Of a stretch of 64,000 nucleotides of DNA, positions 1 through 64,000 are shown in pieces. The stretch lies in the IMG/VR virus record IMGVR_UViG_3300023240_000010; one strand, given 5' to 3'. The notes beneath the pieces were generated by a model. The model was not told the origin of the DNA. It ran no database searches and worked only from the letters and a program-made list of their open reading frames with translations. The DNA is from a virus. The translations under genes and the position numbers were made by a program. How positions within the stretch are numbered: the stretch's first letter is position 1; every line of letters begins with the position of its first letter.

Positions 1-27
1 GACCCTGTCTACTTTAGACGTTGCCAT
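1..27 (-). CDS. 5' end of a gene truncated by the window edge (MATSKVDRV...)
   Basis: ATG at 25-27 preceded by GGAG Shine-Dalgarno; frame open to the window edge. Confidence 0.5.
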
Positions 28-48
28 TTCTTTTTTTCTCCACGAAAA

Positions 49-477
49 TTAATTGATTTTAATTTTACGTGGACGCTTCTCTGCGGGCAATTCGACCTTT
101 AGATTAACTACAAGGATACCTTTGTCCAGAGTCGCTCCTACTACTTCAACATACTCGGAAAGTCGAAAAGTTCGTTGAAACTTTTTAGTGGAAATACCTT
201 TGTGTAGGTATTCAACAGGCGCATCCACACTTTGTTGATTGCCTGCTATGTTCAAAGTTCGCTCGTCCTGTTCAATGATAAGATCGTCCATCTCAAAACC
301 CGCGACTGCTACCTCTATCACATAATCAAACTCGTTGATTTTTACTACGTTATGTGGAGGGTAAGTGTCTTTGGCATTTCTCGTGACAAAATCTAATTCA
401 GCGAAGAGGTGGTCAAAACCCACAAATGATGCTCGTGGATATAGACTGGGTACTTTGATACTCGTTGTGTTCGTCAT
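49..477 (-). CDS. hsp20: Small heat-shock protein (Hsp20/IbpA-like)
   Basis: YPPHNVVK, AVAGF, YLHKGIS..F.R.F.L, GILVV and C-terminal IxI (PRKIKI) motifs; AAGGAG SD. Confidence 0.95.
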   Translation of the reverse strand: MTNTTSIKVPSLYPRASFVGFDHLFAELDFVTRNAKDTYPPHNVVKINEFDYVIEVAVAGFEMDDLIIEQDERTLNIAGNQQSVDAPVEYLHKGISTKKFQRTFRLSEYVEVVGATLDKGILVVNLKVELPAEKRPRKIKIN

Positions 478-535
478 AGTGCTTCTCCTTAATTAAAAGC
501 AAGATAAAAATGTAGACCGGACCATCCGCATCTAC
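478..535 (-). ncRNA. ROSE-like RNA thermometer in the hsp20 5' UTR
   Basis: UCUU(G)CUU pairs with SD AAGGAGA leaving a bulged G (UUGCU ROSE motif); upstream hairpin GUAGA..CGGA-UGG-UCCG..UCUAC. Confidence 0.7.
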
Positions 536-540
536 GCGCT

Positions 541-548
541 TATTTATA
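541..548 (-). promoter_or_regulatory. T4-type late promoter for hsp20
   Basis: Exact TATAAATA upstream of the hsp20 leader. Confidence 0.8.
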
Positions 549-680
549 CTAACAGTAACCCTGTTTCGTATAAAACTTGTACAGGTCAACATAGTATTGA
601 AACTGTATTGGACTGTGATCAGGATTAGGAAGTTCCCCGAAGAGTTCTTCCATCCTGTGTATATGTTCTTCTACTGTCAC
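549..680 (-). CDS. 43-aa hypothetical protein (MTVEEHIHRMEELFGELPNPDHSPIQFQYYVDLYKFYTKQGYC), below the ORF-track cutoff
   Basis: GTG overlaps the regA stop (GTGA); TAG abuts the late promoter; fills the intergenic gap exactly. Confidence 0.65.
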   Translation of the reverse strand: MTVEEHIHRMEELFGELPNPDHSPIQFQYYVDLYKFYTKQGYC

Positions 681-1081
681 TTGTTACCTATATTATACTT
701 GGGACATAACTCCCACTCACTCTTTTCTTTGTGAGAAATAATCTTAATCTGTCTTAGCGGTGCGCATTCAGCAACCATCTCTTTATCAACGATGCTTACT
801 AAACCCCAATCTGCTAACAACTGAGCAATACTATTTCTTCGTAGTAGATCCATCTCTTCTAAATTAGACTTCTTTCCGTCTAGTAGAAATAGTTCTTTAA
901 AGTGTACAATGAAGTATCTGCCTTGCTTGTGTAGAATGTGACAAGACTGAAACAGTTTATTTTCTTTACGTGAGGCAACACCCATTCGTGTCAGAGTCTC
1001 GCGTACTTTTAAGAAGTCATCGGGTTCTTGAAGAATAACTTCTAACATATCGGACGATGTCCATAATTTAATTCCTTCCAC
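677..1081 (-). CDS. regA: Translational repressor RegA
   Basis: PDDFLKVRETLTRMGVAS, QSCHILHKQGRYFIVHFKEL, WELCPKYNIG signature. Confidence 0.97.
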   Translation of the reverse strand: MEGIKLWTSSDMLEVILQEPDDFLKVRETLTRMGVASRKENKLFQSCHILHKQGRYFIVHFKELFLLDGKKSNLEEMDLLRRNSIAQLLADWGLVSIVDKEMVAECAPLRQIKIISHKEKSEWELCPKYNIGNK

Positions 1082-1445
1082 CTTTATAGATCCTTTTCTT
1101 AATACTTATTATTTGGTCGGGTGTGAGGAGTTTAAGAGCAGACTTTGCTTTCTCGTTGCTATAACCATAATACTCTTTAACTGCATCCACGTCATCAGAT
1201 TTGGTCGCTTTATCCCATTTAGAGAACCGCTTCCTCTTTCTAACTATATTTAGCAGAAAATGAAATTGCAGTTTCTTGTCTAAACTATGATGTTGATTCA
1301 TAGCATTAGCGACTGCAACAGTGTCTGGAAAGTAAGAAAGGGATCTATTTACCATATATGGAGCATAACCCTTCTCAGTCAGGTCATCTACCATCAGGTC
1401 TTTCTTAGTTAGATTAATCGCCATCACATAATCAAAAGGGTTCAT
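1068..1445 (-). CDS. gp62: Clamp loader small subunit gp62
   Basis: YAPYMVNRSLS..DT, RKRKRFSKW, VKEYYGYSNEKA; directly upstream of regA. Confidence 0.93.
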   Translation of the reverse strand: MNPFDYVMAINLTKKDLMVDDLTEKGYAPYMVNRSLSYFPDTVAVANAMNQHHSLDKKLQFHFLLNIVRKRKRFSKWDKATKSDDVDAVKEYYGYSNEKAKSALKLLTPDQIISIKKRIYKGGRN

Positions 1446-2049
1446 TGTAGAATACGCCTCTTAGCAACTGCTGTATTCTGAAAATGTCCATAGCGATATC
1501 GTGTGCAGGGTTGTGAGCAATGAAGTCGCCTTCATTAACACCCTTAGGTATGAATGAGTTGTTGATATTAATACCATGACCAATTGCAATACCTTCAATC
1601 ATAGTACGAGTATCACGAACATCCCAGAATCTGTAGGGTTCTGATACGCCTAGCATATTGCATATAGATGTAGTGAGAACAGGATCAAAAGTGTTGCCTC
1701 GCGTATAAACTGTTTGACCAGGTGTCATTGTTAAACGAAGAAACGTAGGCAGTTCTGTGATTGATACATCTGTTGACAGAGGTTTGAGTTGCGACATTGC
1801 CGCTTCTCCTTGCTTCTGCCACCACGCGAGTGTATTCTTATCTACAATACGTCCATACTTCTCGACCTGCTCTTTGACATCAAACTTCATTATCTTAGCA
1901 AGACCAACTAAGTCCATATAAGAGTATGGAGTATCAGAAAGAAACATATCTTCGTCAACTGTCATTGCCGCCACGTTCACTACAGGAGCGGTGTTCAAGT
2001 CAGTGCCTAATGTTTCATAATCATAAATATTAATCATTTTCAATACCAT
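1432..2049 (-). CDS. DEDDh 3'-5' exonuclease, DexA-like
   Basis: DYETLG, TLAWWQKQ, RGNTFD, RDTRT, HNPAHDIAMD motifs. Confidence 0.85.
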   Translation of the reverse strand: MVLKMINIYDYETLGTDLNTAPVVNVAAMTVDEDMFLSDTPYSYMDLVGLAKIMKFDVKEQVEKYGRIVDKNTLAWWQKQGEAAMSQLKPLSTDVSITELPTFLRLTMTPGQTVYTRGNTFDPVLTTSICNMLGVSEPYRFWDVRDTRTMIEGIAIGHGININNSFIPKGVNEGDFIAHNPAHDIAMDIFRIQQLLRGVFYNEPF

Positions 2050-2825
2050 CCATTATCATAATCTATTTTATATAACTTTTTCACTCTAGCATAATCACTA
2101 GGAGTCATATTTCTTGTAATCAGTTCACTCGGTTCTAGTATCTTATAATAATCCATATAAGAAACTTGCTGTCTATTCTGTTCTGTTGTGGTACAAATAT
2201 CTAATAGAATATCTTGAGTAGACCTATAGTCCGAGTTGTTCGAAATATTCTTATGAGTATACCATACTTTTCTATCATAGTCAATACCATAAAACGAAAG
2301 AATGTGTTTATACATCTCTTCAATATTATTTAAGTTATAGACATAATCATAATTACTACGCAAACCCATATACAAAGTCTGAGTCCAGAAATGCTGATTA
2401 AGAACTTTACCTGAATACAGATCATCAAGTAGTAGTTTCACGCTAGAATATGCATCATAATCTTTGTTGATCAGAGGTATATCTTCGGGTGATGCATAGT
2501 TGCTCTTTGCCTGTAATTGAAGCATTTCGACCGCAGACTTAAATCTCTCTATAGGATCTCGCGTGACCGCGAATCGTACACTATCATATCTAAAAGGAAC
2601 ATCAAATTGATTGCCATATTTCAGAACTTGAAGTTGTCGCCAAGACGATGCCCCTCCTCTCACATGCTGAAAGTCTATCTGTTCTTTTTGAAAAGGAATA
2701 TTAGGTGCCACGACTTTCATAACCTGATGAAAGAATCCCTTTAAAGACGAGAATCCGTTCTTTGGGCATATTCTTATATCAATACCTTCGGGCAGATATA
2801 ATATGTTATCCGGTGTAATTGCCAT
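2040..2825 (-). CDS. Sulfotransferase family protein (Sulfotransfer_2-like)
   Basis: PKNGFSSLK (5'-phosphosulfate loop-like), FAVTRDPIERFKSA (3'-phosphate binding-like), HFWTQ, LYKIDY. Confidence 0.75.
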   Translation of the reverse strand: MAITPDNILYLPEGIDIRICPKNGFSSLKGFFHQVMKVVAPNIPFQKEQIDFQHVRGGASSWRQLQVLKYGNQFDVPFRYDSVRFAVTRDPIERFKSAVEMLQLQAKSNYASPEDIPLINKDYDAYSSVKLLLDDLYSGKVLNQHFWTQTLYMGLRSNYDYVYNLNNIEEMYKHILSFYGIDYDRKVWYTHKNISNNSDYRSTQDILLDICTTTEQNRQQVSYMDYYKILEPSELITRNMTPSDYARVKKLYKIDYDNGWY

Positions 2826-3763
2826 TAATTCATCTTCACGTTTGCCATAACCTCAGTCATACAAGCAACAATGTTTAACTCATGGTCTGCGACAAAGGCA
2901 TTCTTATACTGATAATCAGCAAGAATTAACACTAACTGCGGAATAGAATCTGGGTCGACCTTATCAAACATCTTATCATATAACGAACGAAAGATAGATG
3001 ATGCATCAACATCAATGTTATTGACGACCCAAGAGCGCATCTTCTTAAAGTCTTTTGTTTTTAGATGTTCGTATAGTTGATCAATCTGACTATCAGTACT
3101 ACAATCAATAGCAATAGACTCTAATTGACCACCCATCGAGAAGCGTTGACACTCATTGATTACTCGTCTCCAATCAGGAGCATGTTTCATAATCATGTTA
3201 GCAATAAGTTTATCGTTATATGTAACACCTTCAGTATCAAGAATTGTCTTGAGTCGTTCCATGAACTGACCACACAATTGACCCATGTCTTTCTTAGATG
3301 TATTGAATTCATATACACCACAGCGAGAATGGATAGGTTCGATGATACGGTTCTTAAAGTTACAAGTTAAGATAAATCTACAGTTGTCAGCGAACTCTTC
3401 GATGAAACCGCGTAGTGCGGGTTGAGTTGATTGCGCATTAAGATAATCTGCCTCATCTAGGATAACAACTTTAACGTCACCGCCAAGAGATACCGAAGAT
3501 GCAAATCTTCTAATCTTACCACGAAGTGTGTCGATGTTACCGTCTTCAGAACAGTTGACCACAATACAATCATAGTCAAGTTCTTTACATAGTGCCTTTG
3601 CTACAGTTGTTTTACCAAGACCAGCAGTACCAGTAAAAAGCATATTGGGCATCTCGCCGCCTTCTACGATTTTAAGGAATACATCTTTCAGTGATTTAGG
3701 AAGAATGGTGTCTTTAATTGTTTGTGGGCGATATCGCTCGGTCCAGATGAATTGGTCACTCAT
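2825..3763 (-). CDS. gp44: Clamp loader large subunit gp44 (AAA+)
   Basis: WTERYRP, Walker A GTAGLGKTT, ILDEAD, SRC; start placed at MSDQ. Confidence 0.96.
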   Translation of the reverse strand: MSDQFIWTERYRPQTIKDTILPKSLKDVFLKIVEGGEMPNMLFTGTAGLGKTTVAKALCKELDYDCIVVNCSEDGNIDTLRGKIRRFASSVSLGGDVKVVILDEADYLNAQSTQPALRGFIEEFADNCRFILTCNFKNRIIEPIHSRCGVYEFNTSKKDMGQLCGQFMERLKTILDTEGVTYNDKLIANMIMKHAPDWRRVINECQRFSMGGQLESIAIDCSTDSQIDQLYEHLKTKDFKKMRSWVVNNIDVDASSIFRSLYDKMFDKVDPDSIPQLVLILADYQYKNAFVADHELNIVACMTEVMANVKMN

Positions 3764-3801
3764 AATATTTGTATCTCTCAAAAGTTAAAATTGTATAATA
3801 T

Positions 3802-3847
3802 AAAAAAATGTCTTGTCTACTATACGTAATTATACAGCAGACAAGAC
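3802..3847 (-). terminator. Intrinsic terminator after the FkbM-like gene
   Basis: 15-bp stem GTCTTGTCTGCTGTA/TATAGTAGACAAGAC (two G-U pairs) followed by A-T7. Confidence 0.7.
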
Positions 3848-3857
3848 CAAAAGTCAA
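3829..3857 (-). promoter_or_regulatory. Sigma70-type promoter for gp44
   Basis: TTGACT-17 nt-TATAAT. Confidence 0.75.
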
Positions 3858-4699
3858 GCATTTAATTTCTTAAAATAAAAATCGCCCCAGTTCGGATTAT
3901 AAGGCGGTATTTCTGCCGGCGGAATCTCGGAGTATCTTCGAAACTCTCTTGGATGATTATCTTTAAACTCGGATAGTATAAAGTCACCAGATTTCCAGAA
4001 TACATCATCAGAATGATCCGGTGACGTAAAGAATACAAGTTCTTCAGATAATGGATACACGTACTTATCCATTGCATAACCTATCACACTATAATCTAAT
4101 GTAAGTAATAGTGCAACTACTTCATTGTGCCTATTCGATATTTCAATCTTTATTACTGGATCGTTATTACTTAATAACTCTTTTGCTCCCTGCAATAAAT
4201 TATATTCACATCCTTCAACATCAATCTTTATATAAGAAACATTGACAAAGTTAAATGAGTCTAATGTTCTAGTAACTACTGTAGTACTGCCGATCAGTTT
4301 ACGATCTTCATTAACGACAGGAGGAACAAAGTCAAGATGATTTGTTCTTCCGTTTCCTTTATATACAACAAGAGATGCTGTAGCATTCTCGTCGCTTAAT
4401 GCTAGTCGATGTGTGATAATATTATCATGATGCTTTAAATTTTCTCTAAGGCAAACATAATCTTCACCAGGTTCAAAGGAATGTATTTCTCCGAAGTCCT
4501 TTACATATGAAACTGATTCAATACCAGTACTAGCACCGCAATCCAAATAAACTTTATCGGGTCCGTAAATATCACCAAGATTCAGAGAATCAATAACAAT
4601 TCTTGATTTTCCAAATGACGAAGTGATATTACGATGACCTTTGTCATTACCTCTAGTGAAGTAATCATGACCGAGAATATTCGCGATAGGCGTCAGCAC
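3854..4699 (-). CDS. FkbM-family SAM-dependent methyltransferase
   Basis: YLDCGASTG, IHSFEP, ALSD, TLDSF, IKIDVEGCEYNLLQGA. Confidence 0.9.
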   Translation of the reverse strand: MLTPIANILGHDYFTRGNDKGHRNITSSFGKSRIVIDSLNLGDIYGPDKVYLDCGASTGIESVSYVKDFGEIHSFEPGEDYVCLRENLKHHDNIITHRLALSDENATASLVVYKGNGRTNHLDFVPPVVNEDRKLIGSTTVVTRTLDSFNFVNVSYIKIDVEGCEYNLLQGAKELLSNNDPVIKIEISNRHNEVVALLLTLDYSVIGYAMDKYVYPLSEELVFFTSPDHSDDVFWKSGDFILSEFKDNHPREFRRYSEIPPAEIPPYNPNWGDFYFKKLNA

Positions 4700-4703
4700 A
4701 AAA

Positions 4704-4895
4704 TCATTCTACCGCTTGTGCCTGAGCGTCTTCAACAATCTGTATCAATGCAATACACTGATCGCGTAACTGTCCAATAGTTGCTAGTTCTTCACCTTTA
4801 AAACCACCTCGTGCCGCAACTGTGTCGATTACTGCAACAGTTGATCGGGTGATACGATTAGCGAGGTCTGTCATTTCGTTAGTTGTTTTAATCAT
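4704..4895 (-). CDS. Small hypothetical protein
   Basis: 63-aa ORF tightly packed after gp45. Confidence 0.7.
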   Translation of the reverse strand: MIKTTNEMTDLANRITRSTVAVIDTVAARGGFKGEELATIGQLRDQCIALIQIVEDAQAQAVE

Positions 4896-4897
4896 TA

Positions 4898-5572
4898 CTA
4901 TACTCCGTAAGTACTAGATTTTTCAAGGGCACACCAGTATTCGATGCCATTATCTTTGTTCACAAAATGTGAGATTAGTTTCTTAGAGATACCAACTTCA
5001 TAATCACCATCAATCATTTTTAGATTAGAGATGTTAAAGATAAAGTTGAACTTCTCTTCAGCAAATACTCCATCAACATCAATAGAATATACGTTTGATG
5101 TACGATCATTGTTATCGATCACAGACAATGATACAACACCATCAGTTGCGGTCACTGACATTTCAGTATGACCAAGAACAGATGCCGCACGTTTGATACT
5201 TGATAGCGTAGCACTATCTAGTGTAAACTTAACTTCGGTCTCAGGCATAATAATGTCCTTCGAAGGAGTAGTTAGCATCTCAATGTCAGAGTAGAAGTAC
5301 TTGATACGTGAGCGACCAGCACTATCTGTTACGAGAACATATGAGTCTTCGAACTTGAGTCGAGGAGAGTCTACCAGAGATAGAACACTCAGAAACTCAC
5401 TGAGTTCATAGATGCCAAATGTCTTGGGGAATGTCACATCTAGTTCAACAGAACTTAGGACATTCTTTGCTTCTGATACAGTCTTGATTACATTGCCTTC
5501 AGTGATCACAATGTTTGGGTTGATAGTAGCATAGTTCTTGAGAACTTGCATTGTCTTTTCAGTTAATTCCAT
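4898..5572 (-). CDS. gp45: Sliding clamp gp45
   Basis: T..VLKNYATIN, FGIYELSEFLS, N-L-K-M...DY.V, YWCALE; between gp46 and gp44. Confidence 0.95.
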   Translation of the reverse strand: MELTEKTMQVLKNYATINPNIVITEGNVIKTVSEAKNVLSSVELDVTFPKTFGIYELSEFLSVLSLVDSPRLKFEDSYVLVTDSAGRSRIKYFYSDIEMLTTPSKDIIMPETEVKFTLDSATLSSIKRAASVLGHTEMSVTATDGVVSLSVIDNNDRTSNVYSIDVDGVFAEEKFNFIFNISNLKMIDGDYEVGISKKLISHFVNKDNGIEYWCALEKSSTYGV

Positions 5573-5603
5573 AATATATCTCAGTTGGTTTGTTTATGGG
5601 TGT

Positions 5604-5632
5604 ATTATAACATAGAACTTTAGGGATGTCAA
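5604..5632 (-). promoter_or_regulatory. Sigma70-type promoter for gp45
   Basis: TTGACA-17 nt-TATAAT with TGn extended -10. Confidence 0.85.
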
Positions 5633-7335
5633 GCGACTTTACTAAAGTTTTTCTCTTTAATGAATTCAATCTTTGAATCAAAGTATTGCTCCAGGATTGC
5701 TCCTTTATGACTGATAACAAAGATGCTAGAATCACCATCCATACTATCAATTATCTTAGTTAGGTTATCCACACCATCAGCATCAAGAGACGAATCGAAA
5801 GTTTCATCTAGTATCAACAGATTAGTGGCAACACTGTTCTTCATCTTAGCGATCATACGCCAGGTAAATAGTAACGCCAGATCGATGCGTTGCTTCTCGC
5901 CCTCAGAGAAAGAATCATACGAGAACGAATCACGGTGACGCGAACGAATAGTTTCTTTGAAAGTGTCATCTAGGTCAAACGAGACATAGAAGTCCAGAAT
6001 CTGGAGATACTGATTCGTTAGTTTATTAATGACAGGCAAGTACTGCTTAATGATTTTGGTTTTAATACCAGTATCTTTCAACAGTTCTGCTATAACAACA
6101 CCGTATGATCCTTCATCAGCAATCACAATATGCTCATCATGTAGAACTTGCTTACTCGCTTCGAGTTCTGCTTTTGCCTCTAATGCTTCATCAATACTTG
6201 CTGTCTCTTCATCAATCTTAATAAGATCATTCTGAAGAACTGACATACGTTTCTGCCACTCGTTCACTTGAGCATTACTGATATGTACATCATTAATGGC
6301 AGAGACTAGTTGCCTGCTATGTGTCTCTACACTTCCACGTCTATCGTCGAGTTCGTTGATTTTGGTGGACGCTTGGGTTCTACCTTCTTCGAGTTCTTCT
6401 CCCTTAGTTCGTGCGTGTGCTGTTTTTGTTGATTTAAGGGATTCTTCGATGTCCTGGTCACAGGTTGGACAGATGTCATTACTTTCATAGAATTTAATTT
6501 CCTTTGCAAGTTCTTTCTGTTTAACCTGAAACTGATGGTCGTACTTCTCGAACTCTACTCTCTGCTTGTTTATCTTAGCAAGTTGCGACTTTACCATTGC
6601 AAGTTCATGCTCAAGATCAGCAGTATTAGTTGCTATACGTTCATCAATCTTCTCGCCCAACTCAGTAATCTCTACCTGCTTCTTCTCTTTCTGTTCGGAA
6701 CTAAGTAGACGAAGTGTGTTTACATATCGTTCTTGGTTCTTAATCTTATCACGAATCAACTCTAACTGAACTTGATTAGTCCGACCCTTCTCACGTAGCA
6801 CAGACATACGCTCTTTAAGAATACCATTCATCTTAGAGAATACGTTAATGTCAAGTAGGTCTTCGATCACATCTCGTCTATGTTGAGCAGGGAGTTGCAT
6901 GAATGGAACAAATGAAGATGATCCAAGAACAACTATCTGGTGAAACGATTTGTGATTCAACTTCAGAATATTCTTCTCAAGTACTGATTGATACTCCTTG
7001 TTGTGACTGTCCTGATTGACCAGAACATTATCTTTCCATATCTCGAAAGTATTAGGTTTAATACCACGATGAATCTTATACTCACTTACACCAACAGAGA
7101 ACTCTACTTCAACTTCAGTTCCTTTATTGTTGATAGAATTGATCAACTGATTCTTCGTGATACTCCGATGTGCCTTACCGAACAGTGCGAATGACAGAGC
7201 ATCCAACATCGTAGACTTACCTGCACCGTTCTGACCTACTACAAGAGTAGACCTAGAACGATTCAGTTGGATCTCAGTGAAACTATCACCGGTCGATAAG
7301 AAATTCTTATATCTTAATGTTTTAAAAATAATCAT
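5629..7335 (-). CDS. gp46: Recombination ATPase gp46 (Rad50/SbcC-like)
   Basis: GQNGAGKST Walker A, CPTC zinc hook, FSEGEKQRIDLA signature, LILDE. Confidence 0.97.
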   Translation of the reverse strand: MIIFKTLRYKNFLSTGDSFTEIQLNRSRSTLVVGQNGAGKSTMLDALSFALFGKAHRSITKNQLINSINNKGTEVEVEFSVGVSEYKIHRGIKPNTFEIWKDNVLVNQDSHNKEYQSVLEKNILKLNHKSFHQIVVLGSSSFVPFMQLPAQHRRDVIEDLLDINVFSKMNGILKERMSVLREKGRTNQVQLELIRDKIKNQERYVNTLRLLSSEQKEKKQVEITELGEKIDERIATNTADLEHELAMVKSQLAKINKQRVEFEKYDHQFQVKQKELAKEIKFYESNDICPTCDQDIEESLKSTKTAHARTKGEELEEGRTQASTKINELDDRRGSVETHSRQLVSAINDVHISNAQVNEWQKRMSVLQNDLIKIDEETASIDEALEAKAELEASKQVLHDEHIVIADEGSYGVVIAELLKDTGIKTKIIKQYLPVINKLTNQYLQILDFYVSFDLDDTFKETIRSRHRDSFSYDSFSEGEKQRIDLALLFTWRMIAKMKNSVATNLLILDETFDSSLDADGVDNLTKIIDSMDGDSSIFVISHKGAILEQYFDSKIEFIKEKNFSKVA

Positions 7336-8405
7336 ACGATATCTAAGGTCTGTGCCTCAATCATTAATTGGTGAACTTCACTCTTGATCCGGTCTTTGTC
7401 TAAGACTGTATCTACAGCGTCTATGTAAGTATACAACAAATCCTCGGTAGAGTCAACATTTATTTTATCATCATCAACATCATTACCCATAAACTCTGAA
7501 AAGTTCTCTGCAATCTTCAGTTCATGTATCTGTTTCATCTGCAAACGATCCACAAACTTCTCGAACAATTTAGGTTTAGATTTGTTCACTACAACTAACT
7601 TAACATACTTATGGTCTACGTCAGGTAGTTCACCAATGCCATACTTGTAGTCTGCTTTCTCTACTGTATCATCATAGTATACACGTTCAAAGATACGTAG
7701 TGGATTATGTACAGGTGTCAGTTCACGAGTGTCTGTGTCCAGGACATGAAAGTACTTAGGATCATGCGCATCAGACCAGAAGAACTCGTACTGTGACCCA
7801 AGATAATGAATCGGTCCTTGCTGTGACTTAGTATGAAAATGACCAGATAGAACCATTTCGAATCTATCGAACGTCGATGATTTCATACCATGTACACAAG
7901 GAATGCCCGCTTGCATCTCAAACCCTTCTAACTCCAAGTGCGCACCTACATGAGATGCTTTACACGTAGCAAGAAACTCCATCGTGTGCTTTTCGTTATC
8001 TTGGTTTATCCACGGAACAAGTGCAAAATCAAGACCATCATAATTAACAACAGTAGGTTTTTCGATGATACGAACCTCTGCCATATAATGTCCGAGTAGT
8101 TCTTTTAGAGCATTCAGTTGATTCGTGTTCTTGTAGTACACATCGTGATTGCCAGGAATAATGTCCATGTGTATTTTATACTCACGGAGTTTCTCTAGGA
8201 ATATCTTACGATTGTGTTCTAGTGCCTTAAAGTTAATGGTCTTTCTGTTCTCATAATAATCACCAAGATGCACAATCTTAGTAATCCCGTTCTCTTTCAG
8301 ATATGGAAAGAACACATCACGATAGAATCTCTCTTGATAGTCCATAAAGACTTCAGAAGAATTTCGTACACCGCAATGCGTATCATTTAGGAAAGCAATC
8401 TTCAA
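7332..8405 (-). CDS. gp47: Recombination nuclease gp47 (Mre11/SbcD-like)
   Basis: DTHCG, HLGD, GNHD, SGHFH metallophosphoesterase motifs. Confidence 0.97.
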   Translation of the reverse strand: MKIAFLNDTHCGVRNSSEVFMDYQERFYRDVFFPYLKENGITKIVHLGDYYENRKTINFKALEHNRKIFLEKLREYKIHMDIIPGNHDVYYKNTNQLNALKELLGHYMAEVRIIEKPTVVNYDGLDFALVPWINQDNEKHTMEFLATCKASHVGAHLELEGFEMQAGIPCVHGMKSSTFDRFEMVLSGHFHTKSQQGPIHYLGSQYEFFWSDAHDPKYFHVLDTDTRELTPVHNPLRIFERVYYDDTVEKADYKYGIGELPDVDHKYVKLVVVNKSKPKLFEKFVDRLQMKQIHELKIAENFSEFMGNDVDDDKINVDSTEDLLYTYIDAVDTVLDKDRIKSEVHQLMIEAQTLDIV

Positions 8406-8408
8406 ACT

Positions 8409-9020
8409 CTAGTCCTCAAAATGATCTGATAAGTCCGAATCAACAGAGCGACTTCGACGTTTGCGCTTATTGTCTTTGGCATACTCTTTAATGAGTCTAT
8501 CATTGGACTTAACATAGTCGATTCTACCACGCAATTCTTCGACAAATGCTTGGGTCTGCTGTTGTACTCCAGCGTCAAGCAATTCACTACTCACCATCTC
8601 TGACAAACCACTCTCTGACAGATAGCGAATCTTGATGTCTTGTTGCTTCTTCTCTTTCTCAATACGACGAAGAAATGCATACCAACTAATCTGTGTGAAG
8701 TATGCGAATGCATTAGGTTTACCAGTTCGTGTAGCAGTCTCCAGATTGTAGTTTTCAATTGCTTTGAGGCAGTTTTCTACAGCATCCATTACCATTTCTT
8801 CGCGATACGTATATCGGACGAAGTTAGATTTGTGTGATAGTCCTTCACATATCTTTAAAAAGCATTCCGCAATGTAGTTAGTGACGATTGGCGGTACTTC
8901 GCCTCTCGCTACTGCGGCATTCTTAGATGCAACATAGTCTACTACCGACTGTGAGAACAGAGCATTATTAACGTAATGTGGTTTCTCTTTCGGTTTTAGT
9001 TTCTTTGTTGGTTCTTTCAT
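8409..9020 (-). CDS. gp55: Late-transcription sigma factor gp55
   Basis: HYVNN, EEMVMDAVENCL, NAFAYFTQI..YAFLRRIEKEKKQ. Confidence 0.96.
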   Translation of the reverse strand: MKEPTKKLKPKEKPHYVNNALFSQSVVDYVASKNAAVARGEVPPIVTNYIAECFLKICEGLSHKSNFVRYTYREEMVMDAVENCLKAIENYNLETATRTGKPNAFAYFTQISWYAFLRRIEKEKKQQDIKIRYLSESGLSEMVSSELLDAGVQQQTQAFVEELRGRIDYVKSNDRLIKEYAKDNKRKRRSRSVDSDLSDHFED

Positions 9021-9038
9021 TATCTTTGCTTACTCGGG

Positions 9039-9497
9039 TTAGTTGTGGATTGGTATGTTCTTGTTAGGACCATTATACACTGCTTCGTTTTGATTGTCAA
9101 CCACTCTCTGTCTTAAATCAGAAGAAGAGAATCTATGGGATCTTTCATTGAAGTAGATGTGCATACCGCGCTTGCGACAGAGGTCTCTGCCAGTGAACTC
9201 TTTGTCTTTGTACTCTTCGCCAAGTATACGCACATCTATATCGTACATAGAAAGAATGTCAAGAAGGTCACGCTCGGTGCTGTAGGGAACAATCTCGTCA
9301 ACATACGAACACGCTTGAAGTTGCGTGTAGCGTTCAACGATGGTTTGGATGGGTGCGTTCTTTTCGGGGCGATCTAGTTGAGGGTCAACTTGAAGTCCTA
9401 CTATAAGATATTCACATTGTTCTTTTGCGTTGCGGAGCATCTGTACGTGACCAGCATGTAGCAGATCGAATGCCGAGCAAGTGAAACCAATTTTCAT
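9039..9497 (-). CDS. Cytidylyltransferase, glycerol-3-phosphate CT (TagD)-like
   Basis: FDLLHAGH (HxGH), LIVGLQ, VDEIVPY, RSHRFSSS. Confidence 0.9.
   Translation of the reverse strand: MKIGFTCSAFDLLHAGHVQMLRNAKEQCEYLIVGLQVDPQLDRPEKNAPIQTIVERYTQLQACSYVDEIVPYSTERDLLDILSMYDIDVRILGEEYKDKEFTGRDLCRKRGMHIYFNERSHRFSSSDLRQRVVDNQNEAVYNGPNKNIPIHN
9072..9100 (-). promoter_or_regulatory. Sigma70-type promoter for gp55
   Basis: TTGACA-17 nt-TATAAT inside the 3' end of the cytidylyltransferase gene. Confidence 0.8.
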
Positions 9498-9529
9498 TAT
9501 ATAATGCCATTTCGTTTAATATAGAGTCC

Positions 9530-9558
9530 ATTATACACTATTAATGAACGATTGTCAA
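9530..9558 (-). promoter_or_regulatory. Sigma70-type promoter for the cytidylyltransferase gene
   Basis: TTGACA-17 nt-TATAAT. Confidence 0.85.
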
Positions 9559-9584
9559 GAAGTAAAAATAATTAAAGAAAAAGG

Positions 9585-9613
9585 TTGACATCCTTTCTCA
9601 TTTATAGTATAAT
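9585..9613 (+). promoter_or_regulatory. Plus-strand (antisense) sigma70-type promoter
   Basis: TTGACA (9585-9590)-17 nt-TATAAT (9608-9613), A-rich upstream. Confidence 0.7.
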
Positions 9614-9655
9614 GCACTTAGAATGTTTTTAATCATAAAAAAACTCTTTTGACAC

Positions 9656-10141
9656 TCAGTGAACAATATCGTCATCTGTTGGATTAGACTTTAAGAAAGG
9701 AAACTGTACAACATTAGATCCGTCTTTGCTCATCACTCGTTTCATAGACTGTTCTAAGCGTCCTCTATTTTTATCTAAGTTTCTTTGGTACTCTGCTTCC
9801 GCTTCCGCAACTTCTTCGTCACGCTCAAAGGCAACAGCATTCATTTCTTCTACAGCATAAACATACTCAGAGGCAAGGTGCTTGCTAGGACGATTGCTCG
9901 TAATTACATGACTCATATTCATTACCATATATTCTTTCTCGCCCTCACAAAAATTGACAAAGGGGCGAAACATAAAGACACTCTCGCCAGACTCGTTCAT
10001 TTGTCCGTTCACTATCTGCATAACATTCTTAATAATAATTTCATTAATAGCGGGGTCAGCAGGATCGTTCCACTCCAAAACTTCACAAACTATTTCATGA
10101 CCACTACTTAACTTAAACTGAGCAAAATCTATTTCGTTCAT
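9656..10141 (-). CDS. Hypothetical protein downstream of uvsW (Sm-like KLSSGHEIVC start)
   Basis: 161-aa ORF coupled to the uvsW stop (TAATG). Confidence 0.8.
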   Translation of the reverse strand: MNEIDFAQFKLSSGHEIVCEVLEWNDPADPAINEIIIKNVMQIVNGQMNESGESVFMFRPFVNFCEGEKEYMVMNMSHVITSNRPSKHLASEYVYAVEEMNAVAFERDEEVAEAEAEYQRNLDKNRGRLEQSMKRVMSKDGSNVVQFPFLKSNPTDDDIVH

Positions 10142-11616
10142 TATATATCAACCTGTGTTATCTTATAGGGGAACTTCTCACTAGTATATATCTTTATTCT
10201 TTCTGCACTATGGCGAAGAGTAAAGTTTGCTTTCTTACCTATATGTAGATCATCTGCTATATCATATAATTTAGCAGTTGAACCATCATCACTCTGCCTT
10301 AACCCACGCCCGATAGACTGGAGTACACGTATCTGAGACTTGCTCGGAGACGCGAATATAATGTTGTGCAGATTTCGAATGTTAATACCAGTAGAAAAAG
10401 TGCCAAGAGAGGCAACAATGATACAATTATTATGCTTATCAACGATATTACGGATCTGCTCTCTATCTGCTGTCTTCGTCTCCCCACTAACATAGAATAT
10501 CCTTTGTCCTTCTTTAAGTTTATCTTCTACTAAATCACGTAGAACTTTACCATGTCTATCAACCAAGTTGAATAGTACTAGCGTATTTCCTTTCTGACTG
10601 ACAGCAAGGTTTGCAATAAAGTTATTGCGCTTCTCGTATGATACAATGAAATCAATCTCTTCTTGGTAAGTCCTGCCTTCGGTCAACTTACAAAACTCTT
10701 CGGCATACTTCAGTAGTATGATATCAATATCCAGTTTTGCTAATGTCTCATTTTCTTGTAGTGCGTGTGTAGTAGTAACACGATGTACTGGACCAAATAG
10801 TCCCTCTAGTACTAACTTATGTACTTGAGTACCGTCGAGTGTACCTGTTGTTCCCCACCTGTACTCAGCATTCTTTGCTTTGTTCATAATAGATGATAAA
10901 GACTTCGACTTGAATCCATGTACTTCATCACCAAAGATAGCACCATAGTCTTCAAACCAAACTGGGTGTAACTTATAGATGGACTGCCATGTTGTGACAA
11001 CAATACGCTTATCAGTCTCTTTATCTTTACCAGAGTAAATCTTATGTACTTCGTTATCTACATCCATTCCGTATGATTTAAAGTCAGCATACATCTGCTC
11101 AACAAGAGAAGTTGTCGGAACAATAACAAGAATCTTCTTATCATGATTCACCATGTACCATTGCATTAGCAGATAGATGATAAAGGATTTACCAGAACCA
11201 GTCGGTGATATTAGAATGCATCGCTTATATGTGATTGCATGTGTTATAGCATCATACTGATAGTCGCGAGGTTTGAATGGAATACCTAAAGTATCCATCC
11301 AATTCATGGTCTCTACGTGATTGACTTTGTTAGTTTCGTACGGGAAACCGTAAGGACCTTCGTCCACCTTGATGCCATACCCACGTTGCATAGCAAACTT
11401 CTTTATAGCATAGTATAACCCTGCATTGATCTGTCCTGTGTTACGATCCAGCATTCTTATCTTGCCGTCCCACAACCGCTTCTTTACAGCGGGCATGAAC
11501 TTCGCGCCAGGAACTTCAAATGTAAAGTGTTCACTCAATTCATGGACCACATCAGGGTCACACTCCACCAATTGGAGCATCGAGTAATCTTTCATTTTCA
11601 GGGTTATTGTTTGCAT
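10141..11616 (-). CDS. uvsW: SF2 helicase UvsW
   Basis: WDGKIR, SPTGSGKS, DEVH, QSIGRGLR. Confidence 0.97.
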   Translation of the reverse strand: MQTITLKMKDYSMLQLVECDPDVVHELSEHFTFEVPGAKFMPAVKKRLWDGKIRMLDRNTGQINAGLYYAIKKFAMQRGYGIKVDEGPYGFPYETNKVNHVETMNWMDTLGIPFKPRDYQYDAITHAITYKRCILISPTGSGKSFIIYLLMQWYMVNHDKKILVIVPTTSLVEQMYADFKSYGMDVDNEVHKIYSGKDKETDKRIVVTTWQSIYKLHPVWFEDYGAIFGDEVHGFKSKSLSSIMNKAKNAEYRWGTTGTLDGTQVHKLVLEGLFGPVHRVTTTHALQENETLAKLDIDIILLKYAEEFCKLTEGRTYQEEIDFIVSYEKRNNFIANLAVSQKGNTLVLFNLVDRHGKVLRDLVEDKLKEGQRIFYVSGETKTADREQIRNIVDKHNNCIIVASLGTFSTGINIRNLHNIIFASPSKSQIRVLQSIGRGLRQSDDGSTAKLYDIADDLHIGKKANFTLRHSAERIKIYTSEKFPYKITQVDI

Positions 11617-12060
11617 TTAGAATCCTGCTTCAAATTGCTTCCATCGTATCATATTTCCGATTGTCTGGTGTCGCCACTTAATGTTCTCGACGATTTCTTT
11701 CAACACATCGATTAGTTCTTTTATATATGTGATCCTTGCTTCGCTCTTCATGATCTCGGGATCAGAGTTATAGTAGTAATCCATTTCCCCTTTAAGAATC
11801 TTCAGACCATCAAAGGGATCAGGATTCCATCCCTTCTTCTCGATCACTTCACGAGACATCTTACCTTGGTAATATAACCACTTATCTTTAAGTAGTAATT
11901 TCTGCTTGAACTCCACATCCTTTAACTTCAGGCGCGAGTCAGAGAGTAATGTTAGATACTTAGCATGGAGACGTGGTGTCTCCTGGGAACTAACGTCTAA
12001 TTGGTTAAACTCAATTTCACAGTCTTTCGTCCATTCTTGTAGAACAGTTTGTAAATCCAT
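11617..12060 (-). CDS. uvsY: Recombination mediator UvsY
   Basis: WTKD, PRLHAKYL, WLYYQGK, IGNMIRWKQFEAG. Confidence 0.93.
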   Translation of the reverse strand: MDLQTVLQEWTKDCEIEFNQLDVSSQETPRLHAKYLTLLSDSRLKLKDVEFKQKLLLKDKWLYYQGKMSREVIEKKGWNPDPFDGLKILKGEMDYYYNSDPEIMKSEARITYIKELIDVLKEIVENIKWRHQTIGNMIRWKQFEAGF

Positions 12061-12098
12061 AATATTTCACCTTAAAAAATGTAGTTATTAACTACACT

Positions 12099-12127
12099 AT
12101 TGTATCATACAAAATCAAAATAGTCAA
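12099..12127 (-). promoter_or_regulatory. Sigma70-type promoter for uvsY-uvsW
   Basis: TTGACT-17 nt-TACAAT with TGn. Confidence 0.6.
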
Positions 12128-12614
12128 ACTTAAACGATATAGGGAACGTAATAAACTGCCCATCGCTAGTTGAAGCAAAAGTAATGTCACCTAATGATAT
12201 AGGAAATGAGTTGACATACTTCAGTTCTCTTGCAACATTATTGCCGCTAGTCAGCACTGCTACTCTAATATCACAGTAGTGTGCAATGTCTTGGATCGCA
12301 CCACCCGCCAGAAGTCTACCAGTATTAGGTCTGTGTGGCGTTTCAACCATTCTTTCCATCCACTGAAACAATTCTTCGTAGACATTCATTTTCTCATCCA
12401 TTAGAATATCCATGGACAATGTGCCGAATGCAACTGTATCGCCCGTCAATGCAACAGACGCTCTACGATACGGCACATCAACAGCATTCATCTCCATAGA
12501 GGGATGCATCACTTGCTGTGCGTAGAATTGTAAATTAGGAAAGTTCTCACGAGATACTGTGATCTTAAATCCAGTTGGTGCGAGATAGTTAGTATCGCAT
12601 GTAAAGTCTGCCAT
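12105..12614 (-). CDS. gp3: Tail completion / tube terminator gp3
   Basis: NYLAPTGF, FYAQQV..P, DEKMNVYEELFQWM, FPISLG, FKFDYF. Confidence 0.88.
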   Translation of the reverse strand: MADFTCDTNYLAPTGFKITVSRENFPNLQFYAQQVMHPSMEMNAVDVPYRRASVALTGDTVAFGTLSMDILMDEKMNVYEELFQWMERMVETPHRPNTGRLLAGGAIQDIAHYCDIRVAVLTSGNNVARELKYVNSFPISLGDITFASTSDGQFITFPISFKFDYFDFV

Positions 12615-12639
12615 TGTTTCTTACTCCAGTTTATACAGA

Positions 12640-12647
12640 TATTTATA
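12640..12647 (-). promoter_or_regulatory. T4 late promoter for gp3
   Basis: TATAAATA. Confidence 0.8.
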
Positions 12648-12658
12648 CAAGTTTTAAC

Positions 12659-12844
12659 TCAGTATCCACCAGTCTTAAACCAACCCTTTCCTTTAAGATG
12701 AAATCCACCACCACCAGCAACAAAGACTTTCTTTAGTTCTTCTTCTTTACATTTAGGACAAGTAGTCAATGGATCGTCTGACATTTTTTGCATCACTTCT
12801 AATTTGTTTTCACACTTCTTACATTCATAATTGTATGTAGGCAT
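12659..12844 (-). CDS. FmdB-family zinc-ribbon protein
   Basis: MPTYNYECKKC...CPKC...FHLKGKGWFKT. Confidence 0.9.
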   Translation of the reverse strand: MPTYNYECKKCENKLEVMQKMSDDPLTTCPKCKEEELKKVFVAGGGGFHLKGKGWFKTGGY

Positions 12845-12884
12845 CACGTTTCTCAGAGTTTAATTATAGAACTATTTAGCAGAC

Positions 12885-12911
12885 AAAAAAAACCCCTCCG
12901 TGAGGAGGGGT
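12885..12911 (-). terminator. Intrinsic terminator after gp23
   Basis: CCCCTCC-TCAC-GGAGGGG followed by T8. Confidence 0.92.
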
Positions 12912-12958
12912 ATAAAGATTAAAACAAGTTTCTTATTATTATCTTTTCTACTACAGTC

Positions 12959-14299
12959 TTATGCGAGGATGTTGTCTACGCGGAAGATACGGTAGTATTG
13001 GTTGGTACGAGCGGCAGCAAGTCCGTCTTGAGCACCAGCAGTTCCAGCATATGGGTTAGATACCATACCATAACGAGTCTTGAACCCGATACGTGGTTGG
13101 AAATCATTCTCGCCAACTGCGCGAACCATTTGTAAAGGAACATATGGGCAGTAGAAGATACCAGCGTCATATGGGTTAGTGCCTTTATAACCAACAGTAA
13201 CGTAGTCACCAGTGGCGTAGGGATCGATGAACACTTTAGTGCGACCGTTAAGAACACCAGCAAAAGTATTACCAGTATCATCTACGTTCAAGTTAGCAGA
13301 GATAGCAGGTGAATAATCAAGCATACCGGCAGCAACAAGGGCAGTAGCAACATCTGAAGAACAGATTACTACGTTACCTTTACCGCGACGAGTGTCTTTG
13401 GCGATTTGGTTGCTTTCGCGTTCGATTTGAACTAACAAACCTTTGAACTTCTCTACGCTCCAACGACCGTCTGCATCAGTTGACAAGTCAAAGATACCTT
13501 GAGTCTGGACGTTAGAAGTAAGACAACCGATCTTCGCTTGACTGTTGATAGTACGAACGATTTCGCGGTTGATCTCAGCAAGAATCTCAGTAGACAAGAT
13601 GTTTGCAAGTTCAGTTTCAGCATCCAAACCGTGGATTGCTTTAAGATCCTGAGCAAGTTCAAGCGAGTATTCTGCTTTCAATGCACGAGACTTAGCGGTT
13701 ACAGTTGCTTTCTCGATTGAGAAACCCATTTCAGCGAATGCAGAACCAGTGTTGCCAAGTGCTTCAGCATCAGCAGTAGGCATAGCGCCGCCAACTTTTG
13801 GTACATAAGTAGCGCCAGAATCAGCAATGCTTGAGTCAACGTCAGTATCAGTTGCGCCAACTAGACCAGAAGAACCACGGCCATCAGTAGTAGCAGAAGA
13901 GTCGCCGGAATAACCAGTTACTGCTTCGTTGTACAATGCTTCGTCACCAGCAGTAGCACCGGCACGAGTAGTCTTGTAGTTGCTCTTCATAGCGAAGATC
14001 AAACCAGTAGGACCAGTCATAGGTTGAACACCAGCAAGATCGTATGCCATCAAGTTAGGCATTGCACGACGAACGAGTGCAATCAATACTGGATTCCAGT
14101 TAGCAGTACCAGTTACAGAGGCGTTGCTGTTACCTGGAGTTTCATTAAGCATGTTGCTTTCTTCGAGGAATGCTTTCTCTTGGTTCTCAAGGATAGCGGC
14201 GGTTACTGCTTTACGGTGATGATCGGTGATGGCGCCGGCAGAACTTTCATTCAGCACTGGACTCCACTTCTCAATTAGTTTATCGTATGATTGTTGCAT
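12959..14299 (-). CDS. gp23: Major capsid protein gp23
   Basis: GVQPMTGPTGLIFAM, ELAQDLKAIHGLDAETELANILSTEI, FQPRIGFKTRYG. Confidence 0.99.
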   Translation of the reverse strand: MQQSYDKLIEKWSPVLNESSAGAITDHHRKAVTAAILENQEKAFLEESNMLNETPGNSNASVTGTANWNPVLIALVRRAMPNLMAYDLAGVQPMTGPTGLIFAMKSNYKTTRAGATAGDEALYNEAVTGYSGDSSATTDGRGSSGLVGATDTDVDSSIADSGATYVPKVGGAMPTADAEALGNTGSAFAEMGFSIEKATVTAKSRALKAEYSLELAQDLKAIHGLDAETELANILSTEILAEINREIVRTINSQAKIGCLTSNVQTQGIFDLSTDADGRWSVEKFKGLLVQIERESNQIAKDTRRGKGNVVICSSDVATALVAAGMLDYSPAISANLNVDDTGNTFAGVLNGRTKVFIDPYATGDYVTVGYKGTNPYDAGIFYCPYVPLQMVRAVGENDFQPRIGFKTRYGMVSNPYAGTAGAQDGLAAARTNQYYRIFRVDNILA

Positions 14300-14319
14300 T
14301 TGGTTAATACTCCTAGTAT

Positions 14320-15366
14320 TTACTTATTAGATTTTTTGATTGCGGTAAGGTACTGTTCCATCACTGACCCAGGTACAGGTCCAGTTTCTTCAGCAGACCA
14401 GTCTTCATTGATATCTTCTACAATAGTTGCTACGTCTTTCTTAAAGTAGGACTCTTTAACAGTCTTTACTTTATGTGCGAAAGATTCAGCATCTTCGAAG
14501 TCGAGTGATTCAACTAGACCTTTTAACTTCTCAACCTGAGTGTCAGCAAGATCGCCAGCAGATTCACGAATGATCGCGTCACGCTGAAGTCTTTCTAATT
14601 TCTCAGACATTTCAATGGCAGAACCAGTTTGAGCATTAAGTTTCTCTTCTAATTCTGAAACTTGCTCCGCTAGTTCATCAACAAGATTCACTTTGGATTC
14701 AGGTACTTCGATGTAAGATTCGATGAACAAGTCTTTCAGACTGCCCATAAAGTTCTCAGCGATTTCAGTACGCAGACCAGATTCAACAGCAATCTGATTT
14801 TCTTTCATCCAGTTCTCAACTACATAGTTAAGATATGAATCAACTTTCTCAACTAGGTCACTTCGAGTTGCCTCAAGTTCTTCGTCAAGTCGTGATTGGT
14901 ATTCATCTTCAATTCTTTCAATTTCTTCTGAAAGTTTTGAACGAATAGCAGTATCAAAGATTACAGCAGTTTTCGCTTTAAACTCATCTGATAAAGTTTG
15001 CTCTGATTCAACAAGGTCATTCAATTCGTCAGTTACAGAGAATTCAGGCAGTTCAACTGCGTCTGAAACTTCCATATCATCAAATTCTTCTGACATCTTG
15101 GTGTATGCAGCATTTAGATCCGCTTTCTTCATAGAAGATAACTTACCATACATTGCATTCAGCAAACCTGCTTTAGTCTTTGGTGCAGGATCTTGTTTAG
15201 TATTGTCGCCCTTACGTGCTGGCGCTTTAGACTTAACTCCATCTTCTGCTTTATCTACGGACGCGATTGCGTCTGCTTCGGTGCCTACTGGCATCATTTG
15301 AGTACTTCCTTCCTCGATTGAGTTATCCTCATCAACAGGAAGTACAATTTTCATATCTTCCGACAT
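14320..15366 (-). CDS. gp22: Prohead core scaffold gp22
   Basis: LSDEFKAKTAVIF, VDSYLNYVVENW, acidic coiled coil; start placed at MSED after GGAG. Confidence 0.93.
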   Translation of the reverse strand: MSEDMKIVLPVDEDNSIEEGSTQMMPVGTEADAIASVDKAEDGVKSKAPARKGDNTKQDPAPKTKAGLLNAMYGKLSSMKKADLNAAYTKMSEEFDDMEVSDAVELPEFSVTDELNDLVESEQTLSDEFKAKTAVIFDTAIRSKLSEEIERIEDEYQSRLDEELEATRSDLVEKVDSYLNYVVENWMKENQIAVESGLRTEIAENFMGSLKDLFIESYIEVPESKVNLVDELAEQVSELEEKLNAQTGSAIEMSEKLERLQRDAIIRESAGDLADTQVEKLKGLVESLDFEDAESFAHKVKTVKESYFKKDVATIVEDINEDWSAEETGPVPGSVMEQYLTAIKKSNK

Positions 15367-15376
15367 GTTTGACTCC

Positions 15377-16036
15377 TTAATAGTTCGATTTGAGTAACGA
15401 GAGGAAATTTTTGTACTCACGAATCTGCGTCTCGTAGAGATGCTTTTTCGGAGCAGTTCTTATTTCTGTCTCCATATTTTCAATTACTTGAGAAGAGAGG
15501 ATACCATTGTTCCATACCCAGTCAACGCCTTCCATGATACCATTAACAAATGCTGATGGTGCCGATGGATCTTGTACGATATCGACTGTATTTAACATAT
15601 AGTCATCTTTAACGTACATAACGCCATTTCTATTCTCAAGACTACCCATACCACGAGTTGACACGCCTAGTTGAACGCCACCTTCGAGAAGACCTTTTAC
15701 AATCCTACCCATCGGAGTATCCAATATTTGTGCTTTTCCAACAACATCATTACCTTCCCATTGAAGGTCAGTAATGAGATGTGAAACTTTATCAAGATTT
15801 ACAGTCGGACCTTCGGGATGATTCAACTCACCAACCGCTCGCTTCTGACTTACTTGTTCTTTGACGTATTTATCTACAGCACGTTCCATAATCTGCTTAG
15901 GGTAAATACGACCATTTCTATTCTTTTGCTCTGCCGACATAAAGATGCCTTCAATGACAAACTTCTTCTCACCTTGTGCATTCTTTTCGACAATGCATTG
16001 CACATCATTCTCTGTGTATTCAGTGATCAGTTTCAT
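15377..16036 (-). CDS. gp21: Prohead protease gp21
   Basis: NRNGRIYP, GELNHP, GVSTRGMGS, DIVQDPSAP. Confidence 0.97.
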   Translation of the reverse strand: MKLITEYTENDVQCIVEKNAQGEKKFVIEGIFMSAEQKNRNGRIYPKQIMERAVDKYVKEQVSQKRAVGELNHPEGPTVNLDKVSHLITDLQWEGNDVVGKAQILDTPMGRIVKGLLEGGVQLGVSTRGMGSLENRNGVMYVKDDYMLNTVDIVQDPSAPSAFVNGIMEGVDWVWNNGILSSQVIENMETEIRTAPKKHLYETQIREYKNFLSLLKSNY

Positions 16037-16242
16037 TACATTTCCTTGGCAAATGCTACGCCCATCTTTTCCGCTTCTTTCTGCGAACGATAGGTGTCGA
16101 GTTTTTCACCATCAATGAAGACAGTAAATCCTTTGGCATCTTTGTGAATCATTACTTTCACTTTGCCAACTTTCGTATCGAAGACATGTTCGCCAGCAGG
16201 CATCTTAGTCTTCGCTTCTCTAATTTCTTTGAATGATATCAT
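16036..16242 (-). CDS. Small basic protein, gp68-like position (prohead core?)
   Basis: 68-aa ORF coupled to gp21; call is positional only. Confidence 0.6.
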   Translation of the reverse strand: MISFKEIREAKTKMPAGEHVFDTKVGKVKVMIHKDAKGFTVFIDGEKLDTYRSQKEAEKMGVAFAKEM

Positions 16243-16877
16243 TTAAACTGTTCCAAATCTATGACAAACATATTGAAAGCACCAAATATCTTTGTTCTAT
16301 TCTTGCTTATAGACAGTAGGTATGCCCACTGTGCTTTTGTCCAATTAGTATCTGCTTCAATAATAATGGCGCTTTTAGCATAAGGTGTAAACTTAGTCAA
16401 AACTTCTTGGATCCTTTCTTTGCCTGAAGTCTTATAGACTGGAAAGAATCTTTGAAGCAATACATAATCATAAAATGTTTCACAATCACGTATCTTGAAA
16501 TCATCTGCTAGTACATCTGTGCATAGATAATCAACAGGCACTTCCCACGATTCTCTTACACACTTAAAGTGGTCAACTTGCTCTTCCCACTCTACTGTTG
16601 ATATATGTAACTTCTTACCAAGTCGATTATTAACAAACTCAAGAAACGCAGGTCCTATACCAATATCTAAGTATATCCCACCTCTATCAAATGTCAGTAA
16701 CCTCTTATATAGTAATTCATTAAACTTAATCTGGTTACGCATGTTCTTAGCATTCATGTACTGCACTGTGCTAAGATGCATAGGAACCGCGAACAGTTCC
16801 TTATGCTTCATTACGTAGTAAAGATGATCCTCTGATGCCTGATCAATGATCGCTTCAAATTTTTTGTCTACTAGCAT
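16239..16877 (-). CDS. Putative class I SAM-dependent methyltransferase
   Basis: IYLDIGIGPAFLE motif I, acidic STVE, YDYVLL. Confidence 0.6.
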   Translation of the reverse strand: MLVDKKFEAIIDQASEDHLYYVMKHKELFAVPMHLSTVQYMNAKNMRNQIKFNELLYKRLLTFDRGGIYLDIGIGPAFLEFVNNRLGKKLHISTVEWEEQVDHFKCVRESWEVPVDYLCTDVLADDFKIRDCETFYDYVLLQRFFPVYKTSGKERIQEVLTKFTPYAKSAIIIEADTNWTKAQWAYLLSISKNRTKIFGAFNMFVIDLEQFK

Positions 16878-16878
16878 T

Positions 16879-16902
16879 TATTTATACTTATTAGTATTTA
16901 TA
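16879..16902 (-). promoter_or_regulatory. Two tandem T4 late promoters
   Basis: TATAAATA at 16895-16902 and 16879-16886. Confidence 0.75.
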
Positions 16903-17200
16903 CTTCAGAGTCGTCGAGGTCTTCATCTTCTTCATCTTCATCTTCTTCAATGTCATCCTCAGCATCGTCACCCGCATCTGCCCACATATCTGCTTGCGAA
17001 TTAAAGATTTGATCTGCAATTCTAATCTTCGCCTGATCAAGTGTATCTGACAGTCTCTCGCCAACTAAGTCATTAAACTGTGTCTCTGCCGCATTAAAGT
17101 CCTGCGCTTGTATAGCATCAATTAAATCAGCGATAGGTTGTGAACCAGTCTCAATAGGTTCTGCTTGTATCTCATCAATAATCACGTTTTCATCTGACAT
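16898..17200 (-). CDS. Acidic prohead core protein, gp67-like
   Basis: LIDAIQAQD helix, very acidic tail, immediately after gp20. Confidence 0.7.
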   Translation of the reverse strand: MSDENVIIDEIQAEPIETGSQPIADLIDAIQAQDFNAAETQFNDLVGERLSDTLDQAKIRIADQIFNSQADMWADAGDDAEDDIEEDEDEEDEDLDDSEV

Positions 17201-17221
17201 CATATTCTCCAAAATTTATCG

Positions 17222-18844
17222 TTACTTTTCTTGTGTAGTATCTATGTCTTTCTTAACTGGCGCTTTAGGTGCGGCAACTGGTGCAGTAGGAGCAGGTGCT
17301 TTAGGTGCTGGTTCTTCTTTCTCATCTTCAGCACCAGGAGTCCTGTCTACAATCTCATCGTCAGAGATTTCTTTAGCAATGTCCTTCTTCATGTCTTTCA
17401 TATCATCTTCGCTTAACTGAAGAACATTACGCATGACCCAATCTTTAGAGAAGTATTCACCAACGTACTGTGTTACTTCATTCATTAGACCAACACGCTC
17501 TCGAAGAATCTCCATCTCTTTAAGTTCGGTGAAATAGTTGTCCTTCATGAAATCTACATAGATGTCATCTTTCCACTCTTCCCAATCTTGCTCAGTAATA
17601 ATACCCTTGAGTAATAACTGCTTGCGCAAGATGTTCATGAACAGAGCAGAGAATCTACGTCTCAAGCGATCAATGAACTTTTGGAACTTAACTTCGTCTC
17701 GTGAAATCTCAGTACTACGACCTAGTGAGAACTGTGCCTCTTGCTCTAATCGACTGACAGGTACATTCAGTGAACGATACAAACGCTTCTGAAAGTAGAT
17801 AACATCATCAATCTGTCCAAGATTCTCGCCGCCAGGCAGTGTACTAATCTCAGTACCACGCCCGCCTTCTCTACGTGGCAACCAGAAATCTTCGAGCATA
17901 GACATATGCTTACGGTCATCTTTCATCTGACCAGTATCAGCATCATATACTAACTTGTTACGATACTGTGTCATAATGTCTTTCATGTATTGATCTGCCT
18001 TACCACGAGGTAAGTTACCAACATCAATATAAAAGATTCGACGTTCTGGTGCGCGAGCAAGTCTATAGATTACTAGACTATCTTCCATCATGCGCAACTG
18101 ATTAATGGGTTTTAATGCTTTGTGAAGATAAGATACTACCTTCTTTTTAGATTCGTCAAGTAGACCCGAAGTAACATATGCAATTGAGTCAGTCGCTAGT
18201 TTAACACCACTACTCTGATTGCCTGGTTTGTCTTCGTATACGTAGTACTCATCGATGCTATCAACAAGTTTAACGCCAGTTCTGGGATCTTTCTTGTATT
18301 TAATTTCTTTAACTTTGCGCACTTTTGCGCTATCGATGTTACGTATCTCTTGGATGCCCGCTTTCATGTTGCTTTCATTAACAAGCAAATGATAGTACAG
18401 TCTACCGTCTACGTAGAACGATCTGAATATATCGTGACCCAGTTCATTGAACTTGAGCATTGCAACAATGCTGTCAAACTCATCTCGAATCAAATCTTTA
18501 ATCTTATCTGATGCTTCAATATCATCAAGAGCAATCTCGACGGATGAAGAATTTTCTGAAGAAGAGATACCTTCATTTACAATCTCTTCAATTGCCATGT
18601 CTACTTCGGGATGCATTGCAACACCTCGATAGCGCATGATTAATTGTGCATTATCTTTAGACTGGTCGCCTTCCATGTTTACGTACTGACCAAAGTGACC
18701 AGCAGTAGCAGTTACATAACCTGCACCGTCATTGTCTGTTGGAGGCACGACAGATGGCAACTTCTCTTTATTAGAAGTCGCTTTGCCTGCTCTTTTGATT
18801 TCGAATCCAAAGAGTTTTAATGCGTTGTTGTCTTGGTCTGCCAT
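17222..18844 (-). CDS. gp20: Portal protein gp20
   Basis: NQLRMMEDSLVIYRLARAPERRIFYIDVGNLP, EDFWLPRREGGRGTEI; start placed at MADQ. Confidence 0.99.
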   Translation of the reverse strand: MADQDNNALKLFGFEIKRAGKATSNKEKLPSVVPPTDNDGAGYVTATAGHFGQYVNMEGDQSKDNAQLIMRYRGVAMHPEVDMAIEEIVNEGISSSENSSSVEIALDDIEASDKIKDLIRDEFDSIVAMLKFNELGHDIFRSFYVDGRLYYHLLVNESNMKAGIQEIRNIDSAKVRKVKEIKYKKDPRTGVKLVDSIDEYYVYEDKPGNQSSGVKLATDSIAYVTSGLLDESKKKVVSYLHKALKPINQLRMMEDSLVIYRLARAPERRIFYIDVGNLPRGKADQYMKDIMTQYRNKLVYDADTGQMKDDRKHMSMLEDFWLPRREGGRGTEISTLPGGENLGQIDDVIYFQKRLYRSLNVPVSRLEQEAQFSLGRSTEISRDEVKFQKFIDRLRRRFSALFMNILRKQLLLKGIITEQDWEEWKDDIYVDFMKDNYFTELKEMEILRERVGLMNEVTQYVGEYFSKDWVMRNVLQLSEDDMKDMKKDIAKEISDDEIVDRTPGAEDEKEEPAPKAPAPTAPVAAPKAPVKKDIDTTQEK

Positions 18845-18868
18845 ATTCTTTCCTAGTAAATAATAATG

Positions 18869-18890
18869 AGGGAGCACCGAAGCACTCCCT
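18869..18890 (-). terminator. C(UUCG)G hairpin between gp19 and gp20 (terminator or mRNA stabiliser)
   Basis: AGGGAGTGC-TTCG-GTGCTCCCT; weak U-tract. Confidence 0.65.
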
Positions 18891-18906
18891 ATTATTTAGT
18901 ACGGTC

Positions 18907-19434
18907 TTAACTAGTAGTATTTGATTCCCAATACTGATATGAGAACGTCACATCAAAGGTTTCAACTTCGTCACGAGTATCATAACTCAGAGCGATTGGT
19001 CCTACAAGTGTTGGGAAAGCACCTCTGAACTGATAACGCTTTAGTACGTCAGAGTTACGATCCAACTGATCAACAATTAAGTCTGCTTGATAATCGACAG
19101 GATTAATTAAACCAGTGTTAGATTGGTGTGCATTGATACCGTTCATCCAACGCTCGAAAGCATCACGAACATCGAAATCAGTATCGTTAATAATGGTTAC
19201 TGTCCAATCTTCGAATGTACGATCACCAGCAATCTTCATCTCACGACCACGGAATGGTACCAAAAGAGGTGCCATCTGTGATTGTGGCAACTGTGCTGAT
19301 TTGCAAAGGAATGACGTAAGTTCTACGTTACCCCCAGCATATGCCGGAAAGTTAAGGGTTGTCTTAAACAGGTTGGGGCGAGCACCGCCACCTCTGAGTT
19401 TCGATTTAAAATCATCTACGCCTAAAATTGCCAT
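18907..19434 (-). CDS. gp19: Tail tube protein gp19
   Basis: GGARPNLF, FRGR..KIAGDRTFEDWTVT, FDVTFSYQYW. Confidence 0.96.
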   Translation of the reverse strand: MAILGVDDFKSKLRGGGARPNLFKTTLNFPAYAGGNVELTSFLCKSAQLPQSQMAPLLVPFRGREMKIAGDRTFEDWTVTIINDTDFDVRDAFERWMNGINAHQSNTGLINPVDYQADLIVDQLDRNSDVLKRYQFRGAFPTLVGPIALSYDTRDEVETFDVTFSYQYWESNTTS

Positions 19435-19447
19435 TGTCTATTCTCCC

Positions 19448-21193
19448 TTATACCAGACCGACTACTTCATCGAAATCAACACCGGTTCTAACTGCTACGA
19501 AGTTCAAAGATACGTAGTTGATAGATCGTGCTGGTTTGATAAAGACAGTAGCGATAAATTGATTATTGTCAATCACTGATGCTGTGTTGTTTGTTTCGTC
19601 ACATACAACTCTAAAATCAGTAATGCCTCTACGACCCTTAATCTCTCTCAAGAAAGGTTCGACTATGTTTACGAACTCAGCACGAGTGAACTCATCATTG
19701 AATTCAAACATTACGTTCTGTGCTGCCGCTTTGATTGCACGTTCTACGCCTAAGAACAGACGACGGACGTTGATACGATCAAATGCAGATGGACGACCTA
19801 GTTTAGTCTTATCGCCATACAGAAGAATACCTTGTCCTGGCAGATTAACGATTGGGTTAACGCCTGCTTTGTACAGAGTATCACGCTGTGCTTTAGTTGC
19901 TGAGTATGCAAGATTAGTTACGCCATAGTACTGACCACGGCGACTGCCTGCAGGAGAGAACCAAGGTGCCGCAACATCATCAGTCAATGCCATTACACCA
20001 GCAGTCGATGCTGCCGCGGCAATATAAACATACTGATCATTATACTTGTCATACACTTTAAGATAGTTGTTATCAACAATCAAGTAAGAAGATGCAGGAA
20101 ACAAGTTAGCAGTAGCGACAGTGTTTGTTACTATAGCACTAGGTGCTACACCGACAACATCAGCACGTGCAGGAGATGTTACAACAACACAATCTTTACG
20201 TGCAGTAGCAATGCTTACAAGATTACTTACAACTGTTACTTGATCCGCTGAAAGTTGCGCACCAGGAGCAATGAGAAAGTCAACTTGAATAGTATCAACA
20301 TCTTCGAACAAACTGAATCCAGAGAGATATTCAGCAGTAGTGAATGTTCCACTGTTTGCACCGCCAGAAAGAATGGTGGTATCGATAGCAGTCTTAGTGC
20401 CAGTGCCATTAACGGCAGCAGTAAATAATACTGAAGTGGTAGTAGTTGCAACTTCGTCGGGCAGACTTACACATCGTACAAACTCAGAACCGGCATTGAC
20501 TACATCGACGGCATAGTTAGATGCGCCTTCAGGAGTTCTAGCATCAGTTGCTACAGATACGTATGGGAATGCTTCAAGAACAGTGCCAGGAGTGCCTGAG
20601 AATTGACCAGTACGATCAATAACTGCAATGTGAATTTCGTCAAAAGCAACATCACCAGAAGCAGATAAACCTGCTACATGAGATGAAGTACCTGGACGTC
20701 CATCGAAAGATGCTTTGTATGCCCAAGTAGCGAATAAATCAGTAGTTGCGCGAGGACAAATCTGAACGTCGATTGAGTTTCCAACAACACCAGCGTGTTT
20801 GCCAACGAACGTATGTCCGCCTGCACTTAACCCTGATTTAGTATTCAAGAAAGCATCATCGTTCTTGATTGTAGGTGCGCTTGCGCCTCCATCACTGTCA
20901 TATGAGTTAACTGCGGTAGCAGTAGCATCACGAACAACATAGAGATCGGTAGAATATTTTAGAAAAGAACTTGCTGTCAAGTAATCGACAACAGAACTAT
21001 CGTTTGTTAATGTAGGAGATCCGAATACACCTACCAATTGAGATTCATTTGAAATCTTTGTTGGTACGCCTATAGGTCCCCAGTTAAAGTCGCCAACAAT
21101 TGCACCAGTAGAAGAAGTGACAGCAGGAACAACACCTGATAAGTCAAACTCTTTTACTGTAATGTTGGGAGACTCTGATGGTATAAATGCCAT
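19448..21193 (-). CDS. gp18: Tail sheath protein gp18
   Basis: SPNITVKEFDL, PWFSPAG..RG, SAFDRINVRRLF, IKPARSIN. Confidence 0.98.
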   Translation of the reverse strand: MAFIPSESPNITVKEFDLSGVVPAVTSSTGAIVGDFNWGPIGVPTKISNESQLVGVFGSPTLTNDSSVVDYLTASSFLKYSTDLYVVRDATATAVNSYDSDGGASAPTIKNDDAFLNTKSGLSAGGHTFVGKHAGVVGNSIDVQICPRATTDLFATWAYKASFDGRPGTSSHVAGLSASGDVAFDEIHIAVIDRTGQFSGTPGTVLEAFPYVSVATDARTPEGASNYAVDVVNAGSEFVRCVSLPDEVATTTTSVLFTAAVNGTGTKTAIDTTILSGGANSGTFTTAEYLSGFSLFEDVDTIQVDFLIAPGAQLSADQVTVVSNLVSIATARKDCVVVTSPARADVVGVAPSAIVTNTVATANLFPASSYLIVDNNYLKVYDKYNDQYVYIAAAASTAGVMALTDDVAAPWFSPAGSRRGQYYGVTNLAYSATKAQRDTLYKAGVNPIVNLPGQGILLYGDKTKLGRPSAFDRINVRRLFLGVERAIKAAAQNVMFEFNDEFTRAEFVNIVEPFLREIKGRRGITDFRVVCDETNNTASVIDNNQFIATVFIKPARSINYVSLNFVAVRTGVDFDEVVGLV

Positions 21194-21257
21194 GGTCTTG
21201 TCCTTTATTAGTTAAACATATGATAAGAATTCATAATACGGTTGTATATCAATGTTT

Positions 21258-21265
21258 TATTTATA
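21258..21265 (-). promoter_or_regulatory. T4 late promoter for gp18
   Basis: TATAAATA. Confidence 0.8.
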
Positions 21266-21278
21266 CATACTGTTATTT

Positions 21279-22901
21279 TCAATATGTATCATTACCCCAC
21301 GTTGCCCATTGCTGGTGTTTATCATTCTCTGACTGTTCAATACGATCTATTTCAGCACTGCCGTCATCAATAAAACCGAAGGGCACGATATCATCTTCGA
21401 TCTGTCTTACTTGATTTTCGAACATCATCTGCTTTAAATTGATATCTGTCATGTCTGCGAAGAACTGTGTGGATACAAAGTAACCAAACATCACTAGATT
21501 CATCATCAAGTCATCGTGATTACCATCTGATGCTTCATAAGATTGTCCCTGTGCTGTAAACGTGGACATCTCAAAGATAGTATTCTCATCGACGATTTCT
21601 AACTTGTTCTCTTCAAGAATATCTTTGATAGCAGAACAACCTAGTCGCTTCGACTTACGGGTTATTTCAACACCAATTCGATTTGCTTTAGTAGCAGATT
21701 CGACATGGACATTCTCGTACTCTAAGTCGTGATACAGACCTTGACACACTACAGTGCCTTGATCGTTTGACTCGACTATAACATACGCTTCATTGTAGAC
21801 TTTCGCATATTTATATATAATGTCAGGGAAGAGTAATGGAGAGATATTGTTGTTGCGATATACACATACCTGTTGAAAAGGTCTTGTAGTAATATCGATT
21901 AATGTAAATGTAGAATAATCCTGACCTCTTCCCTTACTCACATCACAAGTCATGATATATTCGTGACTTTGTACAGGTTCTTTATATACGAGGCAATCAC
22001 CGCCTTCTAGTATCTGTATAGGATTAATTGCTCTCAAGTCTAATAGACAACCAGCATTAATCAGCGTATCACCTGTTCCGAAGAAGGTGTTACCAAACTC
22101 TTGATCGAACTGCAACTGCGAAGTGTTCGCAATAGTCTGTCGCTTCCACTCTTCGTCTCGTCCAGGTACATCCCACCAGTTTACGGTGAATGGTTTATAT
22201 TCATTAACTTTCTGAGTTGCACCCTGCCATATCTTGTGATATGTATTACCTATTCCGTTGGCGGTTGAGGTGATGATAACTTTTGTATCTTTGCCCGCAG
22301 AGACAACTGGATACGTTGAAGTATAGAACTCAGCAGCGCGTTCAACGAAAGCAAACTCATCGAGAAACAACAGATTAACAGACATACCCCGAATAGAAGA
22401 CCCACTAGTAGCAGCGGCAATAATTCGACTATTATTAGAAAATTCAATAGAACCTTTATTGAGTGCTTTACAACCTGGTTGCAGAAAGAACGGTAGATTC
22501 TCAAGAGCAAGTGTAATACGCTGTAGCATTTCACGAGAGGTTGCTCCTTTGTTCGCTAGAACAGCAATCGTTTTCTCTGGATGAAAGAGCGCATACCATA
22601 AAAGGTATACAACAGATGATATAGATTTGCCTGACTGTCTACAAGCAAGCACGATAGTGAATCTGTGTGCACCAAAGTGATCAAACATATTTTCTTGATA
22701 ATCATATAGATTAAAGTTTACAAGACCTTCATCTAATGATATAATCTTAATGTAAGTACGAGCAAAGTAAGCAGGATCATTACTGCACTTCGCGTACTCC
22801 ATGACTTCCCACTCAGTCCATTGTTGTAATACGCCGTCACGTTTTACATTAGGATTACCGAGATAGGATGTGCCGCTATTGAGGTTCGTCTGGAACGACA
22901 T
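21279..22901 (-). CDS. gp17: Terminase large subunit gp17
   Basis: YLGNPN, RQSGKS, LFLDEFAF, DVSKGRGQDYS, HDDLMM. Confidence 0.98.
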   Translation of the reverse strand: MSFQTNLNSGTSYLGNPNVKRDGVLQQWTEWEVMEYAKCSNDPAYFARTYIKIISLDEGLVNFNLYDYQENMFDHFGAHRFTIVLACRQSGKSISSVVYLLWYALFHPEKTIAVLANKGATSREMLQRITLALENLPFFLQPGCKALNKGSIEFSNNSRIIAAATSGSSIRGMSVNLLFLDEFAFVERAAEFYTSTYPVVSAGKDTKVIITSTANGIGNTYHKIWQGATQKVNEYKPFTVNWWDVPGRDEEWKRQTIANTSQLQFDQEFGNTFFGTGDTLINAGCLLDLRAINPIQILEGGDCLVYKEPVQSHEYIMTCDVSKGRGQDYSTFTLIDITTRPFQQVCVYRNNNISPLLFPDIIYKYAKVYNEAYVIVESNDQGTVVCQGLYHDLEYENVHVESATKANRIGVEITRKSKRLGCSAIKDILEENKLEIVDENTIFEMSTFTAQGQSYEASDGNHDDLMMNLVMFGYFVSTQFFADMTDINLKQMMFENQVRQIEDDIVPFGFIDDGSAEIDRIEQSENDKHQQWATWGNDTY

Positions 22902-23241
22902 TAATTACCTTTTGCTCTTCGGCATTCTTAATCAGCATTCGCTGTAAGTCTGTTGTACTGCCAATGAATACATTATTATTAGTAACAGTACTAGGTGCGT
23001 CTAAAGCGGGTTTAGTAGTTGCGGTGACTTCCTTATACTTCTTATTCAAGTCCATCAACTTATCATTAACATCAGATATGTTTTTAATCATGCCAGAAAG
23101 AACTTCGAATGCCCGAGGATGTTCACTCTCACGAGCAACTTCAATCATCAACTCTAAAGACTCACGACCTTTCTCAATCAGATCGTTGTATGTGTCACGA
23201 GAGGTGTTATAGTCTGCATCAATGTTATCATGTTCTGCCAT
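22876..23241 (-). CDS. gp16: Terminase small subunit gp16
   Basis: ESEHPRAFEV, NNVFIGSTTDLQRML. Confidence 0.93.
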   Translation of the reverse strand: MAEHDNIDADYNTSRDTYNDLIEKGRESLELMIEVARESEHPRAFEVLSGMIKNISDVNDKLMDLNKKYKEVTATTKPALDAPSTVTNNNVFIGSTTDLQRMLIKNAEEQKVINVVPDEPQ

Positions 23242-23244
23242 ATA

Positions 23245-23472
23245 TTATCTCTTTCGCTCAGACATTTGTTGTGCCCAAGTCAATTCTTCGATGAGTCGAT
23301 TATACCACGCTATGTCATATGTATCTGTATTCTTATCTCGCTCTTCAGCAAGTTGTTCAATACGGACATCGACATATTTCTGCTTGGCGATACTCAATTC
23401 TTCGTTTGCTTTATCCCAGAATTTCTTATCTATTTCAGTTGTATCAAGTTGGAACGACATCTCTGCTTTCAT
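23245..23472 (-). CDS. Small hypothetical protein
   Basis: 75-aa ORF packed before gp16. Confidence 0.65.
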   Translation of the reverse strand: MKAEMSFQLDTTEIDKKFWDKANEELSIAKQKYVDVRIEQLAEERDKNTDTYDIAWYNRLIEELTWAQQMSERKR

Positions 23473-24337
23473 ATCCTTTTACCATCACCGGTACACCGGT
23501 AGTACCATTAAATACAACACCCCAAACAAGAACACGAGTAGCATCAACACCTTCGGGTATCGGATAATCTAAATCATGTTCAGTACAATATGCTTGCACA
23601 TCTTGCCAATACGCATCGAAAAACATATCGTTCATGTTATCTATAATGCCATCTTCGTTGTGTATTCTAGCATAATATACACTACGTTGGTCACTCACCT
23701 CGGGAGGATAGGTGACTGAAGGTATTCTATTTCGGTGAACAATCTTCATTGACACAGTGTCATCATCAAGGTTAAACTTGTAACCGAACCAAGGCATCAA
23801 CATTGTATATACGTTTAAGTCTACATTGTATCTTGAATGTGGAGGTCGTCTATGTACGTATTGATTAACATTAGCAAAATCCGTTGCTGGATCAGTGAAC
23901 ATCTCCATATCATAGAAACTGATTGACGATGCCGCAGTATATGGTGGTCTATATGGACCGTAACTGCCTACCACATTCAAATTAGAGGTTTCAAGATCAT
24001 ATGCGGGGAAACGTGCCTCAATAATACCAACAAGTTCTTGACCTTCAGTTTCATGAATTAAATAATCTACTCTTTTTATTTGACCATTAACATACACGTT
24101 AGAGGCAGGGTTGTCACCGCTAGGAATCTGTTCTCTATAAGAAGTCCAGATTTCATGTTTAATAAATTCATTAAGAGATGTATATGAATCTTCGTAATTT
24201 ATAGTGCCGTCTGCATTCAATATCGCAGGAGCATTCATAATCAAATTGCCTGAAGAATCATTAACATACACTCGCCAAATGTGTGTTTCGACTGGATCTC
24301 GCTCGTATACTAAATCATTTACATCTATATTATTCAT
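23444..24337 (-). CDS. Hypothetical protein
   Basis: 297-aa ORF following the gp7-like gene; no recognised motif. Confidence 0.75.
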   Translation of the reverse strand: MNNIDVNDLVYERDPVETHIWRVYVNDSSGNLIMNAPAILNADGTINYEDSYTSLNEFIKHEIWTSYREQIPSGDNPASNVYVNGQIKRVDYLIHETEGQELVGIIEARFPAYDLETSNLNVVGSYGPYRPPYTAASSISFYDMEMFTDPATDFANVNQYVHRRPPHSRYNVDLNVYTMLMPWFGYKFNLDDDTVSMKIVHRNRIPSVTYPPEVSDQRSVYYARIHNEDGIIDNMNDMFFDAYWQDVQAYCTEHDLDYPIPEGVDATRVLVWGVVFNGTTGVPVMVKGYESRDVVPT

Positions 24338-24339
24338 AA

Positions 24340-27300
24340 TTAAATTCCGTTAAAAGTGCTGGTGTAGGCACTAACACTAGATCGATAGTTATATGTCAAA
24401 ACCGTTGTGCCTGTACCAAGAGTTCCATTATATTCTTTAATAGTTACTGTTACCCATCTTGAATTAACGACAAGAGCATCTTGGCCGCCTGACGGTGTTG
24501 TCTGAGCAATATGTCGATAATAGTGTACACCACTTTGTGTAGATGTTCCAACCACCCACCATTGAGTCGAAGTATTGTCCCATGCGGCAACTTCTACACC
24601 ATTCACATAACGCTGTCCATAGACGTATGAATAACCACTTGAACCACCAGTTTGTTGATTAGGTACAGTCGGAATAGTTCTTTGTGAATCATTATAAAAT
24701 CTAACATTCATCTGGTAATTTGAACCAATGTAATCGGATCTCGCCGCGATAGGAAGAATCCAGTTATCATCATACTCTGGATCACCAAAATCTTCATAAA
24801 TAGTACCGCCCGATGCATAATGTGGTTGAAAATTCTTCCATACAATTCCTTGACCAGTATGATTGTACTCAGTCATTAGAGTTGTAGTTTGCGGATTTCC
24901 GTTTAAATTAAAGAAACTTGCCTCAAGTACATCGTTAGTATTGTATTCTAAATTTACAGTTACTGGAGTAGTATCTGCAATAGTAACTGTTGCAGCAGTA
25001 GCAAGTCCAAGATTGGCGCCAAGATATTCATTATACGAAAATTCGTTATTGAAGACTCTAATATTCCAGACATCATCGAAATGATCACTATTCACCAGTG
25101 TTGCTAAATTAAAGGTACCCGCATTGCTTGATACTGCTACAGTGCCATATAGTTCGGTCGCATCGCCCCAATCCGCCGGGAAAGCAAACTTTATATGTTC
25201 GCCTGTAACTGTCGCTCTAGTTGTAGGTTCTGACATTGTGACATAACCAGCAGTGCCGCTAGTATTGATTATACTAGTGATTGTACCCGGTAGGGCAGCG
25301 TCATCAGTTGACATTCCTACTTGTAAATCTAAACCAGAATTTGAAGGACCTTGGTGATCGATCTGTGAGGTGCCCGCACTTCGACCATTTGGACAGTCAA
25401 GTGTTTTAATTATTGCAGGATCATGCCAGTAGTATGTGCCCGGAGGAATATTAGATCCTCCAATAGTGTATATTATCGTAGAACCTTCTTGACCAGTCGT
25501 AGCATTAGGAGTAACTGTCATTGCTGGTGCTTGATCGACTAGATTGAATGTTGTAGATGCTATTACTGTGCCGGATGCGGACGCATAACCACCACGTGAA
25601 ACAGTAATTCCACCGACTGAAGTGCCTTGATATGTAGTACTAGAAGTTGTACTCAGAAATATATTTCGAGTTGCGGAACTACTAGATGATGCAAGTTGTT
25701 GCGTAGGTATTCTACCAATTACTGCGGATCCAGTAACCTCGATATACAGTGTCTCGCTGTTTGGACTAGTTTGGTTAGTCGCAGAAATCACTATATTCAG
25801 AGTGCTGCCTTCAACAGGACTATTAGATGTAACGGAATAGTTTGTTACGGACGTATCAGTTACAGTGACAGTTCCACTAGACACAACAGGAGGTACGCTT
25901 GAATTGTTAGAATCAGAAACAAGAACACTGAATGATTCTGTGCCCTCGGTGAGCGCATCATTAAGCAAAGCGACAGCAATAGTACCAGTACCGCCAGTCA
26001 CAACCAACGAACTTCTATTGGTGTTTGAACCTATCGCACTAGAAAAGTCTGCCGCTTGTATCGAACTGCCTGTAGGAATCCACCAATAGTATGTTCCGTC
26101 TGGTTGATTAGTCGTGAATGTGAATGTAACTTGACTACCTTCATTCGCAGAAGATGTACTAGGCGATAAAGCATATGAAGTGTTAGTACCTTGTATCACG
26201 TAAGACAGTGACGCTAACAGATTACCACCCGTCTGAGCATCATATAGACGCGCAGTGAATGATTCATCCTCAACTTCAGAATCAGAAGCAACAGTAATCT
26301 GAAAGACAGTATCGCCTGGATCACTAATAGCAGTTGATGAACGTGAACCTGTCTGCGGAGGTGTTGTTGTGAAATCTGCATCTACAGTTGTACCGTGAAG
26401 TATTTCAAACCATACAGTAGTAGGATCAGGAATATTTGTTCCGTCTACTGAGAAAGTGATTGTAGTACCTTCGACCGCGAACTCTGGACTAGAATTCATA
26501 CCCCATGTAGGCGCAACGTCTGTCATCACAAAGGTTGTTGTTGTAGTAGCATTAGATACGTTATTAGTTATACTGACAGTAGGAGTTACAGTTCCTTGAT
26601 ATAAATCACTAACAGTAGTAGGTATAACTTTAGTGAATACTCCATTGCCTTCTGCGGGTACAGTAAATGTCTCCGTCAGAGGAGAAATTCTTCCATCAGC
26701 ATTAGTAATAGTGTAAGTTAAAGAATCACCAGTCTCTGATGTGTTTACTGTGATAGCAAGAACAAGTGAGTTGCCTTCTACAATATCTTCTGCTGAAACT
26801 GTGAATGCACTCGCTACTTGTTGTACGGAAACTGTTGTTGTTGCCACTGTTGTCTGATTCACATCTCTGATATTAACAGTAAACTCTTCGTCATCATCGG
26901 ATGCCTGATCGATAACAGTTTTAAGTGAGAACGAACCGGTGCTACCTGATATAGTTACCAAAGACAACGCACTCTGAAGATCAGCAACTTGCTGTGGAGC
27001 AACTGTGAAATCAGCATCGTTGGTGTCGCCATGAACTACATGATAGTATAGTTCGGTAGATCCGTCATAAGGTACATTTGATCCGTTGACTGTGAATGTT
27101 ATCACATCACCTTCATTAGGCGTAGCAGAACTGGGTGTTAAAGTATATGAAGGCGCAGAGTTATTAATAGTAATAATAGCACTTTCTAAGTTTCTACCAT
27201 CTCGATCAATTACTTTCAGCGTGTAGTTGTCGCTAGAAGAACCGGCAGCATCACTATCAATCCAACTTCTTAATGTGAAAGTTGCAGTAGAATTGTTGAC

Positions 27301-28194
27301 GTTTATTAATCGAGGACCAGCACTATCACCAAACAATGGTATTTTACTGGTGATTGCGGGCAAATTAGAATATGCAGGTGTTATGAATGCATTGAGTGGA
27401 AAGTCTGAGTCAGTAGTTGAACCATGCTCGACATACGCATACACAGCGTCAATGCCTTCGGGTATATTATTACCAGTCAGTGTGAATGTTGTTGTTTCGC
27501 CTTCGTTAGTAGGACCGTCATTGGCGAGTGAGTATGAGATAGAGGTTCTTGCTACTGCACTATCACTGGGTAAATTCATGATACTAAGATCATTAGTGGC
27601 AAGTAGAACTTCGCTGCCGAGATACATTCCTGCAGGATGCACAAACTTCTTAAATACTTCTGACCATTGTGAGATAGGAATACCTACACGAATAAGCAGA
27701 GCATATGTCTGATACAGTTTATCGTCGGTTAAGAAGTTTAGATAGTCCGGACCAATTCGCGATTTTGTGTCAGATACATTAAAGATGTCTTCTTTAGGAT
27801 AAAGAACTTCAGCGTCCAAACCATAGAACGATCTGAAGAACCATTCAATAGCAAACTTAGATCCTTTAGCACGAAACAATGTACTAGAGAAGTTTGCGGC
27901 AGCACGTTTCTCTGCCTCTGATTGTCCAAAACCTTCGAAGTAATTCTCGCCAAGAAGTAACTCATCTTCAATAAAGGAGAGTAGAGTAACGTCTGTCTCG
28001 TTAATGTCACGAGAAGCGAATAGATGATTGAGAAGTTCTGTTGGTTTGTATGTATCTTGCCACTCATAATACTCTTCAAGAAGTTTTATGAATTTAGGAT
28101 AAGCGGAACTAAAATGCTCGGGCAAAACACTTTCAATCTGATCTTTACGCAGATTGACATGTCTTCTTCTCTTGTCGATAAAACCTTTATGCAT
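24340..28194 (-). CDS. Baseplate wedge gp7-like protein with Calx-beta/Ig-like repeats
   Basis: N-terminal VLPEHF..YPKF..LEEYY, FRAKGS..WFFRSFYG, VHPAGM; tandem ~110-aa units (EG.T.TF..G.NIP...HG.T.D.DF...E.FTV). Confidence 0.7.
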   Translation of the reverse strand: MHKGFIDKRRRHVNLRKDQIESVLPEHFSSAYPKFIKLLEEYYEWQDTYKPTELLNHLFASRDINETDVTLLSFIEDELLLGENYFEGFGQSEAEKRAAANFSSTLFRAKGSKFAIEWFFRSFYGLDAEVLYPKEDIFNVSDTKSRIGPDYLNFLTDDKLYQTYALLIRVGIPISQWSEVFKKFVHPAGMYLGSEVLLATNDLSIMNLPSDSAVARTSISYSLANDGPTNEGETTTFTLTGNNIPEGIDAVYAYVEHGSTTDSDFPLNAFITPAYSNLPAITSKIPLFGDSAGPRLINVNNSTATFTLRSWIDSDAAGSSSDNYTLKVIDRDGRNLESAIITINNSAPSYTLTPSSATPNEGDVITFTVNGSNVPYDGSTELYYHVVHGDTNDADFTVAPQQVADLQSALSLVTISGSTGSFSLKTVIDQASDDDEEFTVNIRDVNQTTVATTTVSVQQVASAFTVSAEDIVEGNSLVLAITVNTSETGDSLTYTITNADGRISPLTETFTVPAEGNGVFTKVIPTTVSDLYQGTVTPTVSITNNVSNATTTTTFVMTDVAPTWGMNSSPEFAVEGTTITFSVDGTNIPDPTTVWFEILHGTTVDADFTTTPPQTGSRSSTAISDPGDTVFQITVASDSEVEDESFTARLYDAQTGGNLLASLSYVIQGTNTSYALSPSTSSANEGSQVTFTFTTNQPDGTYYWWIPTGSSIQAADFSSAIGSNTNRSSLVVTGGTGTIAVALLNDALTEGTESFSVLVSDSNNSSVPPVVSSGTVTVTDTSVTNYSVTSNSPVEGSTLNIVISATNQTSPNSETLYIEVTGSAVIGRIPTQQLASSSSSATRNIFLSTTSSTTYQGTSVGGITVSRGGYASASGTVIASTTFNLVDQAPAMTVTPNATTGQEGSTIIYTIGGSNIPPGTYYWHDPAIIKTLDCPNGRSAGTSQIDHQGPSNSGLDLQVGMSTDDAALPGTITSIINTSGTAGYVTMSEPTTRATVTGEHIKFAFPADWGDATELYGTVAVSSNAGTFNLATLVNSDHFDDVWNIRVFNNEFSYNEYLGANLGLATAATVTIADTTPVTVNLEYNTNDVLEASFFNLNGNPQTTTLMTEYNHTGQGIVWKNFQPHYASGGTIYEDFGDPEYDDNWILPIAARSDYIGSNYQMNVRFYNDSQRTIPTVPNQQTGGSSGYSYVYGQRYVNGVEVAAWDNTSTQWWVVGTSTQSGVHYYRHIAQTTPSGGQDALVVNSRWVTVTIKEYNGTLGTGTTVLTYNYRSSVSAYTSTFNGI

Positions 28195-28856
28195 TATGCA
28201 CCATTTCCACTATTCAGCGTTTTCACTGCTAGTGCTAGTCTATCTATTGCGTCTTTAACATTTGTTGGTGCTGGACTAGTCCATAGTCCTGCACTATCTG
28301 TAGTGTAACCAAGTAAGTTACCTAAACCAGAGTAAGAACCCGCAGTTAAAATATTAGTTTGTGGATTGTAGGATAGTTGAGTATCAGTTCTTGCACTATC
28401 GTCGCCCGCAACAACACTTGTCATTACTGGATATAATGCAGTGATTGTTGAACCAGAAGAATCAACTTTAATCAATTCTGATGTGTGAGATGCTACATAA
28501 GCAACAATCGCTCCTGATGTCGCCAAAGCACTGTCCGTAAGAGATAATCCACCGGCAGAGTCAACTATTGAAGTTGCATATGTGCTATTAACATAATCGC
28601 GCAGAATGCCAAATTTGACTGTACCAGAAGTGGAGATATCACCACCAGCGATAAGTTCGTTAGCGATAGTAAGATCGCCTAATGGAATAACAATACCGCC
28701 ATCAGCAGAATCCCGAATGTTCTTTGCCAGATGTGAAAGCAAGAGTCCTCGGGTAATCTTCTTTGTCGTTCCAGTACTTACATCATTAATAACAATAACA
28801 TCCGAATCGACTGATACTGTTAATACTGGTAGTGCCGATATCTTAATATCTGCCAT
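28194..28856 (-). CDS. Short fibre-like virion protein
   Basis: MADIKISAL..DVSTGTTKKIT N-terminus; C-terminus paralogous to the neighbouring gene. Confidence 0.7.
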   Translation of the reverse strand: MADIKISALPVLTVSVDSDVIVINDVSTGTTKKITRGLLLSHLAKNIRDSADGGIVIPLGDLTIANELIAGGDISTSGTVKFGILRDYVNSTYATSIVDSAGGLSLTDSALATSGAIVAYVASHTSELIKVDSSGSTITALYPVMTSVVAGDDSARTDTQLSYNPQTNILTAGSYSGLGNLLGYTTDSAGLWTSPAPTNVKDAIDRLALAVKTLNSGNGA

Positions 28857-28898
28857 TTCTATTCTTCCTCAAATACTTTCTGTTATTTAGACTTAGTG

Positions 28899-30491
28899 TT
28901 AAGCGCCTACTTGACCGTTTAATGTTTTAAGTAATATCGCAAATCGATTGACTGCTGAGTCAAGAGTTGTGGGTGCCGCACCATTCCATAATCCTGCGCT
29001 ATCTGTAGTATACGCGATACCGGTATTCAATAGATTCTGCAAAGGATTGTATGTTAGATTGAGATCCACGTTAGTGTTATCATTACCAGATGCTGCCGAC
29101 CCAAGATGCACATAGTATGTTGCGCTATCATTGATCGTACTAACTGCTACGTTGGCAGCGTTAGTAGCAGAGAGTGCCGCTACATCTGTTATGTTCGAAC
29201 CATTACCAGCAAGATTTGTAGCAGTTAGTGTATTAGTTGCGGCATCAAATACAATACCACCATCTGTTGACACACTGTCAGAACCCGTCTGAGATGCTTT
29301 CAACATTATATACTGAGTGCCAGTAGTAGGATTAAAGTTAGAGTTAATCTTTGTTGCAGGCACTTCTGTGAGTAGTTTACCTTCACCAGAGAAAGCGCCA
29401 GCAGTTAATAAGTTGCTGAATGGATTGTATAGTATACCCGCATCTGTGTTTACACTATCTACACCAGTCGCACTCTGAACGAATAGAATGGAGTGTGAAG
29501 CATCAACAACAGACGGAAGTACATTCAATGCATTAGCAATACTACCACCACCAGGAATGGGTAAGTTAGTAAGTAAAGAACCATCACCCGCAAATGCAGT
29601 AGAAGACAATCTACCATTCGATGCGTTATATGTTAATGCGGCATTAGCGGCAAGAGTTGCTTGTAATCCAGTCTGAGCAGTACCCATGAAAGGATATAAA
29701 GTTGTCTGGGAGGCGGCAGTAGTAGTAACAATAGTGTCAGCATATTGTGCCTGAACTGCATTACTTGCGTTTGTAGCACTGTCAGCAGCAAGAGCGAATG
29801 TAGCAAGAGCAGAAGTCAAAGAGGACGTGGCGACGGTCGCACTATCTGCATTAACTGCACGAGTTGCAAGTAGAGCGAATAAAGCACTTGCTGCCGTTGT
29901 AGCACTGTCAGCATATAGAGCATGAGTCGCTTCGGTAGCAAAGTTTGCACTATCAGCATTTGTCGCACTATCAGCAAGAACACCTGTCAACAGCGAACCG
30001 TCACCAGCAAAGAAAGGAGAAGTTAATACACCTGTATTTGGGTTAGATGTTAAGTTACTCTGAGTATGTACGCTGTCTAGTCCAGTCGCACTGTTGCGAA
30101 TCATTAGAAAATATGGATTAGCATCTGTGCCTGCATCAACAGCATTAACAACCTGATCGTTAGTAGGCAAGTTCGTTAGTGCAGAACCATCACCTTCGAA
30201 TGATAGTGCTTTAAGATTTCCTGTCGAGGCATCATAAGTAAGAGAACCACTCGATCGAACTGAATCATATGAATCATCAGGACCATTACCGAAGAACACT
30301 TTCGTCTCAGTAGAACTTACATCGTTAGTAACCAATACAGTGTTTGATTGGTTAGCAGTTTGTCCGAGGAGTAAGTCACTCGCTTTGATCTGCTTAGTAA
30401 GGTTAGTACTAACATCCACTATGATTAGAACGTCATCGTTCGCCGGTGCTCCGACTGCCGAGTCTAAATCTGTTATCTTTACGCCTGCCAT
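28899..30491 (-). CDS. Fibre-like virion protein with LTYNP...FxGDGSxLT repeats
   Basis: Repeated LTYxxxxxxLxxxxFxGDGSxLT units; ADSATxA repeats. Confidence 0.75.
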   Translation of the reverse strand: MAGVKITDLDSAVGAPANDDVLIIVDVSTNLTKQIKASDLLLGQTANQSNTVLVTNDVSSTETKVFFGNGPDDSYDSVRSSGSLTYDASTGNLKALSFEGDGSALTNLPTNDQVVNAVDAGTDANPYFLMIRNSATGLDSVHTQSNLTSNPNTGVLTSPFFAGDGSLLTGVLADSATNADSANFATEATHALYADSATTAASALFALLATRAVNADSATVATSSLTSALATFALAADSATNASNAVQAQYADTIVTTTAASQTTLYPFMGTAQTGLQATLAANAALTYNASNGRLSSTAFAGDGSLLTNLPIPGGGSIANALNVLPSVVDASHSILFVQSATGVDSVNTDAGILYNPFSNLLTAGAFSGEGKLLTEVPATKINSNFNPTTGTQYIMLKASQTGSDSVSTDGGIVFDAATNTLTATNLAGNGSNITDVAALSATNAANVAVSTINDSATYYVHLGSAASGNDNTNVDLNLTYNPLQNLLNTGIAYTTDSAGLWNGAAPTTLDSAVNRFAILLKTLNGQVGA

Positions 30492-30522
30492 TGTTATTCC
30501 TCAGAATATGTTTCTATAATTC

Positions 30523-30530
30523 TATTTATA
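30523..30530 (-). promoter_or_regulatory. T4 late promoter
   Basis: TATAAATA. Confidence 0.8.
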
Positions 30531-30535
30531 GTGTT

Positions 30536-31825
30536 TTACGTCACAGTTATTGTAACTGTTGCAGTTTCTGTCTGTCCCGTATTGGGTGTTACTCTGTATG
30601 TAAATATATCAACTCCTGCAAAACCACTAGTAGGAGTATAACGAATTATTCCGTTCGCTGAATCTGTTATCAATACTGTACCATTAACTGGTGCTCCACC
30701 TGCAGGTATTGTGTATACAATAGAACTAGATTCGAACGTATCGTTAGCACCCGCATCAATGTCAATATACAATGCATCACCAGTGTTAATTGATGCAGTG
30801 ACATTAATAGCATCATCAACAGCATTAGTTACTGAAACGCTGATAGTTTGATCGAACTTTGTTCCGTCTGCCATATTCACAGAAAGTACGAATGAGTCAG
30901 AACCCGAGAAGTCTGGATTAGGAGTATATGTCCAATTACCAGTGGCGTTGTTTGCACCTGTTCGTGTTGTAATAGATGTGCCGAGACTTGCAGTTGCAGT
31001 ACCGTTTGTCGGAGCAGTGCCTATAGTAAATGTGTTGACTTTGCTTTGAGCATTAGTAATCTTAAATGCTGTTAGTATGTTGCCGCCATCTTCATTCAAT
31101 AGTGTGCCGCTTGTGCCTGTTACGACATTGCCTACTACGGATGTAGTGAACAAGTCATTTCCATCTAAGTCTTTGACACCAATATCAGCACTTGTTATAA
31201 TAGCACCTGTTGCCGCAACACCCTTATACAAACTAATCTTCATTTCGAAATCAAGTGTATATATGATTGAACGTCTGTTCTCTATCTGACCTTCATAATC
31301 GTCAGAGAATGTTATACCCTGTAATGTTATGGGGGTGTCTTCCTTGACATCGTACTCCGATAAAGGTTTTACTGTTACAGTATACTGTGGTGTGAAATAA
31401 GGTAGAATCTGTTCGATAATTTGTAATACATCATCCTGACTTTTACCATACACGTTCAACTGAAAGTTAACATTATATGGAACAGGTGTGTATAGTTGTG
31501 TTGCTGAACCAGTATAAGTTGTTGGCGCTTTAACACAGTTGTTCATCTTAGGTAATTGTCTTACTGGATCATAGTTCATTGCTACGATTTCGAATGACAT
31601 TCTTGGTAGTTTTAATGCAATCTGTCTTTCGTTTACCTCACCGTTAAGCATGTTGTCCATGCGTGTGAGAAAGTCGCGCTTAGGTGCATATGATAATGGA
31701 ACTTTTACTTGACTAATAACTTCGCCTGCGCTATTCTTACGTATGACATTTATGTTATTAAACAATGAACCAAATACGGCAACTGCTTTTCTAATTCTTT
31801 GATGATAGAAATGTGAACCTAACAT
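30536..31825 (-). CDS. gp15: Tail sheath terminator gp15 with two C-terminal Ig-like (Big_9/cadherin-like) domains
   Basis: FGSLFNNI, KVPLSYAP, LPRMSFE, QIIEQILPYF; C-terminal YTPNPDFSGSDSF and YTPTSGFAGVDIFTY. Confidence 0.92.
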   Translation of the reverse strand: MLGSHFYHQRIRKAVAVFGSLFNNINVIRKNSAGEVISQVKVPLSYAPKRDFLTRMDNMLNGEVNERQIALKLPRMSFEIVAMNYDPVRQLPKMNNCVKAPTTYTGSATQLYTPVPYNVNFQLNVYGKSQDDVLQIIEQILPYFTPQYTVTVKPLSEYDVKEDTPITLQGITFSDDYEGQIENRRSIIYTLDFEMKISLYKGVAATGAIITSADIGVKDLDGNDLFTTSVVGNVVTGTSGTLLNEDGGNILTAFKITNAQSKVNTFTIGTAPTNGTATASLGTSITTRTGANNATGNWTYTPNPDFSGSDSFVLSVNMADGTKFDQTISVSVTNAVDDAINVTASINTGDALYIDIDAGANDTFESSSIVYTIPAGGAPVNGTVLITDSANGIIRYTPTSGFAGVDIFTYRVTPNTGQTETATVTITVT

Positions 31826-32727
31826 TATACTGGATCTCCGAATGGATTAGACTCAGAGAAGTCAATGAAGTCTGTCGCAACAGTATCAAAGATTGCATTC
31901 TGATTGCCAATTTCTAAGTTCTCGCCTGCAACTGAAGTTGGTGTTTCACTAATTGCAGAAGTCTGTCCTACTACAGGTAACGATGCTGCCCAACTATGAT
32001 AGAGTCCATCAGAAGCACCACCATGTGCGACATACACTTTATATGTTCCTGGAACAGATGCATCAATGTTAGCAATCTCTCCTTTCATAGTGAAAGTTGC
32101 ATTGACCTGTGATATCTCTTCGCCAATTTCAAACTTAGTGCCTATTGTAGTAAATGTAGTCTCGTCAAATATCAGAGTTGACGTATAAGCATGTACAGTT
32201 TCAATAGCATCGATCTCTTCAACGCCGGTATCAAAGTCTTCATCATTGTATTCAAACAATTCACATCGCATACGGAACACAGGAAGATTCTTTAACTGGT
32301 AGAATGGTGTCTCATCTTCTACTTTCTGAATCTCAAATATTGAGTTAGACAATGTTAAAACAATTAGATCGCCTTCTCTTGGGCGATAGAAAGGTTCTTC
32401 TAATGTATTCTCGATAGAAGCAACAGTATTCAACCATCGACGCCTTGCCATAATGAATGTGGCAGCATCTCGAATCTCTACACCAAACTTAGCGAACAAG
32501 TCACCTTCGCCATCAAATCCTTCAACGCCTTCGATGTACATTTCTATACGATAAGCATTGTCAAATCGTGAGGTGCTATCGTCACCAAAGATAGTATCTC
32601 TGTTGACTAGTTCACGCGGGACATAGTAAACGTCCTGACCATACATCTTCAAAGACTCAATAATGATATCTTCATAGAGAGTCTGTTCAGACTTTCTGCC
32701 TTGTGAGAAGTAAAGATTAGTTGCCAT
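31825..32727 (-). CDS. gp14: Neck protein gp14
   Basis: ESLKMYGQDVYYVPR, FAKFGVEIRD, RPREGDLI, DFSESNPFG. Confidence 0.95.
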   Translation of the reverse strand: MATNLYFSQGRKSEQTLYEDIIIESLKMYGQDVYYVPRELVNRDTIFGDDSTSRFDNAYRIEMYIEGVEGFDGEGDLFAKFGVEIRDAATFIMARRRWLNTVASIENTLEEPFYRPREGDLIVLTLSNSIFEIQKVEDETPFYQLKNLPVFRMRCELFEYNDEDFDTGVEEIDAIETVHAYTSTLIFDETTFTTIGTKFEIGEEISQVNATFTMKGEIANIDASVPGTYKVYVAHGGASDGLYHSWAASLPVVGQTSAISETPTSVAGENLEIGNQNAIFDTVATDFIDFSESNPFGDPV

Positions 32728-32728
32728 G

Positions 32729-33484
32729 TTATCCTATCAGAAAGTCAACTGGGAGTTCTTGTTCGAGACGTAGTTTCTCTTCAAGTTTCTCGATTTCAGC
32801 AGTCGCGTCTTCGTACAATTGACGACCACTAATAGTAACACCACCCGGCAATTGCATTCCTTCAAACTTGGACATGTTCACGCCCCATTGCTGTTTGATT
32901 AACTGCGTGGTATAATCTTTCATGAACATATCATTCCATATGCTCAAGTGTACTTCTGGATCAATAATCTGATATACTTCAGCAATAACAAAATCACCTG
33001 CTTTAATATCACCGTCAGCAAGATCACCATCGATGTATAGACGTTGCTGTCTACGCGAGTGGCGCACTTGTGGCATGCCGTTCAGTTGTTGATCGATCAT
33101 ACTCAGATATTGTTCCATCTGATATATGTATGATAGATCGCCCGCAAAACTATAGAAGTCTGCCATGTTATTTAAAAACATCTGATACTTTAGATCAAAC
33201 ATATTGCTGCCTGAACCAAACGACGAGTTCAGAGGAAACAATCTCTTCACCCACTGTACACTTGCGCTTAAAGGAATGTATCCATTAGTTACGTCTGTCG
33301 CAGTTATTTCATGCTTGATATAAGTTCTGAGAGTAGCATCGCTATGAAACTCTTGGTATTTCTGAAGAGCGTCATCGACCTTATCTTCAACTTGATCTAT
33401 ATCAACATTGATTTCTATTACAGGTTCACCCAATCTACGTAGGGCGAAGTCGATTAAATCTTGTCTTGAATCTGGCGATGCCAT
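32729..33484 (-). CDS. gp13: Neck protein gp13
   Basis: LRRLGEPVIEINV, KQQWGVNMSKFEGMQLPGG. Confidence 0.95.
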   Translation of the reverse strand: MASPDSRQDLIDFALRRLGEPVIEINVDIDQVEDKVDDALQKYQEFHSDATLRTYIKHEITATDVTNGYIPLSASVQWVKRLFPLNSSFGSGSNMFDLKYQMFLNNMADFYSFAGDLSYIYQMEQYLSMIDQQLNGMPQVRHSRRQQRLYIDGDLADGDIKAGDFVIAEVYQIIDPEVHLSIWNDMFMKDYTTQLIKQQWGVNMSKFEGMQLPGGVTISGRQLYEDATAEIEKLEEKLRLEQELPVDFLIG

Positions 33485-33511
33485 TTGTTACTCCAAAGTT
33501 TATCTGTTTAT

Positions 33512-34756
33512 TTATGCGCCCCAGATGGTAGCACCTGCAGAGTCATAAATTACTAACTGTCTTGCTGATCCATCAAAATAACGACTCGCTTCGAGATCAC
33601 CCTCTACCGTTACGCCTGCGAATGTGACACTATCTGTACTAGTAGAACCTCGACTGGTCACAGACTGTAGTGTGTCTTGCTCTGAATCAAGATATGCAAG
33701 ATCGCCTAATACACGGTATGATATAGAATCTTGAGAAGATAATACAAGTACATTATCAGTCTCTTGATCCAGATCGATTTGTGTTAAAGATAGATTGCCT
33801 AGAGTAAGTCTATTACTAGAGGCGTTATATGATAATGCACTATCAACCTTTGCACTATCTCCGCCATTTAGTACACTAACAAATGTTGGATAGAATGTTC
33901 TGTCTTCGTCTGTTGATGTAACTTGTGTTAAGTTGACAGTACCGTCAAGAATATCAGTTGATATAGTTCGTCTAACAATTCTATTTGTTGTTGGTTCTAA
34001 GAATAGACCGAATGTAGCGGTAACGGATGCATCTGTGTTGTTAATTACAACATCATTGTCGAAGGTTGCTGAATCAAATAGTGATGGTCCAACTACTGCA
34101 ATGCCCGCTTCAAATTTAGTTAGTCTGTTAAAGTTCCAGGAGTTATCTGTCGATGCGTATGTGATACCAGCATTTGATCCAGCAACAGTGATACCCGCGC
34201 CTTCTGCTTCGGCATTGTTTGTTGCGCCTCGAGCAATGACAATATTCTTATCATCGATTTCTAATGTTGCGGTGTTCAGAATTGTTTGTGTACCATTAAC
34301 AGTAAGATTACCATTAATTACTACACTGTCAGCATATAGTCCACCGTAGAAGTACGAGTAGACTTGTGTGCTGTCGCCTCGTGCGGTTACAGTTGCTAGG
34401 GTCTCGTTTGCTGTGTCAGCAAATGCACCTGCACCAATCTTACGAACAACAACACTATCAGTCTGACCATCAAAAGGATTATTCTTTACGAATAGAGCGT
34501 AGAAATCACTTGTATCACCCGAATCTAATGATGTGAAGTTAAGTGCATTTAGTGTAAGTGAAGATATATCACCCCAAGAACGAATACCACTAGCGGTAGA
34601 CGTAAGTACTTGACCGTCAGTTGTCGGATTACCAGGACTAGGTTCTACCTGATCAAGAGTAATATACTCATATCTGCCTGAATCAAGATCTCCTACTGGT
34701 CTGGTTGATACACCACCAGAAAGCGAAGTACTCGAAACGCTTATTGTACTAACCAT
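33512..34756 (-). CDS. Fibre-like virion structural protein
   Basis: GNLTVNGTQT...DKNIVIA..A..A.GAGITV fibre module; TL..VT.RG repeats. Confidence 0.7.
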   Translation of the reverse strand: MVSTISVSSTSLSGGVSTRPVGDLDSGRYEYITLDQVEPSPGNPTTDGQVLTSTASGIRSWGDISSLTLNALNFTSLDSGDTSDFYALFVKNNPFDGQTDSVVVRKIGAGAFADTANETLATVTARGDSTQVYSYFYGGLYADSVVINGNLTVNGTQTILNTATLEIDDKNIVIARGATNNAEAEGAGITVAGSNAGITYASTDNSWNFNRLTKFEAGIAVVGPSLFDSATFDNDVVINNTDASVTATFGLFLEPTTNRIVRRTISTDILDGTVNLTQVTSTDEDRTFYPTFVSVLNGGDSAKVDSALSYNASSNRLTLGNLSLTQIDLDQETDNVLVLSSQDSISYRVLGDLAYLDSEQDTLQSVTSRGSTSTDSVTFAGVTVEGDLEASRYFDGSARQLVIYDSAGATIWGA

Positions 34757-35120
34757 TTAATGATTCCAGATAACTTAGAGTTAATTGCAATTTGCCAGCA
34801 CCCGTTGCATTAGTTGAACATCGGATAACACCGTTTTCTTCAATAATCAATTTGCCTGTGATAAGACTTACCGCATCACGCGCCTGCACTCGATAACCTT
34901 TAATCAAGTGAACTGCTGGTGCTGCCAAAGACAGCGCGGATCTCATAGAAATCTCATAGACACCAGTACCAGCGGAGTCGATATTCGCTACCTGCGCCAT
35001 CAACACAATCGCAGTGATTCCGTTGGGCGAAGTATAGACTACATCGCTATCGCCAGTAAACGTATCCTTACCTGCAACAGTAATAGAGGTTGACTTAAAC
35101 GTATTGAGTGGAGTTGCCAT
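34749..35120 (-). CDS. Small virion structural protein
   Basis: VYTSP...IVLMAQVAN...GKLIIE...LSYLE pattern; overlaps the next gene. Confidence 0.65.
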   Translation of the reverse strand: MATPLNTFKSTSITVAGKDTFTGDSDVVYTSPNGITAIVLMAQVANIDSAGTGVYEISMRSALSLAAPAVHLIKGYRVQARDAVSLITGKLIIEENGVIRCSTNATGAGKLQLTLSYLESLNG

Positions 35121-35126
35121 TTTTCT

Positions 35127-38100
35127 TTAACCTTCTAGTGCTAGAATATATGGAGTTAGAATAGCGTATAGAGATCGTTCAAACGTCTCACCTACAATTC
35201 TACCTTCCTGTCTTTTGATTGTCAATTGAGAACCAATTCTAAAGTCGCCTAACTGATCCGTCGATGTAAATACTACTAAACCTTCGTTTGTTGCTGAGTC
35301 ATATACTACTTCTCTTTCTGGTCTTGGTATACCACCATTCTGAGGAATAGCAGTAAACGTGTTAGTTCCAGATCCAACATATTCAAAGGTGTGAGAAGAT
35401 GATGTAATAACAGATCGCTGTCTGAAAGTCATCTGCTGATTCGCTTTCTTGTTACTATTCAGTCCAGGTTCGAATGCAATGTCGTACATACCGCCACCGA
35501 CTGAATCAACACCCAACACTGTGTAGAAATATTCTTCACTGTCAAACTTCATTGCATCACCGTAGTTAGGCAACTTAGTTTGTCCTACAGTTCCGAAGTA
35601 ATCAGCACTATCTCTATTTATCACTCCTGAAATACGAATGGTGTCATCATACAGAAGTTTTGCTGAATCAAGATTGCCGTCATATAGTACTTGAGAACTA
35701 CCACGAGCAATCAGTCCGTAATCACCAAACGAAGAGTTACTGTTCGTAATAGAACATTGTCCACCAGTTTCAGCAAGAATAGAAGTCTGAGTTGAGATTG
35801 TAAAGATTGATACTAACTGTGCGTAACCACGATTCAACAAGTAAGTACCAATACCAGCGGCATTGTACTGAGTGAATGCGTCTGATACCATCGACTTCAA
35901 TCCAGAACATTTAGATCCGTCAATCTTCATACCGATACCATCGTTGGTAATAGATGTACAGTTCTGAACATATGGTGATTGAACGATGAATGGTCCAGCG
36001 CCAGCACTTTCTACTTTAGGATCATATGCTACACAGGCAGCGAAGTTCTGATGATCTCGGAAAGTAATATCTTTGATGAAACAACCGTTGTCCATATAGA
36101 ACATATCAGAGTCAACACTCTTAGGTCGCACAGTTGTTGTTCTCAAGTTATCACCAACGATTGCTGTCTTAGGCGGTAACTTGATAGGATTGTTTATTGT
36201 ATAATCACCAGACTTCAAGAAGATTGTAGTGTCACCAGTATTCTTAGCAGACTTTACGGACTGAAGAACAATGAAGTCCTGATCTTTCTTGACTGCGGCA
36301 ATCGCGTTTCGTAACTCTACACTTACACCACGACTTGATAGAATAGGATCAACTTCAGTCGGCAGACTGTCAGTATTACCAGCAACTAAAGTGGCAACTA
36401 AGAGGTCGTCAATCAGCGTAGCAATAATGGTTGATTCTGTTGAAGTTGCATACTGACCGGAGTTACCAGTCTCGTTAGGACCATATGCTGAAGTAGTAGT
36501 AACATTACTTGTAAGATTATTGGTGAGAAGTTGTCCAATAATGTCTCTCATATGCTCGTATGTTGCAATTGTTGCCGCAACTTCACCAGGGTTTAATTGA
36601 CTGGCAGCACCAACAAAGTATGCACGAGAGTTTATAACCATGGCGTGTGAACCGCCATATAATATATCGAAGGTTAGACCGTCAACAATAAACCCTATGT
36701 CTCTGCGACATCTAGTTCTATCGTAAGATGAAGGACCGTACAGATTAGCATACTGTATTGCTTGTGTTTGAATCGTGCTTTTCTGTGCTAGAATAGTAGA
36801 GTAGTTTGCCGCTGTTGTAGCATTAACACCAGTAAAGTTTGGTAGAATAGTAGCATCAAGATTGTCTAAACTTTCATCATTAATAACTTCAGTAATGATG
36901 TCCATGAGAACACCCAACTGAGTTGCTTGAGTAGATGTGGCAGTTCCTGCGCTAGTATCTTGACTTGCATAGTTTTCAATAACAACCAGACCTAATGAAG
37001 TCTTCAGATATGCATATGCACCCAGTGTTGCAACCTTCTCACTGGCGCCTAATTGACTTGCAGCACCAACAAAGTATGCTCTTGCACAAGTAACAGCACC
37101 AACATTTCCTTCGTAGACTATATCGTGAGTAAGACCGTCAAGAATATAACCAATATCTCTTTTACGCTTAACTCGATCATAAGTTGTTGGACCATACGAA
37201 TCAGCATACTCTATAACATCTGCTTGCAGGGAGGTGAGCGCACCATTGATGGTGTTGTAGTCTGTAGACACTATACCAGTAAAGTCTGGCAGTACACGAG
37301 TTGCGATCGAATCAAGATTTTCTGCTACAAGAACGTCAATAATAATATCAAGTAACGTGCCCGTTGTGGTTGCTTCTGTAGCAGTTGCAGTTCCGCCTGT
37401 TGTATTCTGACCAGTATATGTTTCTTGAACTATTGATGATAGAATAGTTTTAAGATTATTAAAAGAATCCTGCCGAGCGGCGACTTCTGCGCCACTGACA
37501 ATCACTGTTACTCCATCAACAAAGTATGACCTCGCAACATTGAATGAAGCGAAGTTGCCTGCATAAAGAAGATCGTGAATTATACTTTCAAGAATATAGA
37601 GAACTTCTGTTTGATATTTGCCACGATCATATATAGCAGGACCATACAAGTCAGCAAAGGCAAGTGAGTCTGATTGAATAGTTGTCTTTGCTGCCACAAC
37701 AGTAACAAAGTCAAGAATTATCGGTTCAGCAATAGCAGTCGTATCAGGATTAACTAGTGCAGGAACACCATCAAAGTTACCAGCAGTTAATGCGTCAATA
37801 GTTATCTGAAGAAGACCCTGAAGTCTTGTAGTCTGTAGTAATTGTCCAGACTGAATTTCGCCTGTTACGTCCTGTCCAGTCAAAGTTTCACTGAGCAATG
37901 TACCAAGTTGAGTTTTAAGATTAGTGTATGCCGCAATTGAGGCAGTAACTTCTGCCGCTCCACCTAACTGAGAAACACCATCCTTGAAGTAAGAGAATGC
38001 TAAAATACGTGAAGCGAAGTTGCCATCATACAGAATATCATAAGATAGTCCGTCAAGAATGTAACCTACGTCACGTTCGCATTTTTCAACATTGTAACTT

Positions 38101-40070
38101 AATGAAGGATAGTTTGTAGTGAGATAAGCAATCGTATTGTCAATAAGTAACTGACGGTTATTTCTAATCTGCTCGTGTGCCCAATATTCATTATTCAGAC
38201 TATTAAGAGGAGTAGGATATACAATCACCGGTGCTGGAATCTTTCCTTCAAGAATGTCAAGAATAATTTCAAGATTCTTTAACAATGAAATTTTAGACGA
38301 TTCGTTGATATCCAATGCACTAAGAAGAACACCGATGTTTCTGATAGTCAGTACAGTGCCTTCGACTTGTTCCTCAGGAATAGCACCTGCGCGAGTATAT
38401 GCAAGACCCGCTGTCACTGTATTATAGTTAGTACCAAACAACAAATCGTTGGTCAGTGCTTCGATAATGTAACCCACATCTCGCGAACATTTAGTTCTAG
38501 GATATGTTAATGAGACATGATTCACTGAAACATATGTGGTGCTGGCATCGATGATTAATTGTAAATTATTTAAAATCTGATCTGCGGCATTACGTCTGTT
38601 AGCAGTAGTATTAACAGAGTCTGGATACGCAATAGGAATCGGTTGAAAAGGAGGCACACCCGACATGATAGCGGTCAACTGAACAAACGATGCGTTAATG
38701 TGGGACTTACTTGCCGCACTAATACTTAGAGCATTTATTCCAACTCTTAATACTTCCCAGGCAGCAATTGTAAATGCTAACTGATTTCCTGGCAATGCAT
38801 TGGCACGTCGATACGCAAGACCTGCTGTAATAACATTATAGTCTGTTCCTAACATTAAATCAATAGTTAATGCATCGACAATGTGACCAACGTCTCGTTC
38901 ACACTTAGTTTGGTCGTAATCCTGAACGTCATAGTTGTCCGAGATATACTGAATAGTGTTGTTGATTAATAGGGTTTTGTTATTCTGTATCTGATTGCCA
39001 GCATCTGCCTCTGCTGTTATGGTAGCAGGTGCGGCAGGGAATATAATCGTTGCGGCAGCAGATTCGCCATTGACGATTATGTCAGTGATTTCTTTAACGC
39101 ATGAGGTGATTAAAACTTTCGAAGCGTCAGCAATACTTAGCGATAACATTTGATCACGAACAAAGACAATCACCGCAATTGTGGACGCTACTTGTGCTGT
39201 AGGCAATGCATTTGCTCGTTGATAAGCAATACCTGCGGTCACACAATTATAGTTCGAACCAGTCATTAAGTCTGTGATAACAGCATCAATGATGAAACCC
39301 GTATCACGTAGACATTTAGTTTCGTCGTATGTTAATGTAGGATAGTTTTTAGCAATGAATGTTATAAGTTCATCTTTCAACCATTCACGGTTGTTCTGAA
39401 GAATAATGGCAGCATCATCAGCATCAGCAGTAGGTAATACAGCAGGAGCAGGAAAGACTAGATCGTCGTGTGCTTGTTCTGTGCTTTGCTTACCATTTGT
39501 AAGAATATCTATCACTTCTGACCAGTGAGCATTGTTTCTATATAACGCTCCTGTTACACCAGTGCTTGCCTTTACTAGAGGAATAGAACCAACAGCACCA
39601 CGTGCTTGGTTAAATGCTACAACAGTTGGTTGCAATTGTCCTGTAGTAACTTTATTTGATCCTGCTCTTTGATAAGCATGACCAGATGTTACTGCATTAT
39701 AGTTTGTTCCGAAAGCAATGTCAAGGTAAAGTCCGTCAAGAATATAATTTAAGTCACGAGTACACTTAACTTCATCGAATGCGAATGAACCTAGTGCGGT
39801 AACGGTAGAAACAGCAGAGTCGAGAGTCTTAAAAGAGTCTCCTAGAGAAGTACCAGTATTGCCAAACTTTCCAGATTTAGAAACGTAGTAAACATTCTCT
39901 ACAGCATCTTCGCCTACTTGAATTATATCGACCACACCAAATCTATCACGCTTGAGGTACATTTTACCTTCATGCGTGTTGATCGCTATCTCGCCGAGCG
40001 ATATGTCTGTGTTGCCGGGCGCTTGACCCGGGACATTACTTCGGCGACTTAGTAACTTAGTGCTTGACAT
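35127..40070 (-). CDS. Large virion structural protein: beta-helix domain interrupted by 8 helical KCxRDxGY repeats
   Basis: GEIAINTHEGK N-terminus; YYVSKSG...FKTLDSA and TIFLKSGDY...IVGDNLR halves; QSPYVQNCT. Confidence 0.8.
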   Translation of the reverse strand: MSSTKLLSRRSNVPGQAPGNTDISLGEIAINTHEGKMYLKRDRFGVVDIIQVGEDAVENVYYVSKSGKFGNTGTSLGDSFKTLDSAVSTVTALGSFAFDEVKCTRDLNYILDGLYLDIAFGTNYNAVTSGHAYQRAGSNKVTTGQLQPTVVAFNQARGAVGSIPLVKASTGVTGALYRNNAHWSEVIDILTNGKQSTEQAHDDLVFPAPAVLPTADADDAAIILQNNREWLKDELITFIAKNYPTLTYDETKCLRDTGFIIDAVITDLMTGSNYNCVTAGIAYQRANALPTAQVASTIAVIVFVRDQMLSLSIADASKVLITSCVKEITDIIVNGESAAATIIFPAAPATITAEADAGNQIQNNKTLLINNTIQYISDNYDVQDYDQTKCERDVGHIVDALTIDLMLGTDYNVITAGLAYRRANALPGNQLAFTIAAWEVLRVGINALSISAASKSHINASFVQLTAIMSGVPPFQPIPIAYPDSVNTTANRRNAADQILNNLQLIIDASTTYVSVNHVSLTYPRTKCSRDVGYIIEALTNDLLFGTNYNTVTAGLAYTRAGAIPEEQVEGTVLTIRNIGVLLSALDINESSKISLLKNLEIILDILEGKIPAPVIVYPTPLNSLNNEYWAHEQIRNNRQLLIDNTIAYLTTNYPSLSYNVEKCERDVGYILDGLSYDILYDGNFASRILAFSYFKDGVSQLGGAAEVTASIAAYTNLKTQLGTLLSETLTGQDVTGEIQSGQLLQTTRLQGLLQITIDALTAGNFDGVPALVNPDTTAIAEPIILDFVTVVAAKTTIQSDSLAFADLYGPAIYDRGKYQTEVLYILESIIHDLLYAGNFASFNVARSYFVDGVTVIVSGAEVAARQDSFNNLKTILSSIVQETYTGQNTTGGTATATEATTTGTLLDIIIDVLVAENLDSIATRVLPDFTGIVSTDYNTINGALTSLQADVIEYADSYGPTTYDRVKRKRDIGYILDGLTHDIVYEGNVGAVTCARAYFVGAASQLGASEKVATLGAYAYLKTSLGLVVIENYASQDTSAGTATSTQATQLGVLMDIITEVINDESLDNLDATILPNFTGVNATTAANYSTILAQKSTIQTQAIQYANLYGPSSYDRTRCRRDIGFIVDGLTFDILYGGSHAMVINSRAYFVGAASQLNPGEVAATIATYEHMRDIIGQLLTNNLTSNVTTTSAYGPNETGNSGQYATSTESTIIATLIDDLLVATLVAGNTDSLPTEVDPILSSRGVSVELRNAIAAVKKDQDFIVLQSVKSAKNTGDTTIFLKSGDYTINNPIKLPPKTAIVGDNLRTTTVRPKSVDSDMFYMDNGCFIKDITFRDHQNFAACVAYDPKVESAGAGPFIVQSPYVQNCTSITNDGIGMKIDGSKCSGLKSMVSDAFTQYNAAGIGTYLLNRGYAQLVSIFTISTQTSILAETGGQCSITNSNSSFGDYGLIARGSSQVLYDGNLDSAKLLYDDTIRISGVINRDSADYFGTVGQTKLPNYGDAMKFDSEEYFYTVLGVDSVGGGMYDIAFEPGLNSNKKANQQMTFRQRSVITSSSHTFEYVGSGTNTFTAIPQNGGIPRPEREVVYDSATNEGLVVFTSTDQLGDFRIGSQLTIKRQEGRIVGETFERSLYAILTPYILALEG

Positions 40071-40123
40071 CGATATTCATTCCTGTTATAATGCTCTTAG
40101 TGTTTCTATTTAGTGTCTTTGAA

Positions 40124-41209
40124 TTACGCTGGATATAGAGGATCAGTACTATAGTATCCTCCATCAAGTACATTCACACTGACCGCACCATTTACAACTG
40201 TAAATTGTTTAGCAGTTCGTGTTGAATCTCCTGCACCAGCATCAAACGATGCAACACCCAATACTGCCGAATCTGTTGTAATAGCACTTACTGTTAAAAT
40301 ATTTGCACTATCACTGTATAATAAAGTTATCGCATTACCTGGTGTCAGTAATCGATTAACACTACTGTCAATATATTGTTCAATTTGTACACTATCAACG
40401 TAGAACTGTCCATTAGAATTAAGAAAGGTTCTACCGTTTACTTCTAAATCACCCTGGACTACTGTTGAATCTAATGTAATATCTAGTACGAATGTGGTAT
40501 CACCCTGTACTATTAGATTACCTTTAATAATAACATCAGAATCAAAAGACGCTTGATTTCTTACACTTAATGGTCCAATCGATGCTGAATCGAGAGTTGT
40601 TATTCCTGTTGCAGTAAGATTGATTGCTGTTAATGCATCAACAAGTAAAGAATCTATTCTACCGTTCGAGTCAACAATCAAAGCACTATTAGGTACATTA
40701 ACTCCTGCTTGATGATTGAGAAGATTTGTAAAGTAAGAACCACCAATAACTTCAAGTGACTCTGCTCTTACTGTAGCATCTGGATATGTCGAGTCTGACC
40801 CAACACCGATGTATAATCTCTTTCCGCCATTACCAAATCCATCTGTAGCAGAATCAACTAACCATGAGTACGCCATCTCACCAGAGCGAAGATAAGGTGG
40901 TTCTCCACTCGTTCCGCTTCGACGAGTTAGTATGAGACCGTGTGCAGAATCAGAAGGATATAATTTACCATCTATAATCTGATTATTGTTTAGTAGTTTA
41001 CTTGCTGTCCATTTATCTGTGGCAGCATTGTAGATAAACAGATCACCGTCAATTGCTCCTGTAGTATCAACACCCGCAATGTTATCAATGACAACACCTG
41101 CGGCAGCGGCAGCAACTACACTAGTAATAGGTATGCCGACAACAACACGTTTTACTTTCGTGATATTGCCGACTACTACTTTATATGTCTGATCTATTGG
41201 TGCTGGCAT
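40124..41209 (-). CDS. Fibre-like virion structural protein
   Basis: GDLFIYNA..KW, RRSGT..P..L.SGEMAYS, IGGSYFT modules. Confidence 0.7.
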   Translation of the reverse strand: MPAPIDQTYKVVVGNITKVKRVVVGIPITSVVAAAAAGVVIDNIAGVDTTGAIDGDLFIYNAATDKWTASKLLNNNQIIDGKLYPSDSAHGLILTRRSGTSGEPPYLRSGEMAYSWLVDSATDGFGNGGKRLYIGVGSDSTYPDATVRAESLEVIGGSYFTNLLNHQAGVNVPNSALIVDSNGRIDSLLVDALTAINLTATGITTLDSASIGPLSVRNQASFDSDVIIKGNLIVQGDTTFVLDITLDSTVVQGDLEVNGRTFLNSNGQFYVDSVQIEQYIDSSVNRLLTPGNAITLLYSDSANILTVSAITTDSAVLGVASFDAGAGDSTRTAKQFTVVNGAVSVNVLDGGYYSTDPLYPA

Positions 41210-41218
41210 GATAAACCT

Positions 41219-41578
41219 TTATGTTGTTACTGAAGGGGTAATAGTGATAAGTCCTTCCATCACCCGTTCGACGATAGTGTTATTTGTGTCACTATCAATA
41301 TGGGATATCTCAACGTCATAAACGTAACGCTTTTTAGGATTAAGTGCGGCAGTGACAGCATTAGTTAAAGAAAGATTTACTATCCCCGCTGTTGCTGGAT
41401 TAGCAATCAACGAAAGAAATGTAATCTTATCTGAATCTTTGGCATCATAATGAGTGCTAAGTTTAGCAGAAACACTATGTCCTGTCATGTCTTTTATTGA
41501 GTTATCGACATTAACCAGATGCAATTCGACAGAGACATCTGTGCCTTGATTAATTTCTAATACTTCGTAGTGTGCCAT
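41219..41578 (-). CDS. Small virion protein (BppU-like fold possible)
   Basis: INQGTD, GIVNLSLT..VT, RYVYDVEI, RVMEG.ITITPSVT. Confidence 0.65.
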   Translation of the reverse strand: MAHYEVLEINQGTDVSVELHLVNVDNSIKDMTGHSVSAKLSTHYDAKDSDKITFLSLIANPATAGIVNLSLTNAVTAALNPKKRYVYDVEISHIDSDTNNTIVERVMEGLITITPSVTT

Positions 41579-41605
41579 TCGTCTTTATCCGCTATACTAT
41601 TGAGA

Positions 41606-41625
41606 TATTTATAGGTTTATTTATA
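41606..41625 (-). promoter_or_regulatory. Two tandem T4 late promoters
   Basis: TATAAATA at 41606-41613 and 41618-41625. Confidence 0.8.
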
Positions 41626-41630
41626 AGAAT

Positions 41631-42305
41631 TTAAGCGTGTATATCTTCAATAACCCAATCTTGTAGACCTAAAGACATCTCTGATCGATCTAATACGAAA
41701 GCGATTGTCATACGTATTCCGCTTTCACCATTACGTGCTGTATGATATACTAGTTTATCAGATCCATCTTCGTATGCGCCGAAGTGTCCTGCCTTACACT
41801 GCCATCCTTTAACATCAGGAATGTGAATCATCTTCTGATTGACTGGATCCCAATGCTTCCACCAACCATCGCCTGTTTCACTGTATGTAAATATAAAGTT
41901 ATATGCTGAAGCATTAGCATTGTTATGCCAAGAGATATAACCGCCAGGTGGATACACCGAGAACAGAGCATTCTTTTTAAGATTGAATGCAGTCTGTACA
42001 TTAGTCATCAACCTACTATGATGATCAGCAACTTCTGCTATCTTTCTATCAATATGTGGGTTATGAGGATCAAACCTATAACCTTGATTGAATGAATAAC
42101 TAGTAACAAAAGCAGGGAACCCATCGTGTCCTCTGCCCTCACTCTTAATCTGCTCAAAGTATTCTTGACCAGTATACCAATCTGCTTTGTCTAAATCATT
42201 TATCTTAGAAGGAATAACCGCACTATAGTTCTCTTGCTTAGTAAACCACAATGCCTCATTCAAAAGATCGATTGCGTAATCATTAAGTGGTATATTTTTC
42301 ATCAT
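41631..42305 (-). CDS. Putative 2OG-Fe(II) oxygenase / double-stranded beta-helix enzyme
   Basis: YPPGGYISWHNN, distal YHTA, RMTIAF: spacing like prolyl-hydroxylase family. Confidence 0.6.
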   Translation of the reverse strand: MMKNIPLNDYAIDLLNEALWFTKQENYSAVIPSKINDLDKADWYTGQEYFEQIKSEGRGHDGFPAFVTSYSFNQGYRFDPHNPHIDRKIAEVADHHSRLMTNVQTAFNLKKNALFSVYPPGGYISWHNNANASAYNFIFTYSETGDGWWKHWDPVNQKMIHIPDVKGWQCKAGHFGAYEDGSDKLVYHTARNGESGIRMTIAFVLDRSEMSLGLQDWVIEDIHA

Positions 42306-42307
42306 AT

Positions 42308-43063
42308 TTAAAAATCCAGTTGCTTTGCTCCAGAAGAAGAATAGTGTCTCAATACGACAGGATCCTTGTTATGCTCATATTTATATTTGGAATAAAAGTT
42401 CCACCGAGCATCGTCTTCTAGTATACCAACTTTCAAATCTTTGTACTTGGGTTCTTTGTTAACTAACCACCACAATGAGAATTGATCCCATCTCTTCAGA
42501 GTAGCAGGATAATTTTCTAAGTCTTCTGTTCCATCTGCTTTCATTGGCCACCACGTTCTGCCATATTGTGCGACAGTTAGATCGTACCAGTCTTGCATGA
42601 ATTCACGAACTAAAGGTTTGCGCATATCATATAGACAAACACCACCACATAATTCGAATCCTGCTTTAGTGCCGTCAGGTTTTCTTGCACCTTCGAAGAA
42701 CACTTCAGCATAGCAGTAATGTCTATCAGCAGGTAAACCAGTAAACATCAAATCATGTCCATCTAGTTTATCAAAGATGGTTGCAATATCTTCGTGTTCA
42801 CATTCTATATCAGCATCGACATAAAATGTAATATCATATGGAGACTTTGCCATACCAATCAGTTTTGCTCTAGCATGGTTATCACAGAATATAACATTGT
42901 CTGCAATTCTTTCTTGTCCGTCAAGAAATCTTTCTTCTACTACAAATGTAATCTGTGCTTCGGGATAATAATCTTTAATCGACTCCATCAAGTTAATGGC
43001 AGAAACATAAAAGAACTTCTTTCGTGATGCTACAATAACATAACCTTTAGTCGGTTCGCTCAT
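42308..43063 (-). CDS. Putative GT-A glycosyltransferase
   Basis: GYVIVAS, AKL...SPYD.TFYVDAD (DxD), GGVCLY, WDQFSL, RWN, LRH; start placed at MSEP. Confidence 0.75.
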   Translation of the reverse strand: MSEPTKGYVIVASRKKFFYVSAINLMESIKDYYPEAQITFVVEERFLDGQERIADNVIFCDNHARAKLIGMAKSPYDITFYVDADIECEHEDIATIFDKLDGHDLMFTGLPADRHYCYAEVFFEGARKPDGTKAGFELCGGVCLYDMRKPLVREFMQDWYDLTVAQYGRTWWPMKADGTEDLENYPATLKRWDQFSLWWLVNKEPKYKDLKVGILEDDARWNFYSKYKYEHNKDPVVLRHYSSSGAKQLDF

Positions 43064-43520
43064 CTTCATCTGCCTTTTTAAAATAACCAAGTTCGGTGCC
43101 AATAACCAATGCTGCCAAGGCATTCATTTCAATAACATTCTTTGCTCTACGTAGTCTGGAACGCAACTCACGATTTGTTGAGTTCTTAATCGTATCTATT
43201 TCGAATGCTTGTAGTTTGGCATTAAAGAGTTGTTCAAGTTCATGAGATTTTTTACGCTGTTCGTGAATAGCACGTTTCTCGCGATCCTCTTTCTCTTTCT
43301 TATCTTTGCGCTCTTGAGTATTAGCGTCGATCTTATCCATACCCCATTGTGCAATAACTGCTTTGAACTGATCACACTCTCTACCGTCAGGTAAAATCTT
43401 ACGTAGTTCAAGAACATCTTTCTTTCTACCGCCTGATGGAATAGGACTTAGACGAATACATTTAAGTATCGTCTTTTCTTCATTTTCCCAATATCCATTA
43501 TCTAAAAATTCCACTGTCAT
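43047..43520 (-). CDS. Hypothetical protein, possible fibre-assembly chaperone
   Basis: NGYWENEEKTILKC resembles Tfa-type N-termini; helical C-terminus; coupled (TAATG) to the giant gene. Confidence 0.55.
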   Translation of the reverse strand: MTVEFLDNGYWENEEKTILKCIRLSPIPSGGRKKDVLELRKILPDGRECDQFKAVIAQWGMDKIDANTQERKDKKEKEDREKRAIHEQRKKSHELEQLFNAKLQAFEIDTIKNSTNRELRSRLRRAKNVIEMNALAALVIGTELGYFKKADEDERTD

Positions 43521-46500
43521 TATGCTACCCTTACATATAATGTGTATGTTTCAATCTGTACTGGATTAGCAAGCAACTTGCCACCAACACCATATAAAAT
43601 AGATGTTTGATAATCTATTGTGTAATCTTGCGTGTATGTTCCGATGTAGTTAGTGTCTTCATAATTCTCTAATACTTCTACATCTTGATAATCTGAAGTA
43701 TAGTCCGTAGAATAATCAACATCATCATAACTTGAAACATAAGTTTCAGAAACATCTGCGCCTTCAAATGTATCTATATAGTTGCCTAAGTACACATCCT
43801 CTTGATAGTCTACTGAGTAGTCTGTATCATAAGTCTGTTCAATATAGTCAACAGTGTAAGACTCGTCAACTGCATTAGCATCATAAGTGCCTGTGTAGTT
43901 TCCAGCATATAGTGTTGAGTACGAAGGAGTATAGTCGCCAAGATAATCACCAACATAAGTTAGTGTGTAGTTTGACTCATAGTCTCCTGCGTAAGTAGTG
44001 CCGTAATCACCAGCATAAGTTGAATCGAAACCGCCTTCGTAGACTCCATCAAATCCTTGCAAGAAATCACCAGCATAAACTGATTCGTAAGTTCCTTCGT
44101 AGATCGTGTTGTAATCACCTAAGTAATTGCCTTCGAAGTCAACAAGATAATCAGTTGTGTAATCTGAAATATAGTTGCCTTCGTATTCGATATCGTCATA
44201 GGTCGAAACATAGTTGCCGAGATAGTTTTGCTCTTCATAAACACCGCTATAGTCTGTGACGTAATCACCACTATAGTCTCCAACATAATCACTAACATAG
44301 TTTCCTACATATACTTGATCGTCGTATGCAGTTTCATAAGTTGAAGTGTATTGACCAATGAAGTCGCCGATATAAAGACTAACATAGTTGCCTGCGTAAT
44401 CAATGTCATCATAGTTAGAAGTGTATTCACTTGCATATGTTGTAAGATATTCTGTCTCGTAGAACCCAGAATAAGTTGCTGTGTAAGGACTCTGATAATC
44501 ACCGGTGTAATCTGTGTTGTAGAAACCTGTGTAATCTGTTTCGAAGTCACTAACATAGTTTCCTGCGTAATCAATATCATCATACTCACCAGTATACTGC
44601 GCGACGAATGTTGATTCGTACTGATTAAGATAGTTTGAATCATATGTTCCTGCGTAGATCGCACCATCATAATCAGTGGTGTATACAGTAGCATAATCAG
44701 ATATATAATCACCATCATATGCAGTACCATAAGTGCCTGCATAGTTCTCTTGGAAGTCTCCCTCGTATCCAGAATCGTAATCAGAGATATAATCGTCCGA
44801 GTACTGTGAGATATAATCGCCAGCATATATGTCAGAAATATACACATCGGTAAAGTTGCCCGCATAATTCTCGGTGAAGTTACCATCATATGTTGAAATG
44901 TAAGCAGAGACATAGTTGCCGTCATACTGTGACGCATATGATCCTTCGTACTGAGTAAGGTATTGTCCTTCGTAAGTCTCAACATATCCAGAGATATAAT
45001 CGCCCAAATAGTCAACTAAGAATGCGCCTTCATAATCTGTGATATAACCTGTGCCATAAGTGCCGGTGAAGTTACCATCATATGTTCCAATAAATGATTC
45101 TTGGAAAGCACCTTCGTAAACAGAGATATAGTCGCCATCATATGTGTCAACATAATCAGAAGCATAGGTTCCTTCGAAGTTAGCAGAGAAGTCGCTTTCG
45201 TATGCTGAACCGTAATCTCCTAGGAAAGTTCCAAGATACTCTGAGTCATACGTACCTTCATATTGCTCTTGAAAGGCACCATCATAAGATGACAAGTATT
45301 GTGAAACATAAGTGTCGATGTAATCTACGTTATAAGTTCCAGTAAATGTAGCAGTAAACTCACTCTCATATTGACTTGAATACTCGCCTGTGTAATCATC
45401 AGTATACGATCCTTCGAAGTCACCTTGATATTGAGTGATGAAGTTTGATTGGTATTGAGAAACGTAATCAGATGTGTAAGTTTCAATGTAGTCTGAGACG
45501 TAGTTGCCTTCATATGTTGCACCAAATGCGCCTTCATATTCAGATAGATACTCGCCTACGAATGTTCCAATATATTGTGCGCTAAACTGAGCGCCAAAGT
45601 TGGCAGCAAAGTTACCTTCATATGATGCTACATAGTTTCCTAGGAATGTGCCGAGATACTGTGCGCTAAAGTCGCCGGTGTATACTACAGCAAAACTGCC
45701 TTCATACTGAGAAACATAGTTTCCTTCGAATGTTCCGAGATAATCAGTTGCGTAAGTTCCCGCGAAAGATTGAGCGAACGATCCTTCGTACTGAGACGCA
45801 TAGTCTCCGTCGAATGTTCCGAGATAGTTAACACCAAACTGACCAGTGAAGTTTTGTGAGAATCCGCCTTCGTACTGTGACGCATAGTCTCCGTCGAATG
45901 TTCCTATATACTGCGATACATATTGGGTTGCGAAGTTTGCCGCAAAAGATCCGGTGTACTGTGTAGCATAATTTGCGTTGAAGGTTCCTAAATAGTTTGC
46001 AGTAAACTGTTGATCTTGCACACGCTCATACGCACCGAGATATTGAGAAAGGTAATCGCCTTCGAATGTTCCAATATATTGTGCGTTAAATGTCTCGTTC
46101 TGCGCACGTTCATATAGTCCTACGTAGGCAGAGTCGAAACTACCTTCGAATGTTGGAATATAGTTAGCAGAGAAGTTCTCGTTCTGCGCACGTTCATATA
46201 GTCCTGCGTATTGACCAGTATAACCACCAGTATATGTTCCATCATAGTTTGCAGTGAATTGCTCGTCCTGCGCACGTTCATATAGTCCAGTGTATTGACC
46301 AGTATAGTTACCTATGAATGTTCCTAGATAATCAGATGCATAGTTCGCAGCATCGTCTCGATCATATACACCAAGATATTGTCCCAGGTATTGACCAATA
46401 TAGTCGCCTAAATAGTCAGAAGTTCTTGTCTGATTCTGCGCACGTTGATAACCACCAGCATATTGCCCAACATAATCACCTTCGAATGTTCCCGTATAGT

Positions 46501-49500
46501 TTGCGGTGAACTGCTCTTGTACATCACCTTGATATGCACCAGTGTATACGCCAAGATATTGTCCTGTGTAAGTACCTTCAAAGACTGCTGTACGAGTTTC
46601 ATTCTGCGCACGTTCATATAGTCCTACATAACCGCCAGTATATTGTCCAGTAAAGTTACCTTCATAAGTTGCACTTCGTGTGGTATTCTCTGCACGTTCA
46701 TAACCACCAGTATATCCACCGGTGTATGATTGTTGAATACCCTCTTGAGTGGTCTGTGATATAACTTCCTGAGCAGTTCGTTCATAACCGCCAGTATATC
46801 CACCAGTGTAAACACCAGTATATTGACCAGAGTATTGTCCTGTGTATGTTCCACCTCCGACAGCATAATTTGTCGTAGTCGGAGAGTTGGCAATTACACC
46901 GACTTGCCAACCACTATTTGCAGGAAACGCTGATGGAGGTTGTCCGAATGGGGACCAAGTCAAAGTACTCACTGGGCCATTAGCGCCAGTCCATGTAAAT
47001 GCAGTTCCATAATAATTGTTGGCATAAGTGGCAGAGGCGCGGAGGAATGTATAACCGTTCCTATCAGCAGTTGTACCATATGCCGGCGCACCGCTCACCG
47101 GCGCGCCGGAACCTGAACCGTACCACCAAATTATTATACCATACCAACTATTTCTCTGAGTAGTGCTAAGTGCTGATGTAAATGTCAGTGTTACGTATGG
47201 CCCCGGTGCCACCCCAAATGACTCATTCTTAGTTAACGCATGAACGGTAGCATTTATAGGAGACCAATAGGTATCTGCCATACTATTGCCGGCGGACTGG
47301 TTACCGCCAGAATAACCCGAAGGAGTTGGGTTAAAACCTATAGAATATTGGGTAAGGTAAAGGTTTGTATAATAACCTGTCACCATTGTTGTCGAGTCGG
47401 TGTAATTGTTGCCCGTATAGTTGACAGTGCTAGTGAATGACTCATTAGTTGACTGTGTTATTGCTTCAGAAATACCAGTCTGTTGTGTCTCTTGTACTTG
47501 ACCAGTATATCCACCTTGATATCCACCAGTGTATCCACCAGTGTAAGTACCGGTGTAAGTAGACTGTATAGTCTCTTGTACTTGACCAATATATTGTCCT
47601 GTGTAAGCGGCGACATAATTTGCAGCAAAGGTTTCGTTAATAGCAGTTTGTTGTGTCTCCGAGATTTGACCAATATATTGTCCTACAAAGTTGCCTGTGT
47701 AGTTCTCCTGAATTACCTCGTTAACACCATCAGTAATGTTCTCAGACTGTATGCGAGTATAACCACCAGTAAATTGTGTAGCATAGTCTGCTCTATCGTA
47801 TGATCCTTGGAAAGTTTCATTAATGCTTTCGCCCACAACACCAGTATATTGTCCTGTGTATGCTGCCTGATAACTTCCTCGCTCGAAAGATCCTGTAAAC
47901 AATTCATTGATACTTTCTCCTACACCACCAACATAATTGCCTGTAAATTGTGTGTTGTAGTTTTGTCTATCGTAGTTTTCAGCATTAACTGTGTCTAGGT
48001 TTTCAGAAATCTGTCCTGTGTATTGTCCCGTAAACTGTGTCGCATATTGTCCGCGGTCAAAAGATTCTTGGTTAGTAGTGTTCTCACTCTCGCCAATCTG
48101 TCCTACATATTGTCCTGTGAAGGTCGAAGTATAGATTCCGCCATCATAATTACCAGTATATGATACATTCTCAGTTTGTCCTACCTGACCAACATATTGT
48201 CCAGTATATTGAGATGCATAGTCTAGTCTATCATACGATCCTAAGAATGTTGCGCTGAAAGACTCTGGTACACCACCAGTATAACCACCGGTAAATTGTG
48301 TAGCGTAGTCTATTCTATCATACGATGCTAGATAATTAGCAGTAAATGCGCCTTCATAATCACCTGTATAAATTTGCTCATACTCTCGCGTATATGATGC
48401 GCGGTCATACGTACCCAAGAAGGTTGCAGTGAAAGCACCACTATAATCGCCTGTGTATATGCCTTCGTACTGTGTGAGATAATTAGCACGATCATAAGCA
48501 CCCTGAAATGATGCTGTAAAGTTACCTAAATAATCGCCCGAGTAAACAGTTTCAAATTCGTTTGTATAGTTTGTACTATCATATGTTCCTAAGAATGTTG
48601 CATTGAAAGCACCACTATAGTTACCGGTGTAGTCAACAGTAAAGTTCGAAATATAACCTGAACTATCATAGTCGCCTAAGTAGTCTGTATTGTATAGACC
48701 AATATAGTTTCCGGTATAAGTTGCAGCAAATTGAGTCTCGTATGCTTGACTATCATATTCACCCGAGAAGGTTGCGCTGAATGATCCTGTGTATGAACTT
48801 GCGTATGATGATATATAATCACCCGCATATGTTCCAGCATCATAATTCGCTGTGAAGGATGCACTAAAATCAGAAACATAATCTGTAGCATACTGCGCTG
48901 TGAATATAGAAGTGTATGCAGAACCCGCAAAAGAGGCAGCGAATTGACCAGTGAACTGACCAACATAGTTACCTAAATAGTCCGACTCGAATGCACCAAC
49001 GTAAGGAATACCGTCGAAACTGGCAGCAAAGTTCTGACTGAATGTTCCGATGTAATCACCGATATAAGATGAATCATATACTGATAGGTACGTAGTGCTA
49101 TCGTACTCGCCAATAAAGGATGCTGTGAATAATCCTGAGTACTCGCCAGTATAAGTTGTTTCGAACTCAGCGATATATGCTTGAGCATCATAAACACTTA
49201 CATAAGCAGAATCGTAATTGCCAAGATAATCGCCAACATAAGTTTCTTCGTATGTTGATATGTAATCTGTGCCTTGATAATCTGTAGCATATTCTGTATT
49301 GTATAGACCAATATAGTTGCCAACATATTGACTAGCATAGTTGCCTTGATACTCGACTCCATCAAATACACCAGTGTATAGTGTTTCAAATTGTCCACCA
49401 TATTCACTCTCATAAGTTGAAACATAATCAGAAACATATTCAGTGCCATCATAAGGCGAGATATAATCACCAAGATAATCTGATATGTAATCACCAGTAT

Positions 49501-51964
49501 AGATGCCAGTATATTCTACAGTATAGTCTGTTGAGTACTGCGCTTCATAATTACCAGAGTAGGTAGAAATATATTCTCCACCATAATCGCCTACATATAC
49601 TGTTTCGAACTCATCAGTGTATTGTGAAAGATAGTTTCCTGCATATACATTCTCATATCCAGCATCAAAGGTTGCTGTATAATCTGTCTCGAATCCGCCA
49701 ACATATACAGCATCAAACTGAGTAGTATAATTTGTTTCGTACTCTCCAGCATATGTTCCGAGATAATCGCTGATGTAATCACCAGCGTATAAATTTGTGT
49801 AAACACCTTCAAAGGCAGTTTCATAATCAGCAACAAAGTTGCCCTCATATGCCACTTCATCATACTCGCCTTCATATTGTGTAATATAGTCAGTTGTATA
49901 ATCCGACTCATATCCACTTGCATATGTTCCTAGATAATCACTGATGTAATCACCAAGATAGTTCTCTGCGAACTGACCTTCGTATTGTGAGTCGTAATCT
50001 GTTAGATATGTTCCAAGATAATCAGCAGTGAAGTCTCCAGCGTAAGTTGCTTGAAAGTCTCCTTCGTAGGAGTTATCATATACACCCTCATAACTTGCGC
50101 CGTAATCGCCTAGATAATCACCGTCATAAGTTCCAAGATAGTTACTGATGTAATCGCTGGTATAATCAGTAATGTAGTTTCCTGTGTATACATCATCGAT
50201 ATAGTTCGAGATATAGTTGCCAAGATATTCAGTCTGGAATCCACCAAGATAATCTGAAACATAGTTGCCTACATACTCTGTGCCAGAATAATCTGAAAGA
50301 TATGTGTTTGTGTAATCACTGATATAGTCTGTGTTGTAATCACTGATATAGTTACCAGTGTAATCAACAGATTCGTAGTCACTAGCATACTGTTCAATAA
50401 CAGCATCAGCATCATATGTGTTTTCATAATCACTAATGTAATCGGTGCCATCATAAGTAGGCACGTATTGATTAACGTAATCACCGAGATAGTTTTGTGT
50501 GTATTCTGTATTGTAATCGCCGAGGTAGTTCTGTGTGTAGTCACCCAGATAATCGCCATCGTATGTTGGAGTATATGAACCAGTATAATCACCGTCATAT
50601 GTTCCTAAGTATTCACCAGCAAATTCACCACTATATGTTGGTTCATAGTTGCCAGTATAAGTTGCTTCATAGTCGCCGAGATAGTCTTCTGTATACTGAG
50701 CAGTGTAAGTTTCTAGTGCTTGATAACCTGTATCATAATAGTATTCAAGTCTAGTATCAATTGCACTACCACGTGCTACCCATGTACCAGTATCTGTCGG
50801 TCGACCTTGAGTCGCTGAACGTAATTGATATTTACCAATACCAGTAGTTTCGACCGCTTTCTTTACTCGCTCACCAAACGTGAACTCTACTTCTGCATCG
50901 CTATGTTGTCTTAGTCCTGCCCATCCATTCTGAGCATTACGTGCAATATAAAGAGGTCTAATTACAGCAGGTTTAATGCCTGCTTGTCTGATCCATATAG
51001 AATAAGGTATAACAGTTCCATCGCCACGTGTGTCATTAAATACACTAGGAATAAACTGTACCCAATCAGCGCCAGGACTGTTCGCACTTAGACGATACGT
51101 ACCAGGCAACTCGTCTCGCATGATACGTATGACCAACTCTTCGCAAAATGCGTCAAGTTCTGCGTCATTCATCTCCTTAACACCGTTGGGCGTTAATGCT
51201 CTGCTCCAATATAATGGATTTTTCTTTAATGCACTAGTAGTATTAATAGGTTGTGATGCTGTTGTTACTTGATAAAGATCAGTCTGAACACCTATAGACT
51301 CCGGTGGTAAGGTCTCTTCGATTTCAATAGTAGGGAATACAATACTAGTGTTAGCAGTTTGTTTAGTTGTGTTTTGAACGTCAGTAGAGTTGGCAGTTAA
51401 AGTGAAGTTTAAAAGACCTACTTGAGTTGCTTTGATTTCGAATGTTGATTGATATGATCCTGAAAGACCACCGACAGTACTGAAGTCTTCCCACTCAACT
51501 CTTGTTCCATCAACTGAGTTAGCAGTAGGGGTTGTAGTAACGCCTTCGTTATCAAATAGTGCATCACCAGATACTGAAAGTTCGTGTCCGATCTCTTCAA
51601 ATCCAGTTACTGCGTCACCATTTACAACAACATAAACTGTATCGCCGACATATAGAGGAGACGGCATCTCACCCTGTGCGGTGAATATTGCGGTGTGTAT
51701 ACCAGTGCCAGGATTTGATCTATGTTCAACAGTGAAATTGACTGTGTAAAATGTGCCTGGTGTATCACCGACAGAGGTTTCGAAGAAGGTGTCGGTGAAA
51801 GTGCCGACAGCAGTTGCTCCACTACTCGTAGTAGTCAGAGCAGAAACATCGACATTGGTCATTTTTCCAAGATGTACTCCCGCCTGATACGCCAGATAAT
51901 CTATATCGAGCGTAGCGAGTTCTTGAAGTGCACCAGTTGCTAGGTGTTTTAACGGTAAGGACAT
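43520..51964 (-). CDS. Giant 2814-aa Tyr-rich tetrapeptide-repeat protein, probably virion-associated
   Basis: Uninterrupted 8.4-kb ORF; (Y/F)xxx periodicity over ~2200 aa; late promoter upstream. Confidence 0.85.
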   Translation of the reverse strand: MSLPLKHLATGALQELATLDIDYLAYQAGVHLGKMTNVDVSALTTTSSGATAVGTFTDTFFETSVGDTPGTFYTVNFTVEHRSNPGTGIHTAIFTAQGEMPSPLYVGDTVYVVVNGDAVTGFEEIGHELSVSGDALFDNEGVTTTPTANSVDGTRVEWEDFSTVGGLSGSYQSTFEIKATQVGLLNFTLTANSTDVQNTTKQTANTSIVFPTIEIEETLPPESIGVQTDLYQVTTASQPINTTSALKKNPLYWSRALTPNGVKEMNDAELDAFCEELVIRIMRDELPGTYRLSANSPGADWVQFIPSVFNDTRGDGTVIPYSIWIRQAGIKPAVIRPLYIARNAQNGWAGLRQHSDAEVEFTFGERVKKAVETTGIGKYQLRSATQGRPTDTGTWVARGSAIDTRLEYYYDTGYQALETYTAQYTEDYLGDYEATYTGNYEPTYSGEFAGEYLGTYDGDYTGSYTPTYDGDYLGDYTQNYLGDYNTEYTQNYLGDYVNQYVPTYDGTDYISDYENTYDADAVIEQYASDYESVDYTGNYISDYNTDYISDYTNTYLSDYSGTEYVGNYVSDYLGGFQTEYLGNYISNYIDDVYTGNYITDYTSDYISNYLGTYDGDYLGDYGASYEGVYDNSYEGDFQATYAGDFTADYLGTYLTDYDSQYEGQFAENYLGDYISDYLGTYASGYESDYTTDYITQYEGEYDEVAYEGNFVADYETAFEGVYTNLYAGDYISDYLGTYAGEYETNYTTQFDAVYVGGFETDYTATFDAGYENVYAGNYLSQYTDEFETVYVGDYGGEYISTYSGNYEAQYSTDYTVEYTGIYTGDYISDYLGDYISPYDGTEYVSDYVSTYESEYGGQFETLYTGVFDGVEYQGNYASQYVGNYIGLYNTEYATDYQGTDYISTYEETYVGDYLGNYDSAYVSVYDAQAYIAEFETTYTGEYSGLFTASFIGEYDSTTYLSVYDSSYIGDYIGTFSQNFAASFDGIPYVGAFESDYLGNYVGQFTGQFAASFAGSAYTSIFTAQYATDYVSDFSASFTANYDAGTYAGDYISSYASSYTGSFSATFSGEYDSQAYETQFAATYTGNYIGLYNTDYLGDYDSSGYISNFTVDYTGNYSGAFNATFLGTYDSTNYTNEFETVYSGDYLGNFTASFQGAYDRANYLTQYEGIYTGDYSGAFTATFLGTYDRASYTREYEQIYTGDYEGAFTANYLASYDRIDYATQFTGGYTGGVPESFSATFLGSYDRLDYASQYTGQYVGQVGQTENVSYTGNYDGGIYTSTFTGQYVGQIGESENTTNQESFDRGQYATQFTGQYTGQISENLDTVNAENYDRQNYNTQFTGNYVGGVGESINELFTGSFERGSYQAAYTGQYTGVVGESINETFQGSYDRADYATQFTGGYTRIQSENITDGVNEVIQENYTGNFVGQYIGQISETQQTAINETFAANYVAAYTGQYIGQVQETIQSTYTGTYTGGYTGGYQGGYTGQVQETQQTGISEAITQSTNESFTSTVNYTGNNYTDSTTMVTGYYTNLYLTQYSIGFNPTPSGYSGGNQSAGNSMADTYWSPINATVHALTKNESFGVAPGPYVTLTFTSALSTTQRNSWYGIIIWWYGSGSGAPVSGAPAYGTTADRNGYTFLRASATYANNYYGTAFTWTGANGPVSTLTWSPFGQPPSAFPANSGWQVGVIANSPTTTNYAVGGGTYTGQYSGQYTGVYTGGYTGGYERTAQEVISQTTQEGIQQSYTGGYTGGYERAENTTRSATYEGNFTGQYTGGYVGLYERAQNETRTAVFEGTYTGQYLGVYTGAYQGDVQEQFTANYTGTFEGDYVGQYAGGYQRAQNQTRTSDYLGDYIGQYLGQYLGVYDRDDAANYASDYLGTFIGNYTGQYTGLYERAQDEQFTANYDGTYTGGYTGQYAGLYERAQNENFSANYIPTFEGSFDSAYVGLYERAQNETFNAQYIGTFEGDYLSQYLGAYERVQDQQFTANYLGTFNANYATQYTGSFAANFATQYVSQYIGTFDGDYASQYEGGFSQNFTGQFGVNYLGTFDGDYASQYEGSFAQSFAGTYATDYLGTFEGNYVSQYEGSFAVVYTGDFSAQYLGTFLGNYVASYEGNFAANFGAQFSAQYIGTFVGEYLSEYEGAFGATYEGNYVSDYIETYTSDYVSQYQSNFITQYQGDFEGSYTDDYTGEYSSQYESEFTATFTGTYNVDYIDTYVSQYLSSYDGAFQEQYEGTYDSEYLGTFLGDYGSAYESDFSANFEGTYASDYVDTYDGDYISVYEGAFQESFIGTYDGNFTGTYGTGYITDYEGAFLVDYLGDYISGYVETYEGQYLTQYEGSYASQYDGNYVSAYISTYDGNFTENYAGNFTDVYISDIYAGDYISQYSDDYISDYDSGYEGDFQENYAGTYGTAYDGDYISDYATVYTTDYDGAIYAGTYDSNYLNQYESTFVAQYTGEYDDIDYAGNYVSDFETDYTGFYNTDYTGDYQSPYTATYSGFYETEYLTTYASEYTSNYDDIDYAGNYVSLYIGDFIGQYTSTYETAYDDQVYVGNYVSDYVGDYSGDYVTDYSGVYEEQNYLGNYVSTYDDIEYEGNYISDYTTDYLVDFEGNYLGDYNTIYEGTYESVYAGDFLQGFDGVYEGGFDSTYAGDYGTTYAGDYESNYTLTYVGDYLGDYTPSYSTLYAGNYTGTYDANAVDESYTVDYIEQTYDTDYSVDYQEDVYLGNYIDTFEGADVSETYVSSYDDVDYSTDYTSDYQDVEVLENYEDTNYIGTYTQDYTIDYQTSILYGVGGKLLANPVQIETYTLYVRVA
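45783..46624 (-). repeat. 84-bp periodic coding repeats within the giant gene
   Basis: TGCGCACGTTCATATAGTCC at 46101, 46185, 46269, 46605; near-identical ~38-mers at 45783 and 45867. Confidence 0.85.
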
Positions 51965-51995
51965 AAATCAGTCATCTTAGGTCAGTTGTTTCATT

Positions 51996-52003
51996 TATTT
52001 ATA
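51996..52003 (-). promoter_or_regulatory. T4 late promoter for the giant-protein unit
   Basis: TATAAATA overlapping the stop of the upstream gene. Confidence 0.8.
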
Positions 52004-52229
52004 TGCTTCTGGAAAGCAATAATGCGAGAGCGTCCTTTATTTCACACATATCTTTCTGAAGCGTTTCTACTGTTTTCACTAAGTCTGTCTGATCTTTTTG
52101 TTGTTGTCCTCTTATTTTTTTCTGTCTCTGGGCAAGTTCGATCTCGTGAGCATTTACGTTTATTAACGCATTAGACTCCATATCTCGAACTAACCCAGGA
52201 ACACCCTCTACTTTGACGTAGCGCGACAT
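51999..52229 (-). CDS. Small hypothetical protein with C-terminal coiled coil
   Basis: VKVEGVPGLVRD..SNALIN; coupled to the upstream gene. Confidence 0.75.
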   Translation of the reverse strand: MSRYVKVEGVPGLVRDMESNALINVNAHEIELAQRQKKIRGQQQKDQTDLVKTVETLQKDMCEIKDALALLLSRSI

Positions 52230-55200
52230 TAACTTGCTAACCACTTAACTACTACACTACCTATGGTTGCAGGTGTTGCAGGATTAGTACCCGTGGTAAT
52301 TATCTTAGTCTGTGCTTGTGTGAATGGATTCAGTGTACCTGCAACACCGCCTGCAAGAAACTTAACTCTGCGACTTTGACCATCTTTAACAATAATGTTA
52401 AATTCTGGTTGAAGTATCCAGGACAGTTCACTAAGATTCTGATCTGAAGTACCTACACGATAGTAGACAAGTACACTACCTGTTGGTGGTATTGATAAGT
52501 CAGCACTAATTTCAATACCGATAGCAGGTGATTCAAGAACGACTGGTTTCATAATATGTGCAGAACTTGAACTCGCTCCCGACGATGCTGTATTAGCAAC
52601 ATTGTAGATGTGAGGAGTAACCGATGGATCATCAATCAAGTTATTTACAGTGACCAAAGATGATCGTTGTAAGTCAATGATTGGTGAGACATAATCGTTA
52701 GCACTCTTCATGTCAACTTTAAAGAAAGTAGAAGAAGTGAATGTTGCAACACCTTCGCCAGTCCTATCAGAATCAACTTCAAACTGATTGTACAGAGTGT
52801 ATGTAGCAGCAAGATCAGTGTTAGTCTTAGGAGTAATTCTAGTGAAGTTAGCATCCTGTGCGAATCGTGTCTCCGTACCAGAGATAGATCGTCCAGTAGT
52901 AAACTTACCGGACACATCAATCGAAGTAGAGTTAGGAATAATCGACTCGATAATTGGATTAACTACTGAGAAGTTTATGTTGCCTTGTGACAATACTCTT
53001 TCGCCACCACCAGTTGCAGTCGATGTTGCAGTAACAGGATTAGAAGGACTAATTTCAAATCTGTAACCGTACATATCAACATCGATAACTTGATGTGATC
53101 CACTCAACTGCTCGGCAGTGAATCCGCCTGTTGCAGTAGCACTATCAATGTTAGCACCGTCACCTGCACGTAGACCATGATTGACATGTCGAACGTAAAT
53201 GTTGGCAGAACTGTTTACAGTTTGAATTGGATTCTCTTCAAGCAGTTTAGAAGGCACAACGGCATTCTTCAGTATCAAACTACCGTTAGCACCACCGCCA
53301 GAACCGAACACTGCACGAGTAACTTTAAACATTAAGTCTTCGTTCAAAGACTTCTCCCAGTTCTTACCGTTCTGTGGCAAGAAGAGATAACCCGGAGTCT
53401 GTGTGCTGTTGAATCTACCAGTCGTGTTGATAACTGACTCGCTAGTTCTTGCACTAAACAACTCATATTCAGTTGACTGTGAAGTAACTACAATAGCATA
53501 GTCTTGTCCTGGTGCCAAGTAAACAGGTTCATCGAATACGAATGACGTTCCGTTACCTTGAATAGTAACTAACTGACTAGAGAGTTCCGAAACAATAACA
53601 TTTGCGCGGTTGACAAATACTTGTGAATCTGGTACCATAGTACTGTAAGAAGGTTTACCATTCTCGACAGGTCGAATATGTATAGAAACGGGCAGAGATA
53701 CATTAGCAGGTTTCGACTTAAAGAACAACTCGACTTTAGTTAGTGTAACACCAAACTCGTTGTTGACTTTAAATGTCTGTGCTAAAGGATTCATCGGAGT
53801 AGAGATTGCTTTTGTACCGAGAACAGAAGCAAACTGTGCCTGATTCACATTGATATAGTCGGACAGAACCTTAGACATATCTTGATTATTAGCAAGTGTC
53901 TGTAATGCTGCCGCGTTTAATGTAGCGCCGTCAGGACTATATAATCCAGATAATCTAGGATCAATAATACTTACTGAACTAGCAGGTATAGAATCAAGAA
54001 CCTTCTTCATCTCTTTTGCAGAATACAATCTATGTCTATAGTTGTAAGGATACAGATAACTATGACCACGTGTAAATGATAGAGGGTTGTACCAAGTCCA
54101 AGGCAACAGTCCTTTAACAGTGTAGTGTGCGAATGCTTTACTATTAGCGCCTGCCCAATCATTTACATTAATATCGAGAAGTTTAAACTCTCGCGCGCCT
54201 GATCTGAATCGTAGATAATACTTACTATATCGTCCACGATACTTAGTAGTAGCAACTTCATACTTTGGAGTGAGGTTAGGTATGAAGAATGATCCAATAA
54301 CTTCACCGTTAGCATCAGCAATAAGTTCGCTTGTGCCGTCAGGATGACCAAGAACTGCTGAGTGTGTTAACTTGTTACCAATTTCATCTGCTCTATCAGA
54401 CCACTGAAGGAATGAAGACTCTGATTTACACCATACCGAAACATCAGTACCGTCAAAGAACGGAGTGAACTTAGTGTTAGGAGTCAGACCTTGTGCTTTA
54501 AAGTAAATCTTTCGTGAGCGAATCCATGGTACAAATGCAACATCGATAGTCTTTTCACCGACAACATTACGTAAAGTCTCGCCAGCAATGATACGTCTAA
54601 CTATTCCAGAATCGTTTATTCCATATTTCGTTTTCAGAGTTCTAAGAGCGAACGCTTTTGATCTGCCTGAACCAGTACGAAGAGTCTGAGATAACTTAGC
54701 AATCTCTGTATTCTCTTTCGCAGTACGACCCTGCCAGTTCCACTGCCAGTTGTTCCATAAGAATGCTTGCTTACCGAATAGTCTTCCTGCACCAGCAAGA
54801 GACTTAGCGGCATTTTGAATAGACTCTTTCCACTCATCAGTTGACGGTGATAATTTCAAAGTGCCTACGTTGTCAACAAGACCGAACGGATTGATTTTAA
54901 CTGTTCTTGATGCAAGACTTTGATCGACCCAGTTCGCTTCAGTGTGAGCAAGATAGACATTATCGCCTTTCTTGACAACACCCGACGATGCCGTAGCATC
55001 AAAGATTAGACGCATATTACCTTCATCGAATGAAGGACGTACTAAACGATTTTCAGGATCAATTGCTGCCTTATAGTCAGGAGATTCTACTTCAGCATTA
55101 GTCTGATCGGCATGTTCATCTACTTGCATACCACTAATGATACGTAGTACACCCGCACTATCAAGAACATTGTCCATTCTTGCTTCAAGTTCTGCAATGC

Positions 55201-57625
55201 TCAATTGAGTTGACTCTTCAAGAGCATCTAACTTACGATCAATATCGCCAATATCTTTCATTGTGTAACCGCGTTGTTGTGCGGTAGGAACAATTACTAA
55301 ATCGTCTTCGTTAATCGTGTTGCCGTTAAGAACGATCTTATACAATTCCATCGAATGCATAGGAGTTTCTTTGAACTGAGGTTCACGCGCTTGTTGACCC
55401 ATTAGCACCTGAATTTCTCCTTCAGGTGTAATAATTACTTTGTCTGCACGAGGTAGATAATAGTCAATATTAGCAGTTATATTAGTGCCGACTCTAGGCA
55501 AAGCATTAATATTAGTTACTGCACTATCGATACCGTTTCTATCCGGTCTGAAGTCAACTACATCTCGTAGATCGACTGTATTACCAGTAATTGAAGTGTG
55601 TATAGGAATATCTTTGTAAGGAACATTGTACGAAGAAGGAGCGAAGAAGTCGCCACTGCCTCGTGCAAAATACTTGTATGCAACATATATGTCGCCCGCA
55701 GGAACTGCGTGACCATCTTTAAGCGTCAAAGTGCCATCAGCGTAGAAGTTGTCTCTTTGTCCATCGTCAAGTACTACTGCACCAGAAAGATCGAACCCAG
55801 AACTAGAACTCTGTCTTACTGAGTCAACAGAGTAAATATCAGGAACCTGCATATCGAATATTGTACGACCAGAAGAGTCAGTGACGCTAGGCAAAATTGC
55901 GGTTGCTGATGTAAGAGTCTTTGTACGAATCGCTCCAGTCTTTTGAACATAGGCAAGAACTTCATATGCTCCTGATGCACTAGCAAGACTTGATATAGCA
56001 GCATCTCTGCCACCATTAGTAATAGAGATTGTATAAGTGCTAGGTGCTTCGAATACAGCACTGCCAAGACTTACAATCCATAAAGACGAATCGACATATG
56101 ATTGACCCGAAGGTAACTGATCTAGTGTAACAGTATTAGTAGAGGCAGTTTTTGCTTGTCTAACTTGCTTCGATAGAATAATATCCGAAAGAGACTCTAC
56201 ACGAGAAAATGGTGCATTAAACAATGCTGTGTTATTATTAGTAGTTTCGTTTAGAACTGCCGCGCCGCCAGTAAGAAGTTCGACATCAAAATAATCTGAG
56301 GTCGCAGTACCGATGCTTTTTACTTCAGCAAGACTTTCATTTGCAAATACTTTAACATCGTATACATAAACTTTAAACTTAGTGCCATAAGGTTCTACTG
56401 CACGAATACGACAAGTACCTATGTCCGTACCACTACCACCATAACCAGTAGCATTCCATAAGTCAACTCTAGCATGATCGAGATTAGGAAGACCTCTGTT
56501 AGTTGTACATACAAAGTAGTTGCCGTAGTTGACACCGATAACATCATTTGCTACTGTTTCAGTTTCTACTGGTCGTGGTAGACTAAGAGTGACAGGAGAT
56601 TGATTCTCTACACGATAACCATTAACGTATGCAGTGCCTTCACTAATATTAAGTTCAAGATTTTCATCAACGCCGTTGTCATTATCAGAGACGTGGACAA
56701 TGAATGGTTCAACAACATAATCACCAGACTCTTCTTTGGTTCGTAGCGCAAGAAGTTCTTCGATTTTAGCATAAGCGTCACTTGATTGTAGTTGCTCGCT
56801 GATCGAAGAGTTTTCAACTTCAGCAAGATATACAAAGGTGTCGTTTGCATCAACTAAGTCTTTAGTAGTCAGTTCTAGTTTAATCTGAAGTCTGTCAGCA
56901 CCAGGAGATGCTGTATTAACAATACCGTTCGCGTTGTCATAAAGTGTATCTGTGTCAGTAACAGTTACTACTTGCTGTACGACTTTAAAACCAACAGTTG
57001 CGTTAATGTTATCGCTAGTGTAAGATGAGAGAATAATAGACTGTTCTTGTGTATGAACGAAACGACCCAGCGCGAAGAAATCACCTTCTGCGACTGTAAA
57101 CTTAGCACCATATCCTGTCGCACCAGGAGTCTCTGTTACTAATTCGTATGCACTAGTAGTAGCAAACTGCTGGACTAGTGTTTCGTTATCACCGAATGTG
57201 GTTATCGAAGATGTTGCGAGAGCATTACCACCGTTGATATACTCGACAAATAATGTATCGAACGTCTGAGTGCCATGAGCAGGTATTGCTTGAATGACCT
57301 GAGCAGAAACATTAGTAGCAGTATTCTTCAGAATAGTGCCGCGCGGTATATCTCCGAAAGAACCGCCCTGATTCGTAGAGGCGATCTTTACGAAGTGATA
57401 AGCGTTATTAATACTGCAACCACCTCCAGATACTACTGCACCTTCTTTAAAGATGTTTCTACCCAATCGACCCATCTCTTCATAGATAAGAGTTTGCATC
57501 TGAGTGAGTTCTCGCGACTGAAGTGCGCGACCGCTGTTAAACAATATCTGATGATAGTTGTCATCAGCATTGTAATCGTCTGCATAACTTCCAGATAACG
57601 TATTAGATGTGAATATATTTGCCAT
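52229..57625 (-). CDS. Large virion structural protein, DUF4815/VrlC-like
   Basis: YADDY...YHQILF..GRALQSRELTQMQ, ARRT-like ALRTKEESGDY, DFRP, YYLPRAD, PLAQTF. Confidence 0.85.
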   Translation of the reverse strand: MANIFTSNTLSGSYADDYNADDNYHQILFNSGRALQSRELTQMQTLIYEEMGRLGRNIFKEGAVVSGGGCSINNAYHFVKIASTNQGGSFGDIPRGTILKNTATNVSAQVIQAIPAHGTQTFDTLFVEYINGGNALATSSITTFGDNETLVQQFATTSAYELVTETPGATGYGAKFTVAEGDFFALGRFVHTQEQSIILSSYTSDNINATVGFKVVQQVVTVTDTDTLYDNANGIVNTASPGADRLQIKLELTTKDLVDANDTFVYLAEVENSSISEQLQSSDAYAKIEELLALRTKEESGDYVVEPFIVHVSDNDNGVDENLELNISEGTAYVNGYRVENQSPVTLSLPRPVETETVANDVIGVNYGNYFVCTTNRGLPNLDHARVDLWNATGYGGSGTDIGTCRIRAVEPYGTKFKVYVYDVKVFANESLAEVKSIGTATSDYFDVELLTGGAAVLNETTNNNTALFNAPFSRVESLSDIILSKQVRQAKTASTNTVTLDQLPSGQSYVDSSLWIVSLGSAVFEAPSTYTISITNGGRDAAISSLASASGAYEVLAYVQKTGAIRTKTLTSATAILPSVTDSSGRTIFDMQVPDIYSVDSVRQSSSSGFDLSGAVVLDDGQRDNFYADGTLTLKDGHAVPAGDIYVAYKYFARGSGDFFAPSSYNVPYKDIPIHTSITGNTVDLRDVVDFRPDRNGIDSAVTNINALPRVGTNITANIDYYLPRADKVIITPEGEIQVLMGQQAREPQFKETPMHSMELYKIVLNGNTINEDDLVIVPTAQQRGYTMKDIGDIDRKLDALEESTQLSIAELEARMDNVLDSAGVLRIISGMQVDEHADQTNAEVESPDYKAAIDPENRLVRPSFDEGNMRLIFDATASSGVVKKGDNVYLAHTEANWVDQSLASRTVKINPFGLVDNVGTLKLSPSTDEWKESIQNAAKSLAGAGRLFGKQAFLWNNWQWNWQGRTAKENTEIAKLSQTLRTGSGRSKAFALRTLKTKYGINDSGIVRRIIAGETLRNVVGEKTIDVAFVPWIRSRKIYFKAQGLTPNTKFTPFFDGTDVSVWCKSESSFLQWSDRADEIGNKLTHSAVLGHPDGTSELIADANGEVIGSFFIPNLTPKYEVATTKYRGRYSKYYLRFRSGAREFKLLDINVNDWAGANSKAFAHYTVKGLLPWTWYNPLSFTRGHSYLYPYNYRHRLYSAKEMKKVLDSIPASSVSIIDPRLSGLYSPDGATLNAAALQTLANNQDMSKVLSDYINVNQAQFASVLGTKAISTPMNPLAQTFKVNNEFGVTLTKVELFFKSKPANVSLPVSIHIRPVENGKPSYSTMVPDSQVFVNRANVIVSELSSQLVTIQGNGTSFVFDEPVYLAPGQDYAIVVTSQSTEYELFSARTSESVINTTGRFNSTQTPGYLFLPQNGKNWEKSLNEDLMFKVTRAVFGSGGGANGSLILKNAVVPSKLLEENPIQTVNSSANIYVRHVNHGLRAGDGANIDSATATGGFTAEQLSGSHQVIDVDMYGYRFEISPSNPVTATSTATGGGERVLSQGNINFSVVNPIIESIIPNSTSIDVSGKFTTGRSISGTETRFAQDANFTRITPKTNTDLAATYTLYNQFEVDSDRTGEGVATFTSSTFFKVDMKSANDYVSPIIDLQRSSLVTVNNLIDDPSVTPHIYNVANTASSGASSSSAHIMKPVVLESPAIGIEISADLSIPPTGSVLVYYRVGTSDQNLSELSWILQPEFNIIVKDGQSRRVKFLAGGVAGTLNPFTQAQTKIITTGTNPATPATIGSVVVKWLAS

Positions 57626-57637
57626 GTTTTTAGTCTC

Positions 57638-59029
57638 TTATCCTAACTGAATTACGATGCGAATGTCTTCGGTTTGATTAGAACCGCGTGTTATCTGTCC
57701 AACGTTATTTATGTGTAAAATATCACCGGTTGTGGCGTCAACGTCAGGATTAAATAATCTAGTAATCTCGCCGGTACCCGTTACGGTTCTATTGACAAGA
57801 GCGCCGCCGGTATTGAATTTACCGAACCCAGTAGTCTCATCTTGAAAATAATATAACTTTGTATCACTTGGTTCGTAGTAATACACTTTACCTTGTATTG
57901 TGTTTTCTGCATTAGAGAATAGATCATCTGGAGCAAATACACCGTTTGTTAAATTTATCTGTAGAATTTTTAATGCGTTACCAACATTCAAATCAAAGTC
58001 TGAATCAGTAGAAACATAATTCCGCTCGCCGTCACTGTCTCCATACTTCTTTAAGTCTCTTATTAGGCAAGTCTGATAGAAATCATTCTCAGTTCTAATC
58101 TTTGAATCTTCGTCAGACTTGAAGTCTGTTTGTAACATTAGAGCAGTAGACTTCAGAGTCTTAGTTGGATCATCATGAATGCCTTTAGGAGGTGAAAGAA
58201 CGCATCGCAGTACTGCATTGCCTGCTGAGACCGTTGCCTTCGCTCGTCGATAACCTGTACCATTAAGATAAGAGGCGTCAAGATTGCTTTGCGACACTTC
58301 TACTTTTACAATACTGCCTTCATTAATAGTAACTTCGAATTCTGCTCCAGTACCATCACCATCTATAATAACTGTAGGAGTTGCACTGTAACTTGTGCCG
58401 GCATCAACAATTTCAACACTAAGAATTTCACCATCAACGGATGCTTGCTGAAGTGCGTATTGCTCTTGCTCTTCAGCAATAGATGCTCCCGCAAGAACTT
58501 TCTTTACTGGAAACCATTCGTTTGTTTTGTATGTCGCATATGCTAGATTAGAGAGTCTAAACATGAAACGCCATTTGTAAAGATCAACAAGAGTAAAGGT
58601 TTTACCATCAGATGCTAAACCACCACCATTTTCAACAAAACGTGCGTATGTTGTGAATGGTTCATTAACTGAGTTTTGGACAATACCCTCAGAGTTTTTA
58701 CCCTGCTCTATACAAATAAACACTTCTCTTGCTGAATTGATAATATAGAAGTTCTCTTGTGCGGGCAATGCATCGCTATATGCTTCGTAAGAAAATCCAG
58801 TTGACCAAGGAATAGTTTTAACAACATGAGATGCATTATTCAGTGCCTTTACTGACTGAAGCGAATCACGAACTTGATTCTGTGCATAGACTGAGTTATT
58901 AATCGTAGGATTGGTAATCAAGTCTGCCCTTGCAAGACCGATATAATAGTTCTCGGTACTGCCGTCGATGTCTTCTTTCAGTTGATCTAAAAGCAGACTT
59001 CTAAACTGATTAGTAATTGCAGATGTCAT
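57638..59029 (-). CDS. gp8: Baseplate wedge gp8
   Basis: MTSAITNQFR, FYIINS..EVFICI, YKWRFMF, R.SNQTEDIRIVIQL. Confidence 0.85.
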   Translation of the reverse strand: MTSAITNQFRSLLLDQLKEDIDGSTENYYIGLARADLITNPTINNSVYAQNQVRDSLQSVKALNNASHVVKTIPWSTGFSYEAYSDALPAQENFYIINSAREVFICIEQGKNSEGIVQNSVNEPFTTYARFVENGGGLASDGKTFTLVDLYKWRFMFRLSNLAYATYKTNEWFPVKKVLAGASIAEEQEQYALQQASVDGEILSVEIVDAGTSYSATPTVIIDGDGTGAEFEVTINEGSIVKVEVSQSNLDASYLNGTGYRRAKATVSAGNAVLRCVLSPPKGIHDDPTKTLKSTALMLQTDFKSDEDSKIRTENDFYQTCLIRDLKKYGDSDGERNYVSTDSDFDLNVGNALKILQINLTNGVFAPDDLFSNAENTIQGKVYYYEPSDTKLYYFQDETTGFGKFNTGGALVNRTVTGTGEITRLFNPDVDATTGDILHINNVGQITRGSNQTEDIRIVIQLG

Positions 59030-59056
59030 TTAATTTTCTCTTTAGTATTATAAGTC

Positions 59057-59064
59057 TATTTATA
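59057..59064 (-). promoter_or_regulatory. T4 late promoter for gp8
   Basis: TATAAATA. Confidence 0.8.
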
Positions 59065-60847
59065 AGGTATCTGTAAGCACTGCTTTAGCAACAGACGATT
59101 CCGCATCAAACTTCAAAATATTGTTTCTTGTAGGATTAATCACGGACTCGTTAGCAGGTGTCGCTACAATCTTCATGAAGTCGCCTGAGATTAAAGATCC
59201 CGAGAAAGCATTCAGAGTAAGTGTGCCGTTTTGAGCATCATATGATCCCATTACATCTATTTCAACCAGTCCGTCAGAAACATTAATTGCTTCAATCGTG
59301 CTAGTACTAATTCTATTACGTAAGAAACAAGTCTTACCGTTCAAGAAAAAGTTCTCGCTTTGTATAATGTACTCGACATTATCTGGTTGCGCAATAGGAG
59401 CAGGATAGTCAATTACGTAATCGATTGTTCCGCCAACGGGATCAAATCTTGATTGCATCTTAATTGATGATCGACTGGACAATACAGAACCATCAACAGC
59501 ATCAATATCGGATAGCATATTAGACCGTCTGAATGATCGATTGAACTTGCCTAGGTTCTCATCAAAATATTCTGAAGTTGCATTCGATACTAATGCTTGA
59601 ACTGCGCTTTGACCTAGTGACGTTAATCTTGGATTGAACTGAAAGAATGTAGTCACTTCTAAGAAAGTATTAACTGGATCCGTGAACTGAAGTTCGAACG
59701 ATGCAACAGACAAATCTTTCGCCAGTTTCTTAATTGATTCTTTAGTAGATGCAATCACTGTAGCATCTTCTGTAGTAAAGTCGATCGAGAGATACACCGA
59801 ACCATATTTAGGCGGAACATTGTCTTGTCCGCCCCATGCTTTAATGTCGCTGATAACACTCTTGAAATTACGTAGTGTTAAGGCAGCATAGTCTTCAGCA
59901 GTAACCATTCTATTCTGTGCCGCATAGAGATAAGGAGCATTCTTACGAATAGACTCTATTGATTCTTTCTCATTACCACCACCAGCAGTTCCGCTAGTGA
60001 CATTCAATGTCTTACCGCCGACAGTACTTTCGGGAGTAAATACTCTAGCACCATTAGCAGATGGACCAGAAACTGTAGTATATTCAACTAGTATTCTGTT
60101 GCCAGCAGTAGGAGAAGAATTAGTAAATCGAACACCGTTACCAAACGATACTTCATAGAAACCATTAGGAGTTTCCTTTGCTACAAAGATAGCAGAGTTT
60201 ACGTCGATAGTTGTTGCGTCACTAATATTAGTATAAACAGTTCCTACTACATGCGAAGGATCCGTGAATACAGTAACTTTAATAGTAGCAATATCAATAT
60301 TGGTTACGGGGATAATAAAAGAATCTGTCGATGCAGTTTCACCCGCAACAAAGTTTTTACTCTTAACGACACCTTCGTAGATAGGAACGTTGATGTTTGA
60401 ATTCACAGTAAAGTAATATAGATTGCTGCCGTTGTTCGTAGCAGTTAGCGTATCACGAGTCTGAAAGGTGTATGTCTTATTATCAACAGTAGTTGTGAAT
60501 TTAAATCCTGCTGGCATTGTAACACTTGATGGATTATTAGTATCTTCAATCCAAAGATTCACTACAGCATATGCCGCAGTTCTTGAATTGACAGTATAAC
60601 CCAAACCACCCGCTAGACCAACTAGTGATGAACGCATCTGTGCAGTACTCAGGAACGATTCATTCAGAGCATAGTTAGCGACTAGTGCATTTTGGTGTGT
60701 GTTATATGCCAGCACATCCAATAGACTTGACAATGCACTTCCTTCAAAGTTATAGTCATTGAATTCACCTGATTGTATCAAATGTGATTTAAGACTATTC
60801 TTGATCGCACTGAAATCTAAATCCGCAGATTTAATGGTTGTTGCCAT
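59060..60847 (-). CDS. gp6: Baseplate wedge gp6
   Basis: LDFSAIK, DYNFEGS.LS.LLDVLAYNT, FGNG, QNRMVTAEDY, WGG...PPKYG. Confidence 0.95.
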   Translation of the reverse strand: MATTIKSADLDFSAIKNSLKSHLIQSGEFNDYNFEGSALSSLLDVLAYNTHQNALVANYALNESFLSTAQMRSSLVGLAGGLGYTVNSRTAAYAVVNLWIEDTNNPSSVTMPAGFKFTTTVDNKTYTFQTRDTLTATNNGSNLYYFTVNSNINVPIYEGVVKSKNFVAGETASTDSFIIPVTNIDIATIKVTVFTDPSHVVGTVYTNISDATTIDVNSAIFVAKETPNGFYEVSFGNGVRFTNSSPTAGNRILVEYTTVSGPSANGARVFTPESTVGGKTLNVTSGTAGGGNEKESIESIRKNAPYLYAAQNRMVTAEDYAALTLRNFKSVISDIKAWGGQDNVPPKYGSVYLSIDFTTEDATVIASTKESIKKLAKDLSVASFELQFTDPVNTFLEVTTFFQFNPRLTSLGQSAVQALVSNATSEYFDENLGKFNRSFRRSNMLSDIDAVDGSVLSSRSSIKMQSRFDPVGGTIDYVIDYPAPIAQPDNVEYIIQSENFFLNGKTCFLRNRISTSTIEAINVSDGLVEIDVMGSYDAQNGTLTLNAFSGSLISGDFMKIVATPANESVINPTRNNILKFDAESSVAKAVLTDTL

Positions 60848-60861
60848 TACTGGTTATCCTC

Positions 60862-61539
60862 TTAAAGTAATCCGCCGGTGATAATTAATATGTTGCCTGA
60901 ATTATCAGAGAACGATATTTCATCACCGTCTTGTGTTAAAATTGCACCATCAACAGTATCACCAATATCTCTAATTAAGTAGGCGCCTGCTTCAGTCAAT
61001 GTTCTTAATGTTACATTATCATCTCTTTCTGATAGTACGACTCTATCAATGATCTGATCTGGAGTAACTGGTAGCACGATAGGTAGAGCAGGACCTGCTG
61101 TCTGGTCACTAACTGATATCTTTAGCGTATCTACTTGTTGAGTATTCAGAATGCGAAATTCTATTACAACCGCAACACTATTGTAATCTGGTGTCGCTGT
61201 TACTTGAAGTCGTAAGATTGCTACTCTTGGTTCGAATCTTTCTATCGCTGTTTTAATAGCAGATGATATTTCAGCACCTGTATCTTCATCAGCAAGATTG
61301 AATAGCAGAGAGTTTAAGTCTGCGCCAAACTGAGGTTTATAAGGTTTCTCGAAACGATTCGTTAAAAGAAGAGTCTTGATCGCCTGTTTTACTGATGCGG
61401 CATCGGTCTTCTTATATACATCACCGCCACTGGTAGTATTTGCCTCAAACGTAAGATCAAAATCAGAATACAGGCGTTCGCGCACGACTCTAATACTCGT
61501 GCTGAGATTGCCATCTTCTGTTGAAAAAATCTTCGCCAT
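60862..61539 (-). CDS. gp25: Baseplate protein gp25 with C-terminal extension
   Basis: YSDFDLTF, SVKQAIKTLLLT..FEKPY.P.FG, FEPRV. Confidence 0.9.
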   Translation of the reverse strand: MAKIFSTEDGNLSTSIRVVRERLYSDFDLTFEANTTSGGDVYKKTDAASVKQAIKTLLLTNRFEKPYKPQFGADLNSLLFNLADEDTGAEISSAIKTAIERFEPRVAILRLQVTATPDYNSVAVVIEFRILNTQQVDTLKISVSDQTAGPALPIVLPVTPDQIIDRVVLSERDDNVTLRTLTEAGAYLIRDIGDTVDGAILTQDGDEISFSDNSGNILIITGGLL

Positions 61540-61561
61540 GTCGCTGAAACCCTTTTTCTTT

Positions 61562-61569
61562 TATTTATA
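61562..61569 (-). promoter_or_regulatory. T4 late promoter for gp25-gp6
   Basis: TATAAATA. Confidence 0.8.
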
Positions 61570-61577
61570 AGTTATTT

Positions 61578-62345
61578 CTAAGAGAAAAAATCAAATATGC
61601 TAGATTGATCGTCTTCTTCTGGAAGTATTTCTAGTAACTCGTCTTTCGACTGAAGTTCGCCATTATAAGTTGTTTCAAGATTGTACTTGTAACTCACATC
61701 CCAATCAGTACCAACTTTAGGCATCTCTAATATAATAGAGCAAGTAAGATCGCCGTTCGGATCAAATGTGTCGTAGTCAAGTGTTAACTTATCATAGTTC
61801 ATATAATCTTTCCAGAACACTGCGAGATCAAATGACATTCTAGGATCAGTCTTACCTTGCTGATCGATTAGTTGATATACAACTGTACGTCCAGTTCTTC
61901 GTAAGTCATTGATACTATTTGATGTTGGTTTCTCGCCAGTGTATATTGGTAGTCTAGCAACCCATCCATCAGGACCTTTACCATAAGAACCTTTATTGTT
62001 CTCTGCTAGTTTCTTTGCTTGTGCTTCACTGCCTGCAGGTCTTTCTTCTATAGTGAACTTAGGATTAGGTTCATAGATGCCTTCACTCACAACCAATCTA
62101 TGCTTCGAAAAGAATGAGTTTGTAGAAATAATCTGCATTGCTTGTGTGTGAAGAACTAAGTTTCTAGCAATCTGCGCTTTATCAGGTGCACCAAAGAAAC
62201 CGTCAGCATATAGTTTCTCTAACTGTGTACGTGAACCTCTAGCACCCAGAAACTTAGCAAGTGTTACACCTGGTCCAAGTTTAGTCGCTGAAGTGATAGA
62301 CGTTTGAAACTCTGGGTTGTACTGTGGATCTACCAATAACTTCAT
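61578..62345 (-). CDS. Hypothetical baseplate-hub-associated protein
   Basis: 255-aa ORF overlapping (ATGA) the gp5-like gene. Confidence 0.75.
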   Translation of the reverse strand: MKLLVDPQYNPEFQTSITSATKLGPGVTLAKFLGARGSRTQLEKLYADGFFGAPDKAQIARNLVLHTQAMQIISTNSFFSKHRLVVSEGIYEPNPKFTIEERPAGSEAQAKKLAENNKGSYGKGPDGWVARLPIYTGEKPTSNSINDLRRTGRTVVYQLIDQQGKTDPRMSFDLAVFWKDYMNYDKLTLDYDTFDPNGDLTCSIILEMPKVGTDWDVSYKYNLETTYNGELQSKDELLEILPEEDDQSSIFDFFS

Positions 62346-63796
62346 TTCGTATTTACCTTAAATCGCTTGCTTCTTGTATCAGCAGGGTTATTGCCGAGAG
62401 TGTTGATGCCAAATCTAATAGTTCCTTTCTTAGATGCTGATCGACCAATGTTTCTGGCAATGTTCTTCTTAAAGTCTTTATTCAGTTTACCTTCACTCAC
62501 TAGATAACTTGTGAAATCACCATTATTAAAGTGTTGTGGGTCACGTAACTTCGAACGAATCTCATGAATCGTTGGATCAAAGTTAAACAGTTCTTTATAG
62601 TCATCTGACTTGCTGATTTTATCTTTCAGTTTAGGATCAACAACTACGTTTCTAATTCCATAGTTACTTGTCGCTAACTGCAACTCAATGATTGCAGGTT
62701 GTGGCAGAGGCGCAGTAGGCGGCACAGGTAGATAAGGCATTATGCCTGCTTTTGGTGTAGGAGGACTTACTACACATGGCGCTTCTTTTTTCGCTATAAG
62801 TGCTTTCGCAGAACCTTTAGCGAACTCTGCTATAGATGATGTGATAGCATAGTCAGCATGAATTGCTTCGGTTGCTCTACCTACTAATGTGCCGTAGAAT
62901 GTTGAAAGATTAGTCAGACCGCCTGGCATACCGCCATATGTTTTACCGTAGTAATCAATGAGTGGTCCACCGATAGTTCCTTTGTGACCAATTATACTAA
63001 CGTGTCGTGCTGATATATTAGCAGTCGATGCTGTCGCAACCCACTCATTAACAGCAGTCGTAATTAGTGAGGTGCCTGTTAGTATTTCTATATCGCCTTC
63101 TACTAAGTTCTGTTGTTTACCTTTAACAATAACATTGTTGTCGCCAAGTATCGTTTCTGTGTTCATGCCGACAACTTGACTACCACGCGATCCGCGTATA
63201 GTATAGTTCTGATCTTTGTTTACAGTTTTTGCGTGTCTTCCTTTAATCTCTTCAATTTTATCTCCTGCAACTTTGAGATTGTAATTCCCACCAATATCAA
63301 CATTATAGTCGCCAGACACTGAGAGATTAAGATTGCCCTTATAAACAAGATTGCCATCTCCTTCAATAATAGTAGTATGATCCCCACCCGTAACTTCAAT
63401 CTTCTGATTCTTCGAGACTATCAGAACAGTACCGTCAGCACGTAACTCTACACCCGCACCAGTTCTGTGCTTGAGCAAAATACGTTCACCGCCAGGTGTG
63501 TCATCTACTTCTATAGAATGTCCTGACTGCGTTTCTTGTACTTGATTGTAAGGATACTGTGATGGTTTCTGTGATGGAATATCAATCGATACTCCGAAGT
63601 CCCCACCCCCAAGATCGAGATTGTTTATCTTCTCGCCTTTTGCTGCCTTGTTTACACTCGTGCCGAAGAAGTATTCACGATTAGGAAATTCACCAGACGC
63701 ATCCGCAAATCCGTCGCGAGGAACTCCGACTGTTACTTCTTCGCCCTCACCTAAAAACTTTGTTCGCGAGGCGATATTATCTAGTTTATTTGTCAT
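62342..63796 (-). CDS. gp5: gp5 C-terminal (needle beta-helix) protein lacking the OB-fold and lysozyme domains
   Basis: YPYNQV.ETQSGH..EVDDTPGGERI..HRTG; VxGxxxxx octapeptide repeats. Confidence 0.85.
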   Translation of the reverse strand: MTNKLDNIASRTKFLGEGEEVTVGVPRDGFADASGEFPNREYFFGTSVNKAAKGEKINNLDLGGGDFGVSIDIPSQKPSQYPYNQVQETQSGHSIEVDDTPGGERILLKHRTGAGVELRADGTVLIVSKNQKIEVTGGDHTTIIEGDGNLVYKGNLNLSVSGDYNVDIGGNYNLKVAGDKIEEIKGRHAKTVNKDQNYTIRGSRGSQVVGMNTETILGDNNVIVKGKQQNLVEGDIEILTGTSLITTAVNEWVATASTANISARHVSIIGHKGTIGGPLIDYYGKTYGGMPGGLTNLSTFYGTLVGRATEAIHADYAITSSIAEFAKGSAKALIAKKEAPCVVSPPTPKAGIMPYLPVPPTAPLPQPAIIELQLATSNYGIRNVVVDPKLKDKISKSDDYKELFNFDPTIHEIRSKLRDPQHFNNGDFTSYLVSEGKLNKDFKKNIARNIGRSASKKGTIRFGINTLGNNPADTRSKRFKVNTK

Positions 63797-63999
63797 TTCG
63801 TTAATATCTCATCTATTGTAAATGGTTGCTGAGTAAGCGGGGTTTTAAACTTACTCTTCTTACCAAAGTTTGCTCGTACATAACTGATAACATCAAACCC
63901 AGGATCAAACTCGTCTTCGTCAATATTACTATGTCCAATAATCTGTGCGCCAGGCATAACACTATATGTTGCGCGACAGAAGTGATCGAAGGTATTAAC
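63793..63999 (-). CDS. 3' end of a putative N-acetylmuramoyl-L-alanine amidase (T7-lysozyme-like), truncated by the window edge
   Basis: Hand translation ...VMPGAQIIGHSNIDEDEFDPGFDVISYV...; stop overlaps the gp5 ATG. Confidence 0.6.
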   Translation of the reverse strand, partial: VNTFDHFCRATYSVMPGAQIIGHSNIDEDEFDPGFDVISYVRANFGKKSKFKTPLTQQPFTIDEILTK

Positions 64000-64000
64000 T

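What the first reader, a model, noticed from the sequence alone, without database searches (positions are those of the whole stretch)
28194..41578. Strong D-S-(A/V/T) motif enrichment in fibre proteins: candidate glycosylation sequon
Seen (approximate hand counts of the DS dipeptide): ~14 in the 530-aa protein (9 DSA, 4 DSV; reverse SD only ~2), ~7 in 220 aa, ~12 in 414 aa and ~13 in 361 aa. By comparison gp18, gp20 and gp23 have ~2-3 each, although gp46 has ~8. The motif recurs in non-homologous contexts. Established: D-(S/T)-(A/I/L/V/M/T) is the O-glycosylation sequon in Bacteroidetes, where it is used in the periplasm. Inference: the promoters and SD sites argue against a Bacteroidetes host, so this may be a tag for a phage-encoded cytoplasmic modifier. 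It could alternatively be a structural turn or Ca-binding motif.
Basis: partly seen in the sequence, partly recalled or inferred. Interest (0 to 1): 0.7.

Follow-up and report, generated by a model that had tools for sequence, protein, structure and literature searches.

The report
Asp-Ser motif in phage fibres
Four tail- and neck-fibre proteins of an uncultured marine T4-like phage carry three to four times more Asp-Ser-(Ala/Val) motifs than chance gives; the excess is real and specific to this phage clade, but it looks more like a structural capping or turn signal of modular fibres than a proven sugar-attachment site.

Summary
DS occurs 7, 14, 12 and 13 times in the 220-, 530-, 414- and 361-aa proteins: 46 against 13.2 expected (pooled p 1.6e-12). 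DS is the top dipeptide in each protein. Serine codons are mixed (AGY and TCN), so selection acts on the protein, not the DNA.

The excess is confined to fibre genes. It is absent from T4 fibres and from the cultured relatives Mosig, Melnitz and C48C1. It is strongest in one uncultured marine clade, where one relative has 116 DS in 2,855 aa.

Only about a third of the sites lie in recognisable repeats. Sites are strongly conserved. DT is depleted. The context is hydrophobic-D-S-Ala-x-hydrophobic, or DSAG.

A periplasmic Bacteroidota-type route does not fit: the proteins have no export signal, half the genes have SD-like sites, and related fibre modules occur in phages of cyanobacteria and proteobacteria.

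Phage glycosyltransferases do exist. One GT-A enzyme lies 1.1 kb upstream of the 361-aa gene, and relatives carry 1-5 GT25 genes. But these are equally present in DS-poor relatives.

Most likely reading: a structural cap/turn motif (0.55). A modification sequon remains open (0.25). Earlier notes of this scan on the same genome flagged the same motif.

The parts
28194..28856 (-). 220-aa fibre protein, short paralogue of the 530-aa protein (shared N-terminal adaptor and C-terminal YTTDSAGLW...KTLN end); 7 DS against 2.2 expected
28899..30491 (-). 530-aa fibre protein just downstream of gp15; 14 DS against 3.8 expected. Contains four ~55-60-aa beta repeats (TGxDSVxTD..YNP..GDGSxLT, sub-threshold PF06598) and an Ala-triplet segment
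29742..29975 (-). Ala-triplet segment of the 530-aa protein (residues 173-250). 24 of 26 triplets start with Ala, and ADS triplets recur at 21-residue spacing
   Evidence: AF2 gives a low-confidence helix; weak PDB hit 7o92, E 0.16
33512..34756 (-). 414-aa fibre protein at the wac/gp12 position, upstream of gp13; 12 DS against 4.4 expected. 7 of the 12 sites are at least 95% conserved down to about 36% identity
40124..41209 (-). 361-aa fibre protein with a widespread fibre N-terminal-type domain (residues 92-210); 13 DS against 2.8 expected. Several sites are GT, ET, DD, DG or TT in distant homologues
35127..40070 (-). 1647-aa virion protein, marginal excess only (14 against 8.2, p 0.03), with a DS cluster in the last ~180 residues
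42308..43063 (-). Context: 251-aa GT-A-fold glycosyltransferase-like protein with an invariant DxD (Y81-I-D83-A-D85). It is a candidate cytoplasmic modifier but is also conserved in DS-poor relatives
30536..33484 (-). Landmarks: gp15 (with Ig-like C-terminal domains), gp14 and gp13 neck genes lying between the DS-rich genes. None is DS-enriched

Best explanation
DS(A/V) is a structural punctuation mark of the modular, presumably trimeric, fibre proteins of this phage clade. The Asp (with the small Ser after it) would cap the start of short helices, as h-D-S-A-x-h, where a hydrophobic residue before and four residues after form a staple. It would also form tight turns (Y-D-S-A-G) and the loop-to-strand entries of the beta repeats (TGxDSVxTD). 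The excess then has two sources. First, every copy of several repeat modules carries one conserved DS, and these modules expand in relatives (~49-aa and 9-aa units). Second, at many single sites an ancestral D-x has settled on D-S. What is shown: the enrichment, its restriction to fibres, its site conservation and its sequence context. What is inferred: the capping or turn role.
For: Sites are far more conserved than their surroundings. D405/S406 of the 530-aa family is kept in 54 of 57 homologues. 7 of 12 sites of the 414-aa family are at least 95% DS down to about 36% identity. At 42% overall identity, 53% of DS sites are shared against 18% expected for a dipeptide. Context: position -1 is bulky hydrophobic in 48-72% of sites (background 30%), +2 is Ala in 50-66%, +4 is hydrophobic in 46-62%, and +7/+8 are hydrophobic in the 2855-aa relative. 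DSAG sits in two C-terminal motifs..IYDSAGxxxWGA and YTTDSAGLW. In the weak AF2 model, DS sits directly before strands 347-356 and 408-416 and at the starts of helices 176, 218 and 510. Substitutions at DS sites keep the Asp and swap Ser for small residues (DA, DG, DN, DD), hardly ever for Thr. DT is depleted throughout: 157 against 313 expected in the 530-aa family. D/N/T/S N-caps at every alpha/beta transition are an established feature of trimeric phage fibres and adhesins (PMC4786415). No DS-clade-specific modifying enzyme was found.
Against: One dipeptide serves in very different contexts: Ala-triplet coil, beta repeat, turn and 29 singleton sites. That is unusual for a purely structural signal. 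Position N3 shows no E/Q/D, so it is not a classical capping box. Homologous modules in other phages do without DS: distant homologues show 1.0-1.3x, and T4, Mosig, Melnitz and C48C1 fibres show none. No reliable 3-D model was obtained: the monomer AF2 model has pLDDT 54.8. The lineage is rich in glycosyltransferases.
Confidence: 0.55

Rival explanations
1. DS(A/V/T) is an acceptor sequon. A phage-encoded cytoplasmic enzyme (the GT-A transferase at 42308-43063, one of the GT25 enzymes, or another modifier) decorates the serine on fibre proteins before or during assembly. This would coat the fibres with glycan.
For: The motif is enriched across at least three unrelated fibre families and 29 singleton contexts. 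It was gained at sites that are GT, ET, DD, DG or TT in distant homologues. 80% of sites have A/I/L/V/M/T at +2. The excess is limited to exposed fibre proteins. A confident GT-A model (pLDDT 95; LgtC/glycogenin E 2e-8; invariant DxD) lies in the fibre gene block. Relatives have 1-5 GT25 genes each. An FkbM methyltransferase and a cytidylyltransferase-like gene lie in the window. PF06598 repeats were named from the chlorovirus fibre glycoprotein Vp260 (PMC9617893).
Against: The GT-A gene and the GT25 genes are just as present in DS-poor relatives. A contrast of two DS-rich against two DS-poor genomes gave no recognisable modifier. Thr is avoided. Sites are fixed in position rather than turning over. 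The giant fibre that shares the enzyme-gene neighbourhood is not DS-enriched. No modification has been observed.
Confidence: 0.25
2. The excess is mostly a by-product of ancestry. Fibre genes of this clade exchange and amplify short modules that happen to contain DS, and the dipeptide itself has no special role.
For: Module expansion is evident: the 414-aa homologues range from 393 to 1134 aa, with DS counts scaling from 21 to 54. Examples are a ~49-aa repeat in L024 and a 9-aa spacing in the 2855-aa protein of G003. The 220- and 530-aa proteins are paralogues.
Against: After collapsing repeat clusters the excess persists (33 against 13.2, p 3e-6). DS sites are about three times better conserved than a random dipeptide. 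Unrelated families show the same bias.
Confidence: 0.1
3. Asp and Ser side chains from the three chains form cation-binding (Ca2+/Mg2+) or hydrogen-bond ladders along the fibre axis, stabilising the fibres in sea water.
For: ADS triplets recur at exactly 21-residue spacing in the Ala-triplet segment. The phage is marine: homologues come from Tara and other marine assemblies.
Against: No known Ca-binding consensus is present. In homologues the spacing varies (15-24 residues). Many sites lie in loops or turns rather than on an axis. This is untested.
Confidence: 0.06
4. The motif is the Bacteroidota general O-glycosylation sequon, used by the host machinery on phage proteins.
For: The tripeptide fits D-(S/T)-(A/I/L/V/M/T) in 37 of 46 sites (motif from PMC8550257).
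Against: That system acts on inner-membrane, periplasmic and lipoprotein substrates (PMC8729774). The four proteins have no conserved signal peptide; the hydrophobic stretch of the 361-aa protein is not conserved in homologues. 25 of 49 genes have an SD-like site against a 9% background. Homologous fibre modules occur in phages of Prochlorococcus, Synechococcus, Pelagibacter, Methylophilales, Limnohabitans and Roseobacter, and none in a Bacteroidota phage. DT is depleted.
Confidence: 0.03

Closest known systems
N-capping residues of beta-layers and helix starts in trimeric phage fibres and trimeric autotransporter adhesins (Hartmann et al. 2016, PMC4786415)
   Same: A short polar residue (D, N, T or S) recurs at every helix start or alpha/beta transition of repetitive trimeric fibres. 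A hydrophobic residue precedes it. Nonad-like 9-residue spacing is seen in a relative.
   Different: The published consensus is [aliphatic]-A-T-K-[polar]-[DE], not h-D-S-A. No acidic or Gln residue sits at the partner position. No structure is available here.
Bacteroidota general O-glycosylation sequon D-(S/T)-(A/I/L/V/M/T) (PMC8550257, PMC8729774)
   Same: The tripeptide pattern is the same in 80% of sites.
   Different: The known system is periplasmic and acts on exported proteins. Here the proteins are cytoplasmic virion proteins without signal peptides, Thr is avoided, and the host is probably not Bacteroidota.
Pfam PF06598, Chlorovirus glycoprotein repeat (Vp260 = PBCV-1 fibre protein P22, PMC9617893)
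   Same: The GDGSxLTNV part of the ~55-60-aa beta repeat matches this family. Most homologues of the 530-aa protein carry it. Both are virus fibre proteins.
   Different: The window protein scores 22.3 bits, below the 27-bit cut-off. The DS lies about 22 residues upstream of the matched segment. Chlorovirus glycans known so far are N-linked.
Cytoplasmic glycosylation of repetitive adhesins (autotransporter heptosyltransferases TibC/AAH; serine-rich-repeat adhesins) - from my own knowledge
   Same: A dedicated cytoplasmic transferase modifies a serine that recurs once per repeat of a fibrous surface protein. This is what the sequon reading would resemble.
   Different: No homologous transferase was identified here, and no modification has been shown.
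Retaining GT-A transferases LgtC / glycogenin / alpha-1,3-galactosyltransferase (for the neighbouring 251-aa enzyme)
   Same: Fold match E about 2e-8, TM 0.50-0.58; invariant DxD.
   Different: Sequence identity is 10-16%. There is no Pfam GT8 hit. The acceptor is unknown, and the gene is also present in DS-poor phages.

Membership tests
Bacteroidota general O-glycosylation targets | Tripeptide D-(S/T)-(A/I/L/V/M/T) | tested here: met
   37 of 46 DS sites have A/I/L/V/M/T next. However, D-T is depleted (7 against 13.9).
Bacteroidota general O-glycosylation targets | Substrate is exported (signal peptide, lipoprotein, or inner-membrane/periplasmic location) | tested here: not met
   The N-termini lack a conserved signal sequence. 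The hydrophobic stretch of the 361-aa protein (KD 2.3) drops to 0.4-1.5 in homologues. No dedicated signal-peptide predictor was available.
Bacteroidota general O-glycosylation targets | Host belongs to Bacteroidota | tested here: inconclusive
   SD-like sites lie upstream of 25 of 49 genes against a 9% background. The nearest cultured relatives infect SAR11 and OM43. The host itself is unknown.
Bacteroidota general O-glycosylation targets | Glycan actually attached to the Ser/Thr | not testable with these tools
   This needs mass spectrometry.
PF06598 Chlorovirus glycoprotein repeat | Score above Pfam's gathering threshold (27 bits) | tested here: inconclusive
   The window's 530-aa protein scores 22.3 bits, E 1.4e-4. 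Most homologues at 28-95% identity carry a precomputed PF06598 hit.
alpha/beta coiled coil (beta-layer) fibres | Consensus [aliphatic]-A-T-K-[polar]-[DE] with hexad or nonad spacing | tested here: not met
   The motif here is h-D-S-A-x-h. A 9-residue spacing occurs in the G003/L059 relative only. The only PDB hit is 7o92 at E 0.16.
alpha/beta coiled coil (beta-layer) fibres | Trimeric structure with three-residue beta-strands crossing the axis | not testable with these tools
   Only monomer AF2 was available, and its model was poor (pLDDT 54.8).
GT-A glycosyltransferase (neighbouring 251-aa protein) | Rossmann-like GT-A fold with a DxD metal/nucleotide-sugar motif | tested here: met
   AF2 pLDDT 95. 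Foldseek top hits are LgtC, glycogenin and alpha3GalT at E about 2e-8. D83 and D85 are invariant in 40 sequences.
GT8 family (Pfam PF01501) | Sequence match over the family cut-off | tested here: not met
   There is no PF01501 hit to this gene in G001-G004. The only weak hit is PF00535, E 0.089.

The most novel reading that the evidence does not exclude
DS(A/V) is the acceptor sequon of a phage-encoded cytoplasmic protein-glycosylation system (GT-A/GT25 enzymes) that sugar-coats the neck and tail fibres of an abundant clade of marine T4-like phages. This would be the first sequon-directed glycosylation of phage fibres, at a density of up to one site per 20-25 residues.
Probability: 0.2. Interest if true: 0.8.

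Novelty: new variant of a known kind. Interest (0 to 1): 0.45.

Why it matters
Phage fibres decide host range. A short motif that is saturated in the fibres of an abundant, uncultured marine myovirus clade has one of two meanings. It may be a new building rule for modular trimeric fibres, useful for modelling and engineering them. Or it may mark a virion-modification system in phages that carry many unexplained glycosyltransferase genes. The motif gives a precise, cheap experimental handle: DS peptides, S-to-A variants, and co-expression with the neighbouring transferase.

Tried and rejected
- **DNA-level motif:** rejected. Ten codon pairs encode DS, using both AGY and TCN serine codons.
- **General property of T4-type fibres:** rejected. 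T4 gp34-37, gp12 and wac, and the fibres of Mosig, Melnitz and C48C1, are not enriched.
- **Repeats alone:** insufficient.
- **Link between transferases and DS:** not found. The GT-A gene and GT25 genes occur in DS-rich and DS-poor genomes alike. The six ORFs shared by G002 and G003 but absent from G004 and G005 include no recognisable modifier; one has an amidase domain and is probably the gp5 analogue.
- **Cyanophage origin:** rejected. No psbA in five related records, three of them at least 89% complete.
- **Export signal in the 361-aa protein:** rejected. The hydrophobic segment is not conserved.
- **Solved structures:** PDB sequence searches with the 220-, 361-, 414- and 530-aa proteins and a DS-rich relative found nothing meaningful.
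- **Structure prediction:** monomer AF2 of the 530-aa protein was poor. The VIA search on it returned only generic helical hairpins, Z at most 5.7.
- **ESM Atlas:** no model and only unnamed viral clusters.
- **Cultured phages:** megablast and tblastn of the 530-aa gene against cultured phages gave no match.
- **Tools and caps:** No whole genome is held for the window.
Full report
**What the window is.** All genes lie on the minus strand and form a T4-like structural and replication block. Identified genes are gp5, gp25 and gp6; giant proteins of 1798 and 2814 aa; gp13, gp14 and gp15; gp16 to gp23; UvsY, UvsW, gp47, gp46, gp45, gp44, gp62, RegA and Hsp20.

- The nearest records by gp14 are Phage C48C1 (49%), cyanophages (about 43%) and Pelagibacter phage Mosig (40%).
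- Five related IMG/VR records lack psbA.
- The 414-aa protein has Tara and other marine homologues on up to 98 contigs.
- So this is an uncultured, abundant marine myovirus, and probably not a cyanophage.
- No whole genome is held for the window, and it contains no tRNA genes.

- Shuffles give p = 0.0025, <5e-5, 3.5e-4 and <5e-5.
- Pooled, 46 are observed against 13.2 expected (p 1.6e-12). DS is the top dipeptide in each of the four proteins.
- DT is depleted (7 against 13.9) and SD is not enriched.
- The next residue is Ala in 23 of 46 sites and Val in 8. A/I/L/V/M/T together make 80%, against a 47% background.
- Ten codon pairs are used, so selection acts on the protein.
- The giant virion proteins and all non-fibre proteins are not enriched. 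In four related genomes the only DS outliers are fibre genes.

**Where the motif sits.** Four recurring contexts exist.

- A ~55-60-aa beta repeat, TGxDSVxTD..YNP..GDGSxLTNV. Its distal part matches PF06598 below threshold.
- An Ala-triplet segment in which 24 of 26 triplets start with Ala and ADS recurs every 21 residues.
- DSxVxxGxLxVxG.
- A C-terminal YTTDSAGLW...KTLN end shared by the 220- and 530-aa paralogues.
- These account for only 16 of 45 scorable sites. The other 29 are singletons, and the excess survives collapsing the repeats (33 against 13.2, p 3e-6).
- The 414- and 361-aa proteins are unrelated to each other.

**Evolution of the sites.**

- Sites are strongly conserved. D405/S406 is kept in 54 of 57 homologues of the 530-aa protein.
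- 7 of 12 sites of the 414-aa family are at least 95% DS. At 42% identity, 53% of DS sites are shared against 18% expected.
- The trait belongs to a lineage. Homologues down to about 35% identity keep a 3.3-3.5x excess, while distant proteins sharing only modules show 1.0-1.3x.
- In the 361-aa family, several sites are GT, ET, DD, DG or TT in distant homologues and DS in the close lineage. So DS was gained.
- Fibres of T4, Mosig, Melnitz and C48C1 are not enriched.
- Some relatives are extreme: 51 DS in 991 aa (~49-aa repeats), and 116 DS in 2855 aa (p 6e-31), often at 9-residue spacing as h-DSA-Y/A-h-x-x-h-h.

**Testing the glycosylation reading.**

- Host route. The Bacteroidota sequon acts on inner-membrane, periplasmic and lipoprotein substrates (PMC8550257; PMC8729774).
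  - The four proteins lack a conserved export signal.
  - 25 of 49 genes have SD-like sites against a 9% background.
  - Homologous fibre modules occur in phages of cyanobacteria and proteobacteria only.
  - I reject this route.
- Phage route.
  - Its true length is 251 aa, and it has an invariant DxD in 40 homologues.
  - AF2 gives pLDDT 95.
  - The best PDB matches are LgtC, glycogenin and alpha-1,3-galactosyltransferase (E about 2e-8).
  - So a cytoplasmic GT-A transferase lies 1.1 kb upstream of the 361-aa gene.
  - Five related records also carry 1-5 GT25 genes each.
- No link to DS.
  - C48C1 has the same transferase (56% identity) but ordinary fibres.
  - Among 67 non-redundant IMG/VR loci carrying the transferase, the 35 with at least 60% identity to the window's enzyme have DS 1364 against 599 expected (2.28x). 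The 32 more distant ones have 703 against 519 (1.35x; Mann-Whitney p 2e-6).
  - The enzyme is therefore conserved across both states.
  - A gene-content contrast of two DS-rich against two DS-poor genomes gave six specific ORFs, none a recognisable modifier.

**Testing the structural reading.**

- Around DS, position -1 is bulky hydrophobic in 48-72% of sites, +2 is Ala in 50-66%, and +4 is hydrophobic in 46-62%. This is the pattern of an Asp N-cap with a hydrophobic staple.
- DSAG occurs in two C-terminal motifs.
- In the low-confidence AF2 model, DS directly precedes strands or helix starts.
- When DS is replaced, Asp is usually kept and Ser becomes A, G, N or D, rarely T.
- Recurrent D/N/T/S caps at helix starts are established for trimeric phage fibres (PMC4786415).
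- Against this reading: position N3 is not acidic, the contexts are heterogeneous, other lineages build homologous modules without DS, and no trimer model could be made.

**Verdict.**

- The best reading is a structural cap/turn motif of this clade's modular fibres (0.55).
- A sequon for a phage-encoded modifier remains a live and testable alternative (0.25). The enzymes exist, but no correlation ties them to DS.
- Pure hitch-hiking with repeats (0.10), an ion-binding ladder (0.06) and the host Bacteroidota route (0.03) are less likely.
- The same motif was noted by other first-stage notes on this same genome.

Noticed in passing
window 43520-51964 (-): The 2814-aa protein has an extreme D-Y excess (101 against 32.3, p 4e-22), with NY, YL and YI also enriched. 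It is the strongest dipeptide bias in the window and a different 'grammar' from the DS fibres. An earlier scan note describes it as a tyrosine-ladder fibre.
   Followed up: partly
window 42308-43063 (-): A 251-aa GT-A-fold transferase. The listed ORF of 271 aa starts too early. DxD is invariant, AF2 pLDDT is 95, and the top hits are LgtC and glycogenin. At least 341 homologous 90%-identity clusters exist at 52-100% identity, always next to a ~225-aa gene and a ~118-aa gene.
   Followed up: yes
window 29742-29975 (-): A 78-residue segment with Ala at every third position (24 of 26 triplets). The period of 3.0 fits neither a heptad coiled coil nor a beta strand. AF2 calls it a helix at pLDDT below 50. 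The fold is unknown.
   Followed up: partly
L024:15388-18363 and G003:C1:66129-74696 (L059:14737 onward): Homologues at the 414-aa position vary from 393 to 1134 aa through ~49-aa repeats, each with TDSVG and DSDS. Another relative has a 2855-aa fibre built of short DSAYIQAR-like units with 116 DS.
   Followed up: partly
G001-G005 (relatives; e.g. G001:C1:25749-27813, G002:C1:75480-81357): One to five GT25-family glycosyltransferase genes per genome, often clustered, in these marine T4-like phages. G005 also has two GT8 hits. The acceptors are unknown.
   Followed up: partly
window 3854-4699 (-) and 9039-9497 (-): An FkbM-type methyltransferase lies between gp44 and gp45, and a 152-aa cytidylyltransferase-like protein lies near gp47. 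They may be part of a sugar or glycerol-phosphate tailoring set.
   Followed up: no
window 30536-31825 (-): gp15 (tail sheath stabiliser) carries about 200 extra C-terminal residues with Big_9 and Cadherin_5 Ig-like domains.
   Followed up: no
window 35127-40070 (-): The 1647-aa protein shows a K-C dipeptide excess (6 against 0.4, p 7e-6).
   Followed up: no
window 24340-28194 (-): A 1284-aa protein with a baseplate-wedge-like N-terminal domain (PF23786) sits between the fibre genes and gp16, away from the other baseplate genes.
   Followed up: no

Follow-up and report, generated by a model that had tools for sequence, protein, structure and literature searches.

The locus considered here raises the question of whether four adjacent genes of a virus, encoding a giant Tyr-rich protein, a small partner and two enzyme-like proteins, form a system that modifies a fibre, and on which residues such a system would act. 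The window, i.e. the whole analysed stretch of 64,000 nt from the IMG/VR record IMGVR_UViG_3300023240_000010, derives from an uncultured marine T4-like phage, and the module is found in marine T4-like myoviruses. The unit and the elements that border it are the following:

51996-52003, minus strand: TATAAATA, a T4-type late-promoter motif, 32 nt ahead of the giant-gene ATG
43520-51964, minus strand: gene of the giant repeat protein (2814 aa), a putative fibre
43047-43520, minus strand: gene of the 157-aa partner protein, 3' of the giant gene
42308-43063, minus strand: gene of the 251-aa predicted GT-A transferase
42378-42385, minus strand: internal TATAAATA within the transferase gene, about 73 nt before the oxygenase-like gene
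41631-42305, minus strand: gene of the 224-aa oxygenase-like protein
41606-41613 and 41618-41625, minus strand: tandem pair of TATAAATA, 6-18 nt past the oxygenase-like stop codon
41219-41578, minus strand: Tfa-like gene (119 aa), outside the unit (phrog_1084, E-value 3.7e-18; phrog_3304, E-value 2.7e-12)
35127-40070: gene of a 1647-aa tail fibre, reached by the unit that the Tfa-like gene opens

The first-pass annotation had described four overlapping or abutting genes on the minus strand, and the open reading frames and their tight junctions bear this out. The stop codon of the giant gene and the start codon of the small gene share the letters TAATG, the small gene overlaps the transferase gene by 17 nt (given a transferase start at 43063, taken as in the homologues; the longest ORF would begin at 43123), and a gap of 2 nt separates the transferase stop from the start of the oxygenase-like gene. 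The module is surrounded by baseplate and tail-fibre genes, and no DNA-metabolism gene lies close to it in the window. The late promoter proposed ahead of the unit is present as TATAAATA, where it overlaps the stop codon of a small ORF lying upstream, and the proposed tandem late promoters directly after the unit are likewise two copies of TATAAATA, which mark where the next late unit starts. The view that all four genes stand behind one late promoter holds as far as the upstream motif goes, but it had overlooked the further copy inside the transferase gene. This internal copy, which codes for Tyr-Lys-Tyr and is confined to close relatives (12 of 108 distinct modules), might give the oxygenase-like gene a late promoter of its own, if a weak one. 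In total, the window contains 13 copies of TATAAATA, all on the coding strand, against 5.4 expected. Across the 11.5-kb region, sigma-70-like sites are not in excess (46 found, 40 expected) and the single terminator-like match lies inside the giant gene. One late transcript would probably carry all four genes.

To follow the unit across phages, loci were fetched in three separate ways: by the transferase, by the oxygenase-like protein and by the fibre family. Starting from the transferase, the trio of small protein, transferase and oxygenase-like protein follows a fibre-family gene in 81/81 loci; starting from fibre-family motifs, the trio is present in 48/48 loci that extend at least 2300 nt downstream; starting from the oxygenase-like protein, fibre and trio appear in all loci with enough upstream flank, and loci with an oxygenase-like protein of another type (24% identical) display the same arrangement. 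All four genes occur together wherever the flank suffices, in 108 distinct versions of the module; the 157-aa partner is present in all modules examined, and Phage C48C1, the sole isolate found with the module, has the identical gene order. Co-occurrence of the enzymes with the repeat protein in other genomes had been set beforehand as the refutation test of the proposed association, and no exception was encountered. The downstream boundary of the unit is conserved, with TATAAATA following the oxygenase-like gene in 84 of the 108 distinct modules; none of the 108 has it between the fibre and small genes or within the small gene, and at other loci 22 of 48 distinct fibre genes of the family have a perfect copy in the 150 nt upstream. 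The assignment of the four genes to one conserved late module is supported. Our searches of the literature on C48C1, on the HxN facial triad, on Tyr-rich or tetrapeptide phage fibres and on glycosylated phage virions returned no description of this module.

The giant protein had been called rich in Tyr, Thr, Ser and Asp, in agreement with its residue counts (417 Tyr, 345 Thr, 213 Ser, 218 Asp). Its gene is divided as follows:

50735-51964, minus strand: N-terminal non-repeat base domain (aa 1-410), conserved family-wide
47504-50734, minus strand: repeat arm 1 (aa 411-1487), a run of [Y/F]-x-[G/S]-x tetrapeptides (super-period of 29 residues)
46724-47503, minus strand: central non-repeat domain rich in Trp, Pro and Gly (aa 1488-1747)
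43607-46723, minus strand: repeat arm 2 (aa 1748-2786), tetrapeptide as in arm 1, with a 28-residue super-period
43520-43606, minus strand: conserved C-terminal tail, ending in ..IETYTLYVR-x-A, and the stop codon

The base domain opens with PLK...YLAYQAG and closes with a QG-x-PT..GTW motif. The arms contain 239 (arm 1) and 243 (arm 2) aromatic residues and 37.1 super-repeats each (1077/29 and 1039/28, respectively), and their compositions are mirror-correlated (0.265 mirrored versus -0.10 direct; about 2 in 10,000 permutations reach the mirrored value). Two equal arms round a central domain, which is presumed to be the distal tip, fit a long antiparallel two-stranded ribbon that runs out and back. 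Among homologues the equal-arm test is partly informative, as the rule that takes the largest gap for the centre misplaces it in many-segment proteins. The protein is acidic (pI 4.05); arm 1 has no Lys, and the 2116 residues of both arms together comprise 0 Lys and 9 Pro, with Pro concentrated in the base (19) and centre (13) domains. Family members are ~440 to >3300 residues long. Those of ~440 aa, with just 6-31 repeat steps, retain the trio, and so do the relatives among which the share of Tyr at the aromatic repeat position varies from 10% to 90%. Common to the family are a base domain and a C-terminal tail, both conserved, and an aromatic-x-Gly-x tetrapeptide stretch that can expand. Pfam and PHROG scans of all four proteins of the unit and of five short members of the giant-protein family gave nothing above threshold, a search of the ESM Atlas with the base domain returned no usable match, and the family is undescribed; a place of the protein in the virion is putative.

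The 157-aa protein comprises an N-terminal domain of ~60 aa with an N-[AG]-[FY]-W-E motif, followed by a basic coiled-coil region (pI 9.2, against pI 4.05 of the fibre) with the conserved pattern LFN.KL.AFE..E.K....R.L...LRRAK. It had been labelled Tfa-like, a label that has to be withdrawn: it has no PHROG match and only sub-threshold noise in Pfam, and the match to phrog_3304 and phrog_1084 belongs to the adjoining 119-aa gene. The 157-aa protein may instead serve the strongly acidic fibre as an adaptor or a partner in assembly.

The transferase had been announced as a GT-A enzyme with a DxD motif; the motif is invariant in the family and the structural model (pLDDT 93.8) adopts the GT-A fold. 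Glycogenin ranks first among the structural matches (Z 17.2, rmsd 3.6 over 193 residues, 18% identity), followed at Z 14.6-15.4 by the Skp1 alpha-galactosyltransferase (6mw5, Z 15.4), LgtC (Z 15.0), GlyE (Z 14.9), UGGT (Z 14.8) and PBCV-1 A64R (2p73, Z 14.6). Among 43 sequences, Asp83-Ala-Asp85, which sits after strand 78-83 of the model, Asp193-Gln194 and His240 are invariant (numbering of the 251-aa protein). The combination of Asp-x-Asp, Asp-Gln and a C-terminal His agrees with the pattern of GT8 enzymes; His240 is a candidate third Mn ligand and Asp193-Gln194 a candidate catalytic pair. On its predicted fold the protein would be a GT8-like retaining GT-A glycosyltransferase, with predicted activity. 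At the sequence level, the family does not match PF01501 (the GT8 family of Pfam), 24 of the 43 members give weak Glycos_transf_2 matches round Asp-x-Asp (best E-value 6.5e-4, below the cut-off), and the family profile found no relative among PDB sequences.

The oxygenase-like protein was modelled with high confidence (pLDDT 95.6) as a double-stranded beta-helix with N-terminal helices. It matches PHD2 (Z 11.4, rmsd 2.9 over 146 residues), Dictyostelium PhyA (6t8m, Z 10.4), the Pseudomonas P4H and the PBCV-1 prolyl hydroxylase (5c5t, Z 9.7), the set spanning Z 9.6-11.4. In an unbiased fold search all of the top 50 matches were 2OG oxygenases, with TET and AlkB-type enzymes lower in the list (Z 8-9); since Z declines little down the ranking (from 10.4 for the first match to 7.5 for the 50th), a label of prolyl hydroxylase (PHD/P4H) is tentative for this model. 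Tyr118, Trp126-His127-x-Asn129, His188 and Arg198 are invariant. Tyr118, His127, His188 and Arg198 are kept across ~140 cluster representatives, the distal His188 in 136/137 and Arg198, 10 residues past it, in 137/137; Arg198 is the predicted binder of the C5 carboxylate of 2-oxoglutarate. The iron-site motif reads His-Asn-Asn, i.e. His-x-Asn where His-x-Asp/Glu is expected. The earlier description of a 2OG-Fe(II)-like enzyme is upheld by the fold (Z 10-11) but not by the motif, the His-x-Asp triad being replaced by an invariant His-x-Asn. Because Asn takes the place of the carboxylate iron ligand in 146/146 family members scored at that column, oxygenase activity is uncertain.

The oxygenase-like family comprises ~500 clusters at 50% identity and has no Pfam model. 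The protein of the window has no Pfam match at E-values up to 1, among the divergent members 3/53 give faint matches, all below the cut-offs, and the family profile found two chance-level matches among PDB sequences. Compared with a canonical PF13640 oxygenase of a related phage, the profile aligned non-significantly over 14 columns, with W-H-x-A...R placed on the distal His/Arg motif.

What the trio does to the fibre is less firmly indicated than its attachment to it, the proposed chemistry being weaker than the linkage. The first-pass annotation had envisaged hydroxylation followed by glycosylation of "hundreds of hydroxyls" of the giant protein, and this finds no support, given the 10-90% variation in Tyr and the retention of the trio beside short fibres with few repeats. 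The analogy with collagen and Skp1 that accompanied it fares no better, as it needs the Lys or Pro that the arms lack or nearly lack; on composition, hydroxylation of Lys or Pro in the repeats was discarded. Tyr is unlikely to be the acceptor required by the transferase because Phe replaces it at up to 90% of the repeat positions in relatives, and as an obligatory sugar acceptor it was rejected on its variable share in the family. As the linkage is complete and the chemistry weak, the trio is likely a fibre-maturation module, while the hydroxylate-then-glycosylate scheme is unsupported.

We place slightly better than even confidence in a conserved late fibre-maturation module that combines an adaptor, hexose transfer, and oxidation or binding by the oxygenase-like protein. 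The transferase would add a hexose to the fibre, most likely at Thr/Ser in position 2 of the repeat or at a conserved base or tail site, while the hydroxylase-like protein would oxidise, or merely bind, a conserved fibre residue, candidates being Asp/Asn at repeat position 4 or an invariant base-domain Pro. Successive action of both enzymes on one residue is not required, and the substrate cannot be named from gene order alone.

Several known systems bear comparison with such a module. In Mimivirus, the lysyl hydroxylase/glucosyltransferase L230 and the glucosyltransferase R699 modify collagen, comparably to the animal LH3/GLT25D1 (PMC9546862, PMC5802723). There, as here, a virus encodes a protein of 2OG-oxygenase fold and a GT-A transferase alongside highly repetitive fibre-forming structural proteins. 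However, the Mimivirus and animal enzymes hydroxylate Lys in Gly-X-Y repeats, whereas Lys is absent from the phage repeats, whose aromatic period is four residues; moreover, the phage oxygenase-like protein carries His-x-Asn, and the phage enzymes are unfused and known from sequence and models. In the Skp1 pathway of Dictyostelium and Toxoplasma, PhyA acts first and is followed by glycosyltransferases that include a GT8-type alpha-galactosyltransferase. The folds of the two phage enzymes match these proteins (Z 10.4 and 15.4), in near-ties with many family members, and both systems are cytoplasmic and directed at a single protein substrate (on the phage side, as proposed here). In contrast, the Skp1 pathway has one Pro target and its GT8 enzyme extends an existing glycan and does not attach sugar directly to the protein, whereas the phage fibre would offer Pro in its base and centre domains only.

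Glycogenin, a GT8 enzyme that glucosylates its own Tyr, is the best fold match of the transferase, which is encoded in the neighborhood of a Tyr-rich protein. The phage transferase differs in having no sequence match to Pfam GT8 or to PDB, and it is retained next to fibres with Phe at up to 90% of the repeat positions. The prolyl 4-hydroxylase and the capsid glycosyltransferase A64R of PBCV-1 are again viral enzymes for the virus's own structural or repeat proteins, as would be the case for the phage under our proposal. PBCV-1 is, however, a eukaryotic virus, its hydroxylase has a normal His-x-Asp and acts on Pro-rich repeats, and its two enzyme genes are not in one operon with their substrate, unlike those of the phage module.

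A bolder version of the maturation proposal, which we regard as tentative and on the doubtful side, is that the trio represents dedicated tailoring, in abundant marine T4-like phages, of a new two-stranded ribbon fibre whose every fourth residue is aromatic; the 2-His-1-Asn protein would carry out an oxidation new for its fold (e.g. of Asp/Asn or of aromatic residues) and the glycogenin-like transferase would glycosylate the fibre. If this were true, it would give the T4 superfamily its first example of a tail appendage decorated by enzymes. Chemical self-tailoring of structural proteins is known chiefly from giant eukaryotic viruses and a few actinophages, and a fixed module of fibre and enzymes in widespread marine myoviruses would extend its range to the T4 superfamily as well as to oceanic host recognition. 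The His-x-Asn family also offers a clean way of testing the capabilities of a 2-His-1-amide site.

Among the alternatives, the one closest to the maturation proposal is that the trio does mature the fibre while the hydroxylase-like protein oxidises nothing, being a binding, scaffold or folding factor or a 2-oxoglutarate sensor, and that the transferase acts alone or, like UGGT, as a lectin-like chaperone. We consider this improbable, even though the invariant His-x-Asn, the failure to reach any oxygenase Pfam model, the occurrence of the folding-sensor transferase UGGT among the fold matches and the persistence of the trio beside fibres with few repeats are all in its favor. Against it, both His, the Arg, the Tyr that precedes the first His and several polar residues of the pocket are invariant among ~140 divergent representatives, which is typical of a working active site. 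Besides, there are precedents for amide-ligand and two-His sites: methylphosphonate synthase has a 2-His-1-Gln iron site, and two His alone suffice in the D201G variant of FIH and in halogenases.

A further improbable alternative directs the enzymes at the host: the transferase, perhaps with the oxygenase-like protein, would remodel LPS or another envelope glycan late in infection, which would block superinfection or keep the progeny off debris, and the genes would lie in the fibre region merely since this region collects host-recognition cargo. The module does occupy the same place, between the baseplate and neck genes, as the host-recognition cluster of pelagimyophages and cyanomyophages, which likewise contains tail fibres and GT8-type transferases (PMC7029224). 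GT8 is the commonest transferase family of that cluster in pelagimyophages, where these genes were read as variable cargo that modifies the host lipopolysaccharide, with modification of the O-chain proposed (PMC7029224); the lipooligosaccharide enzyme LgtC is, in addition, among the close fold matches (Z 15.0). However, cargo of the cluster varies from phage to phage, whereas the trio is fixed beside one gene family in a four-gene module that the pelagimyophage study does not describe; the start of the trio is coupled to the fibre gene, and in most versions it lacks a separate promoter motif. Late timing also fits virion assembly better than the exclusion of other phages.

The oxygenase-like protein also has paralogues in related phages, which adjoin the genes of thymidylate synthase and a methyltransferase, or UvsY; one clade lies beside thymidylate synthase, a methyltransferase, UvsX and the replicative helicase. 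The contexts of distant relatives were read from IMG/VR loci (the query for one of them, P0345, returned no viral locus). With paralogues among DNA-metabolism genes, the oxygenase-like family is not tied to fibres as such. That the targets of the module enzymes are DNA or a nucleotide sugar, in a base-J-like scheme unrelated to the fibre, as this paralogue clade and the TET/AlkB-type fold matches might suggest, is nevertheless very unlikely, given that the module copy forms a distinct clade fixed in a tail module behind a late promoter, away from any DNA-metabolism gene, and that the GT8-like fold of its transferase differs from that of the known T4 DNA glucosyltransferases.

The four-gene module comprises the following genes, in gene order:

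43520-51964, minus strand: giant fibre gene
43047-43520, minus strand: gene for a small protein of 157 aa
42308-43063, minus strand: gene for a GT8-like transferase
41631-42305, minus strand: gene for an oxygenase-like protein

IMG/VR loci with the module were retrieved in three independent ways: by the transferase, by the oxygenase-like protein and by motifs of the fibre family. The transferase retrieval (80 loci and Phage C48C1) revealed the order fibre gene, small protein, transferase and oxygenase-like protein in 81/81, with the fibre-family gene scored where the flank reaches that far. Retrieval by the oxygenase-like protein added 77 further loci, in which the trio of partners is present wherever there is enough upstream flank; a divergent oxygenase-like type (P0381, 24% identical) was found within the same four-gene module. 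All three partners were also found in 48/48 loci from the fibre-motif retrieval, counted where at least 2300 nt follow the last family gene. In many genomes two tandem fibre-family genes precede the trio (e.g. L056, L057, L140, L153, L157 and L251-L257 among the fetched loci), and in six loci (L137, L139, L141, L142, L147, L148) a second fibre-family gene lies between those of the transferase and the oxygenase-like protein. Almost certainly, the four genes work as a single functional unit centred on the fibre gene; we found no description of the module in the literature searched.

The four ORFs called in the first-pass annotation are real. The stop codon of the giant gene and the start codon of the small gene share a TAATG, the small gene and the transferase gene overlap by 17 nt if the latter starts at 43063, as in its homologues (giving a protein of 251 aa, not 271), and 2 nt separate the transferase from the oxygenase-like gene. 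There are 13 copies of the T4-type late-promoter motif TATAAATA in the window (5.4 expected), all on the minus (coding) strand. These copies include the three previously noticed at 51996-52003, 41606-41613 and 41618-41625, and an overlooked one at 42378-42385, within the transferase gene, where it codes for Tyr-Lys-Tyr. Among 108 distinct modules, the motif follows the last gene in 84, lies within the transferase gene in 4 and at most 200 nt upstream of the last gene in 12; none of the modules has it within the small gene or between that gene and the fibre gene. In the module region sigma-70-like sites are not in excess, and the terminator search found none at any gene boundary. Several copies of TATAAATA elsewhere in the window directly precede structural genes (e.g. 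at 12640, 16879/16895, 21258, 30523, 59057 and 61562).

The giant protein contains 417 Tyr and 132 Phe, with successive aromatic residues spaced exactly four positions in 432 cases, according to the repeat unit [Y/F]-[T/E/L/A/I/V]-[G/S/T/A]-[D/T/N/Q] and with a super-period of 29 residues in the first array and 28 in the second. A base domain (residues 1-410) is followed by arm 1 (1077 aa), a Trp/Pro/Gly-rich central domain (260 aa), arm 2 (1039 aa) and finally a short tail that is conserved. Each arm has 37.1 super-repeats, with 239 aromatic residues in arm 1 and 243 in arm 2, and their composition gradients correlate when mirrored (0.265) but not directly (-0.10). The mirrored value was matched by about 2 in 10,000 permutations, but smooth gradients inflate such a test; hence we take the arm counts and the mirror composition, the two features considered, as agreeing with a putative out-and-back antiparallel ribbon rather than proving it. 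Relatives share the N-terminal domain and a tail ..IETYTLYVR-x-A, and their lengths range from 437 to >3300 residues, thus the repeat part is freely expandable. Pfam and PHROG searches found no family that covers the members. The central domain (46724-47503, minus strand) holds 13 of the 42 Pro and 7 of the 13 Trp of the giant protein, is nearly uncharged and is missing from short family members, and therefore looks like an added distal tip.

The small protein, previously labelled "Tfa-like", reveals no similarity to Tfa in Pfam or PHROG. An N-[AG]-[FY]-W-E motif is conserved at its N-terminus, and it also contains a coiled-coil region that is basic (pI 9.2). Since its start is coupled to the fibre gene and it has the opposite charge to the fibre (pI 4.05), we infer that it may serve as a chaperone or adaptor.

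For the transferase, Pfam reported only weak matches to Glycos_transf_2, around an Asp-x-Asp motif, and no match was found among PDB sequences. AlphaFold gave a confident model (pLDDT 93.8), whose top structural match is glycogenin (Z 17.2, rmsd 3.6 over 193 residues, 18% identity), followed by Skp1 alpha-galactosyltransferase (Z 15.4), LgtC (15.0), GlyE (14.9), UGGT (14.8) and PBCV-1 A64R (14.6). In 43 homologues, Asp83-Ala-Asp85, Asp193-Gln194 and His240 do not vary, and they would fit the GT8 catalytic pattern. One metagenomic homologue (P0218, 427 aa) carries a fused Methyltransf_23 domain (PF13489), a hint that some phages may also methylate the sugar being transferred or its acceptor.

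The oxygenase-like protein has no match in Pfam or among PDB sequences. Its model is very confident (pLDDT 95.6), and every top structural match is a 2OG oxygenase; protein prolyl hydroxylases head the list (PHD2, Z 11.4; PhyA, 10.4; Trichoplax PHD, 10.1-10.2; PiuC, 9.7-10.1; PBCV-1 prolyl hydroxylase, 9.7; Pseudomonas P4H, 9.6-10.6). The prolyl-hydroxylase label is nevertheless tentative, because Z declines only slowly along the list of matches (7.5 at rank 50). The family comprises 508 clusters at 50% identity (E below 0.001). About 140 aligned representatives share Tyr118, Trp126, His127, Asn129, His188 and Arg198 essentially without exception, and in 146/146 members Asn129 stands where the Asp/Glu iron ligand would be; hence, as judged from alignment and model, the protein is an oxygenase by fold that belongs to a distinct His-x-Asn branch, with the putative 2-oxoglutarate-binding residues intact. 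A single close relative, an uncharacterised phage protein, is present in BFVD (TM 0.80). Paralogues also occur away from the fibre module: that of C48C1 (L002:7974-8627) is flanked by a tail-tube-like gene and UvsY, and those of other relatives (L194:7809-8483) are neighbours of UvsX, a DnaB-like replicative helicase, thymidylate synthase and a methyltransferase, thus the family as a whole is not fibre-specific.

The first-pass annotation proposed that the hydroxyl residues of the giant protein are modified by hydroxylation followed by glycosylation. This chemistry is not supported as stated: the share of Tyr at the aromatic repeat position varies from 10 to 90% across relatives, all of which keep the enzymes, and the arms contain 0 Lys and only 9 Pro. 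The conserved features of the repeats are the aromatic, Thr/Ser-rich, Gly and Asp/Asn positions. As the trio also accompanies short members of the family, which have 6-31 repeat steps, the base domain, the conserved tail or general assembly would be at least as likely a target as the repeats; candidate sites are the invariant Pro of the base domain (in QG-x-PT..GTW) and the Thr-Tyr-Thr-Leu-Tyr of the tail. The main rival explanation is that the GT8-like transferase modifies lipopolysaccharide rather than the fibre, a role proposed for GT8 genes in the host-recognition cluster of pelagimyophages (PMC7029224). For modification of the fibre, the nearest proven viral analogue is the Mimivirus collagen hydroxylase with its glucosyltransferases (PMC9546862, PMC5802723). 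A virion preparation of a cyanomyovirus was found to contain a 2OG oxygenase (PMC12801897).

The genes of the window form one long minus-strand block, and the virus is a T4-like myovirus. Its major capsid protein is 69% identical to that of Phage C48C1 (Kyanoviridae) and about 60-62% identical to those of Methylophilales phage Melnitz and Pelagibacter phage HTVC008M. PHROG matches around the module comprise gp5, gp25, a gp6-like baseplate protein, two more proteins of baseplate-wedge type, a Tfa-like protein and a tail fibre of 1647 aa. Upstream of the module, a protein of 1798 aa (52229-57625, minus strand) matches phrog_358 (E 7e-298), a large family with no assigned function. Between its gene and the giant gene lies a small ORF (51999-52244, minus strand), of 81 aa if it starts at a GTG or about 76 aa if it starts at an ATG. 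Its product looks charged and helical, and the stop codon of the ORF falls within a TATAAATA motif. The position of the 1798-aa protein gene between baseplate-wedge genes and the fibre module is conserved, and the C-terminal motif of its product reappears upstream of the module in distant loci.

Follow-up and report, generated by a model that had tools for sequence, protein, structure and literature searches.

As described in PMC9659904 (citing Bartual 2010), the needle of T4 gp37 is a six-stranded antiparallel structure with a head at its turn; it is ~15 nm long, makes up only the final ~200 residues of a fibre that is a parallel trimer, and is held together by seven His-bound Fe ions. Because the gp37 chains return antiparallel from the head, the turn carries the receptor-binding part, and the segment begins and ends on the proximal side. 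The triple-stranded beta-helix of T4 gp5, with its octapeptide VxGxxxxx (PMC3004832), is of another type. In it and in other short-period fibre chains, the chains are parallel and intertwined, and the C-terminus is distal. In CdiA filaments, which are formed by a toxin-delivery protein of bacteria with an FHA beta-helix as its scaffold, the receptor-binding domain lies mid-sequence and is said, in work attributed to Ruhe et al. of 2018, to occupy the distal tip, the chain then returning toward the base.

Our study concerns a giant protein of an uncultured marine T4-like phage, encoded in the window, by which we mean the whole stretch of viral DNA analysed (64,000 nucleotides of IMG/VR record IMGVR_UViG_3300023240_000010); its features are collected in Table 1. 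We consider it most likely, and hold the explanation as a whole with reasonable confidence, that the chain runs out to a tip domain and then back as one very long two-armed hairpin, the zipping of the arms and the role in the virion being inferred. By analogy, the closest described system is the gp37 needle, and the out-and-back principle itself has precedent. As in gp37, the chain would run out to a distal head and return antiparallel, and the gene lies in a T4-type host-recognition region; the evidence for this topology in the window is indirect. Unlike gp37, everything beyond the anchor domain would be hairpin, up to ~1,100-1,470 residues per arm, the C-terminus is predicted to plug back into the N-terminal domain, and a four-residue aromatic/small repeat is found instead of His, the His-x-His iron-binding repeats of gp37 being absent from the window arms (0 His in 2,200 residues). 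The T4 gp5 beta-helix also shows a short Gly-containing period in an all-beta phage tail protein, but its chains are parallel, whereas the comparative data demand that the two halves of the window protein pair antiparallel. CdiA has no sequence relationship to the window protein, and the segment by which it returns is not zipped in register.

Table 1. Positions of the giant gene, its segments and its neighbours in the window.
Feature	Position	Strand	Remarks
Whole ORF (P0001)	43520..51964	(-)	2,814 aa, stop codon 43520-43522 included; full-length homologues exist
N-terminal anchor domain, aa 1-408	50741..51964	(-)	conserved family core aa 230-408 (nt 50741-51277)
Arm 1 (outward), aa 409-1518, 1110 aa	47411..50740	(-)	Y/F at each fourth residue
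Central domain, aa 1519-1702, 184 aa	46859..47410	(-)	non-periodic, W/Y/G/P-rich; inferred distal tip
Arm 2 (return), aa 1703-2792	43589..46858	(-)	Y/F at each fourth residue
C-terminal docking strand (predicted), aa 2793-2814	43523..43588	(-)	terminal family motif ETYTLYVRVA
T4-type late-promoter motif TATAAATA	51996..52003	(-)	32 nt 5' of the ATG; promoter function inferred from the motif
157-aa protein	43047..43520	(-)	start codon overlaps the stop of the giant gene; first of a three-gene tail
271-aa protein	42308..43123	(-)	DxD motif invariant; weakly supported as a probable GT-A glycosyltransferase
224-aa conserved protein	41631..42305	(-)	invariant W-H-x-N-x-N ... H ... R

The reading frame of the giant gene is uninterrupted, and its translation and segmentation agree with an earlier sequence-only reading, which had described a giant Tyr-repeat protein with Y/F at every fourth residue in two arms around a unique centre. 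Y occurs 417 times and F 132 times in the protein; of the 548 intervals between successive Y/F, 432 are exactly four. Each four-residue arm unit opens with an aromatic residue (position 0), continues with a variable one and has G/S/A/T at position 2 ahead of a polar residue, so that Y and G/S alternate on one face; the period is not that of collagen-like repeats with Gly at every third residue. The make-up of the arms is nearly identical, with Y 191, F 52, G 136, D+E 165, K+R 10 and H 0 in arm 1, and Y 195, F 56, G 139, D+E 174, K+R 12 and H 0 in arm 2. Both are strongly acidic (net charge ~ -155 and ~ -162), and like charges would lie side by side in a zipped arrangement, which counts against it. 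The same reading had claimed a mirrored composition and two super-repeats, and both were recovered. Acidic, R/K-free units occupy the zones near both termini, F-rich units lie in between, and R-marked super-repeats with Q/T/G-rich YTGG/YTGQ units adjoin the centre in both arms; in a composition scan, anti-diagonal similarity exceeded that of any diagonal in five of five proteins, with modest z-scores. The super-repeat of arm 1 is a five-residue spacing once per 29 aa (aa 838 to 1389, with YDR marks at 1157-1389), and that of arm 2 has a 28-aa period at aa 1727-1979 with YER marks. Compared as DNA, the repeats show a similarity of only 60-80%. Inverted DNA repeats are absent, which places the constraint behind the mirror symmetry at the level of the protein.

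The lengths of the two arms change together. In five single-centre homologues, arm 1 and arm 2 measure 1110/1102 (the window protein, with arm 2 counted to aa 2804, up to the C-terminal motif), 1467/1457, 952/951, 786/760 and 774/787 aa; across the window's clade, where sizes span a factor of two, the arms stay equal to within a few percent. Over 33 single-insert family members, arm lengths correlate at r=0.93 (0.78 leaving out the window clade; shuffling p<1e-4), with a median |log2 ratio| of 0.16 vs 1.10 when shuffled. Covariation of arm lengths and a match of position i with position (constant - i), both proposed beforehand as checks, were thus met, the second through equal-sized indels at mirrored sites between close relatives. 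Compared with its 76%-identical homologue L006, the window protein is missing 170, 32, 96 and 58 aa in arm 1 and 56, 96, 32 and 172 aa in arm 2, that is, in mirror order (i+j≈constant, midpoint sums 3877-3903) and between well-conserved flanks; the paired blocks contain 42/44, 8/8, 24/23 and 14/14 aromatic units. These blocks are local tandem duplications (2x85 vs 2x86 aa, plus 32-aa units), the 58/56-aa pair being 2x29 vs 2x28. The pattern also occurs in five other lineages. Indels of 12, 16 and 30 aa are mirrored by 30, 16 and 12 aa between L041 and L044 (midpoint sums 1843-1845), 12 and 10 by 10 and 12 aa between L034 and L040, and 102 and 48 by 48 and 102 aa between L040 and L046, while single mirrored pairs separate L037 from L041 (28 and 28 aa), L065 from L073 (44 and 44) and L050 from L049 (28 and 28). 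Over 13 pairs, the net length change of arm 1 follows that of arm 2 with r=0.994, seven pairs being exactly equal. Indel sizes are multiples of the four-residue unit (20, 28, 32, 44, 96 etc.), with no fixed coil size. As far as these alignments indicate, close relatives alter the length of the protein only through matching pieces gained or lost in both arms. It is important to note that midpoint sums drift by ~±15 aa in the window clade, so the exact register of the arms is not fixed; the YDR and YER marks do not align at the constant given by the indels, and a scan for charge and aromatic register gave an ambiguous outcome. The multi-insert homologues C48C1, P0003 and P0065 are not obviously two-armed, and the balance of their repeat totals depends on how segments are called.

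The ends of the protein are its most constant parts. Identity to L006 is V-shaped, from 85-95% at both ends to 40% in the centre, and the C-terminal motif ETYTLYVR[VIT][AS] is kept in most complete members (>100 family representatives). The sequence-only reading had placed both termini together at the base, and structure prediction supports this. When window aa 1-470 and 2745-2814 were entered in ESMFold2 as separate chains, an ipSAE of 0.83 was obtained, with 0.00 for the best control; 58 of the 80 solved complexes used for calibration passed the mark, as did 2 of the 110 mismatched pairs. In this model, the partner has a pLDDT of at least 49 and runs share at least 58% of contacts. The predicted contacts join 378-382 and 395-401 with 2812-2807, both antiparallel, and place the C-terminal strand against N-domain strands 377-383 and 393-411, beside the strand that opens arm 1. 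An AF2 model of the 494-aa homologue P0035 (pLDDT >90 for the N-domain, 87-98 for residues 470-494, long strands at 234-268 and 456-492) closes the base on its own chain. The N-domain has a weak beta-prism-like resemblance (MABP / MACPF C-terminal, Z 5.5-7.6). The central domain, predicted by AF2 to be beta-rich at low confidence, is the least conserved part relative to L006 and has no homologue outside the window's clade; we infer that it is the distal tip and probably binds a receptor. The arms remained at an AF2 pLDDT of ~25-35 in both runs and no model shows them zipped. In the absence of a usable model, the extended zipped beta-ribbon, which would reach up to ~370 nm if fully extended at 0.33 nm per residue, is inferred from comparative data and not seen.

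Judging from profile matches, the window protein is a giant member of a large, widespread and unnamed family of late proteins of 317 to ~4,000 aa. A profile of the core aa 230-408, built from nine sequences, matched 425 cluster representatives at E<=1e-3 and 115 at E<=1e-30, which places the family at no fewer than 425 clusters at 50% identity. The family trait, which the window protein meets, is a pair of matched-length runs of Y/F-x-small-x units around a turn or central domain; the minimal members (317-331 aa) are plain hairpins with ~6 YTGx units, a 3-5-residue G/P turn and ~5 units. Searches of Pfam, PHROG, NCBIfam and PDB sequences with the whole protein, its N-domain or its centre returned no match, including to gp37 or related fibre families, in line with the sequence-only reading, which recognised no characterised family with this layout. 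Among 50,697 phage records, the only homologue is CDS0201 of C48C1 (OQ984149, unclassified Kyanoviridae), a 3,347-aa 'hypothetical protein' that is unannotated and unstudied. It is a true homologue: its N-domain is 42% identical (tblastn E 4e-24 for the core), and it shares the aromatic-every-fourth arms, an identical ETYTLYVRVA and the same three downstream genes. Its arms are basic, with R-rich YSRTR units, whereas those of the window are acidic, and its return part bears many globular inserts.

Among marine T4-like phages (Pantevenvirales, C48C1 relatives), the family is encoded in the host-recognition cluster. In the window, the giant gene is the first after a VrlC/DUF4815 gene, among baseplate and tail-fibre genes (see PMC7029224 for context), and the late-promoter motif occurs in 13 copies, all on the coding strand, vs 5.4 expected. 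It is followed by the 157 / 271 / 224 aa trio at 43520-41631. The 157-aa gene, whose product has no family match, follows the family gene in most complete loci, and was not detected by tblastn in five of the smallest (L049, L050, L052, L056 and L061). Homologues of the 271- and 224-aa proteins follow wherever the locus reaches far enough, for family members from 317 to 3,513 aa. The 271-aa protein, with D103/D105 invariant, has only sub-threshold matches to glycogenin-1 (E 0.3) and, in 11 of 17 members, to GT-A Pfam families, and is thus a putative glycosyltransferase. The 224-aa protein has no PDB, Pfam or NCBIfam match.

The out-and-back topology, first suggested by the sequence-only reading, gains support from the observed periodicity, equal arms, mirrored compensatory indels, conserved termini and predicted docking of the ends, the fold of the arms not being seen. 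The chain would begin in the globular anchor domain, leave it as a beta-strand and extend outward as arm 1. A variable globular domain would form at the far end, from which arm 2 would return antiparallel and in register with arm 1, and the last ~20 residues would insert as a strand into the N-terminal domain, beside the strand where arm 1 starts. The gain or loss of a unit would be tolerated only if the other arm gained or lost a matching unit at its mirror position; with units changing only in mirrored pairs, the length of the stalk would be tuned by paired tandem duplications and deletions. Pairing of the arms within one chain is inferred, as is the attachment of the protein near the baseplate as a virion appendage. 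No two-stranded ribbon is known to extend freely over hundreds of nm; this picture therefore probably lacks some higher-order packing.

One alternative is a trimer or other oligomer of hairpins, with the arms forming a six-stranded antiparallel needle like the gp37 tip and Tyr/small-residue layers replacing the Fe-His core, a possibility that we take seriously while leaning against it, and that would refine the two-armed hairpin and not contradict it. Phage fibres are typically trimers, the gp37 needle offers the same architecture with its head at the turn (PMC9659904), a face on which Y alternates with G/S would fit well in a packed core, and the failure of AF2 monomers on the arms would be expected if partner chains were needed. 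However, the N-domain and C-terminal strand fold confidently as a monomer (pLDDT >90), unlike intertwined trimeric domains, both arms lack His, and neither sequence nor profile searches link the protein to gp37 or to any fibre family. We regard as improbable that two chains pair head to tail, arm 1 of one with arm 2 of the other, each C-terminal strand plugging into the partner's N-domain to give a rod anchored at both ends. This arrangement predicts equal arms and mirrored indels equally well, and the same docking of N-domain and C-terminal strand, because the two ends were modelled as separate chains. Antiparallel pairing between chains would covary alike, and in that respect is disfavoured only by the minimal family members, whose ~20-24-residue arms and tight G/P turn fit an intrachain hairpin; the single-chain AF2 model, closed on itself, and the combination of conserved ends with a variable centre, which suits one base and one tip, also speak against it. 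Least plausible is a conventional parallel fibre, in which each arm is its own beta-solenoid or triple beta-helix rod, with a knob half-way, a distal C-terminus and equal arms as a relic of duplication, since, although triple beta-helices do contain short-period repeats with G, among them the T4 gp5 octapeptide (PMC3004832), and C48C1 and P0003 resemble rods with many beads, independent rods do not explain equal-sized mirrored compensatory indels in at least six lineages, these indels come in four-residue units and not coil-sized quanta, the arms are mirrored in composition and not direct repeats of each other, and the invariant C-terminus is predicted inside the N-domain, all of which agrees with the earlier claim of a departure from the usual parallel trimeric fibre with a C-terminal tip.

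The proposed hairpin design of the giant protein is absent from any characterised fibre family. If the two-armed hairpin is correct, it would represent an undescribed fibre construction, made of one chain, two zipped arms and a four-residue code, with a natural length series of ~5 to ~370 units per arm. As a natural case of a structural constraint that sequence alone reveals, the mirrored compensatory indels would then be unusually clear, and the design would be attractive for protein engineering as a source of length-programmable rigid spacers. A more speculative proposal, which we think rather unlikely in its full form, is a new fibrous protein class: a single-chain, in-register Tyr/Gly ladder beta-hairpin, extensible unit by unit to hundreds of nm, with its base closed by its own C-terminal strand, an exchangeable receptor-binding domain at the turn, and Tyr residues maybe O-glycosylated by the adjacent glycogenin-like GT-A enzyme. 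Were this true, paired duplications would let marine T4-like phages adjust how far a host-sensing filament reaches. The two-armed hairpin itself, if true, would explain a large, abundant and unannotated family that opens the host-recognition cluster of uncultured marine T4-like phages, and would help in predicting the host-contacting part of these giant genes.

Our analysis supports the antiparallel, out-and-back hairpin that the sequence-only reading had proposed for the giant protein, in which the chain runs out along arm 1, turns at the central domain and returns along arm 2; the support comes from arms of equal length, indels mirrored between them, and a predicted closure of the base. The gene is a single uninterrupted open reading frame, and the domain boundaries previously given for its product were right to within about 10 residues. 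The protein contains 417 Tyr and 132 Phe residues, and the spacing between successive aromatics (Y/F) is exactly four residues in 432 of 548 cases. Both arms are built from a common unit, consisting of an aromatic residue, a variable one (T/L/E/A/I/V), a small one (G in 45-49%, then S/A/T) and a polar one (D/N/T/Q), and their overall composition is near-identical, with His, Cys and Trp absent from both. The super-repeats and mirrored zones that had been described were also found: in arm 1 a five-residue unit recurs once per 29 residues from position 838 to 1389, in arm 2 a strict period of 28 residues adjoins the centre, and the zones are acidic by both termini, F-rich between, and made of R-marked super-repeats and Q-rich linkers by the centre.

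Features of the giant protein, its gene and the surrounding region (nucleotide positions in the window; aa, residues of the giant protein)
Feature	Position	Strand	Remarks
Giant gene	43520-51964	-	2,814 codons
N-terminal region	aa 1-408		non-periodic
Arm 1	aa 409-1518
Central domain	aa 1519-1702		non-periodic, W/Y/G/P-rich
Arm 2	aa 1703-2792
Short C-terminus	after aa 2792		last residues ETYTLYVRVA
157-, 271- and 224-aa genes	41631-43520	-	directly after giant gene
1,647-aa protein	35127-40070	-	strong tail-fibre PHROG matches; further downstream of giant gene
1,798-aa DUF4815/VrlC-like protein	52229-57625	-	phrog_358; flanks giant gene
T4 late-promoter motif TATAAATA	51996-52003	-	32 nt upstream of giant-gene ATG
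Other TATAAATA sites include	42378-42385, 41606-41625, 59057-59064	-
Small ORF, ~74 codons	52005-52228	-	fills gap between VrlC-like gene and giant gene's late promoter

The strongest result for the hairpin is the presence of compensatory, mirrored indels between family relatives. Compared with the homologue of locus L006, to which it is 76% identical overall, the giant protein is missing four blocks from arm 1 (170, 32, 96 and 58 aa) and four from arm 2 (56, 96, 32 and 172 aa); the blocks match in size, follow a mirror order and amount to a net change of 356 aa in each arm. Their flanks are 71-92% identical and, consequently, the break points are well defined. Partner blocks hold 42/44, 8/8, 24/23 and 14/14 aromatic units and arise from segments duplicated locally in tandem: arm 1 has two further copies of an 85-aa segment and arm 2 two of an 86-aa one, a 32-aa segment has four further copies in either arm, and the 58/56 pair is made up of two 29-mers versus two 28-mers. 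In length, the indels are multiples of the four-residue unit and not of any larger coil. Co-evolution of residues i and (constant - i) had been put forward as a check, and the midpoints of partner blocks do have near-constant sums (3877-3903 for the giant protein and L006, in L006 numbering; 1843-1845 for L041 and L044). Across 13 pairs of relatives, the net changes of arm 1 and arm 2 correlate with r=0.994 and are exactly equal in 7; it is important to note that these pairs are not all phylogenetically independent, and that at least six separate clades contribute.

Indels between the family proteins of related loci (aa)
Pair of loci	Arm 1	Arm 2
L008/L015	166	189
L037/L041	28	28
L041/L044	12, 16, 30	30, 16, 12
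L034/L040	12, 10	10, 12
L040/L046	102, 48	48, 102
L065/L073	44	44
L065/L069	44	44
L050/L049	28	28
L021/L011	603	574

The DNA repeats of the giant gene, which share 60-80% identity, are old and degenerate, and no inverted repeats were found within it, ruling out a DNA palindrome as the source of the mirror symmetry. Since no palindrome exists, a position-by-position match between the arms can be maintained only by selection at the protein level, and this matching implies, as far as sequence comparison can tell, that the two arms are in contact, in register and antiparallel. Charge complementarity, aromatic coincidence and the YDR/YER marks were ambiguous guides to the exact pairing register due to the four-residue periodicity. 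Judged by composition, both arms are very acidic in the clade of the giant protein and basic in C48C1-type members (Arg-rich in the clade of phage C48C1 and L041). In several small members among the family proteins compared, which include P0050, P0084 and P0035, arm 1 is basic (YTRDR units) and the arm 2 opposite it acidic (YxGD/E units), as if the two sides of a putative hairpin were complementary in charge.

The co-variation of arm lengths that the sequence-only reading had put forward as a check was also observed. With arm 1 counted from the conserved end of the N-domain up to the central domain, and arm 2 onwards from there to the C-terminal motif, the lengths are near-equal in five homologues (1110/1102 aa in the giant protein, 1467/1457 in L006, 952/951 in L008, 786/760 in L015 and 774/787 in L011). 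For the 33 members that an automatic mask called as repeat, insert, repeat, arm lengths correlate with r=0.93 (0.78 without the clade of the giant protein), and the median |log2 ratio| of the arms is 0.16 versus 1.10 after shuffling, none of 10,000 shuffles reaching the observed value. Homologues with several inserts may bear side domains on one arm, their segmentations being too parameter-dependent to decide: repeat totals balance in C48C1 under one mask (965 vs 988) and in P0003 under another (1024 vs 1006), a looser mask destroys both, and these mask-dependent figures were left out of the evidence.

Covariation alone would fit equally well two chains paired head to tail, without any hairpin. 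The smallest members argue against this arrangement: they consist of about six YTGx units, a G/P-rich turn of 3-5 residues and about five units back, and the 28/28 difference between L050 and L049 corresponds to seven more units per strand. Such a short turn favours the hairpin over head-to-tail chains, and the giant protein repeats this plan at about fifty times the length, its turn bearing an inserted domain. Our results also argue against reading the arms as a beta-helix rod. A parallel triple beta-helix such as gp5 (PMC3004832) is not compatible with the data.

The hairpin would bring both termini to the base, as had been claimed, and structure prediction lends this support. In the AlphaFold2 (AF2) model of P0035, a 494-aa member (46-row alignment), pLDDT is above 90 for the N-domain and 87-98 for the 25 C-terminal residues; two long strands (234-268 and 456-492) are predicted, and the arms between them remain at pLDDT ~30. 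The base of the giant protein was modelled as two chains (aa 1-470 and aa 2745-2814), which gave an ipSAE of 0.83 (runs 0.83, 0.85 and 0.80), while none of three controls scored above 0.00. When the tool was calibrated, 58 of 80 solved complexes reached this mark, as did 2 of 110 mismatched pairs, counts that are only roughly valid here because custom alignments were supplied. Confident contacts place residues 2807-2812 antiparallel between strands 377-383 and 393-411, the latter being the strand that runs on into arm 1. The partner chain has a pLDDT of at least 49, its own fold being uncertain, and contacts agree between runs in at least 58%. There is no known complex of this kind that the predictor could simply have reproduced, which makes such an origin of the result unlikely; the models support, and do not prove, docking of the C-terminal strand in the N-domain. 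When the N-domain with this strand was compared, in the P0035 model, using VIA-align, a likeness to beta-prisms (MABP, MACPF C-terminal; Z 5.5-7.6) was found that lies within the range of chance arrangements.

Our searches identified a large family without named relatives. Among 50,697 phage genome records, the closest was phage C48C1 (unclassified Kyanoviridae), the sole record with a homologue (CDS0201, 3,347 aa); another homologue is a 3,756-aa metagenomic protein, and both share with the giant protein the N-core (aa 230-408), the aromatic-every-fourth body and an identical C-terminal motif. A profile of this core retrieved 425 cluster representatives; family sizes span ~317 to 4,046 aa, and ETYTLYVR[VIT][AS] or a close variant ends most complete members. 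No match was found in Pfam, PHROGs, NCBIfam or PDB sequences for the whole protein, the N-domain, the centre or the small homologues, nor by Foldseek for the P0035 model against PDB and BFVD at E<=0.001; an ESM-Atlas shape search with that model led only to unnamed viral clusters of the family itself. For the central domain, a word-index search found no homologue and a language-model atlas search gave weak unnamed leads only. Literature searches on C48C1 or a Tyr tetrapeptide fibre found nothing relevant. The C48C1 homologue (OQ984149, 11677-21720) includes an exact tandem duplication of ~75 aa (KTRHRSYLYY...SGQY, twice) that reaches from the last part of a globular insert into the repeat run after it; it may have arisen recently or be an artefact of assembly.

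The sequence-only reading recognised no characterised family with this layout, but the out-and-back principle has a precedent in the T4 gp37 needle, described in PMC9659904 (citing Bartual 2010) as six-stranded and antiparallel, its chain going out to a head at the tip and then back. The two would share the path out to a head domain and back; no homology is detectable between them, and they differ in that the whole giant protein would be hairpin, with up to ~100 times more residues per strand, uses a Tyr/small-residue four-residue code without His or Fe, and has a C-terminal strand predicted to complete its N-terminal domain. Fully extended, an arm of ~1,100 residues would reach ~370 nm, a figure that twisting, supercoiling or oligomerisation would alter; the 28/29 super-period may reflect supercoiling.

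The window is a T4-like structural region in which gp6- and gp8-type baseplate wedge genes are followed by the gene of the DUF4815 protein, the VrlC counterpart, and related viral contigs keep the order gp6, gp8-like, VrlC-like, giant, 157, 271, 224, 361, 1647. VrlC marks the start of a hypervariable host-recognition cluster in marine pelagi- and cyanomyophages, and tail fibres are usually encoded directly downstream of it (PMC7029224); here, the first gene after it is the giant gene. The window has 13 copies of the T4 late-promoter core TATAAATA, where 5.4 would be expected, and all are on the minus (coding) strand, with one copy within the 271-aa gene and two just past the 224-aa gene; judging from this motif placement only, the giant gene and its three followers look like a single late unit. 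The product of the small ORF upstream is rich in charged residues and probably helical.

Wherever a fetched locus reaches far enough, the family gene (versions of 317 to 3,513 aa) is followed by homologues of the 271- and 224-aa genes, and in most loci also by the 157-aa gene, for which five of the smallest gave no tblastn match. The 271-aa protein has an invariant Y-x-D-x-D-x-E (DxD) motif, its best PDB match is glycogenin-1 (sub-threshold, E 0.3), and 11 of 17 members of its group give sub-threshold GT-A Pfam matches; these are only weak signals of a putative GT-A enzyme. Glycogenin glucosylates a tyrosine, which makes Tyr-O-glycosylation of the fibre by this protein a possible lead, resting on those weak matches. 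The 224-aa protein has an invariant W-H-x-N-x-N ... H ... R, and no database match was found for it.

AF2 of the centre with ~80-90 aa of each arm (5-row alignment) gave a mean pLDDT of 33, too low for a fold search, and suggests with low confidence a beta-rich domain. Identity between the giant protein and L006 is 85-95% towards either terminus and declines symmetrically to 40% in the central domain, and central domains differ by clade (95-184 aa). This pattern would fit an attachment end under conservation and a distal end that evolves fast, and the central domain is presumably the receptor-binding part, binding data being absent. Inferred from sequence comparison and structure prediction alone, the giant protein is a new structural variant of phage fibre, putatively carried on the virion, in a large uncharacterised family.
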